From: Actinomycetota bacterium
GTDB lineage: Bacteria; Actinomycetota; Actinomycetes; Actinomycetales; Microbacteriaceae
Assembly (NCBI GenBank): GCA_009704945.1
Contig: WLDG01000004.1
Coordinates: forward strand, 6,974 to 70,973
DNA length: 64,000 nt
Direction: 5' to 3'
Made by a program: the position numbers and the translations under genes. Below the pieces are notes generated by a model. The model was given only the letters and a program-made list of their open reading frames with translations. It was not told where the DNA came from and did not search any database. This document shows, in pieces, positions 1 through 64,000 of this stretch (positions within the stretch are counted from its first letter, which is position 1; each line of letters starts with the position of its first letter).

Positions 1-1
1 C

Positions 2-199
2 CCCGTTTTATTTTTCGCAGTCGCACATGCCCTAGGCGCTACAAAGAAACTAAAGCTTGCATTCATTGCAGTTATCTTGGCAGTGGTTGTTTTTCTTGGC
101 TTTACCCAAGGCCTCAGACTTTATCTTCCATTGGGATTTGATTTCATAAACCAGATCGACCCATCGGTTGAGGAAGACTCGGGAGAGGAAACCTGGTAA
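2..199 (+). CDS. tctB: Tripartite tricarboxylate transporter small subunit TctB (3' part, truncated by window edge)
   Basis: Open hydrophobic frame (PVLFFAVAHALG...FTQGLRLYLPLG...EETW*). Its TAA overlaps the tctA ATG (TAATG). Confidence 0.75.
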   Translation, partial: PVLFFAVAHALGATKKLKLAFIAVILAVVVFLGFTQGLRLYLPLGFDFINQIDPSVEEDSGEETW

Positions 200-1695
200 T
201 GGATTTCGCTAACTTTCTCGCCGGCTTTTCAGCCTCTCTAACTTGGACAAATCTTGGATTTGGCCTTCTAGGAACACTACTTGGGACACTGGTTGGAGTT
301 CTGCCAGGAATTGGTCCGGCACTGGCAATTTCTCTGCTACTTCCGGTGACGTTGGTTGTTGAGCCAACTGCTGCTCTCATTATGTTTGCAGCTATCTACT
401 ACGGAACTATGTTCGGTGGTTCAACCACGTCTATCTTGCTAAATGCGCCTGGTGAGTCTGGTTCTGTTATGACCACGCTCGAGGGGAACAAAATGGCGCG
501 CAATGGTCGAGCTGGTGCTGCACTTGCAACAGCAGCACTTGGCTCATTCGTCGCAGGTGCCATTGCAACAGGAATCGTTGCAGTTGCAGCCCCAACCATT
601 GCATGGATTGGTATTCGAATGACCCCGGCCGATTTCTTTGCGCTAATGGTCTTGGCATTCGGTGCCGTTGGCTCAATCATGGGTCAATCTCTGAAACGTG
701 GTCTGATTGCTCTTTTCATAGGTCTCGCTATTGGCTTGATCGGCTTAGATCTACAGTCAGGTTCTCAACGTTTGACTTTTGAGATTCCAAGGCTTACTGA
801 CGGAATTGAAACCGTGGTGTTAATTGTGTCACTGTTTGCACTCGGCGAGGTTCTATACGTTGCACTCTATGGACGACTCGGTGGAGTTCAACGAAATTCA
901 TTTACTGGTTTTGCGACCATGACGAAGAGCGACTGGAAACGATCCTGGAAGCCCTGGCTGCGAGGCACCGCCATCGGGTTCCCGACAGGTGTTCTTCCTG
1001 CTGGAGGCTCTGAGTTACCAACCTTCCTTAGCTATAGCTTGGAAAAGAAGCTAGCAAAAAAGAAGCACGATGAGTTTGGTAAGGGAGCGATTGAGGGAGT
1101 TGCTGGACCAGAGGCCGCAAACAACGCAAACGCTGCTGGTGCAATGGTGCCACTTCTTGCTCTCGGTATCCCAACTTCTGCGACAGCCGCAGTGCTATTG
1201 GTTGCCTTTCAACAATTCAACATTTCCGCAGGACCACTTCTGTTTACTGACCAACCGCTGCTGGTTTGGACATTGATTGCATCGCTGTTCATCGGAAACC
1301 TCTTGCTACTAGTGATTAATTGGCCGCTAGCGGGCGTCTGGGCTCAGCTGCTCAGAATTCCGGCACCATATCTTTACGCGGGCATCATCACTTTTGCTCT
1401 TGTGGGTGCCTATGTGATTAATAGTGCAAACTTCGACATCTGGATAGCAATCATTATTGGAACAATAGGTCTTCTGTTCAGAAGATTTGGTTATCCAATT
1501 ACTCCTTTGATTCTTGGAGTCATTCTTGGCCCCATGGCGGAGCAAGAATTCCGAAGGGCGCTGCAAGGAGCCGCTGGAGATCCCGCTGTGTTGATCAGCA
1601 CTCCCTTCACGATCATTGTCTACGTCCTGTTGTTCTTGGTTATCACAGTGCCAAGGCTCTATTCCTGGCTAAAGAAAACCGGGAAAATCAAGTAG
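199..1695 (+). CDS. tctA: Tripartite tricarboxylate transporter permease TctA
   Basis: Motifs [37 protein letters not shown] and LGIP; polytopic membrane protein. Confidence 0.93.
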
Positions 1696-2867
1696 TGAAG
1701 CAAAGTCAAACGAGTAGCAGCCGATGGTTGCTACTCGTTTTACTTAACTCGGGCTTTATTCAGGCGGGCGTTTATGTTGTTCGCCCGATGGTCACTTATC
1801 GCAGCGTTGATTTGGGTGCTGACCCGTGGCTGGTTGGATTAGTTGGCGCTACGTTCGCTCTGGCGCCATTGCTGTTCGCAATCTTGATTGGCAGATGGGT
1901 AGACCGAGGCCGAGATGGTTTAGCGATGGTGATGGGCTCAACCGTCTTGATATTCACTAGCGTGGCAATCATTTTCATTCAAAACATTTCTCTATTGATG
2001 ATCGCGATGCCTATTCTTGGCATCGGTCATCTGCTGGTGATGGTGGGTGGACAAAGCATGATTGCCAACCGATCTCCAGACTCTAGCTTGGAAAAAAACT
2101 TTGGCCTTCTTACCTTCTATGCGTCTTTAGGTCACGCGGTCGGACCTTTCATCGGAGGCTTGCTCGCCGACAGGGGAGGAATTGAAGTAGACACGACCCC
2201 TGCCATCGCATTCTCGTCAGTTTTGTTTATCATCGGTGCTTTGTTAGTGGTGAACCTCCGCCATGTCAGAAAGACAAGTCCTTCTGAACCCACTGAAAGA
2301 TTGAGCGACATTAAGAGTGTCTTAGCAACCCCGACCTACAAATCAGCAATCTTTGTTGCAGGTGCGGCGACTGCAGTAGTTGATGTGGTGCTGATCTTCC
2401 TGCCTCTACTTGGACGTGAGTTGGGACTAAGTGCCACCCAAATCGGAACACTCCTAGCAATTCGTGCTTTTTCCTCCATGGCTGTTCGCGCAGTTTTAGG
2501 AGGAATAACAAATCGATTCGGGATGCTTTGGGTGATCAATTCAGGCTCACTACTAACAATGCTTGGTACTTTTGCTTTGGCATTCGTGACTGACTTTTGG
2601 TGGCTAGCGGTGGTGATAGTAATTACCGGTTTTGCAATGGGTATCGGACAACCTGCCACCATGGCTTGGGTTTCGAGAATTACTCAACCCGGATATAAAG
2701 GCTTAGCAATTTCAATCAGACTAACTTCGAATCGATTGGGACAAGTCGTTGTGCCGGCCACGGCTGGAGTCTTGGCAGGATTTGCACTGAGTAATGTTTT
2801 TCTTTTGCTCTCTTTACTTCAGGCAGTTAGTGTCGCTATTGCCTATCGCTCTTTGCGAAGGCTCTAG
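1695..2867 (+). CDS. MFS transporter
   Basis: About 12 TM segments, MFS motif A-like GRWVDRGR, 390 aa. Confidence 0.85.
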   Translation: MKQSQTSSSRWLLLVLLNSGFIQAGVYVVRPMVTYRSVDLGADPWLVGLVGATFALAPLLFAILIGRWVDRGRDGLAMVMGSTVLIFTSVAIIFIQNISLLMIAMPILGIGHLLVMVGGQSMIANRSPDSSLEKNFGLLTFYASLGHAVGPFIGGLLADRGGIEVDTTPAIAFSSVLFIIGALLVVNLRHVRKTSPSEPTERLSDIKSVLATPTYKSAIFVAGAATAVVDVVLIFLPLLGRELGLSATQIGTLLAIRAFSSMAVRAVLGGITNRFGMLWVINSGSLLTMLGTFALAFVTDFWWLAVVIVITGFAMGIGQPATMAWVSRITQPGYKGLAISIRLTSNRLGQVVVPATAGVLAGFALSNVFLLLSLLQAVSVAIAYRSLRRL

Positions 2868-2891
2868 CACTTCGAGTCGGCAATTAGCAAA

Positions 2892-3599
2892 TTATTCTTC
2901 GTCTGTCGGTGCTGCTAATCGGAAACCAACACTTCTGACCACCGAAATCACATTCGGTCCACCAGCTTCTCTAATCTTTTTTCTCAGTCTCGAAGCATGC
3001 GAATCAACCAGATGATCTGATTTGTAACCTCGGAATGAACCAATGGTTTGCAAAATCTGCTCTCTTGAAAAGATTCGATCCGGGTTGGCAAGTAGTAGTT
3101 GAAGAAATTGATACTCAGCATTGGTCAGCATCACGTGCTTCCCGCCAACTTTGAAGCTGTGTTGGCTCAGGTCCATTTCTAGCGGCCCCCAGGTTAGGAT
3201 GTTTGCTCTAGGAGACCGCTGGGTTTCCCCGCGTTTCATCTGCTGGGTGACACGAGAGGTCAAAATTCTCTCGACAATTGGCTTAGTTACGTAGTCGTCA
3301 GCACCAGCGTTTAGCACCATCTCCTCATCAATCACCTCATCGCGGTGAGTGAGCATGATGATTGGGACGGTTGATTGAGCTCGAATTGACCGACACAGCT
3401 GCATGCTTTCGAGCTGTGAGTGGCCAAGGTGGATCAGAACAATGCTGTAGTCGCGCAACGGAAACAGCTCTTGGGCCTCTTGTTGGGTAGCAGCGTCATA
3501 AACCACAAGACCCATCAGCTCTAATTGCATGCGGATGCTGAGTCGATCCTCTGAGTCATCCTCAATTAGGAGTGCGTTGGGTCTGTCGTCGGTCATCAT
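2892..3599 (-). CDS. OmpR/PhoB-family response regulator with an atypical receiver (phosphoacceptor Asp replaced by His)
   Basis: Receiver motifs LIEDD, PIIMLT and GADDYVTKP, plus winged helix (VDSHASRLRKKI...VRSVGFRL). Confidence 0.88.
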   Translation of the reverse strand: MMTDDRPNALLIEDDSEDRLSIRMQLELMGLVVYDAATQQEAQELFPLRDYSIVLIHLGHSQLESMQLCRSIRAQSTVPIIMLTHRDEVIDEEMVLNAGADDYVTKPIVERILTSRVTQQMKRGETQRSPRANILTWGPLEMDLSQHSFKVGGKHVMLTNAEYQFLQLLLANPDRIFSREQILQTIGSFRGYKSDHLVDSHASRLRKKIREAGGPNVISVVRSVGFRLAAPTDEE

Positions 3600-3683
3600 T
3601 TGATTTTTCCTTTTGACAAAAAATTGATGGATTCGTGAAAAACTCTTGAGGTTTTTGCAAATATCCAGGAGTAGCTTTCCTGT

Positions 3684-4469
3684 ATGACTGACCTTTCAGA
3701 TAAGACAGGTGTGACTGCAATTGAAGAGCTACTCACACTTGATAACAGTAGTCCTACGGGACAGAAAGCGTCCCAGCAATCCCTAGATGCAGAAAATAGC
3801 ACTAGCAAAAACAACAGATCGAGCGCGAGACTTAATCTGCTGTCCACAATTCTGGCCATAATCGCCATAATCATTGCCCTTTGGGCGTTTACTACCGTCG
3901 TGGCAGGGCGTAATGCCGATGCCGGCAATGGGGAAACGACCACAATCATTCAAGCTGGTCCACAAGGCGCTGCCGGCAAAAATGGAATCAACGGAGCTGA
4001 TGGAGCCCCAGGTGCCCCAGGTTCCGCAGGCGCAACTGGCGCAACTGGACCCGCTGGAGCCCAGGGCCCTCAAGGTGAAACAGGTGCTACAGGGGCAACT
4101 GGACCTGCTGGTGCAAATGGTTCGGATGGTGCCACTGGCGCAACTGGAGCTACAGGCCCTGCTGGCCCGCAAGGAGCAACCGGCCCTGCTGGCGCTGCAG
4201 GACCTGCTGGCGCACAAGGAGCGGATGGTGCCACAGGTGCAACTGGAGCTACAGGTCCTGCTGGCCCTCAAGGAGCAGCAGGTGCTGATGGTGCAACCGG
4301 TGCAACAGGACCCGCTGGCCCACAAGGACCCGCTGGCACATCGGGCTCGGGAATAAACGTCGGCGATGCGTGTACCTTCGTTGCCAATGGCGAGTTACAC
4401 CGCGGAACAGTTCAATGGCAGGAAAATGGAGCGAATACTCAATTGCAGTGCATAGTTCCTCGTCCATAA
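3684..4469 (+). CDS. Membrane-anchored collagen-like (Gly-X-Y) protein
   Basis: One TM segment, 43 uninterrupted GXY triplets and a small two-Cys C-terminal domain. TAGCTT lies 6 nt before the ATG. Confidence 0.85.
3957..4343 (+). repeat. Collagen Gly-X-Y coding repeat (9-nt period)
   Basis: GAT/GPA/GPQ triplets, 43 counted by hand. Confidence 0.9.
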
Positions 4470-4651
4470 AGCGATTGTGAGCCTGCAGTGCTTTTGTTGC
4501 CAACCTTGTTTCTCTCTCGGCAATTGAAAGAGCTGCAGGTTTTCACTTTCTAGCGATCAAGCATCGCAAGGCGCGATATTGATGTTCATTATTTCGTTGC
4601 CCCAAGACAGCTTTAGACTGTTTCGGTAGTGGGAAGTGTTTAGAAGGCTGG

Positions 4652-6025
4652 ATGAAAAACAAGATTAGATTTCTCGGAGCCACCGAGACCGTCACCGGCA
4701 GTAAGTATTTAGTCGAAACACCTGACTATAAATTGTTGGTGGATTGCGGCTTGTTTCAAGGCTATAAGAGCCTTCGGCTCAGAAACTGGGAGGAGTTTCC
4801 TTTCGATCCTGCTGAGCTAGATGCAATTGTTCTTACACACGCTCATCTGGATCACTCGGGGCTAATCCCAGCCATTGTTAGGCAAGGATTCCGGGGCAAG
4901 ATTTACATGACAGCTGGCACACTTGAACTGTGCAAAATTCTCTGGGCCGACAGCGCAAAAATCTATGCAGAAGATGCCGAGAGAGCTAATCGCAAGCGCT
5001 ATACCAAGCACGAGCCTGCCAAGCCGCTCTTCGAGTTAGCAGATGTGGAGAGTGCTTTGTCTTTGGCGCAAGTCGTTGAGTTTAATCAAGAGCTGACTCT
5101 GGCAAAAGAAATCACGGTCACCTTTCGGCACGCAGGACACATCCTTGGCGCAGCACAGGTAGTTTTGAGCGTAAACAAAAAGAAGATTCACTTCACAGGA
5201 GATTTGGGAAGAGCAAAGGATCCACTTATGCTCGGGCCTGCTGCATTTGAAGGCGCCGACATTTTGGTAACGGAATCAACCTATGGGGGCTCTAACCACG
5301 CCGCGAGTGACCCGGAACAAGAACTAGAAGAGATCCTCAACAAAGTTTTGAAGCGGGGAGGCACTGTGGTGATTCCTGCCTTTGCTGTTGGTAGAACTCA
5401 GTCGCTCATGCTTCACATTTGGCGACTGATCAAGAAGGGCAAGCTTCCCAAGGTAACAATGTATTTGAACAGCCCGATGGCGACCAGTGTCAGCTCGCTC
5501 TACCATCAGCACAAAGAAGAGCACAGAATTGATCTCGAAGAGTTCGATGAGATGTATTCAGCAGCTCGAATCATTCGTGATGTTAGCGAATCTAAGGCCT
5601 TGAATGAATCAGAGGAAGCAAAGATCATCATCGCTGCCAGTGGAATGATGGAGGGCGGCAGAGTTCTTCACCACGTTGCTAAGTTTGGACCGGATTCAAG
5701 AAATGCCATCCTGTTTTCTGGTTACCAAGCCGGCGGCACCCGGGGGAGAAAGCTCCTGGATGGAGACAAGTCAGTTCGAATTTTTCACGCTGACGTGTCG
5801 ATCCGAGCGGAAATCTTTTTTATGGACACAATGTCTGCCCACATGGACAGCAATGAGCTAATTGAGTGGCTGGGAGCTTGCAAAACGAAACCGACGATGA
5901 CTTATGTAACTCATGGTGAACCAGATTCAGCTGATCGCATGCGATTTAGAATTACCGACGAATTAGGTTGGACAGCCCGCGCAGCGACCTATGGCGAAGT
6001 TATAGATATCGATAATCCCAAATAA
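4652..6025 (+). CDS. MBL-fold beta-CASP family (RNA-processing) metallohydrolase
   Basis: Motifs GATETVTGS, DCG, HAHLDH, GHILG, ESTYG, SAH and THGE. Confidence 0.9.
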   Translation: MKNKIRFLGATETVTGSKYLVETPDYKLLVDCGLFQGYKSLRLRNWEEFPFDPAELDAIVLTHAHLDHSGLIPAIVRQGFRGKIYMTAGTLELCKILWADSAKIYAEDAERANRKRYTKHEPAKPLFELADVESALSLAQVVEFNQELTLAKEITVTFRHAGHILGAAQVVLSVNKKKIHFTGDLGRAKDPLMLGPAAFEGADILVTESTYGGSNHAASDPEQELEEILNKVLKRGGTVVIPAFAVGRTQSLMLHIWRLIKKGKLPKVTMYLNSPMATSVSSLYHQHKEEHRIDLEEFDEMYSAARIIRDVSESKALNESEEAKIIIAASGMMEGGRVLHHVAKFGPDSRNAILFSGYQAGGTRGRKLLDGDKSVRIFHADVSIRAEIFFMDTMSAHMDSNELIEWLGACKTKPTMTYVTHGEPDSADRMRFRITDELGWTARAATYGEVIDIDNPK

Positions 6026-6026
6026 C

Positions 6027-7787
6027 CTAGCTCCTAGGCATGGGAAGAATTGCAGAGAAGCTGCCAGATGCCGTTCCGCTCAGCGACCAGTTTTTGGTTA
6101 GTTTTGTAATCATTTCAAAGCCCAGCCCTGCAGACAACTCTCCAGATAATGCTCGTCCATTGTTACCTGCAACGATTGCCAGATCACCTTCTGAATTGAG
6201 GTAGGCATTAAGCCAGAACTTATTGGCACCGCCGTGCCTACTGGCATTGCTGACAAGTTCTTTCACGATTTCTACCAGGCAAGTTGTAGAAGTCTTGCTC
6301 TTTTCAAGCGCTAGAGAGGCGCTCGGTGCGATCTGATACTCAACACCGCAGACTCCTTGCCAGGTGTCGACTATTTCACCTAGAAGTTCTTGGAGGGGTC
6401 TATCAAAATCAGGTGGGCTACTAAGCACCGTTTTTGCTCTTTCGATGTCAGCTCGAACTGCCAGCTTTAGGCTCTCATCAGGCCTTGCTGACATTTCGAG
6501 CCTTGAAGAGGCCACGGTTAGTGCTCCTTGGACTGTGCCATGAATAATGTAGGACCACTTTCGTTGTGCCACCCATACGGCCTGATCCAGCAGATCTAGC
6601 TCATGCCTGATTTCAGAGTTGACTCTTTGGATTTCGGCCGCGTTTTCATCTCTAGTTCTCTGCAAGGCAAACCAGGCAGTTGAGCAGATGGCTGTGAACA
6701 AAAGAACGCCGCCTGCTGTGAATGTGGTCAGGCCAACCAGCGGGTACTGCAAGCCCAAGCTGTAGATAGCAATCCCAGTTGGCAGGTAAGCAATAACACT
6801 TGCTGCCGCTGGGATGTTCAGCGCATATGAAATAGGAATCCTTTTTCCGGGCAGAGCGAACTGGATGAATCTTCCAATGATTGGATAGCTCAGTGAGATA
6901 CCCAACACCAGCATGGAGCTCCAAAAATCAGCTTTAGACACAATGGTCAAAAATATATTTGGCATCGCAATTACGTAAGAAGCTATAAAGCTCGAATCTA
7001 TATTAGGAACCACTTTAAGTTTCCAAATGTTTTTTGACTCGCGTGGCTCTAACTGTGGAGGCTCCATGGAGCGAAGTATTTGAACACGTGCTTGCAGCTC
7101 TCGACTGAGTGGCCGCACTTGGTTTCTAACCAACGCTTGGATCTGAATCTTGAGGGCAGCTGATTCGGCAGCATCCATTACTTTTTCATTGGAACTGGCA
7201 ATCCTGTCTAATTCGCCTCCTAGAGAATTGTTTGCTCTCTCCTGGAGTTCAGCCTCAACTTCATCTGCAACAGCGATGGTTGTGTTCTTTTGTTCCAGCA
7301 ATCGAGCAGTGACGCGATTTAGCTCAACTGTTACAAGGACATGATTGTTGTAAGCGCTAAACATGGCAGCGGCAATCAGGATGTAGAGAATCGCAATTGT
7401 CAGATCACCGGAAATTCTTTGCTGCAGGTTAGTTTGAAAATCTTCCTGATGCACCAGCAGCATAAGCACCAAGCTCTTGGTTCCAGCCGCAATCGTTGTA
7501 ATGACAACTATTGCCAGAGCCTTGGCACCATTGCTTTGCATTCTCTTTGCAAGGCTAAACAGCACAAGAAATACGACTAGAAATGCTGCAATAGAGAGTG
7601 GTGAAAACAAAAAGAGCAATGGAAAAACACCAAAATCTCTTTGCCCCTCGTATCCAATGTCTGTGAGAAAGAGGGTTATTGAGAGAAAGCCCAGCAGTCT
7701 TGGATTTCTTAGTTCTAATCTGCTTAGCCCAGTGTTAACCAAGGATGCTAGCCAGGCACTAGATCGAGGCACTAGGCGAACCTTCAC
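6027..7787 (-). CDS. Membrane sensor histidine kinase-like protein (HisKA_3/HATPase type)
   Basis: Many TM segments, H-box-like IHGTVQG, N-box ELVSNASRHG and GLG. Coupled to the upstream response regulator. Confidence 0.75.
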   Translation of the reverse strand: MKVRLVPRSSAWLASLVNTGLSRLELRNPRLLGFLSITLFLTDIGYEGQRDFGVFPLLFLFSPLSIAAFLVVFLVLFSLAKRMQSNGAKALAIVVITTIAAGTKSLVLMLLVHQEDFQTNLQQRISGDLTIAILYILIAAAMFSAYNNHVLVTVELNRVTARLLEQKNTTIAVADEVEAELQERANNSLGGELDRIASSNEKVMDAAESAALKIQIQALVRNQVRPLSRELQARVQILRSMEPPQLEPRESKNIWKLKVVPNIDSSFIASYVIAMPNIFLTIVSKADFWSSMLVLGISLSYPIIGRFIQFALPGKRIPISYALNIPAAASVIAYLPTGIAIYSLGLQYPLVGLTTFTAGGVLLFTAICSTAWFALQRTRDENAAEIQRVNSEIRHELDLLDQAVWVAQRKWSYIIHGTVQGALTVASSRLEMSARPDESLKLAVRADIERAKTVLSSPPDFDRPLQELLGEIVDTWQGVCGVEYQIAPSASLALEKSKTSTTCLVEIVKELVSNASRHGGANKFWLNAYLNSEGDLAIVAGNNGRALSGELSAGLGFEMITKLTKNWSLSGTASGSFSAILPMPRS

Positions 7788-8425
7788 TTAGTGGGACCTG
7801 CAGTTTTCAGATATTTGATTGCCGCCTGCACTCGCTTTTCTGGCCCAGCTTCTTCATCGATGTCCAGCGCTTGGAATGCTCGAACCAGGATCATGCGTAC
7901 CGCACGAATGGTGGTTCCTCTAATTTCAGCAATCTCTTCGTTGGATTTACCCTGGGCAACTAGCCTCACAACATCCAGTTGTGATCTAGACAATTCTGAA
8001 AGCGGGTTCTTTGCATTGAGGTCATCTCGGTAATCCGAACCTTTTCCTCTTGAAACCTGTCTTATGACTTCATTTAGGACGCCGGTCTCACCCATTCTGC
8101 TTTTTACTAAGTACGCAAAACCTGAGGGCAACTCTTTTCCTGATCTGCCTGCAAGTTTTGGCTCGACCAGATTCGTGAGAAAGATGATGGCAATTGCTGA
8201 GTTAACAGCTCGCAGGTTGGTGGCTAGATCAAATCCATTGGGACCGGGGCCGAGATCAACATCAATAATGGCAACGTCTGCGTCAAAGGTTTGACAGACT
8301 TTTCTAGCATCGGAGGCTGAGTCAGCACTTTTTGTTTCGTAACCAAGTGACCTGACCACTTCGGTCAGTAGGGAACGAACCAAGGGCTCATCATCAACGA
8401 TTAGCACCCTCAGCTTGAATTCCAT
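7784..8425 (-). CDS. NarL/FixJ-family response regulator (REC + LuxR HTH)
   Basis: Motifs VLIVDDE, AIIDVDL, FLT and LSRSQLDVVRLVAQGKSNEEIA. Start moved to ATG 8425 because CATTCT lies 6 nt upstream. Confidence 0.88.
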   Translation of the reverse strand: MEFKLRVLIVDDEPLVRSLLTEVVRSLGYETKSADSASDARKVCQTFDADVAIIDVDLGPGPNGFDLATNLRAVNSAIAIIFLTNLVEPKLAGRSGKELPSGFAYLVKSRMGETGVLNEVIRQVSRGKGSDYRDDLNAKNPLSELSRSQLDVVRLVAQGKSNEEIAEIRGTTIRAVRMILVRAFQALDIDEEAGPEKRVQAAIKYLKTAGPTK

Positions 8426-8569
8426 GGCTATAGAATGCCAGATACGGAAAGACGAACATTTTGCCTTGGTTCCCATGAAGGAACATTGCTGGAAATCGAG
8501 TCTTTCTATAATTCAGAATTACCCCAATTGAGCCGGAGTCCAATGGTGCCCTTTAGCTTTCCTCCCCTG

Positions 8570-8740
8570 ATGCCAGGTGGAAGCCGATTTGGCGAGCAAT
8601 ACCCAAAGCACATCCAATCTTGGTCTAGTCGGCTCAAATCCAGCATCGCCAAAGACGATATGGCTGATCTGAAAGAGAAGTACCAGTCAGTCCCGCTGCG
8701 CCGCGCAGCACAGCCGAAGAAAACCAGGAAAAGCCGCTAG
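8570..8740 (+). CDS. Possible small basic hypothetical protein
   Basis: Open frame in an otherwise empty gap; start uncertain and no recognisable motif. Confidence 0.3.
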   Translation: MPGGSRFGEQYPKHIQSWSSRLKSSIAKDDMADLKEKYQSVPLRRAAQPKKTRKSR

Positions 8741-8832
8741 GCCAATGGTTTCCTGGCAGAACATTTTTATTCAACCCCTCGTCAACTCAGCTAACCTAAT
8801 AGAAGTTTTCAGGGCCAATCCAAGGAGCCAAA

Positions 8833-9333
8833 ATGCAAAACTCAGCTGAAACAGCCTTCGTAGTAGTGGCTCTGCTAGGGGTAGTGGCATTCCTGGTCTG
8901 GCTGGTCTTCTTCACTGGCGAAGGATATAAAGGGATTTGGGAAGACCTAAAAAGTATTGGAAGTAATAAGAAAAAGGAAAGATTCCCCGTCCCTATTTTT
9001 GACAGATCCAAGATCGACCTGCCAAGACCTAAGAAACCTAAGCTCGGCACAATTTCTCGGGAACCAATCAATTTCAATGAGCAGCAGCTCAGAGACTGGG
9101 CCGAACAACTCCAGCAGTCGATCAAAGACATTCGCAAAGAGGCTAATGAATTGGCCAAGGCATATAACTCCATGCCCCCCTCACTAGTTGAGGACCCGAG
9201 CAAACCAAGACGAAAGCCAAAAGCCGCTCCAAAGGCAAAAACCACGAAAAGGCCTGCCGCCAAGAAAGCTGCCCCTAAGAAACCTGCCGTCAAGCCAAAA
9301 AAGAAGGCTGCTCCTAAGAAGAAGGGAAGGTAG
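8833..9333 (+). CDS. Membrane protein with histone-H1-like Lys/Ala/Pro tail
   Basis: RBS AAGGAG, N-terminal TM segment, short coiled coil, C-terminal KKAAPKK repeats. Confidence 0.8.
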   Translation: MQNSAETAFVVVALLGVVAFLVWLVFFTGEGYKGIWEDLKSIGSNKKKERFPVPIFDRSKIDLPRPKKPKLGTISREPINFNEQQLRDWAEQLQQSIKDIRKEANELAKAYNSMPPSLVEDPSKPRRKPKAAPKAKTTKRPAAKKAAPKKPAVKPKKKAAPKKKGR

Positions 9334-9371
9334 GTTCCCAAAACTAACCCCTTTGGGCTACCCTTTAGAAC

Positions 9372-10472
9372 ATGACTGAGCCAACCAAGAAGGTCTTCTC
9401 CACCGCTGTCGGTGGCTATAGCCGCAATGAAGTAGATGAATACATTGCATGGCTGCGAAAGACCATGCAGGAGCTTGAGTCCTACAACGCCCTGGCTGTT
9501 CGTGAACAGAACTCTCTTCGTGAGCGGGTTGTTCAACTAGAAGAGTCACTCAAGCTTGCTAAGTCCCCTGGTTACGCTCAACTCGGAGCACAGTTCGAGC
9601 AAACTCTTAGGTTGGCCGAGTCAGAAGCCGCCAAGTTAGTCAATGACGCAGGTAAGGACGCGGTTCGAATCAGAGAAACCGCTAAGGCTGAAGCGGAAAG
9701 AATCAAGTTTGAGGCTGAAGAATTTGCCAAACCAGTCGTTGATGGCGCGAACCGCGAAGCAAGACGAATGGTCATGCAGGCTCGCAAGCAGTCAGAGGAA
9801 ATCCTGGAGCAGGCTCAAGATGAGCTTCGTCAAGTTCAGGCTGAGCGAGCCCAGCTGCAAAAAGAAGCAAATGTAATCAAGTCTGAAGCTGACAATCACG
9901 TTGCCAAGGTCAAGGCTGATCTTCAAACTGAAGTCGAGAGAATTCAGACTGAGAACGCCAGACTTCTCAAGCGCAACGCTGACATTGAATCCGAGATCAG
10001 AAGCAAGATTGACGACGGTGAGAAGCAAGCGCTAGAGCTATTCCGTAAGATCCAGCGCGAATCTCAAGAAATGCACGATCAAGCAGAGCGCGAGCTTAGG
10101 GCCGCCACTGCTGAAGCCGCATCTCTAATTGAAAATGCAGAAATGACCTTGGAAAATGCTCGCAAAGAAGCAGATCGAATTGCTCAAGAATCGCAGTCAA
10201 TGGCAGCAGCATTGCTCGCTGATGCTAGAGCACGAGCAGAGAAGCTTGCTGTTCGATCACTAGACATTACTCGCGAAGCAATTGCCGAAGCTGAATACAG
10301 ACTTGCCAAGCTTCCTTCGCAACAGAATTCAATTCAGGACTTCCTGGCAGAGACTCGCTCTATGCTCACGCCAGAGCAGGAAGTGCTTATCTCTAGAAGA
10401 AAGAGCTTGGATCAGGCAATCGCTCAGCCACTCGAAGCTGAATTAATTGAAGAAGCTGACGACAACAAGTAA
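9372..10472 (+). CDS. DivIVA-domain long coiled-coil protein (FilP/Scy-like)
   Basis: N-terminal FSTAVGGYSRNEVDEYI (DivIVA motif) followed by an A/E/R-rich coiled coil. Confidence 0.82.
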   Translation: MTEPTKKVFSTAVGGYSRNEVDEYIAWLRKTMQELESYNALAVREQNSLRERVVQLEESLKLAKSPGYAQLGAQFEQTLRLAESEAAKLVNDAGKDAVRIRETAKAEAERIKFEAEEFAKPVVDGANREARRMVMQARKQSEEILEQAQDELRQVQAERAQLQKEANVIKSEADNHVAKVKADLQTEVERIQTENARLLKRNADIESEIRSKIDDGEKQALELFRKIQRESQEMHDQAERELRAATAEAASLIENAEMTLENARKEADRIAQESQSMAAALLADARARAEKLAVRSLDITREAIAEAEYRLAKLPSQQNSIQDFLAETRSMLTPEQEVLISRRKSLDQAIAQPLEAELIEEADDNK

Positions 10473-11864
10473 TTAGAGCAACGCTCTAATTGAATTCATC
10501 GCACCGCCCATTACAGCTGGCATTCCGCCGCCTGGGTGAACCGATGCTCCAACTCTGAAAAGCCATGGCTTGGTTATCGAGTGATAGCTGGGAGAGTGGA
10601 ACGGTCCAGACTGCCAGAGTGGATTTTTCTTGCCATAGATAGCACCCAGCGGACCACCAATTCCGGCAAAGTATTGCGGATGCAGGATCTCATAAGTTTC
10701 AAATAGTGAATCAATTGCAACGTCCAAACCGATGACTCGGGATATTCTCTCCAGCTCTTTTCTTACCCACGGTGTAGTCAGATCTGCTTTCTCACCATCT
10801 GCAGCAGCTGTTAGTAGAACTGCCACGGTGGGTTTGGTGTTTTGGTAGATGTTGCCGGGTGTGTAGTAATTCACAAATGCCATTGTTTGATCTGGTTGCT
10901 GATTCTTTTTTAATCTTGAATACAAATCAGCCGGACTGTCTGGCATGACTACCGAGTGAGTAACGGTATTGGCAGGCAGGGGCTGTTTGAGAACTGCATA
11001 GATAGCAACACCCGAGCAGGAGCGAGACTTAGCAGGAGCCTGTGTTTTGCCAGTCAAAAGTTTTTGAGTTAGCTCATTATCGAGTGCTGAGATAACTAAA
11101 TCGCAGCTGTAAGTTTTGTTTTCTGTTACAACTTCACCTTTTCTTATCGCGACAGCTTTGACACCAAGCTGGATGTCTGCACCAGACTTGATTGCCAGCT
11201 CGGCTAAGAACTGGGGCAGTTGATTTACTCCGCCAGCTGGAACAGATATTCCTTGCTCGCTCATGATTGCTGTCACCGATGCAAAAATCGGCAGAGTTTG
11301 ATCAGGAGCCACCCCAGCATTGAGAGTATGGATAGCGATAAGTTCCCTCAGTCCCCCTGGCATCCAACTAAGGGATTTCAAATACTTCTCGGTGTTGAGT
11401 CTTCCGCCATAAACAGAGAGAAGTTTCCCGAGTGCGCCAAGAGTCTTGGTGTCTAGCGGGTGTGAAGTAAGAAGCTCAGCAATTGCACCTTCCAGAGGCG
11501 CATGCTCTGCAACAAATCTTTCCCAGGCTCGATACCAGGGGTGATTAGTTGGAATTGGAATATCAATTTCTTCACCGCGGAAGAAGTAGCGACCAACCTC
11601 TGGAAGCCTTAGAAACTTTGGTGGGTTTTCAACGCGTCCGCCGAGTGATTCATATTTGCTAAGCAGTTGCTGCCAAACCTGCGGAAAGGTAACCAGGGAT
11701 GGACCGCTATCAATAGTTTGTCCTGCCATCTGGAATCTTCTGCTTTTGCCACCAACCCAGGCTCCCTGCTCTAGCACCGTTACCTTGTGTCCCTTTTGGG
11801 CCAGCAGCGCAGCTGCTGTTAGGCCACCAAAGCCGGCACCAACTATGACTATTGATTTACTCAT
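10473..11864 (-). CDS. Phytoene/carotenoid desaturase family FAD oxidoreductase (CrtI/CrtD-like)
   Basis: Motifs GAGFGG, GGK...DSGPS and C-terminal VGASVHPGGGMP. Coupled to a UbiA-family gene. Confidence 0.8.
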   Translation of the reverse strand: MSKSIVIVGAGFGGLTAAALLAQKGHKVTVLEQGAWVGGKSRRFQMAGQTIDSGPSLVTFPQVWQQLLSKYESLGGRVENPPKFLRLPEVGRYFFRGEEIDIPIPTNHPWYRAWERFVAEHAPLEGAIAELLTSHPLDTKTLGALGKLLSVYGGRLNTEKYLKSLSWMPGGLRELIAIHTLNAGVAPDQTLPIFASVTAIMSEQGISVPAGGVNQLPQFLAELAIKSGADIQLGVKAVAIRKGEVVTENKTYSCDLVISALDNELTQKLLTGKTQAPAKSRSCSGVAIYAVLKQPLPANTVTHSVVMPDSPADLYSRLKKNQQPDQTMAFVNYYTPGNIYQNTKPTVAVLLTAAADGEKADLTTPWVRKELERISRVIGLDVAIDSLFETYEILHPQYFAGIGGPLGAIYGKKNPLWQSGPFHSPSYHSITKPWLFRVGASVHPGGGMPAVMGGAMNSIRALL

Positions 11865-12703
11865 ACGACATTGAAAAGAACATAGAGCGTTACCAGCTGC
11901 ACACCAGCTACCGTTCCCGCTACATACGGAAACGCAATTGAATACTTATATACATCGTGTGCTTTCTGCGGAGTTGGCTCACGCCAAACCGAGATGATTA
12001 AGTAGCTCGAGATTGCAAGATTCACTAGCGCTACCGGCAAGTTCACCATGAAGAAAATTATGGTTGAGAGCATCCACCAAAGACCCGACCAAATCAGGGT
12101 GCCCTTGACTCCCAGGTGAACAGCGGTAGTTCTAATTCCAGTTTCACTATCCTGCGGAATATCTTGAATTGCGTCATAAGCATGCTTGGCAATAGACCAA
12201 ACCATCAGTGCAACAACTGCGGCCCAGAGCGGCTCATAACCAAGAGCCAATGGCACGAAGGCAAGTGGGAATGCGTAGTCGGTGTTAGAAAGGCTGTCGA
12301 GATATGGTCTTGCCTTAAATCGAAGCGGCGGCGCTGAATAAAAAGTGAAGAACAGGGCGTAGGCAATCATCCACCACACTGCAGCCGCAGGCAGGGTGAG
12401 AGCAAAGTAAATAAGGAATGGAACGTTGGTGGCAATGACACCAATCCAAATGGGCTTTACTTCATTTGGAAATATGTGGGCCCCTTCATAGGAACCCTTG
12501 CGAGCATTGATGTTGTCAGTTTCCTGATCAAAGATGTCGTTGATGCCATAGATAAGAAGGTTAAAGGGAAAGGTAACCCAGATCAGAATGGGCAGGATTT
12601 CCCAGGTCCAAAGCTGGCCGGTTAGCCACATCCCCATGACGGTGGTTCCAATGGTGTTGACCCAGAGGACAGGTCTCGAGATTTCGATAAGCCGCTTCAG
12701 CAC
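11861..12703 (-). CDS. UbiA-family prenyltransferase, lycopene elongase (CrtEb/LyeJ)-like
   Basis: Motifs SRPVLWVNT, YGINDIFDQETD, YSAPPLRFK and AIQDIPQD. GTG start 6 nt after TAGGCT. Confidence 0.82.
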   Translation of the reverse strand: MLKRLIEISRPVLWVNTIGTTVMGMWLTGQLWTWEILPILIWVTFPFNLLIYGINDIFDQETDNINARKGSYEGAHIFPNEVKPIWIGVIATNVPFLIYFALTLPAAAVWWMIAYALFFTFYSAPPLRFKARPYLDSLSNTDYAFPLAFVPLALGYEPLWAAVVALMVWSIAKHAYDAIQDIPQDSETGIRTTAVHLGVKGTLIWSGLWWMLSTIIFFMVNLPVALVNLAISSYLIISVWREPTPQKAHDVYKYSIAFPYVAGTVAGVQLVTLYVLFNVV

Positions 12704-12826
12704 CCTCACAGCCTATGCGTTATAAGGAAATTCACTTATGTGCAGGTTGAAGCGGTAGCATTCACCATTGTGAGAAGTAATAATTGGCACATCCGCTCAG
12801 CTCTGAGCACCAATGTGAAGGTATAA

Positions 12827-13837
12827 ATGGCGACTATTACACCACTTCTCCCACCTGCCGCAGGCAAAGTCAGCGATGACAAAGCATCTGCCATGGCAGC
12901 CCTGGAATCCCTGCTGGCTATCCGTTTCTTTGAAGAGGCGGTCGATGGCATGTTTGCCAGGGGCCTAATGCACGGCACCATGCACCTCTCTATTGGCCAA
13001 GAGGCCGTGGCAACCGGTGTTTGTGCAGCGCTCAGACAAACCGACTTCATTACCTCCACACACCGCGGCCACTCTCACTGCATCGCTAAGGGAGCAGACC
13101 TCACTCGCATGATGGCAGAGCTGCTTGCCAAGCAGACCGGCTACTGCCGAGGCCGCGGGGGATCTATGCACATCGCCGATGCCAAAACTGGCAACCTCGG
13201 TGCCAATGGAATTGTTGCCGGTGGTATTCCAATCGCTGCAGGTGCTGCACTTGCCCAAAAACTAAAAAAGACCGACAACGTCGTGGTCAGCTTCTTTGGC
13301 GATGGTGCAACTAACGAAGGCGCATTCCACGAAGCTCTCAACCTTGCCTCAGTTTGGGATCTGCCGGTGATTTTTGTTTGTGAAAACAATAAATATGGAA
13401 TGAGCTTCTCAACTGCTAAGAGCATGAAGGTTGAGAGAATTTCAGAACGTGCTGCTGCTTATGCAATGCCGGGAGTAACAGTAGACGGCAACGATGTTGA
13501 CGCTGTTTATGAAGCAACCAAGCAGGCGGTCGACAGAGCAAGAGCAGGACAGGGACCAACTCTGATCGAGTGCGTCACCTACCGCCACAAAGGCCACTCC
13601 AAGAGCGACAAGAACCTCTACCGCACCAAAGAAGAAATTGATTTTTGGAAAACCAAAGACCCAGTGGGCAAGTTTGAAACCTTGCTAATTGAAAAAGGAA
13701 TCCTCACCAAAGAGCAGGCAGAGCAGATCACTGAGAACGTTCGAAACGAAATCAGAAACGCCATTACCGAAGCGCAAGCTGCTCCGGACTCCGATCCAGC
13801 AGAGCTCCTCAGCTCAGTATTCAGGGCGGTGAACTAA
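12827..13837 (+). CDS. TPP-dependent dehydrogenase E1 alpha (AcoA/PdhA-like)
   Basis: Motifs [28 protein letters not shown]...ENN and GHSKSD. Confidence 0.92.
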
Positions 13838-14826
13838 TGAGCGAAAGAGTAATCACTTACGCAGAAGCCATCCGCGAAGCCATTGGTCAAGCTATGGAGT
13901 CAGACCCCAGCGTGTTCATGCTCGGAGAAGACATCGGTGTTTACGGCGGCGCCTTTGGAGTATCAGGCGACCTCTATCACCGCTTTGGTGAAGAAAGGGT
14001 TCGCGATACGCCCATCTCTGAGATGGGAATCGTTGGTGCAGCGGTTGGTGCAGCGCTAGTAGGCATGAAGCCAATCGTTGAAATCCAGTTTTCTGACTTC
14101 ACCGCTCACGCCATGGATCAGATTGTGAACCAGGCAGCCAAGATTCATTTCATGCTCGGTGGCGAGTTGTCTGTGCCGATGGTGCTCAGAGCTCCATCCG
14201 GTTCAGGCACCGGTGCTGCCGCCCAGCACTCACAGAGCCTAGAAACCTGGTTTGCCCACGTGCCAGGACTCAAGGTTGTTCTTCCTAGCTCCCCAATGGA
14301 AGCCAAGGGACTACTGCTATCAGCAATCGATGATCCAAACCCGGTGATTGTTCTAGAGCACAAGCTGCTTTACAAAACCTCAGGTCATGTGCCAGAAGAG
14401 ATGTATAAAACTCCGATTGGAGTTGCCAGGGTTCTGCGCGAAGGAAAAGACCTAACCATTGTGGCAACCGGTGTGATGGTTTCTCGATCACTGGAAGCAG
14501 CAGCTCAGCTTTCTCAAATGGGAATCGAAGCAACCGTGATTGACCCAAGAACTCTCTCTCCACTAGACATGGGTCCAATCAACGATTCCATATCTCAAAC
14601 TGGTCGAGTAATGCTGGTGCAGGAGGCTCCGAAGCACGTTGGTTTTATTGCTGAAATCGCAGCAAGAATTTCCGAAGGCCCAGCCATTTATTCACTAACC
14701 GAACCGGTGAAGAGACTTTGCGGTATGGACGTTCCAATTCCTTATGCCCCACAACTAGAGAAGGCAGTTGTTCCGCAACTGCCAGACATTGTTAGTGGTG
14801 CGCAAGATCTAATGAGGGGCGTCTAA
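13837..14826 (+). CDS. TPP-dependent dehydrogenase E1 beta
   Basis: Motifs GEDIG, DTPISE, EIQFSDF, QHSQ and PGLKVV. Confidence 0.92.
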
Positions 14827-15947
14827 TGCCAAAGACACCGGTGGTCATGCCAAAGATGAGCATGACGATGACTGAGGGTGAAGTGGTTGAAATCACTGTT
14901 GCCGTTGGTCAGCAGGTGAGCGCGGGAGATGTGGTTGCAGTTGTTGGCACCGACAAGACAGACATGGAAGTTGAGTCAGACCACACCGGCACCGTGATGG
15001 AAGTAGTAGCAGCTCCCGGTCAAGTTCTAGAAGTTGGATCACCACTATTGGTTTTAGAAACCGAAGGCGAAGATCTCCTGGCCGGAATGTTTGGCTCCGC
15101 CGAACCGGCACCGGTAGCAGAACCCGTTGCACCAATCGCAGAACCGGCTCCAATTGCTGAACCTGTCGCTGCAGCACCAATTGCTAGTGCCATAGTCGAG
15201 GTAGCTCCTGTTCCTGCTTCTGAGATTTTGGCGATGCCCGGCGCTCGTAAGCTTGCTAAAGAGCAAGGTATTGATTTATCTAAGGTGAAGCCTGCTTCAC
15301 CAGCGGGAATCATCAAGCAATCGGATCTTGGTGTTAGCCCGGCCAAGGTCGATAAAGCCCGTGCTCTGATTGCCTCGGTTGTGGAAAGCTCTCTGCAGAT
15401 CCCACAATTTTCTGTTAGTGGTTCCATCAAGTTGAAGAAGAGCTTGCCGAAGAACTTTGATGAAAGATTCATTGTGCTAGCAAGAGCTTGGGTCAGAACA
15501 CTTGCCAAACACCCACAACTTAATCAGCGATACGAGGCTGGCAGTTTTGTGAGTGTCACACCAAAGATTGCAGCGCTAGTGAAAACAGATTTGGGCTTTG
15601 TCTCACCGGTCTTTTCAACTGAATCCATTGGTTCCAATGAATGGCCAGAAAAGGTCAGGCAAGTTCTTTCGCTGGCAAGACAGAAGAAGATTCCACTGGA
15701 AAACCTTTCTGGCTCAACCACCTCCATCACAGATTTGAGCGAGTTCGGAATTGAGCAGGCCAACACGTTGCTGTTTGCCCCGCAAACCTCTGGCTTCAAC
15801 ATCGGGGCAATCAAGGAGAAAAAGGGCAAGGTGAGAATCAGCTTCACGTTAGTGGTTGATCACCGAGTGGCCGATCCGGGCGACGCGGCGCTGGTAGTGA
15901 AGACATTTGAGAAAGAACTAGGGGAGGTTCTGGGTGGCAACAGCTAG
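14826..15947 (+). CDS. Dihydrolipoamide acyltransferase E2 (divergent)
   Basis: Lipoyl domain (TDKTDMEV), Ala/Pro linker, E3-binding domain (PGARKLAKEQGIDL) and catalytic DHR motif. Confidence 0.85.
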   Translation: MPKTPVVMPKMSMTMTEGEVVEITVAVGQQVSAGDVVAVVGTDKTDMEVESDHTGTVMEVVAAPGQVLEVGSPLLVLETEGEDLLAGMFGSAEPAPVAEPVAPIAEPAPIAEPVAAAPIASAIVEVAPVPASEILAMPGARKLAKEQGIDLSKVKPASPAGIIKQSDLGVSPAKVDKARALIASVVESSLQIPQFSVSGSIKLKKSLPKNFDERFIVLARAWVRTLAKHPQLNQRYEAGSFVSVTPKIAALVKTDLGFVSPVFSTESIGSNEWPEKVRQVLSLARQKKIPLENLSGSTTSITDLSEFGIEQANTLLFAPQTSGFNIGAIKEKKGKVRISFTLVVDHRVADPGDAALVVKTFEKELGEVLGGNS

Positions 15948-16905
15948 AGACAGGGGTCTGATTGTGAAGGTGGCTCGTATGTATTACGAGCAGAACATGT
16001 CACAAGACCAGATTGCTCGTGCTCTAATGACCTCCCGGTCCAACATCTCTCGCATTCTCTCGGTTGCTAAAAAAAGAGGCGTTGTTGAAATCAAAATCAA
16101 CGAGGCCACTAAGCGCGAAACTCAAATTGAAGAGATGTTGATTTCAAAGTTTGGTCTACGTGCAGCACTGGTAGCAAAGGTGCCAAGAACCACCTCTGAT
16201 TACCAGGCGGTTGGCCAACTGGCAGTGCAGAGCTTTCTGAATCACCTAAAGCCAAGAGTTCGTGTTGCAGTTTCCTGGGGAAGATCAATTCAGTCAATGG
16301 TGGAAGCACTGGAACCTGAAAATCGTCCCGATGTAACTTTCATTCCGCTAATGGGCGGCATGACAGAAATACCAGCCTCTTACTCTGGCGAAACACTCAT
16401 TAGATCACTGGCAGAAAAATACAACGCAGACTTTCAAATTCTTCATGCACCAACCATCGTTCAATCACCCGATATCAAAGTTGCTTTGATGAAAGAACCC
16501 AGTGTTGCAACCGTGATTGACGCTGCTAGAACTGCCGATGTGGCATTTGTTGGAATTGGTTCCAAGGGAGCTAATAGCTCTCTTCACATCCTCGAGTCAG
16601 CCGGCATCAATGAAAAGGAAAACCCAGAGTTCTTTGCAAAGTGGGCAGGCGATCTAGCCGGCAGATTCTTTGACAGAGATGGCAAGAGCATTAACTCTCG
16701 TCTTGACTCCAGAACCGTTGGACTTGAACTAAATGAGCTAGCCAGAATTAGAAGAGTGGTTGGTGTCGCAGCAGGCGACGAGAAGACAGAGGGTATTCTG
16801 GCGGCACTCAGAGGTGGTTTGATTTCGGAGCTAGTGACATCATCTAACTGTGCAATGAAACTGCTGGAAGCAGCCGAGAGTAAGAAGCTAGGAGAGTTGG
16901 TCTGA
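15934..16905 (+). CDS. SorC/DeoR-family sugar-binding transcriptional regulator
   Basis: HTH VARMYYEQNMSQDQIA...SR, plus SWGRS, GG and VAAGDEK. Confidence 0.9.
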   Translation: MATARDRGLIVKVARMYYEQNMSQDQIARALMTSRSNISRILSVAKKRGVVEIKINEATKRETQIEEMLISKFGLRAALVAKVPRTTSDYQAVGQLAVQSFLNHLKPRVRVAVSWGRSIQSMVEALEPENRPDVTFIPLMGGMTEIPASYSGETLIRSLAEKYNADFQILHAPTIVQSPDIKVALMKEPSVATVIDAARTADVAFVGIGSKGANSSLHILESAGINEKENPEFFAKWAGDLAGRFFDRDGKSINSRLDSRTVGLELNELARIRRVVGVAAGDEKTEGILAALRGGLISELVTSSNCAMKLLEAAESKKLGELV

Positions 16906-16906
16906 T

Positions 16907-17293
16907 ATGGAAGTACTAATTTGGATTCTGCTGGTAATCGCAGTGATGTGGGTGTTCCAGCTCTATTTAGCTGTGAAGCAATCCCAGAGATTTGCTGATG
17001 CTCTCAAGGAGATCAGAACCCCCGGCACCACCACGACGGTGGGAATGGGTGGTTACCGCTATCGCGGTGGCAGGGCTTTCGTAGCCCTGGCCCAAAAGGA
17101 CGGAGTGGTCACCGGGGCCAGGATTCTGACCGGTTTGACCGTCTTCGCAAACGCAAAACCGCTCAACGAGCTGGTCGGCCACAAGCTGACAGACCTGGCT
17201 GAGGGCAAAGGCCTTGAGAAATCAAAGAAAAAGGTGGTGGAGGCTACCCAAATGGCGGCCAAAACACTACTAGACCAGAATGCACAAACGTGA
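16907..17293 (+). CDS. gutM: Glucitol operon activator GutM/SrlM-like
   Basis: N-terminal hydrophobic segment with WVFQ, plus GLTVFA; lies just before the srl PTS genes. Confidence 0.75.
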   Translation: MEVLIWILLVIAVMWVFQLYLAVKQSQRFADALKEIRTPGTTTTVGMGGYRYRGGRAFVALAQKDGVVTGARILTGLTVFANAKPLNELVGHKLTDLAEGKGLEKSKKKVVEATQMAAKTLLDQNAQT

Positions 17294-17383
17294 CTATCTA
17301 GCCTCTAATTGGCTGGGAGTTTCTGGGCTAGCGTAACGAACAGCACGGTCGACGTCGACTGTGTTCGATCCAAAGGAGGGTTG

Positions 17384-17965
17384 ATGAATATATTCACCAA
17401 CGCTGAGACGGTTGCCGAACCGACAGGCGTATGGGGAGCGATTGCTGGTGGAGCCGAATACTTCATCAGTATCTTCAACCGAGGCGGTGAAGTTTTCTTT
17501 AGCCTCATGGGCGGAATTCTTCCGACTCTGGTTGTTTTGTTAACTGCAGTTAACGCTCTCGTCCGAATCATTGGTACTGACAAGATCGAGAACCTGGGCC
17601 GCAAAGCAGCTCAGCCTGGTCTTCAGTGGTACCCAGTGCGCTACATGGTATTGCCATTCTTGGCAGTATTCTTCCTAACGAACCCAATGGCTTACACCAT
17701 GGGTCGTTTCCTACCTGAGCGTTACAAGCCTGCGTTCTATGACTCCGCAGTGTCTTACGTTCACCCAATTACAGGTCTGTTCCCACACGCAAACCCAGGT
17801 GAGCTTTTCGTTTACCTAGGTATCGCTGCTGGTATCACGACGCTAGGACTAGGTCTTGGTGACCTAGCTCTTCGTTACCTGCTAGTTGGTCTAGTAGTTA
17901 TCTTCATCCGTGGAATTGTGACCGAGTGGATCACAGCCAGGATGCTAGCTAGGAAGGCGGCGTAA
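17384..17965 (+). CDS. srlA: PTS glucitol/sorbitol-family EIIC
   Basis: Motifs GILPTL, NPMAYTMGRFLPE, HPITGLFPHANPGE; RBS AAGGAGG before ATG 17384. Confidence 0.9.
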   Translation: MNIFTNAETVAEPTGVWGAIAGGAEYFISIFNRGGEVFFSLMGGILPTLVVLLTAVNALVRIIGTDKIENLGRKAAQPGLQWYPVRYMVLPFLAVFFLTNPMAYTMGRFLPERYKPAFYDSAVSYVHPITGLFPHANPGELFVYLGIAAGITTLGLGLGDLALRYLLVGLVVIFIRGIVTEWITARMLARKAA

Positions 17966-17967
17966 CA

Positions 17968-18507
17968 ATGGACGGACTAAACAAAGTATTAGTAACCATT
18001 GGTCGCGGTGTAGGTGGCGTGGTTGGTACCTTGTACCAAGCAGGTCGCGACACTATCGACACAATCATTCGCAACATCCTGCCTTTCATGGCGTTCATTT
18101 CATTCATCATCGGTCTAGTTCTAGTAACCGGTATTGGTGACGTGATTGCCCAGGGCATCAAGGGTCTCGCTGGCAACATTGTCGGTCTTCTGATCGTTTC
18201 TGTTGTTTGTGCTATTCCTGTTCTCTCCCCGCTGCTAGGTCCAGGTGCTGTTATTGCACAGGTCGTTGGAACCCTGCTCGGTGTTGAGATTGGTAAGGGA
18301 ACTATCCCTCCACAGATGGCACTACCAGCTCTATTCGCAATCAACCCACAGGTTGGTTGTGACTTCATTCCAGTGGGTCTAGCCCTTGGAGAAGCAGAGC
18401 CTGAGACTGTAGAGGTTGGAGTACCAGCTGTGCTGTTCTCCCGCCTTATCACCGGACCGCTATCTGTCGTAATCGCTTACGTCGCTAGCTTCGGCCTATA
18501 CAGCTAA
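17968..18507 (+). CDS. srlE: PTS glucitol/sorbitol EIIBC, C-terminal membrane half as a separate gene
   Basis: Motifs YQAGRDTID, ILPFMAF, LSPLLGPGAVIAQ, LPALFAIN and CDFIPVGL. Confidence 0.85.
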   Translation: MDGLNKVLVTIGRGVGGVVGTLYQAGRDTIDTIIRNILPFMAFISFIIGLVLVTGIGDVIAQGIKGLAGNIVGLLIVSVVCAIPVLSPLLGPGAVIAQVVGTLLGVEIGKGTIPPQMALPALFAINPQVGCDFIPVGLALGEAEPETVEVGVPAVLFSRLITGPLSVVIAYVASFGLYS

Positions 18508-18533
18508 GAAACAAAAACATCCTTTCGGGGGTT

Positions 18534-18570
18534 ATCAGAGGATGGGTCGTTCTTCGGCCCATCCTCTGAT
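18534..18570 (+). promoter_or_regulatory. Intra-operonic 16-bp RNA hairpin without U tail
   Basis: ATCAGAGGATGGGTCG-TTCTT-CGGCCCATCCTCTGAT. Confidence 0.7.
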
Positions 18571-18609
18571 TACTAATCAGGGTATTAATTAGTTAAAAAG
18601 GAGATCCAA

Positions 18610-18981
18610 ATGGCAGAGTACAAGGCAGTAAAGATCGACAAGGGCCCAGGCGGCTGGGGTGGACCACTAACCATCAAGCCAACCGATGCACGTCCTTACA
18701 TCTATTCAGTGACCGGTGGCGGTATTCACCCCCTGGCTCAAAAGATCGCTGACCTAACTGGGGGAATCGCATTCGATGGCTTTGCCTCATCCAAGAAGTT
18801 TGAAGAGATCGCAGTGGCAGTGATTGACTGCGGTGGAACAGCACGTATCGGTGTTTACCCGATGAAGAAGGTTCCAACCGTTGACATTCACGCAACTAGC
18901 CCTGCCGGTCCTCTTGCAATGTTCATCACCGAAGACCTGCTGGTCACCGGTGTGAAGCTAGACAACATCAACCTGGCCTAG
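18610..18981 (+). CDS. srlE: PTS glucitol/sorbitol EIIB (SrlE N-terminal domain) as a separate gene
   Basis: Motifs KGPGGWGGPL, TGG, IDCGGTARIGVYP (phosphorylated Cys) and GPLAMFI; RBS AAGGAG. Confidence 0.85.
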   Translation: MAEYKAVKIDKGPGGWGGPLTIKPTDARPYIYSVTGGGIHPLAQKIADLTGGIAFDGFASSKKFEEIAVAVIDCGGTARIGVYPMKKVPTVDIHATSPAGPLAMFITEDLLVTGVKLDNINLA

Positions 18982-18989
18982 GGAGAAAA

Positions 18990-19358
18990 ATGACAGTGCT
19001 TTACAAAAGCACCGTCACTGAAATTGGCGAGCTGGTTCCAAGCTTCATTGCTGAGGGAATGCTGGTTTTTTTTGGTGAGAGTGCGCCGGAGGAGCTTCGC
19101 ACCTTCTGCATCATCCATAAGTTGGAGCATGCAGAGGGGCAAGTAAAGACAGGTGACTTTGTTTCAATTGACGGACACGAGTTCGAAGTGCTCTCGGTCG
19201 GATCAGTTGCTAACGACAACCTTTACAACCTCGGCCACCTCAACCTAAAAGCCAACGGCAACACAGTTGCTGATCTGCCAGGCGATGTTTCAATCGCCAA
19301 GGTTGATTTGCCAGAGGTAAAAATCGGAACCCAGATCGAGATAACCAGGAGAGACTAA
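18990..19358 (+). CDS. srlB: PTS glucitol/sorbitol EIIA
   Basis: Motifs FGESAPEEL...CIIH and VGSVANDNLYNLGH. Confidence 0.88.
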   Translation: MTVLYKSTVTEIGELVPSFIAEGMLVFFGESAPEELRTFCIIHKLEHAEGQVKTGDFVSIDGHEFEVLSVGSVANDNLYNLGHLNLKANGNTVADLPGDVSIAKVDLPEVKIGTQIEITRRD

Positions 19359-20636
19359 ATGCAATACCGCCTCAAGCTGCAAGAGCTAGCAAAAAAGAAC
19401 GGACGACCATTCCGCATCGCACTGGTTGGTGCTGGGCAAATGGGTCGCGGTTTTGCAGCTCAAGCACACCGCTTGGGGCTAGAGGTGGCAGCGGTTGCTG
19501 ACATCGCACCAGATCGCATCAACCAGGCTTTCCATGATCTTGGTCACCCATCACCTCTTATCTCTTCCGACCCAGCAGAGCTAAACAAGCTAATCAAAGC
19601 TGGCCAGCCTGCGGGAACCACCAACGCCGACATAGTTCCGCAGCTCGACGTTGATGTCGTAGTTGAGGCAACCGGTGTTGCCGCAATTGGTGCAGACATT
19701 ATTTATAAGTCGCTCTCGGCTTCCAAGCACGTAGCAACCTTGAACGTTGAAGCCGATGTCACGGTTGGTCCAATCCTGCATAAGACCGCTAAAGAGCACG
19801 GAGTGCTCTACTCGGTCTGTAATGGAGATGAGCCAACCGAAGCGAAAGAACTGGTTGATTTCGCGAGAGATCTTTCTTTTGAAATCATCATGGCTGGTAA
19901 GGGTAAGAACAATCCGTTTGAGCCGCACTCTAACCCTGACACCGTGGCAGAGCGCGCAGCCAAGAAACACATGAATCCAAAGATGCTCGCTTCTTTCACT
20001 GATGGCTCAAAGACCATGATTGAAATGGCAGCGCTTGCTAACGCAACCGGACTAAAGCTCACCAAGCGCGGAATGATTGGCCCAGCTGCCACCAGAATGA
20101 CTTTGCATGATGTCTTCAAGCCAAAGAGTGAAGGCGGAGTGCTGGACGAGGTTGGTGTAGTTGACTACTGCACCGGCGATGTCGCTCCAGGTGTATTTGT
20201 TGTAATCAAGACCGAAGCTCCATACGTAGCAGAAGAGATGAGCTATCTGTCGATGGGACCTGGTCCTTACTTTGCTCTCTACCGTCCCTACCACCTAGCG
20301 TCTGTCGAAGCTCCACTAACTGTTGCCAAGATGTTGGTGGACGGTTATGAGTCACTGGCAACTGACTCCAGAATGACTGAAGTGATTGCTTCTACTAAGA
20401 AGGAACACAAGCAAGGTGAAAAGTTTGATGGCATTGGCGGCTACTCAGCAAGAGGCGTTGCCGACATCGTTCAGGATGCTAAGCGCGACAATCTAGTTCC
20501 AATTGGCCTACTGCAAAACGCAGTTGCTAAGCGCGATCTTCCAATTGATCACCTTGTCACCTATGACGATGTTGAACTGGATGAGAACGCAACTATTTAT
20601 AAGCTTCGTAAGATCCAGGACGAGCTAGGACTCTAG
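19359..20636 (+). CDS. NAD(P)-dependent oxidoreductase with C-terminal SAF domain (homoserine-dehydrogenase-like, COG4091 type)
   Basis: Motifs GAGQMG, EATG, NVEADVTVG, FTDGSKTMIEM, RPYHL, DGIGGY and PIGL. Confidence 0.85.
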   Translation: MQYRLKLQELAKKNGRPFRIALVGAGQMGRGFAAQAHRLGLEVAAVADIAPDRINQAFHDLGHPSPLISSDPAELNKLIKAGQPAGTTNADIVPQLDVDVVVEATGVAAIGADIIYKSLSASKHVATLNVEADVTVGPILHKTAKEHGVLYSVCNGDEPTEAKELVDFARDLSFEIIMAGKGKNNPFEPHSNPDTVAERAAKKHMNPKMLASFTDGSKTMIEMAALANATGLKLTKRGMIGPAATRMTLHDVFKPKSEGGVLDEVGVVDYCTGDVAPGVFVVIKTEAPYVAEEMSYLSMGPGPYFALYRPYHLASVEAPLTVAKMLVDGYESLATDSRMTEVIASTKKEHKQGEKFDGIGGYSARGVADIVQDAKRDNLVPIGLLQNAVAKRDLPIDHLVTYDDVELDENATIYKLRKIQDELGL

Positions 20637-20642
20637 GAAGTT

Positions 20643-20909
20643 ATGGCGGATAAACCAGAGATCTGCGGGTTCTGCCACTCTGATAAGCCCCGGGAAATCA
20701 TCTATGTTGGGCCAATTGAATACGGCTCTAAGTGTGCAACCTGCGGCGCCACCACCACAAGATCTGCAAGGGACCTCAGGCTTGCTGCCAAAGAGGTTAC
20801 CCCCGGTGGATTTGATTCAACCCCGGTTGGCATAGTCAGCAAGATGCTGAAAGACCCCTACAAGTTCTTCACCGGCCGCAAACAAGAGCCGCCAAAGACC
20901 GATAACTAA
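20643..20909 (+). CDS. Small putative zinc-ribbon protein
   Basis: CxxC (CGFC) and CxxC (CATC); RBS AGGAAG; directly follows the operon. Confidence 0.65.
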   Translation: MADKPEICGFCHSDKPREIIYVGPIEYGSKCATCGATTTRSARDLRLAAKEVTPGGFDSTPVGIVSKMLKDPYKFFTGRKQEPPKTDN

Positions 20910-20918
20910 GCTTTCTTT

Positions 20919-22094
20919 GTGGAAAAGCAAGTAAGGCCAAAGACCGAGGGCTGGACACAGGCCAAAGACGAAACTGGCAAACCCCTTCTACAGTTCACTG
21001 ACAAAAGAAGAGGGAAACCACCCGTTCACTTAGCTGACCTAACACCAGCAGAACGAAAGAAACAATTCGAAGAACTGGGAGTTCCCGGCTATCGAGCAAG
21101 TCAGATTTCCACCCACTATTTCTCTCACTACACCTCAGACCCTGAGGCAATGACAGATCTTCCAAAAAGCGGAAAAGAAGAATTAGTTTCAAAAGTTCTA
21201 CCTAATCTTCTAACCGAAGTCAGAAGACTCAGAACTGATGATGGCAAGACCATCAAGTTTCTCTGGAAACTATTTGATGGAGCATTAGTTGAATCAGTTC
21301 TAATGCGCTACACCAACCGCATTACTCTCTGCATTTCCTCGCAAGCAGGTTGCGGAATGAACTGTCCGTTTTGTGCCACGGGCCAAGCAGGACTAACCAG
21401 AAATCTTTCGGCTGCAGAAATCATTGATCAGATTGTCAGAGCAAACGCTGCCATTCAAGCTGGTGAACTTGGGGCAAAGAAACATTCTGATGAACGAGTC
21501 AACAACATTGTGTTTATGGGAATGGGTGAACCTCTTGCCAACTACAACCCAGTAATGCAGGCAATCAAAACGATGCTCGCAGAACAACCAAACGGTCTTG
21601 GCATGTCTGCCAGAAATATAACTGTTTCGACCGTGGGTCTAGTTCCTGCAATTCAGAGACTTGCCGATGAAGATATCCCAATTACCTTTGCACTCTCACT
21701 CCATGCACCAGATGATCAACTACGAGATGAACTGGTGCCAGTGAACACCAAGTGGAAAGTTGATGAGGCATTGGATGCCGCCAAGGCTTACTTCGATAAA
21801 ACCGGCAGAAGAGTTTCAATTGAATACGCCCTGATCAAAGACATGAATGATCACAACTGGCGAGCTGAACTAATGGCCAAGAAACTAAATGCCAGAGGGA
21901 AGGGCTGGGTGCACGTAAACCCAATTCCACTCAACCCCACCCCGGGTTCAGTTTGGACGGCCTCTACTCCTGAGCAGACCAAGTCCTTCCTCAAGATCCT
22001 TGAGAACAATGGCATTCCAACCACCCTCCGCGACACCAGGGGCAAGGAAATCGATGGGGCTTGTGGCCAGTTGGCTGCAAGTTTGGATGAATAG
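20919..22094 (+). CDS. rlmN: 23S rRNA/tRNA m2A radical-SAM methyltransferase RlmN
   Basis: Motifs [26 protein letters not shown] and GACGQL. Confidence 0.96.
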
Positions 22095-22117
22095 TCAAGA
22101 CCCCCTAGACTGTTTTC

Positions 22118-23158
22118 ATGACTGCAATTGAGTTTGGCCTAGACACCTTCGGCGATGTCTCTTTGGATGACGCTGGCAACCTCAAGAGTGCTGGCCAAGT
22201 AATCAGAGATGTTGTTGAAGAAGCAAAGCTCGCTGACGAACTTGGTCTTGCTGGTTTTAACATCGGTGAGCACCACCGAGATGATTATGCGGTGTCGGCT
22301 CCTGACACAATCCTGGCTGGAATTGCAACTGTCACCAAAAACATTCGACTGGGGACGGGCGTAACAGTTCTGTCATCTGAAGATCCAGTTCGCGTCTACC
22401 AGCGCTTTGCAACAATCGATGCTCTCTCTAACGGCAGGGCAGAGATAACTGCGGGACGTGGATCATTCATTGAATCTTTTCCACTATTTGGTTACGACCT
22501 AGATGACTATCACGTTTTGTTTGAAGAGAAACTTGAACTGCTTGTTCAACTGCTAAAAGAAAACGCAGTCACTTGGAGCGGAACTACCAGAGCATCACTA
22601 ACCAATCAGCAGGTTTATCCAAAGACCGAGCGCGGCAGAATTCCTCTTCGCGTTGGTGTTGGTGGTTCTCCGGAATCAGTGCTGCGTGCAGCAAGACTAG
22701 GAATTCCAATGGCGCTTGCCATTATTGGTGGAGATCCCGCACGCTTTGCCCCCTACGCAAATCTTTATCGTGAGACATTAGAAAAAACAGGTCAACCGCA
22801 ACTTCCAATTTCTATTCACTCTCCTGGCCACATTTCAGACAGTGATGAGCAGGCAATTGGAGAGCAGTGGCCGCACTACCAAACAGCGTTTGGCCGAATT
22901 GGTAGAGAGCGCGGATGGGGACCAACCACCAAGATGCATTTCATCTCTGAGGTGAATGGCGGATCGTTGTATGTGGGTTCTCCAGAAACAGTTGCCAGAA
23001 AGATTGCTTACGCGATCACTTCGCTAGGTGCTTCTAGGTTTGATTTGAAGTATGCCAATGGTCCAATGCCACACAGCAAGACCATGAAGTCAATTGAGCT
23101 TTATGCCACCAAGGTTGTTCCGATGGTGAATGAGCTTTTGACTGAAGCTAGGGTCTAA
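22118..23158 (+). CDS. LLM-class (luciferase-like) flavin-dependent oxidoreductase
   Basis: Motifs GEHHR, DPVRVYQRFATID and GRGSFIESF. Confidence 0.9.
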   Translation: MTAIEFGLDTFGDVSLDDAGNLKSAGQVIRDVVEEAKLADELGLAGFNIGEHHRDDYAVSAPDTILAGIATVTKNIRLGTGVTVLSSEDPVRVYQRFATIDALSNGRAEITAGRGSFIESFPLFGYDLDDYHVLFEEKLELLVQLLKENAVTWSGTTRASLTNQQVYPKTERGRIPLRVGVGGSPESVLRAARLGIPMALAIIGGDPARFAPYANLYRETLEKTGQPQLPISIHSPGHISDSDEQAIGEQWPHYQTAFGRIGRERGWGPTTKMHFISEVNGGSLYVGSPETVARKIAYAITSLGASRFDLKYANGPMPHSKTMKSIELYATKVVPMVNELLTEARV

Positions 23159-24690
23159 CTCTCCAGCACTGCCATTGCGGCGTTATGACCGGCGATGCCG
23201 CTAACTGCTCCACCGCGTTTGGCACTGGATCCGCAGAAGAAGATGTTGCTATAACCACTGCTAACGCCCCAGCGCTCAGCCGGTGTAGCGAGGCTTTCAC
23301 TGTCTTCCGCGAATGGCCAGCTCAGTGGCTCATGGAAGATGTTGCCACCCGGCAGGCGCAGGGCGTCCTCTAAGTCTTTGGTGGTCTTGGTCTCTATGCA
23401 GGGATTGCCGTTGGCATCTTCAAGCAGCAGTGTCCTGATGTCTTCGTCGAGCACAGAATTCAAAGAATCAATGATGGCGTTTTCAAACTTCTGACGCATT
23501 TCATCATTGTTGGATTCATTCACTAGTGGATGGGGAGTGTGCAGGGCAAAGACCGTCAGTGTTTGCACGCCGGCTGCTTTGAGCTCGGGCGAAAGAATGC
23601 TGGAGTCTGTTAGTGAATGGCAGTAAATCTCGCAAGGCAGCGGATTTGGAATTTCTCCACGGGAAGCCTGTTCGAATGCTGTTTGCAGTTGCGAGTAGTT
23701 TTCATTGATGTGGAAAGTTCCACCAAACGCTGCAACCGGATCAATCTGTTCTTTTAGTTTAGGTAGTCGCTTCAGTAGCATGTTCACTTTCACTTGAGCA
23801 CCTTCTGCTCTTGGCGAAGTTTTTCCTAGCAGTCTTGCGAGCTCTGGTCTTGCAAGGTTGGCAAGAATGTACTTTGCTTCAACTTCGTGAGTCTCACCAT
23901 TTAGTTGGTAGGTGACTTTGCCATCTTCAGTTAGTGAAGTGACCTCTGCATTTGAAATTAGTTCTGCGCCGAATCTTTCTGCTGCTTTTCTCATTGAGGC
24001 TGTTACTGCTCCCATGCCGCCAACTGGAATATTCCAATCTCCGGTTTCTCCGCCGATCACGTGGTAAAGAAAACATTTACTCGCCTGCATTGAGTCATCA
24101 ACATTAGGAGCGAAGGTTCCGATGAGAGCATCGGTTAGAACAACTCCTCGAACCAGATCAGATTGGAAATTCTCTTCAACCAATTCACCAATTGGTCTTT
24201 CAATGAACTCGGCCAGCTCACCAAGCTCCTGGATGACTTCTGATCTCTTTTTGAGCGGAGCGGTTACGGAGGGAAAGAGTTTTTGTGCAAGCTCAGTTGT
24301 CCTTGAGTAGAAGCTGTTCCAATTCTCACAATCTTGGCTACCTACAGATTCAAAGCTCTGCTTGGTTCGTGCCTGGTCATTTCTGTCGATTAGCAGGCCA
24401 CCGGTGCCAAGCGGATTAGGCGTATAAGAGGAGTATCGTCTGGGGGCTAGCTCTATCTCTAAGCCAAGATCACCAATTACCTGCTTTGGCAGCAGGCTCA
24501 CTAGATATGAATAGCGGGAGAGCCTTGCTTTGATGCCAGGGAAAGCCTCAATCGAGGTGGCAGCTCCGCCGAAGTAGTCCAGCCTTTCCAGTAGCAGGAT
24601 CTTCTTGCCGGCCTTGGCTAGATAGGCAGCGGCTACTAGGCCGTTGTGGCCACCACCAACCACCACCACATCCGCGTGTTTACTGGGCAT
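23155..24690 (-). CDS. FAD-dependent oxidoreductase, phytoene-dehydrogenase-like superfamily
   Basis: Motifs GGGHNGLVAAAYLA, SRYSYLVSL, GGMG, GGNIFH and GGAVSGIAGHNAA. Confidence 0.85.
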   Translation of the reverse strand: MPSKHADVVVVGGGHNGLVAAAYLAKAGKKILLLERLDYFGGAATSIEAFPGIKARLSRYSYLVSLLPKQVIGDLGLEIELAPRRYSSYTPNPLGTGGLLIDRNDQARTKQSFESVGSQDCENWNSFYSRTTELAQKLFPSVTAPLKKRSEVIQELGELAEFIERPIGELVEENFQSDLVRGVVLTDALIGTFAPNVDDSMQASKCFLYHVIGGETGDWNIPVGGMGAVTASMRKAAERFGAELISNAEVTSLTEDGKVTYQLNGETHEVEAKYILANLARPELARLLGKTSPRAEGAQVKVNMLLKRLPKLKEQIDPVAAFGGTFHINENYSQLQTAFEQASRGEIPNPLPCEIYCHSLTDSSILSPELKAAGVQTLTVFALHTPHPLVNESNNDEMRQKFENAIIDSLNSVLDEDIRTLLLEDANGNPCIETKTTKDLEDALRLPGGNIFHEPLSWPFAEDSESLATPAERWGVSSGYSNIFFCGSSAKRGGAVSGIAGHNAAMAVLES

Positions 24691-24837
24691 GAGGGGAGTC
24701 TAGGGCCATCTCAGTGGTGAGGTTTGTCCGAGTTTGTTCTTTATTGTTCGTTTGTGATTATTTTGTTATGAAATCAGCCAAGATTGGCTTATCTGGGGGC
24801 TTACGCTAAACCCCAAGAGTCCAAAATAGGAGGTTCA

Positions 24838-26148
24838 ATGCTGAACAATATCTCGAACCGCGAGATGGACCGTCGCCTAATTCTTAAGGGTGCGGCCGCT
24901 GGTGGTCTAGGAATTGCTGGAGCAACCATGCTGGCCGGATGTGCCCCTGGTGATGCAGCAAGCGCAGGTCCCGTCGCCTTCGGTGCACGTACCGTAGACG
25001 AAAACCCAACCAAGCAGCTACAGGCACTTGTTGCTGCTTACACCGCGAAGACTGGTAACGAAGTTACCTACAACGCAACCGAATCAAATGCTTTCCAGAA
25101 CAACCTGTCTCAGTACCTACAGGGAACTCCGGATGACTGCTTCCAGTGGATGGCAGGATTCCGTATGCAGTTCTTTGCAGCTCAGGGTCTACTAGTAGAC
25201 GTATCTGACGTATGGAGCGAGATCGGAAGCCAGTACAACGAGAGCTACAAGATTGCTTCAACCGGTCTAGACGGCAAGCAGTACTTCGTTCCTCAGAGCT
25301 GGTACCCATGGGGTCTTCACTTCCGTAAGTCAATGATGGCTGAGGTTGGACTAAACCCAGATGACATCTACAACTGGGATGACTTCATGGGAGCTCTTGA
25401 AGAGCTCAAGGCAAAGGGCCTAATTGGTTTCATCGGCGTCGACAAGGGCGGCTGGGAAGCAATGGGAACCTTTGACATCCTGAACGCTCGTATCAACGGC
25501 TACCAGTTCCACGTTGACCTACTTGCAGGTCGCGAGAAGTGGACTGATGACCGAGTCAAGGAAGTCTTCCGTCACTGGGAGATGCTACTTCCTTACATGA
25601 ACACCAACGTGCTTGACCTTGAGTGGGATGGCGGCCGTGACATGCTTCTAGCACGTCAGGGTGGATTCTTCATGATGGGTTCATGGTTCGGAGCTGACTT
25701 CAAGTCAGTTAGCGACGCAGACTACGAAGACCTATGGGTAATTCCATTCCCAGAAATCAACCCAGACCACGCTCGCGACACAATCGATGCTCCTATCGAT
25801 GGTTTCTGTGTTGCAGCTAATGGTGCAAACAACGCAGGTGGTAAGGACCTAATCAAGTTCGCAGGTGACATGGAAGGTGTTCAGGCAATGCTAGACACCG
25901 GTGTTCCAATGACCTCTGCTAACAACGGTCAGGACACTTCAACCTACGATGCATTCCAGACTCAGCAGCTAGCTGTTATGAACGAGGCTAAGTACATCAC
26001 TCAGTTCCTCGACCGCGACACTCGTCCTGACTTCGCTGGCCCAGTTGTCGGCCCAGCTCTACAGGGCTGGTTCAAGGACCCAAGCAGCACCAATGCAATG
26101 TTGGAGTCACTACAGTCTCAGTGGGACGCACTGCCTCCACTGGCTTAA
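24838..26148 (+). CDS. Carbohydrate ABC transporter substrate-binding lipoprotein (Tat signal)
   Basis: DRRLIL twin-Arg motif and LAGC lipobox; RBS AGGAGG; CUT1-type SBP followed by two permeases. Confidence 0.9.
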   Translation: MLNNISNREMDRRLILKGAAAGGLGIAGATMLAGCAPGDAASAGPVAFGARTVDENPTKQLQALVAAYTAKTGNEVTYNATESNAFQNNLSQYLQGTPDDCFQWMAGFRMQFFAAQGLLVDVSDVWSEIGSQYNESYKIASTGLDGKQYFVPQSWYPWGLHFRKSMMAEVGLNPDDIYNWDDFMGALEELKAKGLIGFIGVDKGGWEAMGTFDILNARINGYQFHVDLLAGREKWTDDRVKEVFRHWEMLLPYMNTNVLDLEWDGGRDMLLARQGGFFMMGSWFGADFKSVSDADYEDLWVIPFPEINPDHARDTIDAPIDGFCVAANGANNAGGKDLIKFAGDMEGVQAMLDTGVPMTSANNGQDTSTYDAFQTQQLAVMNEAKYITQFLDRDTRPDFAGPVVGPALQGWFKDPSSTNAMLESLQSQWDALPPLA

Positions 26149-26158
26149 GCTAAGACGC

Positions 26159-27073
26159 ATGACTACAGAGACGACGGCGCCGAGTACTCCTCGGCGCCGT
26201 CGTTTCTTTTCAAAATCAGACAAAATCACCCTGGGCTTCTTTATTGGAGTTCCAACTTTTCTTCACGTGGCACTGGTTTGGTTCCCGGCGCTCGCCACGA
26301 TGTATTTGTCTTTCACCTACTGGACCGGCATTGACATTTCCAAGATCCAATGGGCTGGTCTAGCCAACTACGAGAACATCTTCTTTAACACCCCAATTTT
26401 CTGGGATGCAATGCGAGTCAACACTGTTTGGCTACTTTGGTTTTTCTTTATTGCCACACCACTTGGAATCCTGCTGGCCTATCAGATTGATAGAGAGATT
26501 CGTGGTCACAAGTTTTATCAGTCGGCCTACTACCTGCCGGTAGTGCTATCGCTGGCTGTCACAGGAATTATCTGGAACTTCCTACTTCGCCCAGATGGTT
26601 TTGTTAATGGTCTATTGGGATTGCCAACCTCCCAGGCCATTTCATTCTTTGGTGATGACCGCTACAACATCTGGGTCATCATGATCATGGCCTCTTGGCG
26701 CCACATCGGCTACATCATGCTTTTGTATTTAGCTGGGCTAAAGGCGGTTGATGCAGCACTTCGAGAGGCTGCCACAATCGATGGCGCCACTGAATGGCAA
26801 ACCTTCCGCAAGGTGGTTTTCCCAGCCATGCGCCCGGTTAACATCATTGTTTTGGTGATCACCATCATTGAGTCGCTCAGAGCTTTCGATATGGTCTACA
26901 TCATCTATGGCTCGTCCGGTGGTCTGCCGATATTAGGTGTTTTGGTTTTCAACAACATCGCAGGTGAGGGAGCATCCATGAAGGGTGCTGCCTATGCCGT
27001 GATTTTGTTCCTCTTGACGATCGTTCCGATCATCGCCTATCTCCGCCAGCAGTTTAGGGAGGACGTAAAGTGA
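26159..27073 (+). CDS. Carbohydrate ABC transporter permease
   Basis: EAA motif LREAATIDGA. Start set to ATG 26159, after the SBP stop codon. Confidence 0.9.
   Translation: MTTETTAPSTPRRRRFFSKSDKITLGFFIGVPTFLHVALVWFPALATMYLSFTYWTGIDISKIQWAGLANYENIFFNTPIFWDAMRVNTVWLLWFFFIATPLGILLAYQIDREIRGHKFYQSAYYLPVVLSLAVTGIIWNFLLRPDGFVNGLLGLPTSQAISFFGDDRYNIWVIMIMASWRHIGYIMLLYLAGLKAVDAALREAATIDGATEWQTFRKVVFPAMRPVNIIVLVITIIESLRAFDMVYIIYGSSGGLPILGVLVFNNIAGEGASMKGAAYAVILFLLTIVPIIAYLRQQFREDVK
26167..26210 (+). terminator. Terminator-like 18-bp hairpin inside the permease 5' coding region
   Basis: AGAGACGACGGCGCCGAG-TACTC-CTCGGCGCCGTCGTTTCT followed by TTT. Confidence 0.65.
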
Positions 27074-27963
27074 CGATTGAAAAATCCCAAGACAAGAAAA
27101 AGAAGAAGCTTTACGCCCAGGACATCAAAGACCGTCTAATTTCAATTTTTATTGGCATCTTTGCCCTGCTTTGGATTTTCCCAATTGCTTGGACTCTGTG
27201 GTCTTCCTTCCGCCCCTACACCGAGATCATGAAAAACGGTGTTCTATCGCCTCCGCAAGAGCTTGGTCTGTTCAACTACGAAGAGGCGATCAGCCGCATG
27301 GAGCTGCCGACCTACTTCCTCAACTCAGCCTTGATTACCATTCCAGCGGTGTTCCTGACACTGCTGTTCGGTTCACTCATGGCATTTGTGGTGACCAGGT
27401 ATTCCTTCAAGTTCAACGTGGCACTGCTACTGCTCTTCACAGCAGGTAACCTGCTACCAGCGCAGCTGGTCTTCATTCCAGTGTTCAAGATGTATTTGGC
27501 ATTGGGAGATTTGGTAGGAGACAGAAGATTCCTCTATGACAACCACTGGGGAGTGGTGCTAATCCACGTCGCCTTCCAGATGGGATTCGCCACCTTCGTG
27601 CTCTCTTCTTATATGAAGACCATTCCGAAAGAGATTTCTGAATCAGCGATGGTGGATGGAGCAAACGTCTTCACTCACTTCTTTAGGGTGATGCTGCCAC
27701 TACTCAGACCACCGCTAGCATCACTTGCGGTGCTAATGACCACCTGGATCTATAACGATTTCTTCTGGGCACTGGTTCTGATGTCAACGGATAAAAAACG
27801 ACCAATCACATCGGCGCTGGGTAGGTTGCAAGGTGAGTTCACAACCGACTACAACCTGTTGGCGGCAGGGGCAATGATTGCGGTAATACCGACATTGATT
27901 GTGTTCTTCGTGATGCGAAAACAGTTTGTTTCTGGTTTGACCCTTGGTTCAACCAAGGGCTAA
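27070..27963 (+). CDS. Carbohydrate ABC transporter permease
   Basis: Motifs IPKEISESAMVDGA, YNDFFW and QFVSGLT. Confidence 0.9.
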   Translation: MTIEKSQDKKKKKLYAQDIKDRLISIFIGIFALLWIFPIAWTLWSSFRPYTEIMKNGVLSPPQELGLFNYEEAISRMELPTYFLNSALITIPAVFLTLLFGSLMAFVVTRYSFKFNVALLLLFTAGNLLPAQLVFIPVFKMYLALGDLVGDRRFLYDNHWGVVLIHVAFQMGFATFVLSSYMKTIPKEISESAMVDGANVFTHFFRVMLPLLRPPLASLAVLMTTWIYNDFFWALVLMSTDKKRPITSALGRLQGEFTTDYNLLAAGAMIAVIPTLIVFFVMRKQFVSGLTLGSTKG

Positions 27964-29144
27964 GCGCTTACCCGAACGCTCTCATACCCTCTCAGCACAA
28001 AAGTTGGCCTTCTAACTGGCTCACCTTCCAGCTTTAGATTCGGATACTTCTTTACTAGCTGCGGCAGAGCGGTCGTCATCTCCATGCGGGCTAGTGGAGC
28101 TCCAATGCAGAAGTGGATGCCCGCCCCAAAACCAATGTGAGGATTGGGGGAGCGGGTCAGATCTAACTGGTCAGCATTTTGAAAGATCTCTTCGTCACGG
28201 TTAGCACTTCCTAAGAGTGCTGCAATCTTTTGACCCTCATTGACTAGCACTCCACCGATCTCGGTGTCTTCGGTTGCTGTTCTTTCAAACAGGTGCAGGG
28301 GAGCGTCAAATCTCAAAAACTCATCTACCGCTGAGCCTGACAATTCATCAGGAGAGTTTCTAAGCAGGTTCCACTGCTCTTCATTTTTTAGTGCAGCAAC
28401 CATGCCATTGCCAAAGCCATTCACGCTTGCCTCGTGTCCGGCATTGAGCAGTAGGACACAGGTTGCAATTAGTTCTCTTGCAGTTAGCTTCTCGCCTTGC
28501 TCTTCAACCAGTGCAAGTTCAGTGATCAAGTCAGTGCCAGGGTTTTGCTGGCGATCAATCATGAGCTTGTAAACATAGGAAGCAAACTCGTTACTGGCTT
28601 TTCTAGCCTCTGCTTTTTCTTCTTCGGTTGGGGCAGGCTCATACATCTTCACAATCGCCTGGGACCAAGGTCTCAGCAGGTATTCGTCTTCTTTTGGAAA
28701 ACCAAGCAGCTCTGAAATAACCATCACTGGTAGTGGTTCTGCAAAATCAGCGATTAGATCAAACTCACCTTTTTCAGCCAGCTTCTTCTCTACGTTTGCA
28801 AGCAGTTCTTTGGTGAGCCTTTCAACGGTTGGCCTTAGCTCTTCAATGGTTTTGGGGTTGAAGGCCTTCATCACAAGTGAGCGAAGTCTGGTGTGCTTAG
28901 GGGGCTCTGAATCAAGAATTGAATCGGAGTGTAAATAGTTGAATGTCTCCCAGTCTTCTACTGGCTTTCTCTCTTGAAAGATTCTTCCCAGAGTTCTGGT
29001 TCTAAGCACCTGATTGGCATCTTTGTAGCGTGCAGCTAGAAACAATCCTGATTCTTCGTGCCAAACCGGTTTTCCCAGTCCCCTTAGCTCTTTCAGTGCT
29101 GGATAGGGATTAGTGACAAAGTCAGGATTGGTCAGGCTAAGCAT
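27960..29144 (-). CDS. Cytochrome P450
   Basis: Motifs HTRLR, I-helix AGHEAS, EFLR and heme motif FGAGIHFCIG. Confidence 0.95.
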   Translation of the reverse strand: MLSLTNPDFVTNPYPALKELRGLGKPVWHEESGLFLAARYKDANQVLRTRTLGRIFQERKPVEDWETFNYLHSDSILDSEPPKHTRLRSLVMKAFNPKTIEELRPTVERLTKELLANVEKKLAEKGEFDLIADFAEPLPVMVISELLGFPKEDEYLLRPWSQAIVKMYEPAPTEEEKAEARKASNEFASYVYKLMIDRQQNPGTDLITELALVEEQGEKLTARELIATCVLLLNAGHEASVNGFGNGMVAALKNEEQWNLLRNSPDELSGSAVDEFLRFDAPLHLFERTATEDTEIGGVLVNEGQKIAALLGSANRDEEIFQNADQLDLTRSPNPHIGFGAGIHFCIGAPLARMEMTTALPQLVKKYPNLKLEGEPVRRPTFVLRGYESVRVSA

Positions 29145-29868
29145 TCTTTAGTTTGATCTCCGAAATATCGAGTCTCTCTGCTTTGAAGGAATTGACCTTG
29201 TGATCAGACGGGTAACCGATGGCAATTCCACAAAGCAGTTTGTATCCACGAGGGATATTAAATTCTTTTCTAATCGGGTCTGCCCACAGTGCTACTGCTC
29301 CCTGTGCACAACTGCCCAATCCTCTGGCATGTGCAGAAAGCATCAGGTTCTGCATAAACAGACCAGCATCCGAAACTGAATACTCGCCAAGACCTGAGTG
29401 CGTGAAGATAAAAAGTTCAACTGGTGCGCCAAAGAACTCATAGTTCCTCGCCCACTGCGCCTGCCTAGCAGCCTGGTCATCTCGCTTGATACCGAGCAGT
29501 CCATAAAGCTCAGCTCCAACTCTTTGCTGTCTTGGCACTAGCTCTTTGGGGTAGGGACGAAAGACTTTGTAGTCCGAGGTTGGCAGTCCAGTTCTAGTAA
29601 TCAAAAGTCTGATCTTGCCCCAGAGGCCATCTCTTAGTGCTCTTGCTGCGGCTTCCCACCTTTTGAGCAGCTCACCTGCAATTCGGTCTCTTTGCTCACC
29701 TTTGGCAATGCCAACCAAATAGGGCCTGGTGTTAGACCAGGAAGGAGCAGTCATGGCATCAGTTAGTAGCTGATCAATCAGCTCATCAGAAACCGGGGTT
29801 GAAAGAAAATCTCGCGTAGTCCTTCTGGATGCCACGAAGTCTTGCCACTGCTGCGGGGAAATACTCAC
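29137..29868 (-). CDS. Nitroreductase family protein
   Basis: Motifs RRTTRDF, APSWSNTRP and MLSAHARGLGSC...IGYP. GTG start 6 nt after TAACCT. Confidence 0.9.
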   Translation of the reverse strand: MSISPQQWQDFVASRRTTRDFLSTPVSDELIDQLLTDAMTAPSWSNTRPYLVGIAKGEQRDRIAGELLKRWEAAARALRDGLWGKIRLLITRTGLPTSDYKVFRPYPKELVPRQQRVGAELYGLLGIKRDDQAARQAQWARNYEFFGAPVELFIFTHSGLGEYSVSDAGLFMQNLMLSAHARGLGSCAQGAVALWADPIRKEFNIPRGYKLLCGIAIGYPSDHKVNSFKAERLDISEIKLKNA

Positions 29869-29895
29869 TCCCACAGGTTACTAGCAAACCGGGAT

Positions 29896-29930
29896 AAAAA
29901 AAGAACCCCAGGTTTCCCTGGGGTTCTTTT
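29896..29930 (-). terminator. Intrinsic terminator of the rhodopsin gene
   Basis: AAAAGAACCCCAGG-TTTC-CCTGGGGTTCTTTT with an A7 run, which is the U tail on the minus strand. Confidence 0.85.
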
Positions 29931-29940
29931 ATTGAACTAA

Positions 29941-30714
29941 TTAGTTCTTGAACTCGGTGTTCGCAAACTCCTTGTCGTCTTCCGCGCTCTTTAGGCGAGC
30001 GATCGAGAAGATAACTAGACCGAATAGACACTTCGCCAAGATGTCGGCGATGGTGTAACCGGTCTCGCGTAGCACGAAGCCCATCTCGTCGAAACCAGTG
30101 GCGTTCATGTTCGCAATGAAGGCGATCGGGTAAACACCCCAGGTTGCTAGGAGCAACAGGCGTAGTTCCTTGATTCTTCTTACAACCTGTGCGCTCTGAC
30201 GCTCGAGGGACTTGCCAAGCTCGATGAATAGAACGTAAAGGATGTATAGGAATGGGATGGTTGATAGCAGACCCCAGACCGGTGGAGTGATACCCCATAG
30301 GTCGATCTGTGCGTCTCCTGGGTAACCAAGAGCGATCATCAGGGCAGCTGCTGGCACTAGACGCATTAGCATCGAGCGCTGTGCTTCACGAGCAAGCGCT
30401 AGAACTGCAACGGTCTCAACCAGTAGTAGTGGAACGGTTAGGAACCAGTCAACGTAGCGGTAGCCAACGTTGTAAGCAGCTGGGCCTAGTCCCTCTGGTC
30501 CGAATGCGTGAACAAAGCTGTCAAACATTCTGAAGTAGTGGTAAGCAGCGATCGCGGTAACGGTTGCAGAAACCATTACTGCCATGCGGTAACGAGGTAG
30601 TACTCGCTCGCGTGCTACTAGTAGGAAGGTGGTGGTGAAAAGCATGCTCGCGATTCCTAGTGAGAGCATGTTGAAGACTATGTTGTAGCCTCCATCGCTA
30701 ATGCCTGTATACAT
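29941..30714 (-). CDS. actR: Actinorhodopsin / xanthorhodopsin-family light-driven proton pump
   Basis: Seven TM segments; RYVDWFLTVPLLLVE (DTE motif, Leu at the tuning site); AYHY; retinal Lys in DILAK; WGLLSTIPF. Confidence 0.95.
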   Translation of the reverse strand: MYTGISDGGYNIVFNMLSLGIASMLFTTTFLLVARERVLPRYRMAVMVSATVTAIAAYHYFRMFDSFVHAFGPEGLGPAAYNVGYRYVDWFLTVPLLLVETVAVLALAREAQRSMLMRLVPAAALMIALGYPGDAQIDLWGITPPVWGLLSTIPFLYILYVLFIELGKSLERQSAQVVRRIKELRLLLLATWGVYPIAFIANMNATGFDEMGFVLRETGYTIADILAKCLFGLVIFSIARLKSAEDDKEFANTEFKN

Positions 30715-30865
30715 GTATTGCTATTTCCTTTCGGCCTAATTAGGCGTGGGCCAAGCCGATTGGATTACTAAGAGGTCTTCTTAGCCCCATTGCTCGACCT
30801 ACAGGAGTTAACAACTAGGTCTGAAACTGAGAACATCCTGATAAAGATAACGTTTTGATAACGGA

Positions 30866-31312
30866 CTAGTAACCAAGGTCCATCAAAAGCCCTGTAAATT
30901 CAGGGGCTGAGCCGGTAAAGAAGAATTCAATGAACTGCGGGCCCTGGTCGGTCAGCACCAGCTGACCCCGCATAGCTTCGACAAAAGCGCCCTCTTGGGT
31001 TCGAAGCTCAGCCCAGAACTCTCTTTGGCCAACACTTCTATCCCTATTCACCACCTGCACCGAAACCCTGGTTCCAAACTCGTCTTCGGTGACAATCGGC
31101 TCACCTACTACCTCTAACCCCAGACCTTCTATATAGCCGCAGGCAGAGACCTCGCAGTAGGTGATGTTGGTGGAATCAAGGGCTGGAATGGTTCGGGTGT
31201 TGTCCTCAGTAACCTGAACTGCCCCCGGCGCAATCATGGCAATGGCTAGAACCAGGCTAATGAAAACTATTGATCGCATCCCAAGCTGACTGAGCAGCAT
31301 TTTTCTAACCAA
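30866..31312 (-). CDS. Hypothetical exported protein
   Basis: Signal or TM segment followed by a small beta-rich domain; start uncertain. Confidence 0.6.
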   Translation of the reverse strand: MVRKMLLSQLGMRSIVFISLVLAIAMIAPGAVQVTEDNTRTIPALDSTNITYCEVSACGYIEGLGLEVVGEPIVTEDEFGTRVSVQVVNRDRSVGQREFWAELRTQEGAFVEAMRGQLVLTDQGPQFIEFFFTGSAPEFTGLLMDLGY

Positions 31313-31390
31313 CTAGCACCCCTGACCTAATTGCCAAAAGCCTATAACCCCTAAACCTAGAATTCCCTGAGTGCGGAGACGAAGTTAAAC

Positions 31391-31421
31391 AAGAAGCCCC
31401 CTGGAATCCAGGGGGCTTCTT
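31391..31421. terminator. Intrinsic terminator-like hairpin
   Basis: AAGAAGCCCCCTGG-AAT-CCAGGGGGCTTCTT just after the stop of the 31435 gene. Confidence 0.8.
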
Positions 31422-31434
31422 TAGCTAATCAGAA

Positions 31435-32718
31435 TTAGCGACGCTTGGTACCAGCTGGGCAACCATAAACATTTCTGTAGGTGGTTGTCTTCTTGGTAGC
31501 GGCATCAAAGCAGCGAACAGTTCTCTTGTTTGCAAAGAAGCGCTTGCTTGCCTTGTTGTTCTTCTTGATTACGATCTTCTGCTTGGAGTAGCTGAAGCCG
31601 GTGACATCAATAATGATGTTTCCGTTTCTAACTGCCACTTTTCTAGCAGCAACGGAAGGTCCACCCTCTTCTTCAATTACCTGAATGGTTAGAGCGCTTA
31701 CAGCACGTCTAATGTCAGTCAATCCCCAAAGTAGTAGTGCATCGTTGGCTGGAATGATTGCGCGGTAAACACCCTTGTTCACAGTCACTCCGTCTGGAGC
31801 AAAGTGAGGAGCACCGACAGTCCAGTTCATGGTTTCTGTCCGCTCATCCCAGCTTGGGGTTGAGGTCTGGCACTGGCCGTTGGTGTAAACCACCATGTTT
31901 CCGCTGAGGCCCTCAACACCAAAGCCCATGTCATCGTTTTCTACAACTACGAAGCCCTGTAGTCCAACAACTAGAGCGTCAGCAGCACCATCTTCGCCGG
32001 TGCACTTACGAGCATCGTTGACTTTCGGTGTTACTACTGGGTAGCCAGAGAATGTGAATGAACCTGATCGGTTGGAGTTGGTGATGTTGATACCAAAACC
32101 GACAATCACACCAGTGATTGCTTCACCGGTACGAACCTTAAAGCTGATCTCAACATCTGGATCTAGGTTGGCTAGGAAGCCAGTGTTGTTTAGCTGACGA
32201 GCTTGAGTAGAAACTCCAGATCCATCAACCTTCACCGGCTGCACTGTGAAGAACAGGTGGTTGGTGAAGGCGTTAGCAGTGGCAATAGAAATGTTTAGTC
32301 CCTGGTAACCCAGGTTGCCTAGACCATTAGCACTCCAGTTTGGAGAGGTCCAACGACCAAAGGTGGCAGGACCGGCAGCTGTTTCAACAACTAGTGGCTG
32401 CTCAACTGGGGCATTTGGATCCGCCTGCATGGTTGGGTCTAGTGGGATTGAAGGAGCTGGCTCAACTGGACCAGCTGGAGCAGCGGCTTCGCTGACGGTT
32501 CCAGATGGGAACCACTGAAGTTCCTCGGGGCCAGCACTTCCAAGTGCTTCGATGCTTACCGATTCAACACAGTAAGTGATTCTTGATTCGTTACAGACCG
32601 GCCAGGATCCGCTTGGCAGCTTCAGTGCTGCGCTGGCAGGAGCTGGGACCAGCATGATGGCAACCAAGCTGGCGGTAGCCACGCTTGCCTTAAGGGCGTT
32701 GCCTAGTGAGAACTTCAT
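31435..32718 (-). CDS. Secreted protein, divergent member of the adjacent paralog family
   Basis: Signal peptide; motifs PVC...YCVE and GAPHFAPDG...GVY; C-terminal TVRC...GCPAGTKRR. RBS GGGGGA before ATG 32718. Confidence 0.8.
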   Translation of the reverse strand: MKFSLGNALKASVATASLVAIMLVPAPASAALKLPSGSWPVCNESRITYCVESVSIEALGSAGPEELQWFPSGTVSEAAAPAGPVEPAPSIPLDPTMQADPNAPVEQPLVVETAAGPATFGRWTSPNWSANGLGNLGYQGLNISIATANAFTNHLFFTVQPVKVDGSGVSTQARQLNNTGFLANLDPDVEISFKVRTGEAITGVIVGFGINITNSNRSGSFTFSGYPVVTPKVNDARKCTGEDGAADALVVGLQGFVVVENDDMGFGVEGLSGNMVVYTNGQCQTSTPSWDERTETMNWTVGAPHFAPDGVTVNKGVYRAIIPANDALLLWGLTDIRRAVSALTIQVIEEEGGPSVAARKVAVRNGNIIIDVTGFSYSKQKIVIKKNNKASKRFFANKRTVRCFDAATKKTTTYRNVYGCPAGTKRR

Positions 32719-32860
32719 ATATTTCCCCCGAGTTGAGTAGGTTTTCTTTAGACTAGGGTGGCACACCTGACCGATATTTACTAGCTAATTGATTCAGCTG
32801 TTTATGGTCACTTGGGTAGTCGCTCAGTTAGGCTCTTTCTAGCAAGTAACTGGGGGTTCA

Positions 32861-34426
32861 ATGAGGCGCATCGGGGCCGCAGTCACATCAATTATCCTGA
32901 CACTGACCATGTCCCTGCCTGTCCGCGCCGACGACGCCTTCAACATCAATGACCTACCTCTGCCTGATAAATCTGGAACCTTCCAAATCGCCGAACCAGT
33001 CGAAGGCAGTACTTATTCAGATTTAGTGGCTTTGCACATCGACAACAAAGGCGTATGGGATCAGTGGGTCTGCACTTCCACCAAGGATCCAGAGTGTCAA
33101 GGAAACCTGCATTCGATTTCAGGTGCCGCTGTTTTGCCCCTTTGCGAGTCTGTTACTGATGAAAATTGCATTGTCTCTGTTGAATTTGCTGCCAAAGATC
33201 AAGATTTTCAGCCGGCCACATACATTAGAAACATTGGCGGCAAGACCTACGCCGCAGACCCAAGTCAAAGCTTCTTTGAGCAATCGACCCCATCTCTCTG
33301 GGATGCTCCAAACGCCCCGAGCAAGCAAGGCGCAAGTGGTTATGTAGTTTCTGCCACTGTTCACCAAACTAAATTTTTTAAGGGCAGTGGAAAATATGAA
33401 TCACAAAACTTGTTTGTGACCATAACTCCCTATCGCGAGGTAAAGGGTCCAGAATTTCGTGAAAGATATGGCTACACCATTACCAATGAAGAAACTGGCA
33501 AGCGTAGTCATGCCGGTGGCGGTGGATCAAACAAATGTGCCTGGATGGAAAACGGCGCTTGTGGAGTAACACAAGATTTTGATGAAGACATTCGTGCTCG
33601 CTTGACTCTTAGAGTTGAAAAGTCAATTAGCGGGTGGTTTCAAGCGCGACTCAAGTCACCAGTTATGAGCGTGAATGCATTTAGTAGGGACAACAACGTA
33701 CTTGTTGTTGAGGGGCAACCCGCTGTAGTTCAGAGAATGTCGTATTCAAATCCTGACGCAAAAAAACTTACTTCTCAGGAAAGAAAATTCTTTGAATACA
33801 CTGGCTACGGTGGTCTGCCGGATGATTTCGTAAGTAAGTCAAATGCTCAGGACAGCTTCTCTTTTGGCTACCTGAACTATTTCAGGAACAAGACAAAGGA
33901 CACTTCTGTAGGCGCTAACACTTACTGGAGTTTTTCATCATCAACCCCAACTTGGTCTATGTCACCGTGCCTGTCTGATACATCCAAAGTCCTAGGAATT
34001 GTGACAACTAATGCCATGGTTTATGACGGCGGTGTTCCGAAGTTCTCTAGAGGCTTCCTCAACTACAAAGTGGCTGGCTTGCATTTCGAATCAGACGGGA
34101 GAACTGAGGTTCTAGGAACCTACGACCTGGTAATGAGATCTGAGGTAGCAAGGTGTTTGTACGGATTCAGCAAGGCACCTGTCAGTGCATCCATCACAAT
34201 TTCTGGCGAGGGTGACAAGAACATTGCCACAACAGTCGTAGGTGAGAGCAATGGCTGGCTGAGGCTTGCAGCATATGGCTTCACTTTCAGTGAGAAAACT
34301 ATTCGTGTGCGACTAACACAGCCCAGACGCACCACAATTAACTGCGTCAGCACTTCTGCACCAACTCGGACCACCAAGGTGAGCGGGACCAATCCGAAGT
34401 GTCCAACTGGATTCAGGAAACGATGA
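32861..34426 (+). CDS. Secreted paralog-array protein 1
   Basis: Signal peptide; conserved C-terminal region GIVTTNAMVY...FLNYKVAG.H...YDLVMRS..ARCLY...NGWL.LAAYGFTFS...CPTGFRKR. Confidence 0.88.
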   Translation: MRRIGAAVTSIILTLTMSLPVRADDAFNINDLPLPDKSGTFQIAEPVEGSTYSDLVALHIDNKGVWDQWVCTSTKDPECQGNLHSISGAAVLPLCESVTDENCIVSVEFAAKDQDFQPATYIRNIGGKTYAADPSQSFFEQSTPSLWDAPNAPSKQGASGYVVSATVHQTKFFKGSGKYESQNLFVTITPYREVKGPEFRERYGYTITNEETGKRSHAGGGGSNKCAWMENGACGVTQDFDEDIRARLTLRVEKSISGWFQARLKSPVMSVNAFSRDNNVLVVEGQPAVVQRMSYSNPDAKKLTSQERKFFEYTGYGGLPDDFVSKSNAQDSFSFGYLNYFRNKTKDTSVGANTYWSFSSSTPTWSMSPCLSDTSKVLGIVTTNAMVYDGGVPKFSRGFLNYKVAGLHFESDGRTEVLGTYDLVMRSEVARCLYGFSKAPVSASITISGEGDKNIATTVVGESNGWLRLAAYGFTFSEKTIRVRLTQPRRTTINCVSTSAPTRTTKVSGTNPKCPTGFRKR

Positions 34427-35946
34427 ATGTGAAGAAGACACTTGGACTATTGCTATCCCTAATACTGGCTATTTCGGCAGTCTCTCCCGCCTATGCCAAC
34501 GGTGTTGAACCATTGCTAATCCCGGTTGCGGATGACGAGGCGCTCTTTATGTTTTCCGAAGACGAGGCTCGTGGCGAATGGGGATCCAGGATCCAACTCC
34601 AGCCTGATGCGCCAGATGAGAACCTCAATAGAGCACCTTGGATTGATTGCCCCACAATTGATGATCCGATTTGTGATCTCAAGAAGCCTGGCTATGGGGG
34701 ATTTGCCTGGATTGCGTTGCCTGCTTGCGAAAGTGAAACGGCAGAGGATTGCGTTGCACGTTTCGGGATTGAGCTCAACGGGGAGCTCTTCCCGGGAGAG
34801 TTTGTCTCAGCTGTGAACAGTGGCGGTACATTCCCCGCCTCACCGAAGTTTAATTTACCAAGAGGCGGTCAAAGCTCTATTTACAAGGTCCCTGGAGCCC
34901 CTCACGATCAGGGTGACCTCTATCTTGTCAGCCCTAATGGGACAGCAAACCATGAAAGAAACGGTAAGTTCCAGACCAACGATTTTTATTTGAACGTAAT
35001 TCCTGTAGTCATTCGACCCGCGAGCTACCAAGAGACAGTTAGGGACACCATCCCTTGTATTTGGCGGAACACGACGGAATGCGCGACAAGAGCAAACTTC
35101 AATCCTGAAGCAAAGGTGACAGTTGAAATGCGAGTAACCAACGAGGTCGGTGGTTGGTTCTTGGGAAGAATGAAAGACCCTACTCTCAGCGTAGAGAAGT
35201 TTTCCAATAGAAACAACACAATTACCGTAAGCGCCTTTCCAGTCCAAGTCGCACGCATGGCTTACAAAGCTAAAAAGAAAGACGTAACACTGAACGATCG
35301 AATAGCCGCTGGAAACACAGGATCCATAGGGGAGTTCGATTCCCAGGGACCTGTTCGAATAATCAATGGCGGGTACGACACTTCTAACTTCAGAATGCTT
35401 AGCCATTTTCGTGACAGAGTGAAAGACACGGCAGTAGGGACCTCAACTATTTTCCAGATGAGGACCACCAGTCGAGATAGCGGAAATTCCTGTCTTTCCG
35501 ATCGTGGCAGAGTCTTGGGAATTGTCTCAACTAACTCGATGGTTTATGACGGCTTTGCCCCCCGATTTTCCCGGGGGTTTTTGGATTACCGGGTCGCAGG
35601 ACTTCATTTTGAGGCAGACGGCGTTACAGAAGTAATTGGTAGCTATGACCTCGTCATGAGATCTGATGTTGCAAGGTGTCTTTACCGATTCACCAATGCT
35701 CCAGTGAGTGCGACTATATCCATAACCGGTGAAGGCGACAAGAACATTGCCACCACAGTGGTGGGAGAAAAAAATGGCTGGCTCAAGCTGGCAGCATATG
35801 GCTTTACTTTTAGTCAGAAGATAATCAAGGTGAAGCTCACCCAGAAAAGAACAACCATCACCTGCGTATCTAACAGCTCACCTGTGAAGACAAGAAAAGT
35901 AACTGGCATGTCTCCGAAGTGTCCAACTGGGTTCAAGAAAAGATAA
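34423..35946 (+). CDS. Secreted paralog-array protein 2
   Basis: ATGA overlap with protein 1; signal peptide ending AYA; same C-terminal region. Confidence 0.88.
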   Translation: MNVKKTLGLLLSLILAISAVSPAYANGVEPLLIPVADDEALFMFSEDEARGEWGSRIQLQPDAPDENLNRAPWIDCPTIDDPICDLKKPGYGGFAWIALPACESETAEDCVARFGIELNGELFPGEFVSAVNSGGTFPASPKFNLPRGGQSSIYKVPGAPHDQGDLYLVSPNGTANHERNGKFQTNDFYLNVIPVVIRPASYQETVRDTIPCIWRNTTECATRANFNPEAKVTVEMRVTNEVGGWFLGRMKDPTLSVEKFSNRNNTITVSAFPVQVARMAYKAKKKDVTLNDRIAAGNTGSIGEFDSQGPVRIINGGYDTSNFRMLSHFRDRVKDTAVGTSTIFQMRTTSRDSGNSCLSDRGRVLGIVSTNSMVYDGFAPRFSRGFLDYRVAGLHFEADGVTEVIGSYDLVMRSDVARCLYRFTNAPVSATISITGEGDKNIATTVVGEKNGWLKLAAYGFTFSQKIIKVKLTQKRTTITCVSNSSPVKTRKVTGMSPKCPTGFKKR

Positions 35947-35955
35947 GTGGTAGTA

Positions 35956-37500
35956 ATGAGCGAAGTGCAAAGGACAATCGTCTGTCTAACGCTTCTCTCC
36001 CTTCTTGTACCAACCATCGCTGTCGCTGAAGATCAATATCGTTTCCCATCAGGTCAAACCGTGACCGGCAGTGTTGATACAGACTTCGCAAGTGGCTGGC
36101 GCAAGATTGGAATCTACGAATACAGCCGCGCCACTGCTTCAACCTCCGGGATTTGGGCGCTCAGGCAAGTTGGAAACCAGCCCAACTGGCAGCTCTGTGA
36201 AACCCACAACACCGGATTCTGTGCTGAAGGATCTGGATATCTGACGACAGGCGCTTCCATACTTCCCCCCTGCCAGACTGAAACCCAAACCAACTGCATT
36301 GAATCAGTAAGCGTTGGAACTAAAGAGCAGATGTTTGAGACAACACTGAACCGACAGATCCCCGGCTTTACATTTGCGGGAGATCCAGCCAAAGGCGTGC
36401 CTCAAGGGTCAACCGTCTCTATTTGGAAAAGCTCAGAGTTTCCCCACTCAGGAGGCGATGAGTATTCAGTCTTTTCTTCACTCGACTGGAGCTCCCTTAA
36501 CGGCAAATCTCAGATAAACGACTTTCACCTAAATATTGCTGCCACAGTTGAGCGTTCCAATCCGATGGTTGGAACATCAACTCCAATGGCTAATGGTGCC
36601 GAAAGAGGAGCCAACGGAGGGTCAGCAGAATGCTTCTATACTTCAGATCAGACTTGCGCCTATCACCAAGTTTTTTCACCAAACACTCGAATCAGGGCGT
36701 CGATACGTCTAACCAATGAACTCAGTGGTTGGCTCTACGGCAGGCTCAAGGATCCAGTTGTTTCTGTTTCCAAATTCAATTCTGATTCTGACTTGGTAGT
36801 GATTGAAGCAGAGCCGGTGAGCGTTCCAAAGCTACAGACGACATGGAATCAAAATGAAATTCCAGGGTTAGTCGATCCCGTCTGGCACGGGAACTTTGGC
36901 GGGGGTTCCTACATGACCTTAGCTAACACTCGAGACGCATTCAGGTTTATCAGTGCTCTAAGAACTGTTGCCAAGGACACAGCAAGTGGACAGAGACAGT
37001 ATTGGGGAATTCAAAGCTCCAAATGGGCAAGTCAAGTCGGTCAAAGATGTTTTTCCAAAAACCAAGGATTAGTTGGGCTGGTAACCACGAATTCAATGGC
37101 CTACCAAGGCGGTGTCCCAACATTTAGAAATGGATTCTTGAATTATGAAGTGGCAGGAATGCATTACCTGCCAAATGGTGAAAAAGCGCTTGGTACTTAT
37201 GACTTGACTATGCGCTCAGATGTTGCTCGCTGTATTTATGGGTTTTCCCGAGCACCAATCTCAGCGACGGTCACAGTTACTGGATCCGGAGATTCCAGCG
37301 TTGCTACCACAGTCGTTGGTGAAAGAAACGGTTGGCTCAAACTTGCCGCTTATGGCTTTACCTTTAGCCAAAAGACTGTTCAAGTCAGACTGACACAGAA
37401 AAGAACAACCCTCATCTGCGTGAGCCTGACCAATCCGGCTAAATTAAAGCGGGTGACTGCGATTAGCCCGAAGTGTCCAAACAACTTCAGGAGGCGATAA
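35956..37500 (+). CDS. Secreted paralog-array protein 3
   Basis: Signal peptide ending AVA; same C-terminal region. Confidence 0.86.
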   Translation: MSEVQRTIVCLTLLSLLVPTIAVAEDQYRFPSGQTVTGSVDTDFASGWRKIGIYEYSRATASTSGIWALRQVGNQPNWQLCETHNTGFCAEGSGYLTTGASILPPCQTETQTNCIESVSVGTKEQMFETTLNRQIPGFTFAGDPAKGVPQGSTVSIWKSSEFPHSGGDEYSVFSSLDWSSLNGKSQINDFHLNIAATVERSNPMVGTSTPMANGAERGANGGSAECFYTSDQTCAYHQVFSPNTRIRASIRLTNELSGWLYGRLKDPVVSVSKFNSDSDLVVIEAEPVSVPKLQTTWNQNEIPGLVDPVWHGNFGGGSYMTLANTRDAFRFISALRTVAKDTASGQRQYWGIQSSKWASQVGQRCFSKNQGLVGLVTTNSMAYQGGVPTFRNGFLNYEVAGMHYLPNGEKALGTYDLTMRSDVARCIYGFSRAPISATVTVTGSGDSSVATTVVGERNGWLKLAAYGFTFSQKTVQVRLTQKRTTLICVSLTNPAKLKRVTAISPKCPNNFRRR

Positions 37501-37502
37501 AC

Positions 37503-39074
37503 ATGCTGACACAAAGAAAAATTCTGGTGTCACTCCTCTCAGTTCTACTTGTGGTAGCCACAGGAGTACCCGCAGGTGCCAAGGACTTTGTGCCTGAAGG
37601 GCCAAGCTTAAACGGAACGGGAAAGGTTGCCTTTCTTATTCAAGATGATCGAAGCCTCCCGATGAAATACATCGCTAGGGATTTGAATGGCCAAGACGAA
37701 GCAAAGCTGGGTAATCAGTGGTGCCGCAGTTACACAACTGAAACCTGTCGTCTTGAAAAGGGCGTCAAGTTAAACGTCATAGCCAGTCTTGGAAAGTGCA
37801 AGGCAGACGAAACTGCCTGTGTAGAAAATGTAAAGATCTTCAGATCTGGTGAAGCTAAAGCCAATGCTGAGTTTTTACTTGAGACTTCAGGCAAAGAATT
37901 GCCAGCAAACAACCTGGGCGCTCCTATTGGAGGCGGCACAACCATTTGGAGGGCACCTGGTATTACTTCTCAAGCAGGCGTTGATATTTATGCTGTCAAC
38001 GTGAGCCTCTTCTTCTCAATTATTGACGGCGAGAGAGTGGTGTACGGAGATTTATCATCAACAGTTAGCCCAGTTAGTGAAATTCTTGACCCTCGCTACA
38101 GACCAGGTGACATCGGTTCCAACGATAGGAATGGTGTCACTTGGTGGTACCACGACAATGGCAGCATTCCTGGTTATGACTGTTTTGCAACCGATTTTGG
38201 TAAGTGCTGGATGCGGGCAAACTTTTCGGATGGAACTCGCGTCGAACTTGAAATGCGACTCCCTCGCTCCTTGAGTGGCTGGTTGCACGGCCGGTTGGAT
38301 AACACGGAACTTTCAATTACACCAATATCAAATACCGCAAATCGAGTAGTGGTCGCCGCAGATCCTGTGGTCGTTCCCATCATGTATGCAGTTGTGGACC
38401 AAAAACACAAGAATCCCATTGTTCAGGAAGTGCTTGATATGAAGACTTCAGGTGGAGGATTCAATGGTGGAATTGGCGGTTTAGAGTGGAAACTTTATGG
38501 CCCAGATTGGGATCCAACCAGAACTTTGGTTAAGCACTTCGCAGATCAGGTAGGGGATAAAGCAGTTGCCACCCAAACAACCTGGAGATTCAAAACCATT
38601 TGGGCAAACACGGGCAATCGTTGCCTAGATGCGCGAGGAAAACTCATCGGGTTGGTCACAACTAACGCGCTGACTTACTCGGCAGGACCACCGAGATTCT
38701 CGAATGGTTTTTTGAACTACGCCACTGCCGGACTCCACAAACTGCCAGATGGGCAAGTCGCTCTTGGTTCCTACAATCTCATCATTCGAAGTGAAACAGC
38801 ACGTTGCCTCTATGGCTTCACCAATGCACCCGTATCTGCAACAATCACCGTTGCTGGCGATGGAGATAGAACCATAGCTACTACAACTGTCGGTGAAAAA
38901 AATGGCTGGCTAAAGCTGGCAGCAAACGGATTTACCTTTAGCGAAAAAACTATAAGGGTCAGAATCACTCAAAAGAGAAGCACCATCACTTGCGTATCCA
39001 CTACTACACCTGTGAGAACTCGGAAAGTAACTGGTCTTTCACCGAGGTGTCCAGTGGGATTTGTGAAAAGATAA
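37503..39074 (+). CDS. Secreted paralog-array protein 4
   Basis: RBS AGGAGG; signal peptide ending AGA; same C-terminal region. Confidence 0.88.
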   Translation: MLTQRKILVSLLSVLLVVATGVPAGAKDFVPEGPSLNGTGKVAFLIQDDRSLPMKYIARDLNGQDEAKLGNQWCRSYTTETCRLEKGVKLNVIASLGKCKADETACVENVKIFRSGEAKANAEFLLETSGKELPANNLGAPIGGGTTIWRAPGITSQAGVDIYAVNVSLFFSIIDGERVVYGDLSSTVSPVSEILDPRYRPGDIGSNDRNGVTWWYHDNGSIPGYDCFATDFGKCWMRANFSDGTRVELEMRLPRSLSGWLHGRLDNTELSITPISNTANRVVVAADPVVVPIMYAVVDQKHKNPIVQEVLDMKTSGGGFNGGIGGLEWKLYGPDWDPTRTLVKHFADQVGDKAVATQTTWRFKTIWANTGNRCLDARGKLIGLVTTNALTYSAGPPRFSNGFLNYATAGLHKLPDGQVALGSYNLIIRSETARCLYGFTNAPVSATITVAGDGDRTIATTTVGEKNGWLKLAANGFTFSEKTIRVRITQKRSTITCVSTTTPVRTRKVTGLSPRCPVGFVKR

Positions 39075-39114
39075 AGACCAATAAATGGCTAGCCTTTGGC
39101 TGTAAGGAAATTAA

Positions 39115-40830
39115 ATGCCTAGACGTTCTCTAGCGGTGCTGCTGACCCTCTCATTGATAGTGGGCTTTGCCAATCCAGCGGCAGCTGACCTTAATCCAAT
39201 TCCGAGCGATGACAGAGAACGAGTTCTAACCAAGCCATGGGATTCTCATTTAGATCCTCGTAAGTTTTGGATTACCTATGGCGCATTGGGCGGCCTGTCG
39301 ATTATGCCTCGTCCGGTTTTTCTGAAAAACATGACTAAAGAGGATTTCTGTGAAACTTCTCTCACTAATTGCGTTGAGCAATCTCAAACTGTCATGGCAT
39401 CGGGCCAAGCAACGTTCTGCGCAGAAACACAACAGGTGCCTTGTGTTGAAAAACTAGAAATAAGAAAAACAGGTCAAACACAGTGGCAAACTGCCAAGTT
39501 CGAAAACTACTGGGATGCAACTCCCTCAGAGGCCACTTTAACTGAATTTAGAAAGATAGTTGAAAGCCAAAAGAACTTTTCAGGAATACGTCAAATATCT
39601 ACAAACAAGGGCTGGGCAAGCAATACTGCTCTGAAACTAATGGGATCCGGACCAGGCCCACTTATGTTCTCAGCTCCAGAATTTCCGTCCAAGGGCGGCA
39701 CCACTAAGTACTTAGTTGAACCAACTTTTATCCAATTCCTAAATAATTACCGTCAAGGTCGATTCACCAGCATTACTTACGACACCTTTTATGTCAACGT
39801 AAGACCGATTGCTGAAGTAACAAGTCCTGCAGCAATGGCCAGCGTGGAAGCCGTGGTTTTATCTGCTTCAGGAAAACCAATGCATATGGGATTTGGCGTT
39901 GGTGCGCACAATAGAAATTACTACTCTGTCGATGGTCGCTACGCCTATGCTGCTGGTTTCGACTCCTCTCTCGAATTACAGATCACCATGCAAATCCCCT
40001 CGGAGATCGGTGGATGGTTCCATTCCAGATTGACAGACCCAAATCTTCAGCTGTCAAACATCTCGCCGGGGGTAAGCCGGTTAGTGATATCAGGCGCAAG
40101 TGCAGAGGTGCCAATTACTAACACTGCGGTTGAGGCATTTGATCCAGCCAACGAAAAGTATCTTGATTACACCTTCGGCAAAAACAACGAGGACATGGAA
40201 TACCGTCGCCAAAACGGAGGCGGCGGAATGGCAGGTGGTTTCTGGGATCCGAATAACGGCTTAGACAGCTTCAAGTTCTGGTTTTCCAAGATAGACGAGC
40301 AAGCAAAGGGAAGAATCTCTACTTGGTCGGTAGCGCGAATGCCAATTCAGAGACTAGGCAACAATCCTTGCCTAAATCGAACCGACCGGATTCAAGGTCT
40401 AATCAACACCAATGCCATGGTCTACCAAAGCCTTGTTCCAGAATACAAAAATGGCTTCTTGAACTACGAAGTGATGGGAGTTCACAAAGACCTCAACGGT
40501 GAGGTGCAGCGGGGCCAGTATGACCTCATCATGCGATCTGACGCGGCCCGTTGCCTTTACAGATTCTCCTCCGCTCCTGTTTCAGGAACAATCACCGTGG
40601 TTGACTCCAATGGACAACCGCAAGTTGCTACAACTACTTTGGGGGAGAGCAGGGGTTGGCTAAGGCTCTCGGCCAAGAACTTTACTTTCAGTGAAAAGAC
40701 AGTCCGGGTGAAGCTGACTCAGAGTAGGCGTAGTGAGATTACCTGCGTTTCTAGGACAAACCCGGGCAAAATCAAGAAGATTTCGGGCACCAAGCCCCGT
40801 TGCCCTAATGGCTTCCGCCGCAGCGCTTAG
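39115..40830 (+). CDS. Secreted paralog-array protein 5
   Basis: Signal peptide ending AAA; same C-terminal region. Confidence 0.88.
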   Translation: MPRRSLAVLLTLSLIVGFANPAAADLNPIPSDDRERVLTKPWDSHLDPRKFWITYGALGGLSIMPRPVFLKNMTKEDFCETSLTNCVEQSQTVMASGQATFCAETQQVPCVEKLEIRKTGQTQWQTAKFENYWDATPSEATLTEFRKIVESQKNFSGIRQISTNKGWASNTALKLMGSGPGPLMFSAPEFPSKGGTTKYLVEPTFIQFLNNYRQGRFTSITYDTFYVNVRPIAEVTSPAAMASVEAVVLSASGKPMHMGFGVGAHNRNYYSVDGRYAYAAGFDSSLELQITMQIPSEIGGWFHSRLTDPNLQLSNISPGVSRLVISGASAEVPITNTAVEAFDPANEKYLDYTFGKNNEDMEYRRQNGGGGMAGGFWDPNNGLDSFKFWFSKIDEQAKGRISTWSVARMPIQRLGNNPCLNRTDRIQGLINTNAMVYQSLVPEYKNGFLNYEVMGVHKDLNGEVQRGQYDLIMRSDAARCLYRFSSAPVSGTITVVDSNGQPQVATTTLGESRGWLRLSAKNFTFSEKTVRVKLTQSRRSEITCVSRTNPGKIKKISGTKPRCPNGFRRSA

Positions 40831-40855
40831 GCTCACAATCAATTAGATTTCAGGC

Positions 40856-42385
40856 ATGAAAACCATGAAGAAGTTACCTCTATTGGTTGGGATCGTTGTT
40901 ACCTCATTGTGGCTTCCTTCACTGGCTGCCTATGGAAATGTTGGGTTGGACAACCAACCTTTGCACTGGGACGTTAGGGAATCATTCTCTGATTCACAAT
41001 CCGGTGCCAACATCGAGGCCAAAATTGGCGGCAAGGTAACAGAAATCATTTGCGACGAGTTTGGCAAACGAAAACTAGCCACTTATCCAGTGGGCGCAAG
41101 TTGCGATCCCTCCGCGTACTCAGGCCGAGTTTTTGTTGGCTTCCCAAGTCTTCAGGTGCCTGTTTGTGAAGGCGCTGGCAAAAACTGCATCGAAGAGTTT
41201 TTTGCCGTTGACCCATCCGGGAAAAAACTCGAGGGCCAATTCCTCGGTTACACCACTCTCAGCGGTTGGGTTCCTGAGAATAAGCAGCTTGGCAATCATC
41301 TCGGGGCTGCATCAGGCATATGGAAAATCGCCGGTGCCATACACTCCGGGGGCAGTGATTTTTATGAAGTGCATCTCACTATGGAAGGCGGATTTGTTGA
41401 GTTTAGAAATGGTCGTCAATTAGGAAAATTTAAGCAGGAAGACCGAAGCTTTAATTCCGCTATTCGTCCCATCTCCGTTGCTATTGAAGACGGAGTTTAC
41501 AAAAAAGCCGTTTGCGGTGATTGCTCGGCTTTGCCAGCAGAGTTGATTTTTGGTGTAACCGCTGTTCTACCAAAGAGCATCAAGTCATGGTATTCGGGCA
41601 GAATTATTGAACCAGATGTGATCTATGAACCAGCTAGCAGTGGGTTCAATCGAATCACAATCACTGGAAAGCCAATGACCATTCCCACGTTTCAAGGACG
41701 GATTTCCAAGAGCCAAGCTTCTCCAGAGTTACTAAGTCTCTATGACTGGTGCCCTACAGATTGGCATTACTGTCCAGGTTGGCACACGAATGGCTATAGC
41801 TATGGAAACGACCAGAGTTCTAAGTACTTAAGAGCTTGGCGTCCGCTCGCCAATGATTCCGCTACCGGCCAGTCGACGACTTGGACAATAAGGACGGTAA
41901 CGGTGTTTTTTGGAAGAGGTAGCGGTGGTGATTTGGGCTTTTCAAGATGCGCTGAGCCAAATAAACCTGCAGGTATCGTTTCGACTAACGCCTTGATTTA
42001 CGACGGAATGGTTCCTCAATTCCAGAATGGGTTCTTCAACTACCGAGTAGCAGGTATGCACTACAAAGCCGATGGCAAAACAGAGTTCCTGGGCCGCTAT
42101 GAAATGGTGATGGACGAACAGCTGGCTCGCTGCATGTTCAGGTTCCCAAAAGCGCCAATCAGCGCGACCGTGACAGTCACCGGTGAGAATGGCGAGAACG
42201 TGGTTGCCACGTCTTTGGTTAACTCTTCAAATGGCAAGTTACGCCTAGCCGCCTACAACTTCACCTTCAGCGAAAAGACCATCAAGATCAAGCTAGGTGC
42301 ACAATGGCACATCACCTGCACCAAGGGCAAGACAACCCGCTACGTGAAGGGCACCAGATGCCCGGCTGGTTTCAAGCGGGGGTAG
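40856..42385 (+). CDS. Secreted paralog-array protein 6
   Basis: TAGATT 6 nt before the ATG; signal peptide; ends ITCTKGKTTRYVKGTRCPAGFKRG. Confidence 0.88.
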   Translation: MKTMKKLPLLVGIVVTSLWLPSLAAYGNVGLDNQPLHWDVRESFSDSQSGANIEAKIGGKVTEIICDEFGKRKLATYPVGASCDPSAYSGRVFVGFPSLQVPVCEGAGKNCIEEFFAVDPSGKKLEGQFLGYTTLSGWVPENKQLGNHLGAASGIWKIAGAIHSGGSDFYEVHLTMEGGFVEFRNGRQLGKFKQEDRSFNSAIRPISVAIEDGVYKKAVCGDCSALPAELIFGVTAVLPKSIKSWYSGRIIEPDVIYEPASSGFNRITITGKPMTIPTFQGRISKSQASPELLSLYDWCPTDWHYCPGWHTNGYSYGNDQSSKYLRAWRPLANDSATGQSTTWTIRTVTVFFGRGSGGDLGFSRCAEPNKPAGIVSTNALIYDGMVPQFQNGFFNYRVAGMHYKADGKTEFLGRYEMVMDEQLARCMFRFPKAPISATVTVTGENGENVVATSLVNSSNGKLRLAAYNFTFSEKTIKIKLGAQWHITCTKGKTTRYVKGTRCPAGFKRG

Positions 42386-42474
42386 TTTCCTTTGTGGCGG
42401 CAAAGTTGCTAAGACCATTTGATCTCAAATTGGAAGCTAGACTTTTCCGAACATCTTGATTGGGGCTCGAAGAA

Positions 42475-44040
42475 GTGAAAAAGCCAATAGCTATTGCCAT
42501 TGTTGCGGCACTTCTTGCCATTACGCCCCCTGTCCAGGCCCAAGAGTGGCCATGGTCTGGAGAGATGCAGGCGAGAGACAAATACGTTTTTGAGATCTGG
42601 GAAGACCCAAGATCCCAAGCTTCGCATTTAAACAGAATCGTGGACTTCAACTCACGTCTCGCACCAGGGGAGTTTCATGAGAGCAGAACTTGCGTTTCAA
42701 TTACCGAGGGGGAATGTGCAGTTCAATTGGCTGGTAGCCGAGACAGCTTTGAGGGTACTTATGTTGCACCTGTCTGCAAGACAGCCTCTGACGAAAACTG
42801 CATTGAATGGATTTCTATCCACAAAATCGGCGAGGAACCAACTCGCGGAGAACTTATAAGAAGCATCAACGGTGGCACCATGCCAAAGCTTCCTCGTTAC
42901 AACCTTCCTGCCGGAGGCACAACATCGCTTTGGAAGCAGCCAGGAATGTTGAATGGGGCAGGCAAAGACACATATGCTGTGACCCTCCGCATGGAACTGC
43001 AACACAGTGCTACCAGTCGCGGCGCCAACTTCAACATCACCGGCTATAGCTTGCAGGTACTGCCTTACAGCGAGATAACAGGGAATTTCACCCCACACTT
43101 TTGCTCCGAATATCAACAGAATGGTAAAACCAGAGTTGGTTGTGGAGGACTACCCGAAGAGTGTGCCTGGACGGAGACCGGCATCTGCGGTAGCCACAGC
43201 ACATTTCCAGAAGGCTCAACTGTCACAGCATCGTTCAGAATTGAACAATCAGCCAGCGGTTGGTTCGCTGGTCGACTGCAAGACCCGACCATCAGCGTAA
43301 GGGCAGCCAACGCAACTCAGCAGTCCGTTCAAATAACAGGCCAGCCATCCAAAGTTCCGGTCTCAAGAGGCGGCGTTTCTATTCAAAATGCTAATCAGGA
43401 GATTCGCGATCTTTACAAGCTCATTGGTTGTGATGCTGTTTGCTGGGCTGGAATTTTTGCCTACAACGATGGGGGCATAAAGTTTGTCAATGCTTTTCGT
43501 GAAACATTTGGCGATAAAGCGACTTTCGTTCGAGACATGTGGTCTATTCGAAGCATTCGAGATTTGAGTCTCGAAAGATGCGCGCCACCTAGAAACAGGC
43601 TGTTGGGTATTGTTGCAACCAATGCCACCGCCTATCAGTCCCAGCCACCCCAATACACCAATGGATTTTTGAACTTTAGGGTGGCAGGCATGCATTACCT
43701 GCCAGACGGTAAAACTGAATCAGTTGGTAGGTATGACCTGGTGATGCGTTCTGAAATTGCCAGATGCATTTATGGATTTAGAAATGCACCTGTCGCTGCC
43801 ACCATTACCGTCCTGGACAAAGACGGAAACACGGAAGTTGCAACCACCACATTTGGCGAGAGAAATGGCTGGATCAAGCTCTCAGCCAACGGCTTCACTT
43901 ACAGCGAGAAAACTGTCCGGGTTCAGCTGACTCAACCTAGGCGAACCACTATCGCCTGCGTCTCGAACACCAAACCAATCAAATCCCGCAAGGTGACAGG
44001 CATCAGCCCTAAGTGCCCATCTGGTTTCAAAAAACGCTAG
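42475..44040 (+). CDS. Secreted paralog-array protein 7
   Basis: GTG start gives MKKPIAIA...VQA signal peptide; same C-terminal region. Confidence 0.86.
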   Translation: MKKPIAIAIVAALLAITPPVQAQEWPWSGEMQARDKYVFEIWEDPRSQASHLNRIVDFNSRLAPGEFHESRTCVSITEGECAVQLAGSRDSFEGTYVAPVCKTASDENCIEWISIHKIGEEPTRGELIRSINGGTMPKLPRYNLPAGGTTSLWKQPGMLNGAGKDTYAVTLRMELQHSATSRGANFNITGYSLQVLPYSEITGNFTPHFCSEYQQNGKTRVGCGGLPEECAWTETGICGSHSTFPEGSTVTASFRIEQSASGWFAGRLQDPTISVRAANATQQSVQITGQPSKVPVSRGGVSIQNANQEIRDLYKLIGCDAVCWAGIFAYNDGGIKFVNAFRETFGDKATFVRDMWSIRSIRDLSLERCAPPRNRLLGIVATNATAYQSQPPQYTNGFLNFRVAGMHYLPDGKTESVGRYDLVMRSEIARCIYGFRNAPVAATITVLDKDGNTEVATTTFGERNGWIKLSANGFTYSEKTVRVQLTQPRRTTIACVSNTKPIKSRKVTGISPKCPSGFKKR

Positions 44041-44061
44041 TCAAGGCAATAGCCTTATCTG

Positions 44062-44964
44062 GTGCCCAAAGATCTCAAGATTCACCCAAGCGTTGAAAAA
44101 GCCCTGAAGAAGGGAAAGCCAGTTGTTGCTCTGGAATCAACCATTATTTCTCATGGTCTTCCTAGACCCAGAAACTTCCAAGCAGCCAAAGACTTCGAAC
44201 AGATCCTAATAGATAAAGGTGTTACTCCCGCCACCATTGCAGTCATCAACGGAGTCCCAACAGTGGGTCTCAATGAAGAAGAGCTTTCCCTGATTGCCAA
44301 CCAAGACATCCCCAAAGCATCAGTCAGAGACCTAGCAATTCTTTCTGCCAAAAAGATCTCAGGAGCCACAACAGTTGCCGCTACAGCTGACATCGCTGCC
44401 CGCGCAGGCGTCCAAGTCTTTGCAACCGGTGGCCTGGGTGGTGTTCACCGAGGAGCCATAGAAACCTTTGATGAATCAGCCGACATCACAACCCTTGCCT
44501 CAACACCAATTGCTGTTGTGGCAGCAGGCGTGAAGAGCGTGCTGGATATCGGAGCAACCCTGGAAAGACTCGAAACACTTTCTATTTCAGTAGTTGGCTA
44601 CAAAACCAAAATCTTTCCAAGCTTCTGGCTTCCAGAATCTGATTTCACAATCGACTGGCAAGCAGACTCAGCGGAAGAAATCGCCGAAGTCATCAAGTCT
44701 CAAAGAAAACAAAAATCAAATTCAGCTCTAGTTGTTGCCAACCCCATCCCCAAGGACAAAGCCTGGGACAAGCAGGAACACGACAGAGTGCTAGCTCAAG
44801 CCTTCAAGGCAGCCGATGAGGCAGGGGTGAGAGGCAAGGCAGTAACGCCATTTCTCCTGCAATACATCGTTGAAGCATCAGGTGGCAGATCACTAGAAGT
44901 AAACCTAGATCTTGCTAGAAACAATGTTTCCCTAGCCGCTGACATCGCCAAGGCCCTAGCTTGA
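44062..44964 (+). CDS. psuG: Pseudouridine-5'-phosphate glycosidase
   Basis: Motifs VALESTIISHG, ATTVA, FATGGLGGVHRG, DESAD and GKAVTPFLL. Confidence 0.94.
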   Translation: MPKDLKIHPSVEKALKKGKPVVALESTIISHGLPRPRNFQAAKDFEQILIDKGVTPATIAVINGVPTVGLNEEELSLIANQDIPKASVRDLAILSAKKISGATTVAATADIAARAGVQVFATGGLGGVHRGAIETFDESADITTLASTPIAVVAAGVKSVLDIGATLERLETLSISVVGYKTKIFPSFWLPESDFTIDWQADSAEEIAEVIKSQRKQKSNSALVVANPIPKDKAWDKQEHDRVLAQAFKAADEAGVRGKAVTPFLLQYIVEASGGRSLEVNLDLARNNVSLAADIAKALA

Positions 44965-45788
44965 AAAAGGTAGTCGTCATTGGCGATGTCATCGAAGACA
45001 TCATTGTTATTTCAAACTCTGAGCGCAAAACCAACACCGATAACCCATCAAGTATTGAATCAACCCCAGGGGGCTCAGGAGCCAACTTTGCAGTCTGGCT
45101 GGCATCGCTGAGTGTGGAGACAGAACTGATTGCCAGAGTCTCCAGCAAAGACAGAGAAAGCCTTGAAAACTATTTCAAGTCAGTCAAAGTAACGCCAAAT
45201 CTTCAAACAGACCAAAACCTAGAAACCGGCAAGATAGTGGTTTTGGTAGAAGGCAACCAAAGAACCTTCTTCACAGACCGAGCAGCCAACCAAAATCTAG
45301 AACAACCAACCCTTCCAGTTACTGATCTTTTATATATTTCCGGCTACTCCGTTCTCTCCCTGGGTAGAGAACAAACCCATGCTCTTATCAGTGAGGCAAA
45401 GCAGGCAGGTGCCTTGATAGCCGTTGATCCCGGCAGTACCTCTTTCATTGAGGGCTTTGGGGTAACTAACTTCCTAGAAGCCATCCAGGGAGCAGACATT
45501 GTTTTTCCTAACAAAGAGGAATACGAACTTCTAAGCAAAGACCACCAGCTCACCTCCCTGTTCCCTGAAATCGTTGTGACAAAGGGAGAACAGGGAGCAG
45601 AGCTGGTTGGGATAGCCCATGTAGACGCCAAGAGCGTTGAAGCCATTGACCCAACCGGGGCCGGGGATGCCTTTGCTGCCAAATACATAGCCGAAAGGCT
45701 CTCTGGATCGTCGCCCTTAGAGGCCCTGGAGTATGCCAATGATTTTGCGGCGCTCGCTGTTACCAGGCCTGGCGGACAGCCCAGTTAA
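44961..45788 (+). CDS. PfkB-family carbohydrate kinase (probable pseudouridine kinase)
   Basis: Motifs GGSGAN and DPTGAGDAF; overlaps the psuG stop codon. Confidence 0.85.
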   Translation: MKKVVVIGDVIEDIIVISNSERKTNTDNPSSIESTPGGSGANFAVWLASLSVETELIARVSSKDRESLENYFKSVKVTPNLQTDQNLETGKIVVLVEGNQRTFFTDRAANQNLEQPTLPVTDLLYISGYSVLSLGREQTHALISEAKQAGALIAVDPGSTSFIEGFGVTNFLEAIQGADIVFPNKEEYELLSKDHQLTSLFPEIVVTKGEQGAELVGIAHVDAKSVEAIDPTGAGDAFAAKYIAERLSGSSPLEALEYANDFAALAVTRPGGQPS

Positions 45789-45789
45789 A

Positions 45790-45840
45790 AGGAAAAAGAC
45801 CCCGAGGCCTCGAATTCGTTAGGTCTCGACGTCTTTTCCT
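45790..45840 (+). terminator. Imperfect hairpin after the pfkB kinase
   Basis: AGGAAAAAGAC...GAGGCCT / AGGTCTC...GTCTTTTCCT. Confidence 0.5.
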
Positions 45841-45983
45841 GGTCTGAGGCAAAAGGCTTGGTTTCTAATGCCTGACGATAAGAGGTAACTGGGGGATGAC
45901 CCCTTTTGTTACGGAAATCCCTGATTTTTAGGCAAAAAGCCCATATTTCAAGCAATTTTCCTTAATACACGGACAAACCGTAA

Positions 45984-45993
45984 TGTCCGGACA
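45984..45993. promoter_or_regulatory. Perfect palindrome TGTCCGGACA (candidate operator)
   Basis: Flanked by extra half-sites CGGACA (45970) and TGTCCG (45997); variants recur upstream of the other surface genes. Confidence 0.55.
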
Positions 45994-46001
45994 ATATGTC
46001 C

Positions 46002-46114
46002 GTTACCCTTTACCTGTAAGGGCTGGGCTATCTCCTGCTTGGTTGGTGGTAACTCGCTCTTGCGTCCTGCAGGTCCTATGCCTGTGGGGAAACCAAGAAA
46101 GAAAGACAAATTAC
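46002..46114 (+). promoter_or_regulatory. Conserved structured upstream/leader element, copy 1
   Basis: Shared with 49912-50021 and 53695-53803. CTTGGTT pairs with AACCAAG and encloses a GC hairpin. Confidence 0.7.
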
Positions 46115-49006
46115 ATGTCCAAAAACATGACTCGTAAGGGTCTTGCTGTTGGTACAACTTTTGCCCTAACTCTTGCAGGTTTGGTAGGCGTTGCCGCACC
46201 AGCTCATGCAACCACAGGCATCACAGTTGAGCCCTCAGCAGGTACTTCTTACAACATGATCTCGGGCGAGCAGTTCAACCTTCGCGTATTTGGCCAGTCC
46301 AACTACGCAGGTACCTTCTCAAACCTGAAGTGGGCCGTCACTAACGCCGGCGCCGCAACAGTTACCGTGAAGCAGCCAGATGGTTCTCCTGCCGCATCTG
46401 AGACTCCGGCAACTAACGTTGCAGACGGAAGTTTCAGCCCAGCTGGTAGCTCCAGCGCATCGTCTGCAACCAGCTTTGTGGTTACTCCAGCAAACATTGG
46501 TACCGCAGCGGGTTCAAACCTGCTGGGTGTATCTGTGCCTGCAGCTACTGCAGCCACCATTGAGGTTCGTGCGTTCATCGACCTCAACGGAAATGGTTCT
46601 TTCGACTCAGCTTCTGACCTAAGCGCAAATGTCGCGACAGTCACTTTCACAAAGCCAGCTGATCTAACGGCCACCACGACCATCACTTCTCCAACTGAGG
46701 GTGACACATCAATCGTGGCAAGCGTTTCTTTCAACAACATCAACAACGAGCAGGTACCAGCGGCAAACGTTGGAGCCTTCTTTACTAAGGGTGATGGAAG
46801 CACGCTGTACCCAACCGCAAGCGTAACCGCAACCGTGTTGGCCTCGAACGTTGCAACCTACACGGCCAGCAACAACTTCTTGGCTGGTCAGACTGTAGTC
46901 GTTGCAGGTCACTCGACCGCAACTTACAACGGCACCCTAACCATTGCAAGCGCTTCGGCGACTCAGTTCACCGTTGCAATCACTAACGCAAACATTGCTG
47001 CAGCTTCTGGTCTAACCGGAATCACTGCTACCAGTGCTGCGGCTAACTCGGTAAAGAGCAACTCAACTTGGTCAGCAACTGACAAGTTCAAGTTCACCAG
47101 CTCAACCGTTAGCGCTTTGGTGAAGGCAACCGGTGTTAAGGTTCAGCCTCTGTACAAGGTTTCTGGTTCACCAGCAAGCACTGACACAGTGGCAACCGCA
47201 GCAACCGCAGTTGTTGTAGCTCGCAAGGCTGCAACCATCGTTGGTGATGTTGTGGCAAACACCACAGGACGCGTAACCAACGCAGGTACTGCTGGTCAGA
47301 CCTTGCTTAACTCTTCCTTCCAGGCGAAGGTTGTAGTGAAGGATGGCGCAACCACTCCAGCTGGTGTGGGCGGCGCAGCGGTTACCGCGACAATCACTTC
47401 AACAGGCCTGCAGTCAACTGCACCTGCAAAGACCCTAACCGTCAACGGAACCACCTACAGCAGCTCTTCAGCTCTGCCAGGACAGGGATCAGTTGCCAAG
47501 TTGGCTCTAACCACCAATGCGTCAGGCGAGGCAGTGATTAACTTCACTTCCGCTGGCTACTCGGCTAACGACACCATCACTGTTGTCTTCTACACCGAGA
47601 ACCTAACCGCTTCGACTTTGACAATCACCCAGGTTGCTGCGTCCTACACCGCAACTGTTCGTCCATCATTCTTCGTAACCACTGACGGTACTGCTGTATC
47701 CGTACCAGTTGTGGTTTACGACCAGTTTGGTGGCGTACCAGCGGACAAGTACGACGTTCGCGCAACCTTTGACGCAAACAACAACGGATACTCCGCACAG
47801 GCAACCACTGCAGCAACCTCTGGTTCAAACGCAGTGACTGCTCTAGTTGGTGGCCGTGGAACCCTGTCGATTACCGACAACGGAACCGGTCTGGGTGTCA
47901 ACTCCTACGACGTAACTGTCCAGGAGCGTCTGGCTGGTAACAACTACGGATCAACTATCACTACAGCCGTTGAGGTCAACGTACACATTGTTGCCGCCGC
48001 AACCTTGGTTGCAGCGACAGTAACCTCAAACGGAACTCAGGACAGCACCACCAAGGTCTATGCAATCGCAGGCCCAGTGGCACTATCCCTAGTTACCCCA
48101 ACTGCCTACGACAGCGTGACTGTCCTAGGAGCCGCTCCAACCAGCTTCACCGGTGCACTAACCGCTCAGAACATCACTGGAACAGTTTCAACCGTTGCTA
48201 ACGCAACGACTGCAGCTGTTGTAGTACCTGGTGCGCTAGTAACCGTAAGCTCGCCTGGCATGCTGTTCCAGGATGGTTCAACCGGTCGCTACACCGTTGG
48301 ATCAATCACCGTCAGCGCTAACACCTCTGGTGTTTACAGCGTTAACGTTTACTCCAACAAGTCTGGAAAGCAGACCTTTGCAATTTCCTCTGGAGCCGCT
48401 TCAGCCACAACTACCGTTGTGTTTGCTGCAGCAGCTGCTACCACTGGAACTTCTTTGGTAATTGACGCACCAGACTACGTTCGTCCAGGCAGCACCTTGA
48501 CCATCAAGGGTCTTCTAAAGGACAAGTACGGAAACAACATTGACACCACCGCGGCTGACCGCATCAAGGTCAGCTACACCGGTCCTGGGCTACAGGTTGG
48601 ATCCACTCCAACTGCCTACACCGAAGGCGTTGCTCAGTTGGGCTACTTCCTAGGTTCAAATGACACGGGAACCATCTCCGTAACCTTCAGCTACAACTCT
48701 GACGGTACAGACGATGTCTTCACCAGCGACACTGACCTAACTGTCACCAAGACCATCACCATTGGCACTGCACCAGCAGCTGCCAAGGTTAACGTTGGTT
48801 CCTTCAACGGCAAGCTAGTTGTATACGCAAACGGATACAACGGCAAGAAGATCTCATGGAAGGTAGGCGGAAAGTGGGGCTCAGCAGTTGCTGCTAGCGA
48901 CACTGCACGCTTCGCCCGCGTAACACCTCGCAAGGGTGTAACCGTATCCGTACAGATCTACGTTGACGGTGTTCTAACACTAACTAAGTCTGTAGTTACC
49001 AAGTAA
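46115..49006 (+). CDS. S-layer-like large secreted Ala/Thr/Ser/Gly/Val-rich protein 1 (963 aa)
   Basis: Signal peptide MSKNMTRKGLA...AHA, beta-rich composition, C-terminal KVNVGSFNGKLVVYA...ISWKVGG.W...LTKSVVTK. Confidence 0.85.
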   Translation: MSKNMTRKGLAVGTTFALTLAGLVGVAAPAHATTGITVEPSAGTSYNMISGEQFNLRVFGQSNYAGTFSNLKWAVTNAGAATVTVKQPDGSPAASETPATNVADGSFSPAGSSSASSATSFVVTPANIGTAAGSNLLGVSVPAATAATIEVRAFIDLNGNGSFDSASDLSANVATVTFTKPADLTATTTITSPTEGDTSIVASVSFNNINNEQVPAANVGAFFTKGDGSTLYPTASVTATVLASNVATYTASNNFLAGQTVVVAGHSTATYNGTLTIASASATQFTVAITNANIAAASGLTGITATSAAANSVKSNSTWSATDKFKFTSSTVSALVKATGVKVQPLYKVSGSPASTDTVATAATAVVVARKAATIVGDVVANTTGRVTNAGTAGQTLLNSSFQAKVVVKDGATTPAGVGGAAVTATITSTGLQSTAPAKTLTVNGTTYSSSSALPGQGSVAKLALTTNASGEAVINFTSAGYSANDTITVVFYTENLTASTLTITQVAASYTATVRPSFFVTTDGTAVSVPVVVYDQFGGVPADKYDVRATFDANNNGYSAQATTAATSGSNAVTALVGGRGTLSITDNGTGLGVNSYDVTVQERLAGNNYGSTITTAVEVNVHIVAAATLVAATVTSNGTQDSTTKVYAIAGPVALSLVTPTAYDSVTVLGAAPTSFTGALTAQNITGTVSTVANATTAAVVVPGALVTVSSPGMLFQDGSTGRYTVGSITVSANTSGVYSVNVYSNKSGKQTFAISSGAASATTTVVFAAAAATTGTSLVIDAPDYVRPGSTLTIKGLLKDKYGNNIDTTAADRIKVSYTGPGLQVGSTPTAYTEGVAQLGYFLGSNDTGTISVTFSYNSDGTDDVFTSDTDLTVTKTITIGTAPAAAKVNVGSFNGKLVVYANGYNGKKISWKVGGKWGSAVAASDTARFARVTPRKGVTVSVQIYVDGVLTLTKSVVTK

Positions 49007-49020
49007 CTACTCGCTAAACC

Positions 49021-49053
49021 ACTAACCCCCCGGGTCCCCCTCGGGGGGTTAGT
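49021..49053. terminator. Terminator between convergent genes
   Basis: ACTAACCCCCCG...CGGGGGGTTAGT. Confidence 0.8.
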
Positions 49054-49056
49054 CAT

Positions 49057-49746
49057 TTAACTAACTTGTGCTCTGAGGATTCCTAGGTGGAGAGCTCGCT
49101 TCACTGCTTCATTTCTAGAGCCCACACCAAGAGCTCTGTAGATTTTCACGGTCTCTTGTCTTATGGAGCTTTCAGAGAGAATCATGTCTTGAGCAATCTC
49201 CGCATTGGTTTTACCAAAGCTCATTGCTTCCAGAATCTTTAGTTGGCGATCGGTAAGGGCATCAGGTGATGCATCGCCGTTTTTGCCATTAGAGCTAAAG
49301 CCATTGACTAATCCGGTGGAGCTGAGCCAAAGACCTAATACCTGGCCCATGGCCAGGTTGGCTTCTTTGGGAAACTCCGCCATCTTCTCTCTCTGGCAGA
49401 ACATCGCACTACCTAGGGGAGTGTCGCCCTTGAGCATTGGAATGGCATATAGATGCAGCTTGCTGCCCTGGTGTTGTGCTTCTTGGTGAGAAAGCCCATT
49501 GTTGTTGATTGCTTTAGCTAACAGGTTGTCTTCCCAGGTGGAGAAGACTTGATCGGCAGGTAGTGGGTTTACCCCATAACCGCCTAACTGAACTATCTGG
49601 CCTTTGTTGTCTAGCAGGTAGAGATAGCTACCTATTCCTTGACCAGTGTTTACCCCTGAGTGCACCAGCTTCTTACACAGCTCTGAAACTGTGGTACTTG
49701 ACGAGACCAGTTCAGTCCATTTCTGTAGCCAACCTAGATTTGGCAT
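49057..49746 (-). CDS. LuxR-family HTH regulator with GAF-like N-terminal domain (1)
   Basis: HTH LTDRQLKILEAMSFGKTNAEIA...SESSIRQETVKIYRALGV; no receiver domain. Start set at MPNLG. Confidence 0.85.
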   Translation of the reverse strand: MPNLGWLQKWTELVSSSTTVSELCKKLVHSGVNTGQGIGSYLYLLDNKGQIVQLGGYGVNPLPADQVFSTWEDNLLAKAINNNGLSHQEAQHQGSKLHLYAIPMLKGDTPLGSAMFCQREKMAEFPKEANLAMGQVLGLWLSSTGLVNGFSSNGKNGDASPDALTDRQLKILEAMSFGKTNAEIAQDMILSESSIRQETVKIYRALGVGSRNEAVKRALHLGILRAQVS

Positions 49747-49804
49747 AAATCCCCGTTCGTACAATCCCCAATGTCCGTTCATTAGAACAGTAAGTGAATT
49801 ATCA

Positions 49805-49812
49805 GGGGGGGG
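49805..49812. repeat. G8 homopolymer in the divergent luxR/surface-gene intergenic region
   Basis: ATCA-G8-CAGTCC. Confidence 0.8.
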
Positions 49813-49911
49813 CAGTCCTTTCTTAGAGGGACGCCTCTCATTGTCCGTACAACAGTTAGCTATGTCCTGTCTGTCCTAGTACGAAACTGATAACTATTTT
49901 CACCCCCGCTG

Positions 49912-50021
49912 GTTACCTATCTCTGTAAGAGTGCGCTATCTCCTGCTTGGTTGGTGGTATCTCGCTCTTTCAGCCTGCCCTCTTAAGGGGGCGGGTAAAC
50001 CAAGAAAGAAAGACAAATTAC
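49912..50021 (+). promoter_or_regulatory. Conserved structured upstream/leader element, copy 2
   Basis: CTTGGTT 49946-52 pairs with AACCAAG 49998-50004; inner hairpin GCCTGCCCTC-TTAA-GGGGGCGGGT. Confidence 0.7.
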
Positions 50022-52721
50022 ATGTCCAAAAACATGACTCGTAAGGGTCTTGCTGTTGGTGCAGGTCTAGGACTTGTCTCATCATTGCTGGTAGGTACTG
50101 CACCTGCTTTCGCAAACGAGACCCTAGCTCTGTCCCCAACTTCAGGTACTTCTTACAAGGTTCTCACTACTACCGACTTCGACTTAACTGTCGGATTTGC
50201 TGGTAACGAGAGCTCACAGGCTGTTGACACAGTCAAGTACCTAATCTCCAATCCATCAGGTGCCACAATGGCATTCGATGTGATTGCGAATGGTTCTGCT
50301 GCTGGCACCGTCTTTGACCGCGTGCCTGGCTCAACCACTGACGCTGCGGCTACCGCTACTTCTGTTGTTGTTGGAGACGGCACCGCAGACGTAATCGGAG
50401 CTCGAAGCGGAATCAATGTCTCCATTACTCCTGTCGAAGCAACAAGCGCCAACATCACTGTTCGGGCTTTCTTGGACATTAATGGCAATGACAGCATGGA
50501 TGATAACGAAGCTCGTTCACCGGCTCGCACGATTGAATTCATCGATCACGCGATTTGGACTGGTCGCGCCGTGCTTGACACCGCTGTCGTTGGTGGAACC
50601 ACCTTGTCGGCCTACGTTCTGCTTGACGGAATCAACTACCACCAGCTGGACTCAAACGACGTACAGGTTGAATTCTTTAGGGACAATGTCGCCATTGCTT
50701 CTCCTCCTGCCGGTGAAACTAGCCCTGCAGTGACAGGTGGCACGGCTACCGTTGCACAGAGAACCAACCCGAATATTGCGGTTTGGTCAAGTGCAGATGG
50801 TGAACTTCGAGCTACTCTTACACCAGATTCGAACACTGTTGTAGACGCCGTTATGGCAACTGTTGCTAACGTATCGACCTCTGTTTACTCAGCAAGAGTT
50901 CGTCTTTACGATGGAACTGCTTGGCAGGTAGTGGCAAACTCGACCAATGGAGTAACACCAACCTCTGGTCAGATTTCGGCTCTAGCTGCAATCACTGAGA
51001 CTGCAAGCGTATCTACTGATGGATCTGACAACATTCGCGTTGGAGCTGGAACATTTACTTCCAGAACTACCGCAACTGTTAACGCTGGATTCGCTCTAGC
51101 CGGTCAGGCAGTTACTTTCACCATCTCTGAAGCGAGCGCGAACTCAATCGCAACTGCAGCTTCTATTACCGCTGGTGGAAAGACTCTAACCAACTCAAAC
51201 ATTGCAAGCACTCAGAGAATCACAGTAGACGTGGTTACTAACGCTCTAGGCCGTGCAAGCGTTGATATCTCTTACACAGGTATCGCTGCTGGCAACACCT
51301 TCACCGTTACCGCATCTGCCTTGAACACAAATGCTGCAGTTACTACTTCGGCAGTAACTTACACAGCAGTTCTGTCTGACGTTGCTTTTGCACAGTCAAA
51401 CGTAAAGGCCGGATCACTACAGACCGTAGTAGGCCAGTCCTTCTCTGTGACTTGGAACATTGTGGACACCTTTGGTCAAGTACCGGTCGGAACATACAGA
51501 CTGGTATTGGGCGAGAACTCCTCTTCCGCAAACTATGCACAAACAATCAACTTCGTGAATGGTGCTGCAACGCTGACTCAGACTGAGAACAGCACTGCTG
51601 CAAACACCTACACACTAAGTGCGGCTGTTGAGCAGCAGAATGCAGATGGAAGCTGGGATGCTACGCCAAGTGCTGGAGATGCAGCCGTTGCAGCCAACGT
51701 CACAGTTCAGGCCTACACAGCTGACCCAACAGTAACAACCGTCACTGTTTCGGCTTCGGCTACTGGTATTGGTGCAGCTGCTGACTTGGCACTAGAACTC
51801 GACTCCACCTACTCAGGTGACAGAGATCTACTGCGTAACTCAGTTGCTTTCCCAACCCTGGTTGATGTGTCAACTCTTACCTACACAGTAAGAAGCAGCA
51901 CTGGAGAAGCCCTTGTTGGTGAGCCAATTACTGTCTCAGCTGCAGGCCTACAGTTCGCTGCAGAGTCTGACACCTGGTTCGGAGTAGGTTCCATCGCTGG
52001 AACTACGAACGCAAGCGGACAGTTCGTTGTAAAGGTCTACAGCAACCTTGCTGGTTCACAGACCGTTACTGCAACTGCTGGTGGAGTATCCAGAACTCAA
52101 GAGCTGGTATTCCAGCAGGCTAAGGACGACACTGGTTTCACACTAACCCTGTCAGCCCCTACCAACGCTCCAAAGGGAAGCACCTTCAAGGTGACTGCAA
52201 CTTTGAGAGATGAGTTTGGAAACCTAGTAACCACAAGCTCAACTGCAACCAACTTCAACGATGGAACAACTGCACCGACCTTCAACATGACCTACACCGG
52301 TCCTGGTCTGATTGTTGGCGCTCTTCCAACCGCGACTGTAAATGGTCTAGCTGAGTTCAGCGTTCTATTGGGAGCAAACGACACCGGCTCAATCTCTGTC
52401 ACAGCAAGCTATGACGCTGATGGAACTGGCACTGCCTCAGCAGCAGTGGCCGCCAGCGCGTCCGTAGCTGTTGGTTCAGCTCCTGTTTCCACCACTGGCA
52501 AGGTCAACGTTGGATCCTTCAACGGCAAGCTAGTTGTTTACGCAGCTAACTTGAATGGCGCACGTATCTCTTGGAAGGTCGGCGGAAACTGGGGAACTGG
52601 AGTTGCTTCAAGCAACTACAGCATCTTCAACCGTCCAACCCCACGAGCTGGTGCAACAGTATCTGTTGACATCTACGTCAATGGTGTGAAGACACTAACC
52701 AAGTCTGTAGTTACTCGATAA
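50022..52721 (+). CDS. S-layer-like large secreted protein 2 (899 aa)
   Basis: Same N-terminus (MSKNMTRKGLA) and C-terminal domain as copies 1 and 3. Confidence 0.85.
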   Translation: MSKNMTRKGLAVGAGLGLVSSLLVGTAPAFANETLALSPTSGTSYKVLTTTDFDLTVGFAGNESSQAVDTVKYLISNPSGATMAFDVIANGSAAGTVFDRVPGSTTDAAATATSVVVGDGTADVIGARSGINVSITPVEATSANITVRAFLDINGNDSMDDNEARSPARTIEFIDHAIWTGRAVLDTAVVGGTTLSAYVLLDGINYHQLDSNDVQVEFFRDNVAIASPPAGETSPAVTGGTATVAQRTNPNIAVWSSADGELRATLTPDSNTVVDAVMATVANVSTSVYSARVRLYDGTAWQVVANSTNGVTPTSGQISALAAITETASVSTDGSDNIRVGAGTFTSRTTATVNAGFALAGQAVTFTISEASANSIATAASITAGGKTLTNSNIASTQRITVDVVTNALGRASVDISYTGIAAGNTFTVTASALNTNAAVTTSAVTYTAVLSDVAFAQSNVKAGSLQTVVGQSFSVTWNIVDTFGQVPVGTYRLVLGENSSSANYAQTINFVNGAATLTQTENSTAANTYTLSAAVEQQNADGSWDATPSAGDAAVAANVTVQAYTADPTVTTVTVSASATGIGAAADLALELDSTYSGDRDLLRNSVAFPTLVDVSTLTYTVRSSTGEALVGEPITVSAAGLQFAAESDTWFGVGSIAGTTNASGQFVVKVYSNLAGSQTVTATAGGVSRTQELVFQQAKDDTGFTLTLSAPTNAPKGSTFKVTATLRDEFGNLVTTSSTATNFNDGTTAPTFNMTYTGPGLIVGALPTATVNGLAEFSVLLGANDTGSISVTASYDADGTGTASAAVAASASVAVGSAPVSTTGKVNVGSFNGKLVVYAANLNGARISWKVGGNWGTGVASSNYSIFNRPTPRAGATVSVDIYVNGVKTLTKSVVTR

Positions 52722-52737
52722 CTAACAAGCTAAAACC

Positions 52738-52769
52738 ACTAAACCCCCAGGGAAACCTGGGGGTTTAGT
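52738..52769. terminator. Terminator between convergent genes
   Basis: ACTAAACCCCCAGG-GAAA-CCTGGGGGTTTAGT. Confidence 0.85.
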
Positions 52770-52780
52770 CATTTAATGAT

Positions 52781-53482
52781 TTAGGCGACTTCTTCTGTGA
52801 AGACGGATTGAGGGAGTAGGCCGGTTGCTTTGGCCTTTGCTACAGCTTGCTGTCTGGAGCCAACTCCTAGGATTCTGAATATCTTTACGCTCTCTTGCTT
52901 GATTGAGCTCTCAGAGAGGATTAGCTGCTGAGCGATTTGGGCATTAGTTTCACCCCTTGCCATGCCAACCAGGATCTCGTATTGACGATCGGTTAGCTGG
53001 CCTTCCTCTGGCTGAGCAGTTTCTCTAAAGAGGTTCTTCAGTCCCAGTGATTCAAGATATATGGCACCGGCGTTAGCGGCAGCGATGGTTGCTTGTTCCG
53101 AGAAGGGAACGATCTTTTCTTTAGGATCAGTGAGAGAGGTTGATGCTCCAACTGGCACATCACCTTTAATAAGAGGTAATACCCAGTTGACCAGTTCTCT
53201 GCCCTGGACTTCTCTTTTGCCGTGCCAGACAGTTCTGCTGTTGATGGCTTGGGAGAGTGGGTGGTCTTCAAATAGAGATAGCGAAGCATTTGGATCAAAT
53301 GCTTCAAGACCATAGGAACCAACCAGTTGCAGGGTTCCTCGGTTAGATAGTGCATAGAGCTGTGTGCCGAGCATTCCTCTTCCCAGTTCTGGGTCATGAG
53401 TTAGTCTGCGGCAGTAATCATTTGGATTAGTTGCTTGCGCATAAATTTGATTGATTCTGGCAATTCTTGCTAGATCATCCAT
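52781..53482 (-). CDS. LuxR-family HTH regulator with GAF-like N-terminal domain (2)
   Basis: HTH LTDRQYEILVGMARGETNAQIA...SESSIKQESVKIFRILGV; paralog of the 49057 gene. RBS AAGGGGGG before MDDL. Confidence 0.85.
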   Translation of the reverse strand: MDDLARIARINQIYAQATNPNDYCRRLTHDPELGRGMLGTQLYALSNRGTLQLVGSYGLEAFDPNASLSLFEDHPLSQAINSRTVWHGKREVQGRELVNWVLPLIKGDVPVGASTSLTDPKEKIVPFSEQATIAAANAGAIYLESLGLKNLFRETAQPEEGQLTDRQYEILVGMARGETNAQIAQQLILSESSIKQESVKIFRILGVGSRQQAVAKAKATGLLPQSVFTEEVA

Positions 53483-53600
53483 GCAATTCCCCCCTTGCAT
53501 TTCATTTACTCTCCTTCTCTCCGTTGAGCCGGTGAGTTTATTGCTACGGACAGTGTTTGGTTTTCAGTTGTCCACATTGTTCGTACAACCAAAGTATCGA

Positions 53601-53609
53601 GGGGGGGGG
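53601..53609. repeat. G9 homopolymer in the divergent luxR/surface-gene intergenic region
   Basis: ATCGA-G9-TCC. Confidence 0.8.
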
Positions 53610-53694
53610 TCCTTTATTGAGTACATTTTGTAGAACATTTGGATTGACCGTTTAGACCTAGTCAATCCTTGATAACTAACTACCACCCCCTCTG

Positions 53695-53803
53695 GTTACC
53701 TAACCCTGTAAGAGTGCGCTATCTCCTGCTTGGTTGGTGGTACCTCGCTCTTGCAGCCTGCCCTCAAAGAGGGTGGGTAAACCAAGAAAGAAAGACAAAA
53801 TAC
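53695..53803 (+). promoter_or_regulatory. Conserved structured upstream/leader element, copy 3
   Basis: CTTGGTT 53729-35 pairs with AACCAAG 53780-86; inner hairpin GCCTGCCCTC-AAA-GAGGGTGGGT. Confidence 0.7.
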
Positions 53804-56800
53804 ATGTCCAAAAACATGACTCGTAAGGGTCTTGCATTGGGTGTTGGAGCAGTTCTTGTCGCATCAACCTTTGGCGTAGCGCCTGCTAACGCTAACGGTC
53901 TAGCTGACAAGTCATTTGTTTCCCTTACACCACGTGTAGGAACCGAGTACACAGTTCTAATGGATCAGTACTTTGACCTAAGCGCGAATGTTGCCGATAC
54001 CCTAGCCGGTACCAGCGGTCGCGACCTTAAGTTCCTAGTCTCTGACCCACAGAGCAGAGTGTTTGTTGACCAGTCGCAGACTGACAGCGTGACTAGTTAC
54101 TCTGCAGCCGGCAGCACTCTAGCTTCAATTGGTGTGTCATCTACCACCGCTACTTTGACGGTCAGTGGAACTGCTGTCGCGGCGGGAGAAAAGCTGTTTG
54201 TATACGGAATGACTGGCCAGTCCGGAACCGACTTCAACGGCAAGGTATTCACACGCACCGCTGACACCACTGCCACATTGACCGTCACTGCTGGCACTGC
54301 AAATGCGACTGTTACCGGTGCGGTTGCAGAAAAGACCAACGGCCTGAACACTCGAGCTGCAATTCTTGCAAATGGGTCTCTAGGTGATGCTGACTTGTTT
54401 GAGTCTGCAACAATTCAGGACCAGGCAGGCAAGACTATGACTGCTGGCCGTGCGTCGGATGGCACATTTGTTGTTGACACCAACACAAACGCTAATGCCA
54501 ACAACCGCCTATTGCGTCTAGTTGCAAACACCACGTCAACCTACTCAGTGACAGTCACTGCATGGGTTGACTCAAACAACGACGGTCTGATCAATGACAC
54601 CGAATACACCTCACCTGCACGAACTGTTACGTTCGTGAAGGCTGGAGATGTAACCGCTGTTACCACTCTTTCCCCAATTGTTGGTGACGAAAACCTCGTT
54701 GCAAACATCACAACCACTCCAGTATTGAACGGAAACCAGGTATTGGCTCAGGATGGCGACTTCCTGAACGCTGCCTTTACTCGTTCCCTTTCGACCTCAA
54801 CTGTTTACTCAGCTGTTGACCTGGCATCAACCACTCAGAGCTCAGCTTGGAACGACACAACCAAGACCTGGACTGTGACTGCTAGCTTGGACGCTGATGC
54901 AGCTGGTGAGAGAAACACTGCTGATGGAAGCGTTGTTACCGACTCATGGGCTGGTATTGCTGCCCCTACTGCGTCAGGCATAACTGCTGTTTCAGTTTCA
55001 ACCACAGGTCTCGTAACTGTGACTGATGCTGCACACGGCTTGAGAACTGGCGACAGAGTTACTGTTGTAATCGACGCAGCCGATACATCTGTTGCTATCG
55101 CAGGTGAATCAGTTGCAAGGACGGTTACTGCAACTGGACCAGACACGTTCACGTACCAGGTGTCAGAAACAACTGGCTTCCCAACGTCTACGGCAACAGA
55201 TTCTTCAGTTGGTGGCAGCACCGCCTGGACTCTTGCGACTTACACAGGCCCACAGGGTCTAGCTGACCGCGTTGGTGCTGAGACCTACTCAGCTCAGGCT
55301 GTCATCCAGACTGGTGCTTCAACCTGGACCGCTATTTCAACCAAAGTTGAGACTGGCGTAACTTCTGCTGCAACTTCAAGCGCCGAGGTTTCGACCAAGG
55401 CTTCGACAGCTGTACAGGGCAAGGTCTACGATGACCAATCTGGAACAAATGCAGCTCAGGTACTCACTGGTACTAAGACTGTTGAAGTTACCTTCACAGC
55501 TCTTGATGCCGATGGTGATGCTCTAGGCGCAGGCCGTCCAATCGCTGTAACCCTGACCAGATCAGGAACTGTGGACACAGCCCGTGTCAACGGCAAGACC
55601 GCTGACACTGTTCTAACTGGTGCAAATGGAACCGCAACCGTAACCATCACAGCTGTGAATGGTGCCAAGGACATGGATCTACGTGTTCAGGGTGTTGTTG
55701 AGAACCGTGCAACTGTTTACATTGATCTACAGTGGCGCGATGCGTCGTTCGGTCTAGTTGACCTAGCGACCACCGCAGCATCTCTAAACACATCAGAGAC
55801 CCGTGCAATGGTAGAGCTTGGTTCGTACACCATGAACTTGGCTGTTATGGACCAGTGGTACAACGCACCAGCTGCGGGCGCCTACCGCCTGAAGCTAACC
55901 GGTGAAGGTGTAGCTGCACAGTTCGTTGCTCTAAACAATGGACGTGCAAACGTAACCGTTACTGACACTGGCGTGTTTGGTACTCAAGTTGCGACCGTAA
56001 TCGACCTAGAGAAGATGAGCGGCACCACAGTTACTGGAACTACCACTTACACAATCACTGCAGACCTAGCTAAGACCTACAGGGTCGTTTTGGGTGCTAA
56101 CGGTACGACTCTGTATGGAACTGAGGCAGATCTTTCTGATGCAGTTGCAAAGAAGGCACTACTTGAGCTGGACAAGCGCGTACAGGCTGGAGAGACTCCT
56201 GCTTATGCAAACGATGTTCTAATCAACGGACAGGTTGCTAACAACGCAACATCTGCAGGTCGTCAGGGTGCATTGGTAACCATTACTGGTCCATCAAACA
56301 TCCTGTTCTCGAACGGTGAGAAGGCTGCTCGCGGATCCTTGACATTCTTGTCAGGTTCTAACGGTAACTTCGAAGTAAAGCTGTACTCAACTGCCGCTCA
56401 GACTGACACAGTGATTACTGTTACCTCCAACGGTGCATCTTCAACCACCAAGGTAACCTTCACTGGTATCGGTGTTGGTGAAGGTACCAAGCTGGATGTC
56501 ACTGCACCTGCTAATGTTCGCCCAGCTTCAACCTTCCAGGTGAAGGCCAAGCTGTCTGACGCATTCGGCAATGGTGTTGAGGCAACTGCTGGTCGCGTAA
56601 AGGTCACCTACACCGGTCCTGGAATTGTCTTTGGCACCTTGCCAGACAAGACCGACAAGAACGGTGAACTAATGTTCTCCGTGCTTCTAGGTTCAAACGA
56701 CACTGGCAACGTAGTTGTCACTGTGTCTTATGACCAGAACGGTGACGCTGACTACGTTGACGCTAAGGACCTAAACACCACCAAGACCATCACTGTTGGT

Positions 56801-57046
56801 ACTGGTGCTGCAGCAGGTGCTGGCAAGGTTAACGTTGGCTCCTTCAACGGCAAGCTAGTTGTTTACGCAGCTGGTTTGAACGGCGCACGTATCTCTTGGA
56901 AGGTCGGCGGAAACTGGGGATCTGCAGTTGCTTCAAGCAACTACAGCATCTTCAACCGTCCAACCCCACGAGCTGGTGTGACTGTATCGGTTGACATCTA
57001 CGTCAACGGTGTTTCGACACTAACCAAGTCTGTAGTTACTCGATAA
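53804..57046 (+). CDS. S-layer-like large secreted protein 3 (1080 aa)
   Basis: Same N- and C-termini as copies 1 and 2. Confidence 0.85.
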   Translation: MSKNMTRKGLALGVGAVLVASTFGVAPANANGLADKSFVSLTPRVGTEYTVLMDQYFDLSANVADTLAGTSGRDLKFLVSDPQSRVFVDQSQTDSVTSYSAAGSTLASIGVSSTTATLTVSGTAVAAGEKLFVYGMTGQSGTDFNGKVFTRTADTTATLTVTAGTANATVTGAVAEKTNGLNTRAAILANGSLGDADLFESATIQDQAGKTMTAGRASDGTFVVDTNTNANANNRLLRLVANTTSTYSVTVTAWVDSNNDGLINDTEYTSPARTVTFVKAGDVTAVTTLSPIVGDENLVANITTTPVLNGNQVLAQDGDFLNAAFTRSLSTSTVYSAVDLASTTQSSAWNDTTKTWTVTASLDADAAGERNTADGSVVTDSWAGIAAPTASGITAVSVSTTGLVTVTDAAHGLRTGDRVTVVIDAADTSVAIAGESVARTVTATGPDTFTYQVSETTGFPTSTATDSSVGGSTAWTLATYTGPQGLADRVGAETYSAQAVIQTGASTWTAISTKVETGVTSAATSSAEVSTKASTAVQGKVYDDQSGTNAAQVLTGTKTVEVTFTALDADGDALGAGRPIAVTLTRSGTVDTARVNGKTADTVLTGANGTATVTITAVNGAKDMDLRVQGVVENRATVYIDLQWRDASFGLVDLATTAASLNTSETRAMVELGSYTMNLAVMDQWYNAPAAGAYRLKLTGEGVAAQFVALNNGRANVTVTDTGVFGTQVATVIDLEKMSGTTVTGTTTYTITADLAKTYRVVLGANGTTLYGTEADLSDAVAKKALLELDKRVQAGETPAYANDVLINGQVANNATSAGRQGALVTITGPSNILFSNGEKAARGSLTFLSGSNGNFEVKLYSTAAQTDTVITVTSNGASSTTKVTFTGIGVGEGTKLDVTAPANVRPASTFQVKAKLSDAFGNGVEATAGRVKVTYTGPGIVFGTLPDKTDKNGELMFSVLLGSNDTGNVVVTVSYDQNGDADYVDAKDLNTTKTITVGTGAAAGAGKVNVGSFNGKLVVYAAGLNGARISWKVGGNWGSAVASSNYSIFNRPTPRAGVTVSVDIYVNGVSTLTKSVVTR

Positions 57047-57060
57047 CTAAAGATCAAACT

Positions 57061-57092
57061 ACTAAGCCCCCAGGGAAACCTGGGGGCTTAGT
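57061..57092 (+). terminator. Terminator hairpin after surface gene 3
   Basis: ACTAAGCCCCCAGG-GAAA-CCTGGGGGCTTAGT. Confidence 0.85.
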
Positions 57093-57220
57093 CATTTGAG
57101 TGGATACTCTTTCGAATTCCTATAGTGCTTCTAACTGACTTTCGGTTTCCCGAAGGTTAGTTTCGGGTCTATGTCTTTGAGCAGGGGACAAAGGGCTCTT
57201 GTTGTACGATTGACCGTACA

Positions 57221-59761
57221 ATGCCCAAACATTCCTCAGTAGGTAGAAAACGGCTGTCCTTCAGGCTAGCTGCACCATTTGCTGCACTCTCTTTGGTTGG
57301 TGTTGGGCTGGTGCCTATCGCTATTGCGAGTTCCACAATTCAGGTTTCTGTCTTTAGTTATCCGGGGCTGACTGAAGGCAACATGTCTTGCTCTGATGAA
57401 GTAGACAATCTAGAGGAAATCATTTTAGGGATTCCTGGCTACACGGTTGATCGCACCATCACAACTTTGGCTGATACGGGTGGCACCACACTTCTTCAAA
57501 GACTCAATGCCAGCAGGTTCTTTTTCGTACCTGACATGGAAAGTGCATTCAACGTGAATAGCACATCTGACTTCCCTTCAACGGCTGTCACTGCTTTTCA
57601 AACATGGTTGAACGATGGTGGAGTGCTGGTCATGACTGGTACACATGGCACCAAGGACATTGATTTTCTAAACAAGATCACAAGTTGGGGCCTTGCATCA
57701 GCGACAGGCCGGAACGGGGCAACGAGAAATGATGCCAATGCTTCTGGAACTCCGTTTGGCGATGCTTCGCTAGCGAGCACTACTCTGGGAGTGCCCAGTG
57801 CAACGGAGTCTGTCAACAAAAACACTGCACCAGGAAGTGCTAACTTCAAGGCGATGTGGGGTGTTGATAACCAGGCGGCAGTCGCAACGATGACCTACGG
57901 CCGAGGCACAATCATCTACCTTGGATGGGATTTCTTTAACTCCGGTCTCAATGAGGGAACAAATGCGCCTTGTCCTGCAAATAGTGACAACTGGGTCCAA
58001 AAGATTGTTCCCGCGGCTCTTGAATACGCTGCACAGCTTTCCGCTTCCGGACTTACCAATCCAACCAGTACTGGTGGAACACTGAATTATTCATTTGCTA
58101 ACAATGGAACCAGCTACTACGTTATTGTGCCTCGCGCCGCAACCGCACCCACTGCTGCTCAAGTTAAGGCTGGAGTTGATTACGGCGCAGTCACTGTGAC
58201 TCGAGCGGGCAATTCTCCTCAGAATGCCAACACGGAGATCAACTTCTCTATTACTGGTCTAACACCGGCAACCGATTACACGGCCTATATGGTGACTGAA
58301 TGGAACAGTCCAGCAGAGCTCTCAGCTGTAGAGACTCTAGAGTTTTCGACTGCACCTGGCACCCCCACGGTAAGTTCCGTAAGCGCTGGTAATACTGAAG
58401 TGTCTGTCGCGATTGCCCCATTTGGGACAGAGACTAACTTCGAATACAGCATTGATGGCGGTTCAAACTGGGTTGCCAGATCCCCATCGGCAGTCACTAC
58501 TCCTTGGGTGATTACTGGGCTTACCAACGGACAGTCCTACAGCTTCACATTTAGATCTTCATTCAGAACACTGCGAAGTTCTGCAACTTCGGCCTCATCT
58601 GTAACACCTGTTGGGGTTCCAGGTGCACCAACCAGCGTTTCAGGCACGGCCACAGGATCAAGCATTGCACTTAGCTGGACTGCACCAGCCAGTAATGGAG
58701 GAAGTGCAATAACTGGCTACAAGATTGAAGTATCTACTGACAATGGCTCTACCTGGACCACAGTCACGGCCAATACTGGAAACACTTCGACCAGTGCCAC
58801 CATTAGTCAGCTTTCGACTGGGAACTACCGTTATCGAGTCAGTGCCCTCAACACAAACGGAAGCTCTCTAGCATCAACTGCCTCGACTGCTGTGTCAGTT
58901 ACCGCCAGTGCTCCAGGGCTGCCGACCAATTTGGGCATTTCTCACAACGGTTTTGGTTCTGCAACCGTCAGTTGGGATCCTCCCACCAGCGATGGAGGTA
59001 GCGCCGTTACCGGTTACGTTGTGGAGTATGAAGTAGGCGGCACTTGGCAGACCTTGACACCAAGTGGGCGTGTAGCCACGGTTTCTGGAGTTTGGCCGAA
59101 TCAAGGATGGTCGTTCCGCGTGGCAGCAACGAACACGGTTGGAACTGGCAGTTTTGCCGTTCAAACTCACACACCACCCCCGCCATTCACTGGCCCCATC
59201 ATCACCAAGTTCTCTTCAAATGAGATTCCGGCTGGTTCCGGAACTAGTGTCAATTTGGAAGGTCTTCGACTGGGTCAAATCACAGAATTCTGGATCGGCA
59301 ATCAAAAACTCTCTCACACGACTGACCCATCCGGACGTGTCACCCTTCAACTACCAGCATTGGTTGCTGGAACACATAACTTGCGGATTATCTACTCTGG
59401 CGGTGCAGTCCTAATTCACCAAGATGCCTTCAGAGTCTCAAGGCCTAATGCTGGGGAAGCTCGCCCTCTGCGCTTCACAAGTTTTGCTGGAGACAGTTTC
59501 CGGTTAACTCCGGCGGCCCGTGCAGTAATTTCCGATGTGCTTAGCGGTTATTCAGGGATCAAGAAGATTACCTGCATAGGTTCAACCTCAGGGAACCGGG
59601 TCACAGCCTCTGACCAAAGACTTGCTTTTAGGCGGGCTCAAGAAGCCTGTAATCATGCAAGACAATTTGCTCCCACCGCTGAAATTGAGTTACGAGCAAA
59701 TCCAGCCGCCGGAATAGGCCCGCGCTTTAGAGGCGTGACTCTCCAAATCATCTCTGGTTAA
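57221..59761 (+). CDS. Secreted fibronectin type III repeat protein with IPT-like and OmpA-like C-terminal domains
   Basis: Signal/TM segment; FN3 motifs (LSWTAPASNGGSAITGY...YRVSALN); C-terminal F.GDS..L...CIGSTS...LAFRRAQ...R.V. Confidence 0.82.
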   Translation: MPKHSSVGRKRLSFRLAAPFAALSLVGVGLVPIAIASSTIQVSVFSYPGLTEGNMSCSDEVDNLEEIILGIPGYTVDRTITTLADTGGTTLLQRLNASRFFFVPDMESAFNVNSTSDFPSTAVTAFQTWLNDGGVLVMTGTHGTKDIDFLNKITSWGLASATGRNGATRNDANASGTPFGDASLASTTLGVPSATESVNKNTAPGSANFKAMWGVDNQAAVATMTYGRGTIIYLGWDFFNSGLNEGTNAPCPANSDNWVQKIVPAALEYAAQLSASGLTNPTSTGGTLNYSFANNGTSYYVIVPRAATAPTAAQVKAGVDYGAVTVTRAGNSPQNANTEINFSITGLTPATDYTAYMVTEWNSPAELSAVETLEFSTAPGTPTVSSVSAGNTEVSVAIAPFGTETNFEYSIDGGSNWVARSPSAVTTPWVITGLTNGQSYSFTFRSSFRTLRSSATSASSVTPVGVPGAPTSVSGTATGSSIALSWTAPASNGGSAITGYKIEVSTDNGSTWTTVTANTGNTSTSATISQLSTGNYRYRVSALNTNGSSLASTASTAVSVTASAPGLPTNLGISHNGFGSATVSWDPPTSDGGSAVTGYVVEYEVGGTWQTLTPSGRVATVSGVWPNQGWSFRVAATNTVGTGSFAVQTHTPPPPFTGPIITKFSSNEIPAGSGTSVNLEGLRLGQITEFWIGNQKLSHTTDPSGRVTLQLPALVAGTHNLRIIYSGGAVLIHQDAFRVSRPNAGEARPLRFTSFAGDSFRLTPAARAVISDVLSGYSGIKKITCIGSTSGNRVTASDQRLAFRRAQEACNHARQFAPTAEIELRANPAAGIGPRFRGVTLQIISG

Positions 59762-60609
59762 TGACCCTTGGGGTGCCAGACAGTCTTTAGCTCCATCAAA
59801 TCAAGAATGTGTTGCAGGGTTCCCTTTGAACTGGTGCGCTCGTAGGTGTCTGGCCTGATAACCCTCTTGACTGTTCCCGCTGCCAGAACTTCTAGTTCTG
59901 CTGGGTTAGAGGAGCCTTCAAGGTCAACTGCGTTGACGTCCATGTGGCTAACTAGCCATGAGGACAATTCTGTTTCTTTGCCACTTAGGATGTTTACCAC
60001 TCCACCTGGCAGGTCGGAGGTTGCGAGGACTTCTCCGAAGGTTAGGGCTGGAAGTGAAAGTTTTTCGCTTGTGACAACGACTACTGCATTGCCAGAGACA
60101 ATTGCTGGGGCAATGGTGTTCACAAAGCCAACCAGGGCTGAGTCTTGCGGTGCAAATGCTCCAACTACTCCGGTTGGTTGGTTGGTTGAAATGTTGAAGA
60201 AGGGTCCCGCTACTGGGTTCATGGATCCTGCAACTGAGTCAATCTTGTCTGTCCAACCGGCATGCCAAACCCATGAGTCGATTGCTGCATCGACTTCTTG
60301 GCTGGCTTGTCGCTCTGATTTGCCAGTTAGCTCTCTGATTTCTTCAATGAACTGATCTCTTCTGCCTTCGAGCATTTCAGCGATGCGGTAAAGAACCTGT
60401 CCTCTGTTATAGGCACTGGCTGAGGCCCACCCAGGTTGAGCAGCTCTTGCTGCAACAACTGCGTCTCTGACGTCTTTTCTGGAAGCTAGTGAAACATTGG
60501 CTAGGTGGTTGCCTTTGTGGTCTTCTACTTTGTAGCTTCTGCCAGATTCACTTCTGGGGAACTTTCCACCAATGAAGAGCTTGTAGGTCTTTTTAACTTC
60601 TAGTCTCAT
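59758..60609 (-). CDS. Short aldehyde dehydrogenase-family protein (NAD-binding domain only)
   Basis: Motifs KLFIGGKFPRSESGR and LPGGVVNILSG; no ELGGK or catalytic Cys region. Confidence 0.85.
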   Translation of the reverse strand: MRLEVKKTYKLFIGGKFPRSESGRSYKVEDHKGNHLANVSLASRKDVRDAVVAARAAQPGWASASAYNRGQVLYRIAEMLEGRRDQFIEEIRELTGKSERQASQEVDAAIDSWVWHAGWTDKIDSVAGSMNPVAGPFFNISTNQPTGVVGAFAPQDSALVGFVNTIAPAIVSGNAVVVVTSEKLSLPALTFGEVLATSDLPGGVVNILSGKETELSSWLVSHMDVNAVDLEGSSNPAELEVLAAGTVKRVIRPDTYERTSSKGTLQHILDLMELKTVWHPKGH

Positions 60610-60611
60610 GA

Positions 60612-62039
60612 TTAGTGACCTCCCTTGAGGTAGGCGGTTAGTCCCTGTCTTCCGCCCTCACGGCCATAACCGGATTCTTTGAATCCACCAAATGGTGAGG
60701 TTGGGTCAAACTGGTTGAAGGTATTGCTCCAGATCACACCGGCATTTAGTTGATCGGCCACCTTGAGCATCTTCGAGCCCTTCTCGGTCCAGATTCCTGC
60801 TGATAATCCGTATTCGGTGTTGTTTGCCTTCGTTACTGCTTCAGCTGGTGTTCTGAATGTAATGACGCTCAAGACTGGTCCAAAGATTTCTTCTCTGGCA
60901 ACTGTGTTGGCGGGGCTTACGCCATCAATGATGGCTGGGGCAAACCAGAAGCCATTCTTTGGAATCTTGCACTCTGGTTGCCAGAGTTCTCCACCCTCAT
61001 TGACACCCTTCTTCACAAGACCCTTGATCTTTTCAAGTTGAGCCTTTGAGTTAATGGCTCCAACATCGGTGTTTTTGTCCATGGGGTCACCAAGTCTGAG
61101 TGAATTCATTCTTCTCTTCAGCTTCTTGATGAAGTCATCATGGATGTTTTCCTGAACCAGCAGTCTGCTGCCTGCGCAGCAGACATGGCCTTGGTTGAAG
61201 AAGATTCCGTTGACTACGCCCTCAATGGCTTGGTCAATCGGAGCATCGTCAAACACGATGTTGGCGGCTTTGCCGCCGAGTTCCAGGGTGAGCTTCTTCT
61301 TGGTTCCAGCTACTGCCTTGGCAATGATCTTTCCGACTTGGGTGGAGCCGGTGAAGGCAACTTTGTTGATGTCTGGGTGTTTTACAAGTTCTGCTCCGGT
61401 GTCGCCGTGACCGGTGACTATGTTTACTACTCCCGCTGGTAGTTCTGCCTGCTGGCAGATCTCGGCAAACAGCAGGGCTGTTAGGGGAGTGGTTTCAGAA
61501 GGTTTTAGGACTACGGTGTTTCCTGCAGCTAGGGCAGGAGCTATCTTCCAGGCCAGCATCATCAGGGGGAAGTTCCAGGGAATGATTTGGCCCGCAACTC
61601 CCAGTGACTTGGGGTTTGAGCCAAGTCCTGCGTATTCAAGCTTGTCTGCCCAACCGGCGTAGTAGAAGAACCAGGAGATAGCTGTTGGCACATCGAAGTC
61701 TCTGGTTTCTTTGATTGGTTTGCCATTGTTTAAAGTCTCGGCAACTGCAAGCTCTCTTGCTCGCTCTTGCATGATTCTTGCGATGCGGTAGAGGTATTTG
61801 CCTCGCTCTGAACCCGATAGCTTGCTCCAGGTTTTCTCATAGGCAGTTCTTGCTGCTTTGACTGCCAGGTCTACGTCTTTGGCGCTTCCGTGAGAGATCT
61901 CACTCAGGACTTCTTCGGTGGCAGGGTTGATGGTTTGGTAGGTGTTAGAGGGCTTTGTGAATTTGCCGTTTATGAAGTGGCCATAGGAGGAAGCAAAGCT
62001 AACCAGCTTTGCTTCCGGGGCTTTTGAGTATTCGAACAT
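60612..62039 (-). CDS. Aldehyde dehydrogenase
   Basis: Motifs PWNFP, KPSE, FTGST, LELGGK, GHVCCAG and EEIFGPV; RBS AGGAG before MFEY. Confidence 0.94.
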   Translation of the reverse strand: MFEYSKAPEAKLVSFASSYGHFINGKFTKPSNTYQTINPATEEVLSEISHGSAKDVDLAVKAARTAYEKTWSKLSGSERGKYLYRIARIMQERARELAVAETLNNGKPIKETRDFDVPTAISWFFYYAGWADKLEYAGLGSNPKSLGVAGQIIPWNFPLMMLAWKIAPALAAGNTVVLKPSETTPLTALLFAEICQQAELPAGVVNIVTGHGDTGAELVKHPDINKVAFTGSTQVGKIIAKAVAGTKKKLTLELGGKAANIVFDDAPIDQAIEGVVNGIFFNQGHVCCAGSRLLVQENIHDDFIKKLKRRMNSLRLGDPMDKNTDVGAINSKAQLEKIKGLVKKGVNEGGELWQPECKIPKNGFWFAPAIIDGVSPANTVAREEIFGPVLSVITFRTPAEAVTKANNTEYGLSAGIWTEKGSKMLKVADQLNAGVIWSNTFNQFDPTSPFGGFKESGYGREGGRQGLTAYLKGGH

Positions 62040-62046
62040 TTCTCTC

Positions 62047-63003
62047 CTAGTCCACACTCACATAGTCACTACCGGAGTAGTTACCTGATACAAGCTTCTT
62101 GCGCTGCATTAGTACATCGTTTAGCAAACTTGATGCTCCAAATCTGAATAGATCTGGGTTTAGCCACTCATCTCCTGCTGTTTCTTTCACTACCACCAGG
62201 TATTTCAGGGCGTCTTTGGCTGTCCTGATTCCACCAGCTGGCTTCACACCAATCCTCTGCTTGGTGAGGTCATACCAGTCTCTGACCGCTTCCAGCATTA
62301 GAAGAGTTATTGGAAGAGTTGCGTTGACTGTTACTTTGCCGGTTGAGGTCTTAATGAAATCTGCTCCCGCCAGCATGGCCAGGTAGCTGGCTCGTCTGAT
62401 GTTGTCATAGGTCTGCAGTTCTCCTGTTTCCAAGATCACTTTCAGATGGGCATACTTGCCATTTTTCTGTTTGCAGGCTTCTTTCACTGCCTTGATTTGT
62501 TTGAAAACCTCTAGGTAGTCGCCTGAGAGGAAGGCTCCTCTATCGATCACCATGTCAATCTCGTCAGCGCCGTTGGCGACTGCTTCTTTGGTGTCCTGCA
62601 GCTTTACCTTGAGTGATGCTCTGCCAGAAGGGAAGGCGGTCGCTACCGCTGCCACGTAGATGCCGCTCTTACCTAAGGTTTCTTTGGCATAGGGAACCAT
62701 GTCGCCATAGACACAGATGGCTGCCGGTCTTGGGCAGCTTGGGTCATCCTCGTCTGGGGTTAGTGCTTTCAGACAAAGCGATCTGACTCTTTGGGGAGTG
62801 TCCATGCCCTCCAGGGTGGTTAGGTCCATCATCTTGATGGCCATGTCTAAGCCCCAGGCTTTGGATTCAGTTTTGATTGATCTTGTAGATAAAGAGGCAG
62901 CTCTTTGCTCTAGCCCAACCTTGTCTACTCCAGAAAGGGAGTAGAGCCAGGCTCTTAGGGATTTGTTGGTAATAGTTCCACCAACTAGTTTTTCAGGCTG
63001 CAA
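62047..63003 (-). CDS. deoC: Deoxyribose-phosphate aldolase
   Basis: Motifs DLTTL, FPSG, GADEIDMV, KVILETGEL, DFIKTSTGK and KPAGGIR. Confidence 0.95.
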   Translation of the reverse strand: MQPEKLVGGTITNKSLRAWLYSLSGVDKVGLEQRAASLSTRSIKTESKAWGLDMAIKMMDLTTLEGMDTPQRVRSLCLKALTPDEDDPSCPRPAAICVYGDMVPYAKETLGKSGIYVAAVATAFPSGRASLKVKLQDTKEAVANGADEIDMVIDRGAFLSGDYLEVFKQIKAVKEACKQKNGKYAHLKVILETGELQTYDNIRRASYLAMLAGADFIKTSTGKVTVNATLPITLLMLEAVRDWYDLTKQRIGVKPAGGIRTAKDALKYLVVVKETAGDEWLNPDLFRFGASSLLNDVLMQRKKLVSGNYSGSDYVSVD

Positions 63004-63035
63004 AGGTTTTCTCCTAGGACCTAAAAAGCCTACCT

Positions 63036-63875
63036 TTATACCGAGAAACCCTCACCTGTTAGCTCTTCACTTATTTCCCATAATCTCTTCATCACATCAA
63101 GCCTCTGAGAGTGCTTGCTGCCCGCAATTAGCTTGGGCTCGCCCCAGGCTTCAAATCTTGGTCCAATGAACTCGCCGCCTCTGAAGCCTGGATCGAGCGC
63201 AGCTCTGATCTGGCTTCTGGCCCCCACCTCTGCCTTTTGAGCCAGGAAGTCAAAGGTGTTGGGGTAGTTGGCTTGCAGGCCGGTGAGTGCCCAGCCGGGG
63301 TGGGCAGCAATAGAGAGAATCTTGCTGCCAGCTTGCTTACTTCTTATATCAAGCTCTCTGGCAAAGAACAGGCAGGCAAGCTTGCTGTCGGCATATCTGC
63401 CCCAGCGGTCATACTTACCTGTTGCTCCTGCCATCTCCTCTTTGCTGTTTGCTTCCAGCTTGGAGCGCCTGTGGACAACTGACGACAACGAAATTACTCT
63501 CCCGCTATCCTTCGCCAGCTTCTGCCAGAGCAGGTTGGTGAGTAGGAAGTGGCCCAGGTGGTTAGTTGCCATCTGCGATTCAATGCCCTGCGGAGAGAGC
63601 TTGAAGTCAGGACCCATTAGGCCTGCGTTATTCATCAGGACATCAATGGTTTGAGTTTGCTGCTTGGCCAAGTCATTTACTTGATCAAAATCAGAAACAT
63701 CCAGCACTTGGGCTTCAATAGAAGCCGCTGGGTATTTGTTCTTTAGTTCTTCGGCCGCTTGGTTGAGTCGCTGTTCGCCTCTGGCCAGCATCAGGATGTT
63801 GTGGCCTTCTTTGGCAAAGCTTTCGGCGCTCGCCAGCCCTAGTCCGGAGCTGGCTCCGGTGATGATGATTCTCAT
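63036..63875 (-). CDS. SDR-family oxidoreductase (retinol dehydrogenase/WWOX-like)
   Basis: Motifs TGASSGLG, NNAG, NHLGHF, YADSK and HPG. Confidence 0.92.
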   Translation of the reverse strand: MRIIITGASSGLGLASAESFAKEGHNILMLARGEQRLNQAAEELKNKYPAASIEAQVLDVSDFDQVNDLAKQQTQTIDVLMNNAGLMGPDFKLSPQGIESQMATNHLGHFLLTNLLWQKLAKDSGRVISLSSVVHRRSKLEANSKEEMAGATGKYDRWGRYADSKLACLFFARELDIRSKQAGSKILSIAAHPGWALTGLQANYPNTFDFLAQKAEVGARSQIRAALDPGFRGGEFIGPRFEAWGEPKLIAGSKHSQRLDVMKRLWEISEELTGEGFSV

Positions 63876-64000
63876 TAGATCTTTAGCAGCCTCTCGATAT
63901 CTCCAAAAACCTCCATGCCAGAAGTAGTTGCTGTTGACTGAAGTAGCAACTGTCCATCTTTGGTGTGTTTAACTTCAACCACGCCATCTAATGTTTCTTC
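63875..64000 (-). CDS. 3' end of an unidentified gene (truncated by window edge)
   Basis: Open frame EETLDGVVEVK...FGDIERLLKI*; TAATG overlap with the SDR start. Confidence 0.6.
   Translation of the reverse strand, partial: EETLDGVVEVKHTKDGQLLLQSTATTSGMEVFGDIERLLKI

What the first reader, a model, noticed from the sequence alone, without database searches (positions are those of the whole stretch)
45960..57097. Candidate surface-coat switching locus: three S-layer-like cassettes with constant ends and variable cores, interleaved with dedicated GAF-LuxR regulators
Seen: the order is slp1(+) luxR1(-) slp2(+) luxR2(-) slp3(+). All three slp genes share about 110 nt of upstream sequence, the first 10 codons (MSKNMTRKGL), a ~75-aa C-terminal domain and a related terminator, while the 800-1000-aa middles are highly divergent. 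Each luxR is divergent from the next slp, and both intergenic regions carry a shared palindrome and a poly-G tract. Known: S-layer variation in Campylobacter fetus and lactobacilli uses conserved flanks and silent cassettes. Inference: here every copy keeps its own leader, and two have an adjacent one-component regulator. That suggests regulated or mutually exclusive expression of alternative coats (phage or grazer evasion), with flank-mediated swapping of cores. I do not know of such a system in planktonic Microbacteriaceae. The S-layer identity rests on size, composition and signal peptide only.
Basis: partly seen in the sequence, partly recalled or inferred. Interest (0 to 1): 0.88.

Follow-up and report, generated by a model that had tools for sequence, protein, structure and literature searches.

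The report
Alternative surface-coat genes with dedicated regulators
A small planktonic actinobacterium (Aquiluna) carries three interchangeable genes for a probable cell-surface coat protein, each with the same control leader and wall-anchor end but a different exposed middle, plus two dedicated regulators, a layout suited to changing the coat seen by phages and grazers.

Summary
Three tandem genes (963, 899 and 1080 aa) share a ~100-nt leader, 11 identical first residues, a ~75-aa C-terminal domain and a 14-bp terminator hairpin. Their cores are only 26-31% identical.

- **Proteins:** Sec-secreted, Cys-free, all-beta Ig-like arrays. The family is found only in Aquiluna-like Microbacteriaceae. 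Codon usage is of the high-expression type.
- **Constant ends:** these are family-wide functional modules. The leader is a covariation-supported two-hairpin RNA. The C-terminal domain also sits on a subtilase, so it is probably a wall anchor.
- **Homology arms:** in a relative with 95% identical flanks and a 99% identical C-terminal domain, the slp1 core is replaced (27% identity).
- **Regulators:** a GAF-like sensor joined to a LuxR HTH, found full-length only in multi-slp loci.
- **Promoters:** all 17 luxR-adjacent slp genes have a defective -10 (TAYCTA). Of 23 others, 21 have TAnnnT, and 14 carry a TGTCCGGACA operator in the spacer.
- **G-tracts:** the only two G/C runs of 8 or more in the 1.14-Mb genome lie before the luxR genes. 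Their length varies (C8-C12) among relatives.

S-layer identity, exclusive expression and phase variation remain untested. I rate this a new variant of known S-layer variation systems.

The parts
45980..46009 (+). slp1 promoter-like site (class A): -35-like GTAATG (45980-45985), 18-nt spacer holding the palindrome TGTCCGGACA (45984-45993) and GGACAATATGTCC (45989-46001), then -10 TACCCT (46004-46009)
   Evidence: Coordinates. The only perfect TGTCCGGACA in the 64 kb lies here. The same design recurs in 14 of 23 luxR-less slp promoters of relatives. The promoter assignment is inferred from conservation; the E. coli-consensus scan did not call it.
46015..46114 (+). slp1 5' leader: two hairpins followed by an unpaired AAACCAAGAAAGAAAGA ribosome-binding stretch
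   Evidence: Folds at -35.5 kcal/mol, z -2.2. Structure supported across 33 distinct leaders: 91% of cells paired against 37-52% in slid controls, covariation 0.467 against 0.14 or less. No Rfam family matches.
46115..49006 (+). slp1, 963 aa: Sec signal peptide (AHA|T), Cys-free Thr/Ala/Val/Ser-rich beta protein, C-terminal domain at 48779-49003
   Evidence: Codon usage falls in the 1st percentile of the main axis, alongside GroEL, L1, RpoA, rhodopsin and transporter binding proteins. At least 811 50%-identity clusters are related to it.
49021..49053 (.). 14-bp hairpin terminator between the convergent slp1 and luxR1
   Evidence: -27.6 kcal/mol, z -5.3.
49057..49746 (-). luxR1: N-terminal GAF-like sensor plus C-terminal LuxR/GerE HTH (the ORF could start at 49782; homologues start at MPNLG/MSDID)
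   Evidence: Pfam GerE E 7.5e-10. Alignment with homologues. 37% identical to luxR2.
49798..49919 (.). luxR1-slp2 control region. On the luxR strand a GATAAT -10-like hexamer (49798-49803) abuts the G8/C8 tract (49805-49812). Boxes TTGTCCGTACAA (49841-49852) and ATGTCCTGTCTGTCC (49862-49876). slp2 -35-like ATAACT (49890-49895) and defective -10 TACCTA (49914-49919).
49924..50021 (+). slp2 5' leader (two hairpins)
   Evidence: -34.6 kcal/mol, z -2.6.
50022..52721 (+). slp2, 899 aa; C-terminal domain at 52494-52718
   Evidence: The core type is rare: 13 hits besides the window's own protein, the closest 64% identical. Weak Big_1 hit. Codon usage in the 4th percentile.
52738..52769 (.). 14-bp hairpin terminator between the convergent slp2 and luxR2
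   Evidence: z -6.2.
52781..53482 (-). luxR2: GAF-like sensor plus LuxR HTH (ORF runs to 53500)
   Evidence: Pfam GerE E 6e-11. AF2 model pLDDT 88.5. Foldseek: over the full length it resembles CviR/RhlR/TraR/SdiA; the N-terminal domain resembles GAF domains, TM about 0.6.
53577..53702 (.). luxR2-slp3 control region. Box TTGTTCGTACAA (53577-53588). On the luxR strand a GATACT -10-like hexamer (53593-53598) abuts the G9/C9 tract (53601-53609). slp3 -35-like TAACTA (53673-53678) and defective -10 TACCTA (53697-53702).
   Evidence: The orthologous tract is C8, C9, C10, C11 or C12 in relatives whose flanks are conserved.
53707..53803 (+). slp3 5' leader (two hairpins)
   Evidence: -33.1 kcal/mol, z -2.4.
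53804..57046 (+). slp3, 1080 aa; C-terminal domain at 56819-57043
   Evidence: AF2 model pLDDT 85.4, pTM 0.67, all-beta. Matches are Ig-like arrays: invasin/intimin, MG domains, SbsB, the N. maritimus S-layer. Codon usage in the 2nd percentile.
57061..57092 (.). 14-bp hairpin terminator after slp3
   Evidence: -34 kcal/mol, z -8.7.

Best explanation
This is a hypervariable coat locus of an Aquiluna-like planktonic actinobacterium. It encodes three alternative, heavily expressed, Sec-secreted proteins built of Ig-like beta-sandwich domains, most likely subunits of the S-layer seen on this lineage.

Each gene is a complete expression unit:
- a promoter;
- a ~100-nt leader whose 5'-terminal hairpin and second hairpin probably stabilise the mRNA and leave an A-rich ribosome-binding stretch open;
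- a conserved signal peptide;
- a variable exposed core;
- a conserved ~75-aa C-terminal beta-sandwich, shared with other exoproteins such as a subtilase, that probably anchors the protein to the cell wall;
- a strong terminator.

Because these functional ends are conserved, they also act as homology arms. Cores are replaced by homologous recombination between lineages, and the ends are homogenised between paralogues.

Choice among copies is probably transcriptional. slp1 has a consensus-type -10 with a TGTCCGGACA operator inside the promoter spacer, so it would be the default gene and repressible. slp2 and slp3 have a defective -10 and upstream boxes, and each faces a divergent one-component regulator (GAF-like sensor plus LuxR HTH) that would activate it. 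Hypermutable G-tracts in the luxR promoter regions may make regulator expression variable.

Shown: the anatomy, conservation, covariation, folds, mosaicism, promoter dichotomy and tract polymorphism. Inferred: lattice formation, wall binding, transcription starts, activation and repression, and switching.
For: - **Anatomy:**
- **Lineage restriction:** the family was found in only 4 of 101 sampled Microbacteriaceae genera, all with 1.2-1.7-Mb genomes. It comprises at least 811 50%-identity clusters.
- **Family-wide ends:** the signal peptide and leader are conserved throughout the family.
- **Leader structure:** 91% of cells paired against 37-52% in slid controls, and 0 of 500 shuffles reach the observed covariation.
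- **Anchor domain:** the C-terminal domain also occurs on an S8 subtilase, E 3e-17.
- **Protein character:** Cys-free, pI 4.4-6.7, rich in T/A/V/S. The all-beta model has pTM 0.67.
- **Expression proxy:** slp1-3 lie in the 1st-4th percentile of the main codon-usage axis, beside GroEL, L1, RpoA, NusG, rhodopsin and transporter binding proteins.
- **Literature:** an S-layer on Luna-cluster strains is linked to grazing resistance (PMC7669872 citing Tarao 2009).
- **Core replacement:** L060 against the window shows 95.4% identity over 715 nt up to about 40 nt into slp1, then no DNA match for about 2.6 kb, then 89% identity from about 260 nt before the stop. Its C-terminal domain is 99% identical and its core 27%.
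- **Discordant histories:** slp2 and slp3 are 93% identical in the C-terminal domain and 26% in the core, whereas proteins with slp2-type cores (62-65% identical) have C-terminal domains only 40-49% identical. Third-codon positions of the slp2/slp3 C-terminal domain are 88% identical.
- **Regulators:** fold. Full-length copies were found only in multi-slp loci.
- **Promoter classes:** 17 of 17 against 21 of 23. Box positions are conserved across species.
- **G-tracts:** unique in the genome and length-polymorphic.
Against:
- Fold matches are generic Ig-like arrays that fit adhesins as well as S-layers.
- No known S-layer anchoring family (SLH and the like) is present.
- The family was not found in 10 of 24 sampled genomes of the genus, including one that is 99% complete, so the coat is not universal.
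- The promoters are inferred from conservation only, and the sigma-70 consensus scan did not call them.
- High-expression codon usage in all three genes fits co-expression as well as alternation.
- The tract-length differences are between lineages 5-8% apart, not shown within one population, and homopolymer lengths can be mis-assembled.
Confidence: 0.5

Rival explanations
1. The three proteins are non-lattice surface proteins (Ig-like adhesins or binding proteins for particles, algae or polymers). They are expressed according to environmental cues sensed by the GAF-LuxR regulators. Variability reflects ligand diversity or phage pressure, not S-layer variation.
For: The best structural matches include invasin, intimin and adhesin Ig arrays, with a weak Big_1 hit. 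JGI auto-annotation calls some homologues 'trimeric autotransporter adhesin'. Ten of 24 sampled genomes of the genus show no homologue.
Against: High-expression codon usage comparable to GroEL and transporter binding proteins. A compact model with pTM 0.67 rather than beads on a string. A stabilising leader and strong terminator typical of very abundant proteins. An S-layer has been reported on this lineage. An anchor module shared with a secreted protease recalls the S-layer-associated protein families of Firmicutes.
Confidence: 0.25
2. All three proteins are made together and form a composite or layered coat. The LuxR regulators only tune overall level, so there is no alternation.
For: All three genes are intact, each has a full leader, and all have high-expression codon usage.
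Against: The strict promoter dichotomy: a consensus -10 with an operator in the spacer, against a defective -10 with upstream boxes and a divergent regulator. Copy number varies from 1 to 3 or more among relatives. Cores at one position are exchanged freely, which is hard to reconcile with a fixed hetero-assembly.
Confidence: 0.12
3. Programmed DNA rearrangement of the Campylobacter fetus or Lactobacillus type: one expression site, silent cassettes, and inversion or site-specific recombination.
For: Conserved 5' and 3' ends, and homogenised 3' ends of slp2 and slp3.
Against: Every copy has its own promoter-like site, leader, start codon and terminator, and all lie on the same strand. No recombinase gene lies beside the locus: the neighbours are IndA, PfkB, an FN3/TIG protein and a dehydrogenase. 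The conserved ends are family-wide functional modules.
Confidence: 0.03
4. The luxR genes are only neighbours. They regulate themselves or unrelated genes, and the TGTCC/GGACA boxes bind a different factor.
For: No binding or expression data exist. At up to 2 mismatches the palindrome is not enriched window-wide (17 found, 25 expected).
Against: The perfect and 1-mismatch copies lie only in slp control regions. Box positions are conserved across species. Full-length regulators were found only in multi-slp loci, always divergent from an slp. There is a perfect association with the defective -10 class.
Confidence: 0.1

Closest known systems
Clostridioides difficile S-layer cassette (slpA and the CWB2 cell-wall-protein family)
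   Same: A hypervariable exposed part is joined to a conserved wall-anchoring module. That module is shared with other secreted surface proteins, including a protease. Whole variable segments are exchanged between lineages by recombination. The S-layer protein is a phage receptor (PMC10100898, PMC8881574; cassette recombination from my own knowledge of Dingle et al. 2013).
   Different: C. difficile has one slpA per genome, whereas here there are up to three complete tandem genes. The anchor here is an unannotated ~75-aa C-terminal beta-sandwich, not CWB2. There are dedicated divergent regulators and a conserved structured leader. The host is a free-living, streamlined actinobacterium.
Bacillus anthracis sap-eag tandem S-layer genes
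   Same: Adjacent paralogous S-layer genes share a constant anchoring domain and have different crystallisation domains. Each has its own promoter, and they are expressed alternatively under regulatory control. EA1 and Sap are the main components and are differentially expressed (PMC2654142); the developmental switch and the PagR/Sap control are from my own knowledge of Mignot et al. 2002.
   Different: The anchor there is an N-terminal SLH domain. The regulators (sigma factors, PagR, the S-layer proteins themselves) are not divergent GAF-LuxR genes. There are no homopolymer tracts, and no strain-to-strain core replacement on this scale.
Campylobacter fetus sap and Lactobacillus acidophilus slpA/slpB variation
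   Same: A family of S-layer gene copies with conserved ends and variable middles, used to change the surface antigen (own knowledge).
   Different: Those systems use a single promoter and DNA inversion with silent, promoterless cassettes. Here all copies are complete expression units on one strand, with no invertase nearby.
Promoter homopolymer phase variation (Bordetella fim, Neisseria opc/porA) and mycobacterial homopolymer switches (glpK)
   Same: G/C tracts lie next to a -10-like hexamer in the luxR promoter regions. They are unique in the genome and length-polymorphic among relatives. Comparison systems are from my own knowledge.
   Different: The tract would act on a regulator gene rather than on the surface gene itself. 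ON/OFF switching has not been shown here.
LuxR-type ligand-sensing regulators (TraR, CviR, RhlR, SdiA)
   Same: The same two-domain architecture in the predicted fold, a PAS/GAF-like ligand-binding domain plus a GerE HTH. They are expected to bind palindromic boxes as dimers.
   Different: No Autoind_bind Pfam match, only 12-18% identity, and an unknown ligand. The genes sit inside a surface-protein locus.

Membership tests
S-layer protein (functional class) | Secreted via an N-terminal signal peptide | tested here: met
   A basic n-region, a hydrophobic core and an AxA site (AHA|T, AFA|N, ANA|N) can be read from the sequences. The motif is conserved in over 100 homologues. No dedicated predictor was run.
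S-layer protein (functional class) | Non-covalent cell-wall anchoring module, typically shared with other surface proteins | tested here: inconclusive
   The conserved ~75-aa C-terminal beta-sandwich also occurs on an S8 subtilase and other exoproteins. Wall binding itself is not testable here. There is no Pfam or PDB sequence match.
S-layer protein (functional class) | Self-assembly into a two-dimensional lattice covering the cell | not testable with these tools
   Needs EM or cryo-ET, or in-vitro recrystallisation.
S-layer protein (functional class) | Among the most abundant cellular proteins | tested here: inconclusive
   Proxy only: codon usage in the 1st-4th percentile alongside GroEL, L1, RpoA, rhodopsin and binding proteins, plus a structured leader and strong terminators. 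No RNA or protein data.
SLH-domain S-layer proteins (PF00395) | SLH repeats | tested here: not met
   No SLH hit at E up to 0.1.
LuxR/GerE HTH regulators (PF00196) | C-terminal GerE-type helix-turn-helix | tested here: met
   E 7.5e-10 and 6e-11, above the gathering score; 35 of 35 homologues match.
GAF domain | GAF sequence profile or GAF fold in the N-terminal ~150 aa | tested here: inconclusive
   Sequence profile not met: 1 of 35 members matches GAF_2, at E 0.17. Fold: the pLDDT 88.5 model matches GAF domains 3ci6, 1vhm and 2vjw at TM 0.58-0.61, and also the related ligand domains of LuxR-type receptors.
AHL-type LuxR quorum-sensing receptors (Autoind_bind PF03472) | Autoinducer-binding domain profile and conserved AHL-contact residues | tested here: inconclusive
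   No Pfam hit. There is full-length fold resemblance to CviR, TraR and RhlR, E 1e-7. Contact residues were not examined.
Inversion-type S-layer variation (C. fetus sap) | A single promoter on an invertible segment with promoterless silent cassettes | tested here: not met
   All three copies have their own promoter-like site, leader, ATG and terminator, and lie on the same strand.
Contingency (phase-variable) locus | A hypermutable simple repeat placed in a promoter or ORF | tested here: met
   G8 and G9 are the only G/C runs of 8 or more in 1.14 Mb, against 24 expected. Both abut -10-like hexamers on the luxR strand.
Contingency (phase-variable) locus | Repeat-length polymorphism with conserved flanks | tested here: met
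   C8, C9, C10 and C11 occur in four contigs encoding the identical LuxR protein; C9 and C12 occur in others. The contigs are 92-95% identical, so this is variation between lineages, not clonal variation.
Contingency (phase-variable) locus | Reversible ON/OFF expression within a clone | not testable with these tools
   Needs deep sequencing of clonal cultures and reporter assays.
Known RNA families (Rfam 15) | A match of the leader to a curated covariance model | tested here: not met
   The only hit is a sub-threshold His_leader match over the slp3 terminator, E 0.55.

The most novel reading that the evidence does not exclude
Length changes of the poly-G tracts in the luxR promoters switch the GAF-LuxR activators ON or OFF stochastically. 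An active regulator turns on its adjacent coat gene and shuts off the default slp1 through the operator in its promoter spacer. A clonal population of a genome-streamlined free-living bacterioplankter would then display mutually exclusive S-layer lattices as bet-hedging against phages and grazers. Recombination between the constant leader and anchor ends imports new cores from the population's pool of over 800 types.
Probability: 0.15. Interest if true: 0.85.

Novelty: new variant of a known kind. Interest (0 to 1): 0.68.

Why it matters
Luna-cluster/Aquiluna actinobacteria are abundant in fresh, brackish and coastal waters. Their resistance to flagellate grazing has been attributed to an S-layer whose gene I could not find named in the searchable literature. 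This locus gives a concrete candidate gene family, a candidate new wall-anchor domain, a new leader RNA motif and a plausible regulatory circuit.

It also shows directly that the exposed part is swapped between near-identical genomes. That is the 'constant-diversity' behaviour proposed for phage-prey dynamics in streamlined plankton. Each step is testable in available isolates such as Aquiluna sp. Uisw_065 and IMCC13023.

Tried and rejected
- **Sequencing runs:** No RNA or DNA read evidence could be obtained and read laying was not used.
- **Self-association:** Complex prediction with three copies of slp3 residues 781-1080 gave no verdict (score 0.00). This is not evidence either way.
- **Rfam:** no family for the leader.
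- **Pfam on the slp proteins:** only sub-threshold GEVED and Big_1 hits.
- **C-terminal domain:** nothing in the PDB sequence search. The ESM Atlas gave only weak Ig-like leads, score below 0.8.
- **Fold searches of the slp3 model:** Foldseek and VIA gave generic Ig-like arrays, including alpha-2-macroglobulin MG domains, GH2 accessory domains, invasin/intimin, SbsB and the N. maritimus S-layer. These do not discriminate S-layer from adhesin.
- **Sigma-70 consensus scan:** it called no promoter at the conserved sites.
- **P1 pairing:** an initial idea that CTTGGTT pairs with AACCAAG was not the structure favoured by RNAalifold. Both segments are invariant, so the pairing cannot be tested by covariation.
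- **Palindrome enrichment:** at up to 2 mismatches it is not enriched window-wide (17 against 25 expected). Only the location of the best copies is informative.
- **Tarao et al. 2009:** the paper is not held and is cited second-hand.
- **EF-Tu motif search:** used to define a highly expressed gene set, it found nothing in this incomplete MAG. A codon-usage PCA with Pfam naming of the extreme genes was used instead.
- **The search for related loci:** with the slp alignment it returned only 5 loci. The leader DNA pattern was the better probe.

Full report
**What is there.** The window is contig C31 of a 1.14-Mb, 86%-complete genome with about 50% GC. The nearest named relatives are Aquiluna (Microbacteriaceae) genomes and MAGs. 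Between PfkB (44961-45788) and an FN3/TIG surface protein (57221-59761) lie five genes:
- slp1(+) 46115-49006
- luxR1(-) 49057-49746
- slp2(+) 50022-52721
- luxR2(-) 52781-53482
- slp3(+) 53804-57046

The three slp genes share a leader of about 100 nt (85-92% identical), 33-36 of the first 36 coding nt, the first 11 residues, a C-terminal domain (CTD) of about 75 aa, and a 14-bp hairpin terminator. The cores are 26-31% identical in protein and at background level in DNA.

**What the proteins are.**
- Mature Slp1-3 are Cys-free, rich in Thr/Ala/Val/Ser/Gly, with pI 4.4-6.7.
- Pfam gives only sub-threshold Big_1 and GEVED hits.
- An AlphaFold2 model of Slp3 built from 89 homologues is confident (pLDDT 85, pTM 0.67) and entirely beta.
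- Foldseek and VIA-align match Ig-like arrays of many kinds: invasin/intimin, macroglobulin MG domains, GH2 accessory domains, SbsB and the Nitrosopumilus S-layer. TM-scores are about 0.1 and Z is at most 11.6, so the fold says 'Ig-like surface array', not specifically S-layer.
- The family is large but confined to one lineage. There are at least 811 clusters at 50% identity. Among 201 Microbacteriaceae genomes it appears only in 4 of 101 genera, all with 1.2-1.7-Mb genomes.
- On the main axis of codon usage (778 genes), slp1, slp3 and slp2 fall in the 1st, 2nd and 4th percentile. The genes at that extreme are GroEL, ribosomal protein L1, RpoA, NusG, ribonucleotide reductase, rhodopsin and five transporter binding proteins, that is, the highly expressed set.
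- An S-layer on Luna-cluster strains, whose removal increases grazing, is reported in the literature (Tarao et al. 2009, as cited in PMC7669872). I found no paper naming an S-layer gene in Microbacteriaceae, Aquiluna or Rhodoluna.

I therefore regard 'S-layer subunit' as the most likely identity, but it is unproven.

**The constant ends are functional modules.** The motif M[ST]KN[MT]TRKGLA is conserved in over 100 homologues from metagenomes. The leader core CTCCTGCTTGGTTGG...AAACCAAGAA was found in 27 stretches of the species-level genome collection. All are Aquiluna, Microbacteriaceae or unclassified Actinomycetota MAGs, and in all but one of the 35 distinct leaders an slp-like ORF follows directly.

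Thirty-three distinct leaders support a two-hairpin structure. Cells are 91% paired, against 37-52% when partners are slid. Fifteen of 24 pairs change on both sides, and the covariation score is 0.467 against 0.14 or less. The first hairpin begins at the predicted 5' end, and the A-rich ribosome-binding stretch is unpaired. This layout is typical of stabilised, heavily translated mRNAs (inference). No Rfam family matches.

The CTD also terminates an S8 subtilase elsewhere in the genome (E 3e-17) and other exoproteins in relatives. It is therefore a general surface-anchoring module, analogous in role to SLH or CWB2 domains. It has no Pfam or PDB sequence match.

**The ends also serve as homology arms.**
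- Relative L060 matches the window at 95.4% identity over 715 nt, running from within PfkB through the leader to about 40 nt into slp1. There is then no DNA similarity for about 2.6 kb, and identity resumes at 89% from about 260 nt before the stop codon. Its CTD is 99% identical to Slp1's, but the core is 27% identical.
- A second relative, L009, has flanks 84-90% identical, yet the proteins at corresponding positions are only 35-40% identical.
- CTDs follow the genome: slp2 and slp3 are 93% identical in the CTD, with 88% identity at third-codon positions. Cores follow types that cross lineages: slp2-type cores 62-65% identical carry CTDs only 40-49% identical. The best core relative of slp3 (67-69%) is not its best CTD relative.
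- Copy number and content of the island vary. Relatives have one slp without luxR, or slp-luxR-slp, or three slp with two or three luxR. One has a split third copy, and one has two slp without an intervening luxR.

It does not show programmed switching.

**The regulators.** Both have a GerE HTH. Pfam does not detect GAF. The model (pLDDT 88.5) matches LuxR-type ligand receptors over its full length (CviR, RhlR, TraR, SdiA; E about 1e-7). Its N-terminal domain matches GAF domains (TM 0.58-0.61). The recognition helices of LuxR1 and LuxR2 are nearly identical while the sensor domains differ (37% identity overall). Full-length homologues occur only in the slp locus of this genome and of two complete two-slp genomes. 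None was found in three single-slp genomes, which are 55-76% complete.

**Promoter logic (inferred from conservation).** All leaders are preceded by a conserved GTAAYN element, an 18-nt spacer and a -10-like hexamer. I classified slp genes independently, by whether a luxR HTH is encoded divergently within 1.3 kb.
- All 17 luxR-adjacent genes have TA(C/T)CTA, which lacks the conserved final T.
- Of 23 others, 21 have TAnnnT.
- Fourteen of those 23, including slp1, carry TCCGGACA...GTCCG half-sites inside the spacer.
- In luxR-adjacent genes the boxes (TGTCCGnACA and TGTCC) sit at conserved positions about 47 and 27 nt upstream of the -35-like element.

The only perfect TGTCCGGACA in 64 kb overlaps the slp1 -35/spacer, and the only 1-mismatch copy lies before slp2. 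The simplest reading is a default, repressible slp1 and activator-dependent slp2 and slp3. These genomes are related, so the counts are not independent. The E. coli-consensus scan does not call these sites.

**G-tracts.** G8 and G9 are the only G/C runs of 8 or more in the genome, against about 24 expected from composition. On the luxR strand each abuts a -10-like hexamer (GATAAT, GATACT). In four contigs that encode an identical LuxR protein the tract is C8, C9, C10 or C11, with conserved flanks. Elsewhere it is C9 or C12. Those contigs are 92-95% identical, so this shows lability between lineages, not phase variation within a clone.

**Comparison and verdict.** In function the locus resembles two known systems. 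The C. difficile S-layer cassette has a variable exposed part, a conserved anchor shared with other wall proteins, recombinational exchange, and a phage-receptor role (PMC10100898, PMC8881574). The B. anthracis sap-eag pair consists of tandem, alternatively expressed S-layer genes (PMC2654142; details from my own knowledge). This locus is not a member of the SLH or CWB2 families and is not an inversion system.

New here are the protein family as an S-layer candidate, the anchor domain, the leader RNA, the divergent GAF-LuxR regulators with two promoter classes, and the regulator-linked homopolymer tracts. I rate it a new variant of a known kind, interest 0.68. Confidence in the composite best explanation is 0.5, because lattice formation, expression pattern and regulator action could not be tested.

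Noticed in passing
G000:C18:6125-7417 (locus L007 436-1728): An S8 subtilase of 430 aa ends in the same ~75-aa C-terminal domain as the Slp proteins (44% identical). It lies next to glycosyltransferase-like genes. In single-slp relatives this subtilase, a wall-polysaccharide gene cluster and the slp gene are neighbours.
   Followed up: partly
window 57203-59761: The 846-aa FN3/TIG surface protein just downstream has TGTAC/GTACA half-sites directly before its start codon (TTGTACGATTGACCGTACA). In relative L060 the corresponding gene is preceded by a third luxR. It may belong to the same regulon.
   Followed up: partly
window 31435-44040: An array of paralogous secreted proteins ending in a basic two-cysteine tail (for example ...CPSGFKKR) fills about 12.6 kb. 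Relatives L009 and L062 instead have a single alpha-amylase gene between the rhodopsin region and IndA. This is a second variable surface-protein island adjoining the slp locus.
   Followed up: partly
L060 3214-6717 (-): The third slp copy of this relative is split into two ORFs of 559 and 566 aa, the N-terminal half with the leader and the C-terminal half with the C-terminal domain. This is either a pseudogene or an assembly error.
   Followed up: no
whole genome G000: Homopolymeric G/C runs are strongly avoided: 2 runs of 8 or more observed against about 24 expected from base composition.
   Followed up: yes
L062 8699-10120 (-); L023 5367-6839; L024 5170-6612; L025 6500-7945; L027 10734-12158: A ~475-490-aa protein with an acidic N-terminus lies directly next to slp or luxR in several relatives. 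Only the L062/L063 copy carries Pfam Sigma70_r2/r4 hits. The other four are grouped with it by N-terminal similarity I saw by eye, so it is probably a principal sigma factor, but this is unchecked.
   Followed up: no
window 29941-30714 (-): A rhodopsin gene (PF01036) shows codon usage among the most 'highly expressed' in the genome.
   Followed up: no
window 56994-57095: A sub-threshold Rfam His_leader hit (27 bits against a gathering score of 49) coincides with the slp3 terminator hairpin and is spurious.
   Followed up: yes

Follow-up and report, generated by a model that had tools for sequence, protein, structure and literature searches.

A structured 5' leader RNA with covarying hairpins and an invariant loop-tail complement before large secreted-protein genes of small-genome Microbacteriaceae

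Three copies of a structured RNA in the window (the whole stretch of 64,000 nucleotides that was analysed) are 5' untranslated regions, each of about 100 nt, of genes for large secreted proteins. Comparison of about 150 sequences supports a fold of two adjoining hairpins, a long and imperfect one (P1/P1b) and, right after it, one of variable sequence (P3). The motif CUUGGUU always lies in the apical loop of the first hairpin, and its exact complement AACCAAG always stands just 5' of the AGAAAG SD tract. We put at about even the chance that this leader is an mRNA stabiliser that also presents the ribosome-binding site of an abundant surface (S-layer-like) protein. The motif is well supported by about 150 distinct examples yet uncatalogued; it could readily be proposed as a new Rfam family and may provide a handle on coat expression in uncultured or hard-to-grow cells.

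Three leaders, their promoters and their genes

The earlier note on this DNA had described three leader copies with CUUGGUU, AACCAAG and an SD-like tract, and all of these were found where it had put them (Table 1). The strong hairpins that it quoted are also present and pair as quoted, and its CCUGCAGG/CCUGUGGG core lies inside P3 of copy 1. Between copies 2 and 3 this hairpin differs by one-sided changes only, with pairing kept, and the stem of copy 1 has a different sequence. Copy 3 has a folding z-score of -3.25. The genome itself holds exactly 3 leaders; a fourth AACCAAGAAAG site, on its contig C14, was set aside, its surroundings being unlike a related leader.

Table 1 Features of the three leader copies and their genes. 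Positions are those of the window. Basis denotes how the feature was obtained.
Copy	Feature	Position	Strand	Basis
1	Promoter-like bipartite motif GTAAT-N16-CGTTA (ECF-sigma-like), palindrome GTCCGGAC in spacer	45980..46005	+	motif search
1	Long hairpin P1/P1b, 9-nt apical loop UGCUUGGUU (CUUGGUU at 46038-46044)	46015..46064	+	MFE fold, covariation
1	Hairpin P3, UCCUGCAGGU/GCCUGUGGGG as folded	46065..46089	+	MFE fold; abuts P1
1	AACCAAG (46091-46097), then purine tract AAAGAAAGA	46091..46106	+	
1	Gene 1 (ATG at 46115), 963 aa secreted protein, N-terminus MSKNMTRKGLA, conserved C-terminal module	46115..49006	+	
2	Promoter-like motif ATAAC-N16-GGTTA	49890..49915	+	motif search
2	Hairpin P1/P1b (CUUGGUU at 49946-49952)	49923..49973	+	fold
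2	Hairpin P3, GCCUGCCCU/GGGGGCGGG as folded	49974..49995	+	fold
2	AACCAAG (49998-50004), then SD tract AAAGAAAGA	49998..50013	+	
2	Gene 2 (ATG at 50022), 899 aa secreted protein, family of gene 1	50022..52721	+	
3	Promoter-like motif ATAAC-N17-GGTTA	53672..53698	+	motif search
3	Hairpin P1/P1b (CUUGGUU at 53729-53735)	53706..53756	+	fold
3	Hairpin P3, GCCUGCCCU/AGGGUGGGU as folded	53757..53777	+	fold
3	AACCAAG (53780-53786), then SD tract AAAGAAAGA	53780..53795	+	
3	Gene 3 (ATG at 53804), 1080 aa secreted protein, family of gene 1	53804..57046	+	

The proteins of the window (about 900-1080 aa) carry a signal peptide, have no Cys and are rich in T, A, V, S and G. They are only 34-36% identical to one another, against 87-93% for their leaders. 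No family match was obtained for them in Pfam, NCBIfam or the PDB, and an exact-protein look-up returned genomic contigs only. Their composition is S-layer-like, and we treat an S-layer identity as an assumption. All downstream genes displayed among the homologous leaders encode the same signal-peptide family. The genes behind the leader are likely the main surface coat of the carriers, so that phages and grazers probably target it.

A scan for sigma-70 promoters upstream of the genes gave none that was canonical. A bipartite motif, [AG]TAA[CT]-N16/17-[CGT][CG][CT]TA, was found upstream of 55 of the 69 homologous leaders compared with 1.1% of shuffles. In its sequence it would fit a promoter of the ECF-sigma type, with a 'GTAAC'-like -35 element, a 'CGT'-like -10 element and a spacer of 16-17 nt. 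The motif is separated by 7-9 nt from the first P1 pair, so that the P1 hairpin is probably at the 5' end of the transcript. Genes with a LuxR/GerE domain adjoin copies 2 and 3 in divergent orientation. Dedicated regulators of the LuxR family together with a specialised promoter mark the locus as a clearly regulated system.

The leader was found in 27 of 62, 25 of 151 and 1 of 6 genomes of three small-genome Microbacteriaceae genera, and in at least 120 metagenome stretches; this recurrence is far above chance. One of the relatives is recorded as an uncultured Aquiluna sp.; this group is the 'Luna' lineage, a frequent inhabitant of lakes, estuaries and coastal water. A literature search on Aquiluna and Rhodoluna surface proteins and on the two 7-mers found nothing relevant.

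Fold of the leader

In order to assess the fold, we used 66 distinct genome sequences and 82 distinct, independently ascertained metagenome sequences. In the genome set, P1 was paired in 85% with two-sided changes at 10 of its 10 pairs, P1b in 92% (4 of 6 pairs) and P3 in 91% (all 8 modelled pairs). The covariation score was 0.63, compared with 0.17 for shuffled sequences and at most 0.10 when the partners were slid. The metagenome set gave the same outcome, and pairing of P1, P1b and P3 over both sets was 85-93%. The covariation among homologs that the earlier note had asked for is thus abundant in all three helices. P1 has about 10 bp and is followed by an internal loop and then by P1b, whose apical loop of 9 nt, U(G/A)CUUGGUU, is closed by two C-G pairs.

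This is not the architecture that had been proposed. There, CUUGGUU and AACCAAG (their pairing is called P2 below) formed an outer stem around a weak GGUGG/UCGCU helix and the strong hairpin. The comparative data favour P1/P1b/P3 instead. A nested fold forced to have P2 outside was 6 kcal/mol worse on average, and the ensemble probability of the P2 state in the nested model was 0.05. P2 was absent from 45 of 50 optimal single-sequence MFE folds, and the folds displayed consist of P1, P1b and P3. The weak helix was paired in just 48-66% of cells. A possible extension of the stem by UCUCCU over the SD is unconserved, as this segment reads GCCCGCC, CACCAUUUU and the like in the second genus. The suggested crossing pairing does exist, but not as a mere side option, as GUAAGAG/CUCUUAC is the main helix P1. 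The proposed class fared better than the architecture: this is a conserved structured 5' leader with compensatory changes, for which a stabiliser or translational element is still the best class. Neither P1 nor P3 is followed by a U-run, as would be expected of a terminator or attenuator.

The purine tract holds two overlapping AGAAAG units that match the six 3'-terminal bases of 16S rRNA by complementarity; in the relatives its 3' end is CCUCCUUUCU. Over 68 sequences, the 10 nt after AACCAAG had a mean predicted unpaired probability of 0.76 in silico. P2 would end 17 nt 5' of the AUG, and only the first AGAAAG unit overlaps AACCAAG, by its last 2 nt. The SD proper thus lies outside P2, and neither it nor the start codon would be inside a P2 pseudoknot; the SD is predicted to be open in both the P1b and the P2 states.

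The invariant 7-mers

The loop and tail 7-mers were identical in all 69 genome hits, and the tail read AACCAAG in 83 of 84 metagenome matches that had been chosen without regard to it. All seven P2 pairs are invariant in the genome sequences, and five of them never vary in the metagenome sequences. The two rare variants, ACCCAAG and CUUGGUG, have no compensating change, and none of the approximately 150 sequences has a G-U wobble variant. Covariation is unable to test P2 because both halves are invariant. For loop-tail contacts to which covariation methods are blind, the frozen 7+7 complement is a clean test case. We consider the pairing plausible. A straight P1/P1b rod would keep this loop at a distance from AACCAAG, so that P2 may need a bend or the melting of P1b. 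That 14 bases are frozen without wobble while all other stems drift indicates a sequence-specific partner. We found neither 7-mer within the 16S rRNA of three relatives. AACCAAG does stand just past 16S in two g1 relatives (L090 and L091).

Possible functions and comparison to known leaders

In S-layer mRNAs, a stem-loop of the 5' untranslated region stabilises the transcript and exposes the RBS, which partly explains high expression (PMC10221546). The leader resembles such stabilisers, e.g. that of Lactobacillus slpA, in its length, in a stem-loop that probably lies near the 5' end, in an RBS predicted to be exposed and in a probably monocistronic gene for a large or abundant surface protein with its own promoter. 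Both an evolutionarily conserved stable stem-loop and an RBS that is unpaired in silico were found here. There is no sequence or Rfam kinship to these leaders, and the two hairpins with an invariant loop and tail complement are undescribed in the known ones. In the stabilising reading that we put at even, transcription would start a few bases past the ECF-sigma-like promoter, (G/A)TAAC-N16/17-(C/G)G(T/C)TA, and each copy would head a monocistronic mRNA for a very large and probably very abundant cell-surface protein. The RNA would open almost at once with P1/P1b, followed by P3, AACCAAG and the unpaired purine tract with AGAAAG. The 5'-terminal hairpin could guard the message against 5'-end-dependent decay by RNase E or RNase J, and contact of the loop with AACCAAG may tie up the remaining single-stranded leader and leave just the ribosome-binding tract exposed. 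The outcome would be a long-lived and efficiently translated mRNA. Much as in this reading, the leaders of E. coli ompA and B. subtilis aprE have a hairpin a few nt from the 5' end that blocks 5'-end-dependent RNases, and their SD is in an unstructured tract; they are not known to depend on a conserved loop sequence. In contrast to these, the loop is frozen here and has its complement beside the SD. A simple stabiliser does not explain the frozen 7+7 bases.

These bases are better accommodated if the leader works as a regulatory switch, or if it serves a trans-acting factor as its operator; we regard this as possible but clearly less probable than the stabiliser. A protein or small RNA would read the invariant loop, or P1b and P2 would exclude each other, and ribosome entry beside the SD would depend on how a factor, temperature or processing sets the balance between them. 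Sequence-specific recognition hairpins classically show just this, an invariant loop carried by a stem that covaries freely. P1b and the P2 duplex are similar in strength (-9.2 and -6.9 to -9.3 kcal/mol, respectively), and their coexistence is geometrically doubtful with gaps of 0-1 nt from P1 to P3 and 1-2 nt from P3 to AACCAAG. The two-base overlap of AACCAAG with the first AGAAAG unit and the regulated character of the locus also fit. However, with the SD outside P2 and predicted open in either state, there is no obvious on/off mechanism; the energetic cost and low ensemble probability of the P2 state given above count against a switch as well. Conserved nucleotides at junctions or bulges, as ligand-binding aptamers have them, are missing from the homolog alignments, and no candidate partner was found, the 16S rRNA included. 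The more specific idea that CUUGGUU/AACCAAG is a bistable device, with the loop held on P1b first and re-pairing beside the SD after a trigger, is in our judgement rather unlikely. Such a trigger could be a loop-binding factor or nucleolytic loss of the 5' strand of P1. If true, the device would reset translation or re-cap a processed 5' end, and would amount to post-transcriptional control switching alternative surface coats in abundant aquatic actinobacteria.

The earlier note could not place the element among riboswitches, and Rfam 15 has no match for it either: of the 8 weak hits that cmscan gave over 44000-58000 (permissive filters, E<=10), all put down to chance, none overlaps the three leaders. 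H-type pseudoknots by the RBS, as in the rpsO/S15 operator, SAM-II and preQ1-II, have the SD or start codon inside or trapped, and their pairing covaries. The leader shares with them a hairpin loop complementary to a downstream single strand beside the SD. It differs in that the SD is outside P2, P2 never covaries, and neither conserved nucleotides like those of a ligand pocket nor an Rfam match is found. A T-box (RF00230) was considered because UGGU in the loop might pair with ACCA at a 3' end; ACCA is also present in the leader's own AACCAAG, and copy 3 has GGUGGUACC as in the T-box consensus. There is no Rfam hit, no Stem I or specifier, and the downstream genes encode surface proteins, not aminoacyl-tRNA synthetases. 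Moreover, the T-box-like GGUGGUACC occurs in copy 3 only and elsewhere varies as a helix strand. The GGUGGUA segment behaves as an ordinary covarying helix strand and is unconserved in the second genus. The idea of an anticodon mimic was likewise dropped, its key features being absent or unconserved.

The 7-mers could also act as DNA, as a split inverted-repeat operator (CTTGGTT...AACCAAG) in the transcribed region bound by the neighbouring LuxR-type regulators. The halves do form a perfect inverted repeat, the LuxR family often reads heptamer half-sites, and full invariance without wobble fits protein-DNA recognition equally well as RNA pairing. We nevertheless find this improbable, as the half-site spacing varies from 43 to 51 bp, which shifts the helical phase and is unsuited to a dimer. 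The segment between the 7-mers carries strongly covarying RNA helices, so the region is under selection at the RNA level. The TGTCCGGACA-type palindrome in the promoters is a much better operator candidate than the 7-mers.

Finally, the similarity might have no dedicated function and come from recent duplication and gene conversion homogenising the gene ends, which we consider very improbable. Concerted evolution of 5' ends does occur here, as the three coding regions share their first 32 nt exactly, even at synonymous sites, though the proteins as a whole are only 34-36% identical. But the leader persists in three genera and in many environmental lineages, whose coding starts differ at synonymous sites. 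The dozens of two-sided compensations are a pattern that conversion cannot produce and, being cross-genus, effectively refute it, and the divergence of the homologs contradicts recent horizontal copies.

As a minor observation, 11 metagenome contigs (2.6-3.0 kb, and 5.3 kb for L148) start 1-9 nt 5' of CCUG. Ten of them stop 2-30 nt past the stop codon and L148 continues for 2541 nt; these contigs may be transcripts or may reflect assembly breaks at blocks shared between paralogs.

Fold of the leader and its covariation

The three leader copies of the window (W1, W2 and W3) can be aligned over ~105 nt of leader and a further 32 nt into the coding sequence, with leader identities of 93% for W2/W3 and 87% for W2/W1. 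The three-copy leader reported in the earlier note was confirmed; each copy lies immediately 5' of a large ORF, and the genome's own assembly (1.14 Mb, 36 contigs, 86% complete) contains exactly these three. Positions can be seen in the table below.

Features of the leaders and their genes in the window
Feature	Positions	Description
Real starts of the large ORFs directly downstream of the leaders (ATG)	46115, 50022, 53804	proteins of 963, 899 and 1080 aa behind copies 1, 2 and 3; common N-terminus MSKNMTRKGLA
Coding nt 1-32	46115-46146, 50022-50053, 53804-53835	
Promoter-like motif	45980-46005, 49890-49915, 53672-53698	(G/A)TAAC-N16/17-(C/G)G(T/C)TA
GTCCGGACA	45984-45993	in promoter spacer of copy 1
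Similar GTCCG/CGGAC motifs	about 49776-49850 and 53570-53600	also at many homologous loci
C-terminal module (~80 aa)	~48770-49006, 52480-52721, 56805-57046	KVNVGSFNGKLVVYA...SWKVGG.WG...

RNAalifold and single-sequence folding concur on a fold unlike that of the earlier note, where the pairing of CUUGGUU with the tail AACCAAG (P2) was the outer stem around a weak helix and a strong hairpin. The fold consists of a stem of ~10 bp (P1, GUAAGAG.. with ..CUCUUAC), a helix beyond a small internal loop of P1 (P1b, UAUC-U-CC with GG-U-GGUA in the window) with a 9-nt apical loop, U(G/A)CUUGGUU, closed by two C-G pairs, and a strong hairpin (P3) located 0-1 nt 3' of P1. P2 is missing from the alignment-free optimal nested folds of 45 out of 50 sequences, the folds shown being P1+P1b+P3, and forcing it in the nested model costs 6 kcal/mol on average (ensemble probability 0.05), which argues against P2 as the outer stem.

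Pairing was counted in 66 distinct genome sequences. P1 is paired in 85% of cells and has two-sided changes in 10/10 pairs, with corresponding values of 92% and 4/6 for P1b and 91% and 8/8 for P3. The covariation score of these sequences was 0.63; shuffles scored 0.17, and sliding the partners by 1-3 columns never gave more than 0.10. A differently ascertained metagenome set of 82 distinct sequences gave 85% (P1), 93% (P1b) and 90% (P3) paired and a score of 0.50 versus 0.15, where both alignments were fitted to the covariance model and are thus biased towards the modelled structure; the slid-partner controls and the alignment-free folding speak the same way. Fold and covariation support the claim of a structured cis-acting RNA with compensatory changes, which here extend across homologs in all three helices. 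The strong hairpin noticed earlier corresponds to P3. What had been listed as a merely possible crossing pairing holds as a pairing and is P1 itself, not a crossing alternative. The weak helix GGUGG/UCGCU did not hold up, with just 48-66% of cells paired, nor did the extension of the stem over the SD by UCUCCU, which lies where the second genus shows no conservation. In one clade of relatives, five loci have CUUGG or UUGG just 5' of P1, which is absent in the window's copies. Pairing of this segment with CCAAG of the tail is possible and would turn the entire leader into a closed three-way junction.

Invariant loop and tail next to the ribosome-binding site

CUUGGUU and AACCAAG are unchanged in 69/69 genome hits. 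Among metagenome matches selected regardless of tail, the tail is AACCAAG in 83/84 and ACCCAAG in 1/84, and the loop variant CUUGGUG occurs in one additional model hit. Both variants are uncompensated and hit the two A-U pairs at one end, and the genome and metagenome sequences contain no G-U wobble variant of the 7-mers. Since both 7-mers are near-invariant and have no compensated variant, covariation neither supports nor contradicts P2. That both halves are frozen while the other stems drift indicates selection on the 7-mers exceeding that for simple pairing. By a rough estimate, the chance of finding an exact complement to a given invariant 7-mer within ~100 nt is less than 1%, and we therefore think that the two halves do meet. 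Added to P1+P1b+P3, P2 would make a loop-to-tail pseudoknot with a computed energy of -6.9 to -9.3 kcal/mol. P3 sits directly against the base of P1, with a gap of only 1-2 nt to AACCAAG. A straight P1/P1b rod would hold the loop far from the tail; therefore, either the hairpin bends at the internal loop or P1b (computed at -9.2 kcal/mol) opens on formation of P2.

Neither 7-mer is present in the 16S rRNA of three relatives. The 3' end of 16S rRNA in three relatives is CCUCCUUUCU. Its final six bases are complementary to AGAAAG, which occurs twice in the leader as overlapping units, the first sharing bases with the end of AACCAAG and the second positioned 7-10 nt 5' of AUG. The SD tract is predicted by folding to be 76% unpaired.

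Downstream genes, distribution and promoter-like motif

The window proteins share 34-36% overall identity, have no Cys and are rich in Thr (14-16%) and Ala (13-15%). No family was matched in family databases; their size, signal peptide and composition would fit a surface-coat role. The gene that follows the leader begins with the same type of signal peptide, M(S/F/Q)KNxTR(K/R)GLA, at all genome loci examined. The C-terminal module, for which there is no Pfam model, recurs in numerous further secreted proteins of the genus, including ORFs of ~430-450 aa and of several thousand aa, and looks like a general surface-anchoring domain. Two more carriers lie in the window's genome on contigs C18 and C13; these other module-bearing proteins of this genome are without a leader copy, so the leader goes with the large proteins rather than with the module.

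A search at the DNA level, covering 301 genomes in 101 genera of Microbacteriaceae, gave leader matches in three genera only. The covariance-model search suggested in the earlier note gave counts for these genera: model R1, built from ten leaders, matched 27/62 genomes of the window's genus (17/24 among high-quality genomes), 10/41 of the second genus and 1/6 of the third. A second model, R2, raised the second-genus count to 25/151 genomes and had no match in the other sampled genera (151 genomes). Carriers include uncultured Aquiluna sp. and are therefore small-genome aquatic Microbacteriaceae. A metagenome scan with only the loop half and the purine tract as query, leaving the position of AACCAAG unconstrained, found at least 120 stretches with the leader.

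No sigma-70-like promoter was found upstream of the genes. A bipartite motif, (G/A)TAA(C/T)-N16/17-(C/G/T)(C/G)(C/T)TA, which we take to resemble ECF-sigma promoters, is present in 55/69 leaders versus 1.1% of shuffles, and most of the remaining leaders carry near-variants. It is conserved in the three genera, and 7-9 nt lie between its end and the start of P1 pairing. From this position, the start site is predicted to be within a few nt of P1, which would make P1 the 5'-terminal hairpin. The first gene of the cluster is preceded by the subtype CGTAAT...CCGTTA and later genes by (A/G)TAAC...TGGTTACC; both recur in the same gene order in the compared loci of three genomes. LuxR/GerE-domain genes lie divergently upstream of copies 2 and 3, and a TGTCCGGACA-type palindrome and ATGTCCG repeats, found in or beside the motif in several genera, are likely candidates for an operator of the neighbouring LuxR-family regulators. 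Eleven metagenome contigs have their first base 1-9 nt ahead of CCUGCUUGG. In ten, which are 2.6-3.0 kb long, the surface-protein stop codon is followed by 2-30 nt, and L148 (5.3 kb) continues 2541 nt past it. The contigs represent either transcripts whose 5' end falls within P1/P1b or places where the assembly broke at paralog-shared blocks.

Proposed mode of action and relation to known RNAs

The leader had been proposed to be an mRNA stabiliser or a translational switch; the best-supported reading is the former, a constitutive mRNA element. The 5'-terminal hairpin would shield the mRNA from 5'-end-dependent RNases, P3 and the loop-tail contact would compact the remaining leader, and the SD tract would stay open. 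The same arrangement has been described for S-layer mRNAs, in which a stem-loop of the 5'UTR makes the transcript more stable and leaves the RBS exposed (PMC10221546). The chief alternative to a constitutive element is a switch or operator: either a protein or an RNA would recognise the frozen loop, or P1b and P2 would alternate. This would account for the frozen 7-mer bases better than a constitutive element, but no partner was found for it, nor is there an obvious way in which the SD would be occluded. An operator acting through the 7-mers at the DNA level is unlikely, as the gap between the halves ranges from 43 to 51 nt, which speaks against a dimer reading. Coding nt 1-32 are the same in the three paralogs, synonymous sites included, in proteins only ~35% identical, and other genera use different synonymous codons for the same N-terminal peptide; this points to gene conversion of 5' ends within the window's genome, but pure gene conversion is an unlikely source of the similarity, since it cannot account for the cross-genus covariation.

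As a constitutive element, the leader would act in the manner of the 5'UTR stabilisers known for mRNAs of abundant surface proteins, and it resembles SD-adjacent pseudoknot leaders. Its unusual feature is the invariant loop/tail complement. The literature found does not describe it. When 44000-58000 was scanned against Rfam 15 at permissive settings, a check named in the earlier note, no known family matched at the leaders. The motif is new, restricted to this lineage and of a functional kind already known; it is a solid candidate for an RNA family of its own, in bacteria that are abundant in the environment. A T-box leader was also considered; the leader is not a member, and no Rfam family fits. 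The scan gave a weak, sub-threshold match to His_leader at 56994-57095, just after gene 3 (27 bits, E 0.64), which is most likely a terminator hairpin only.
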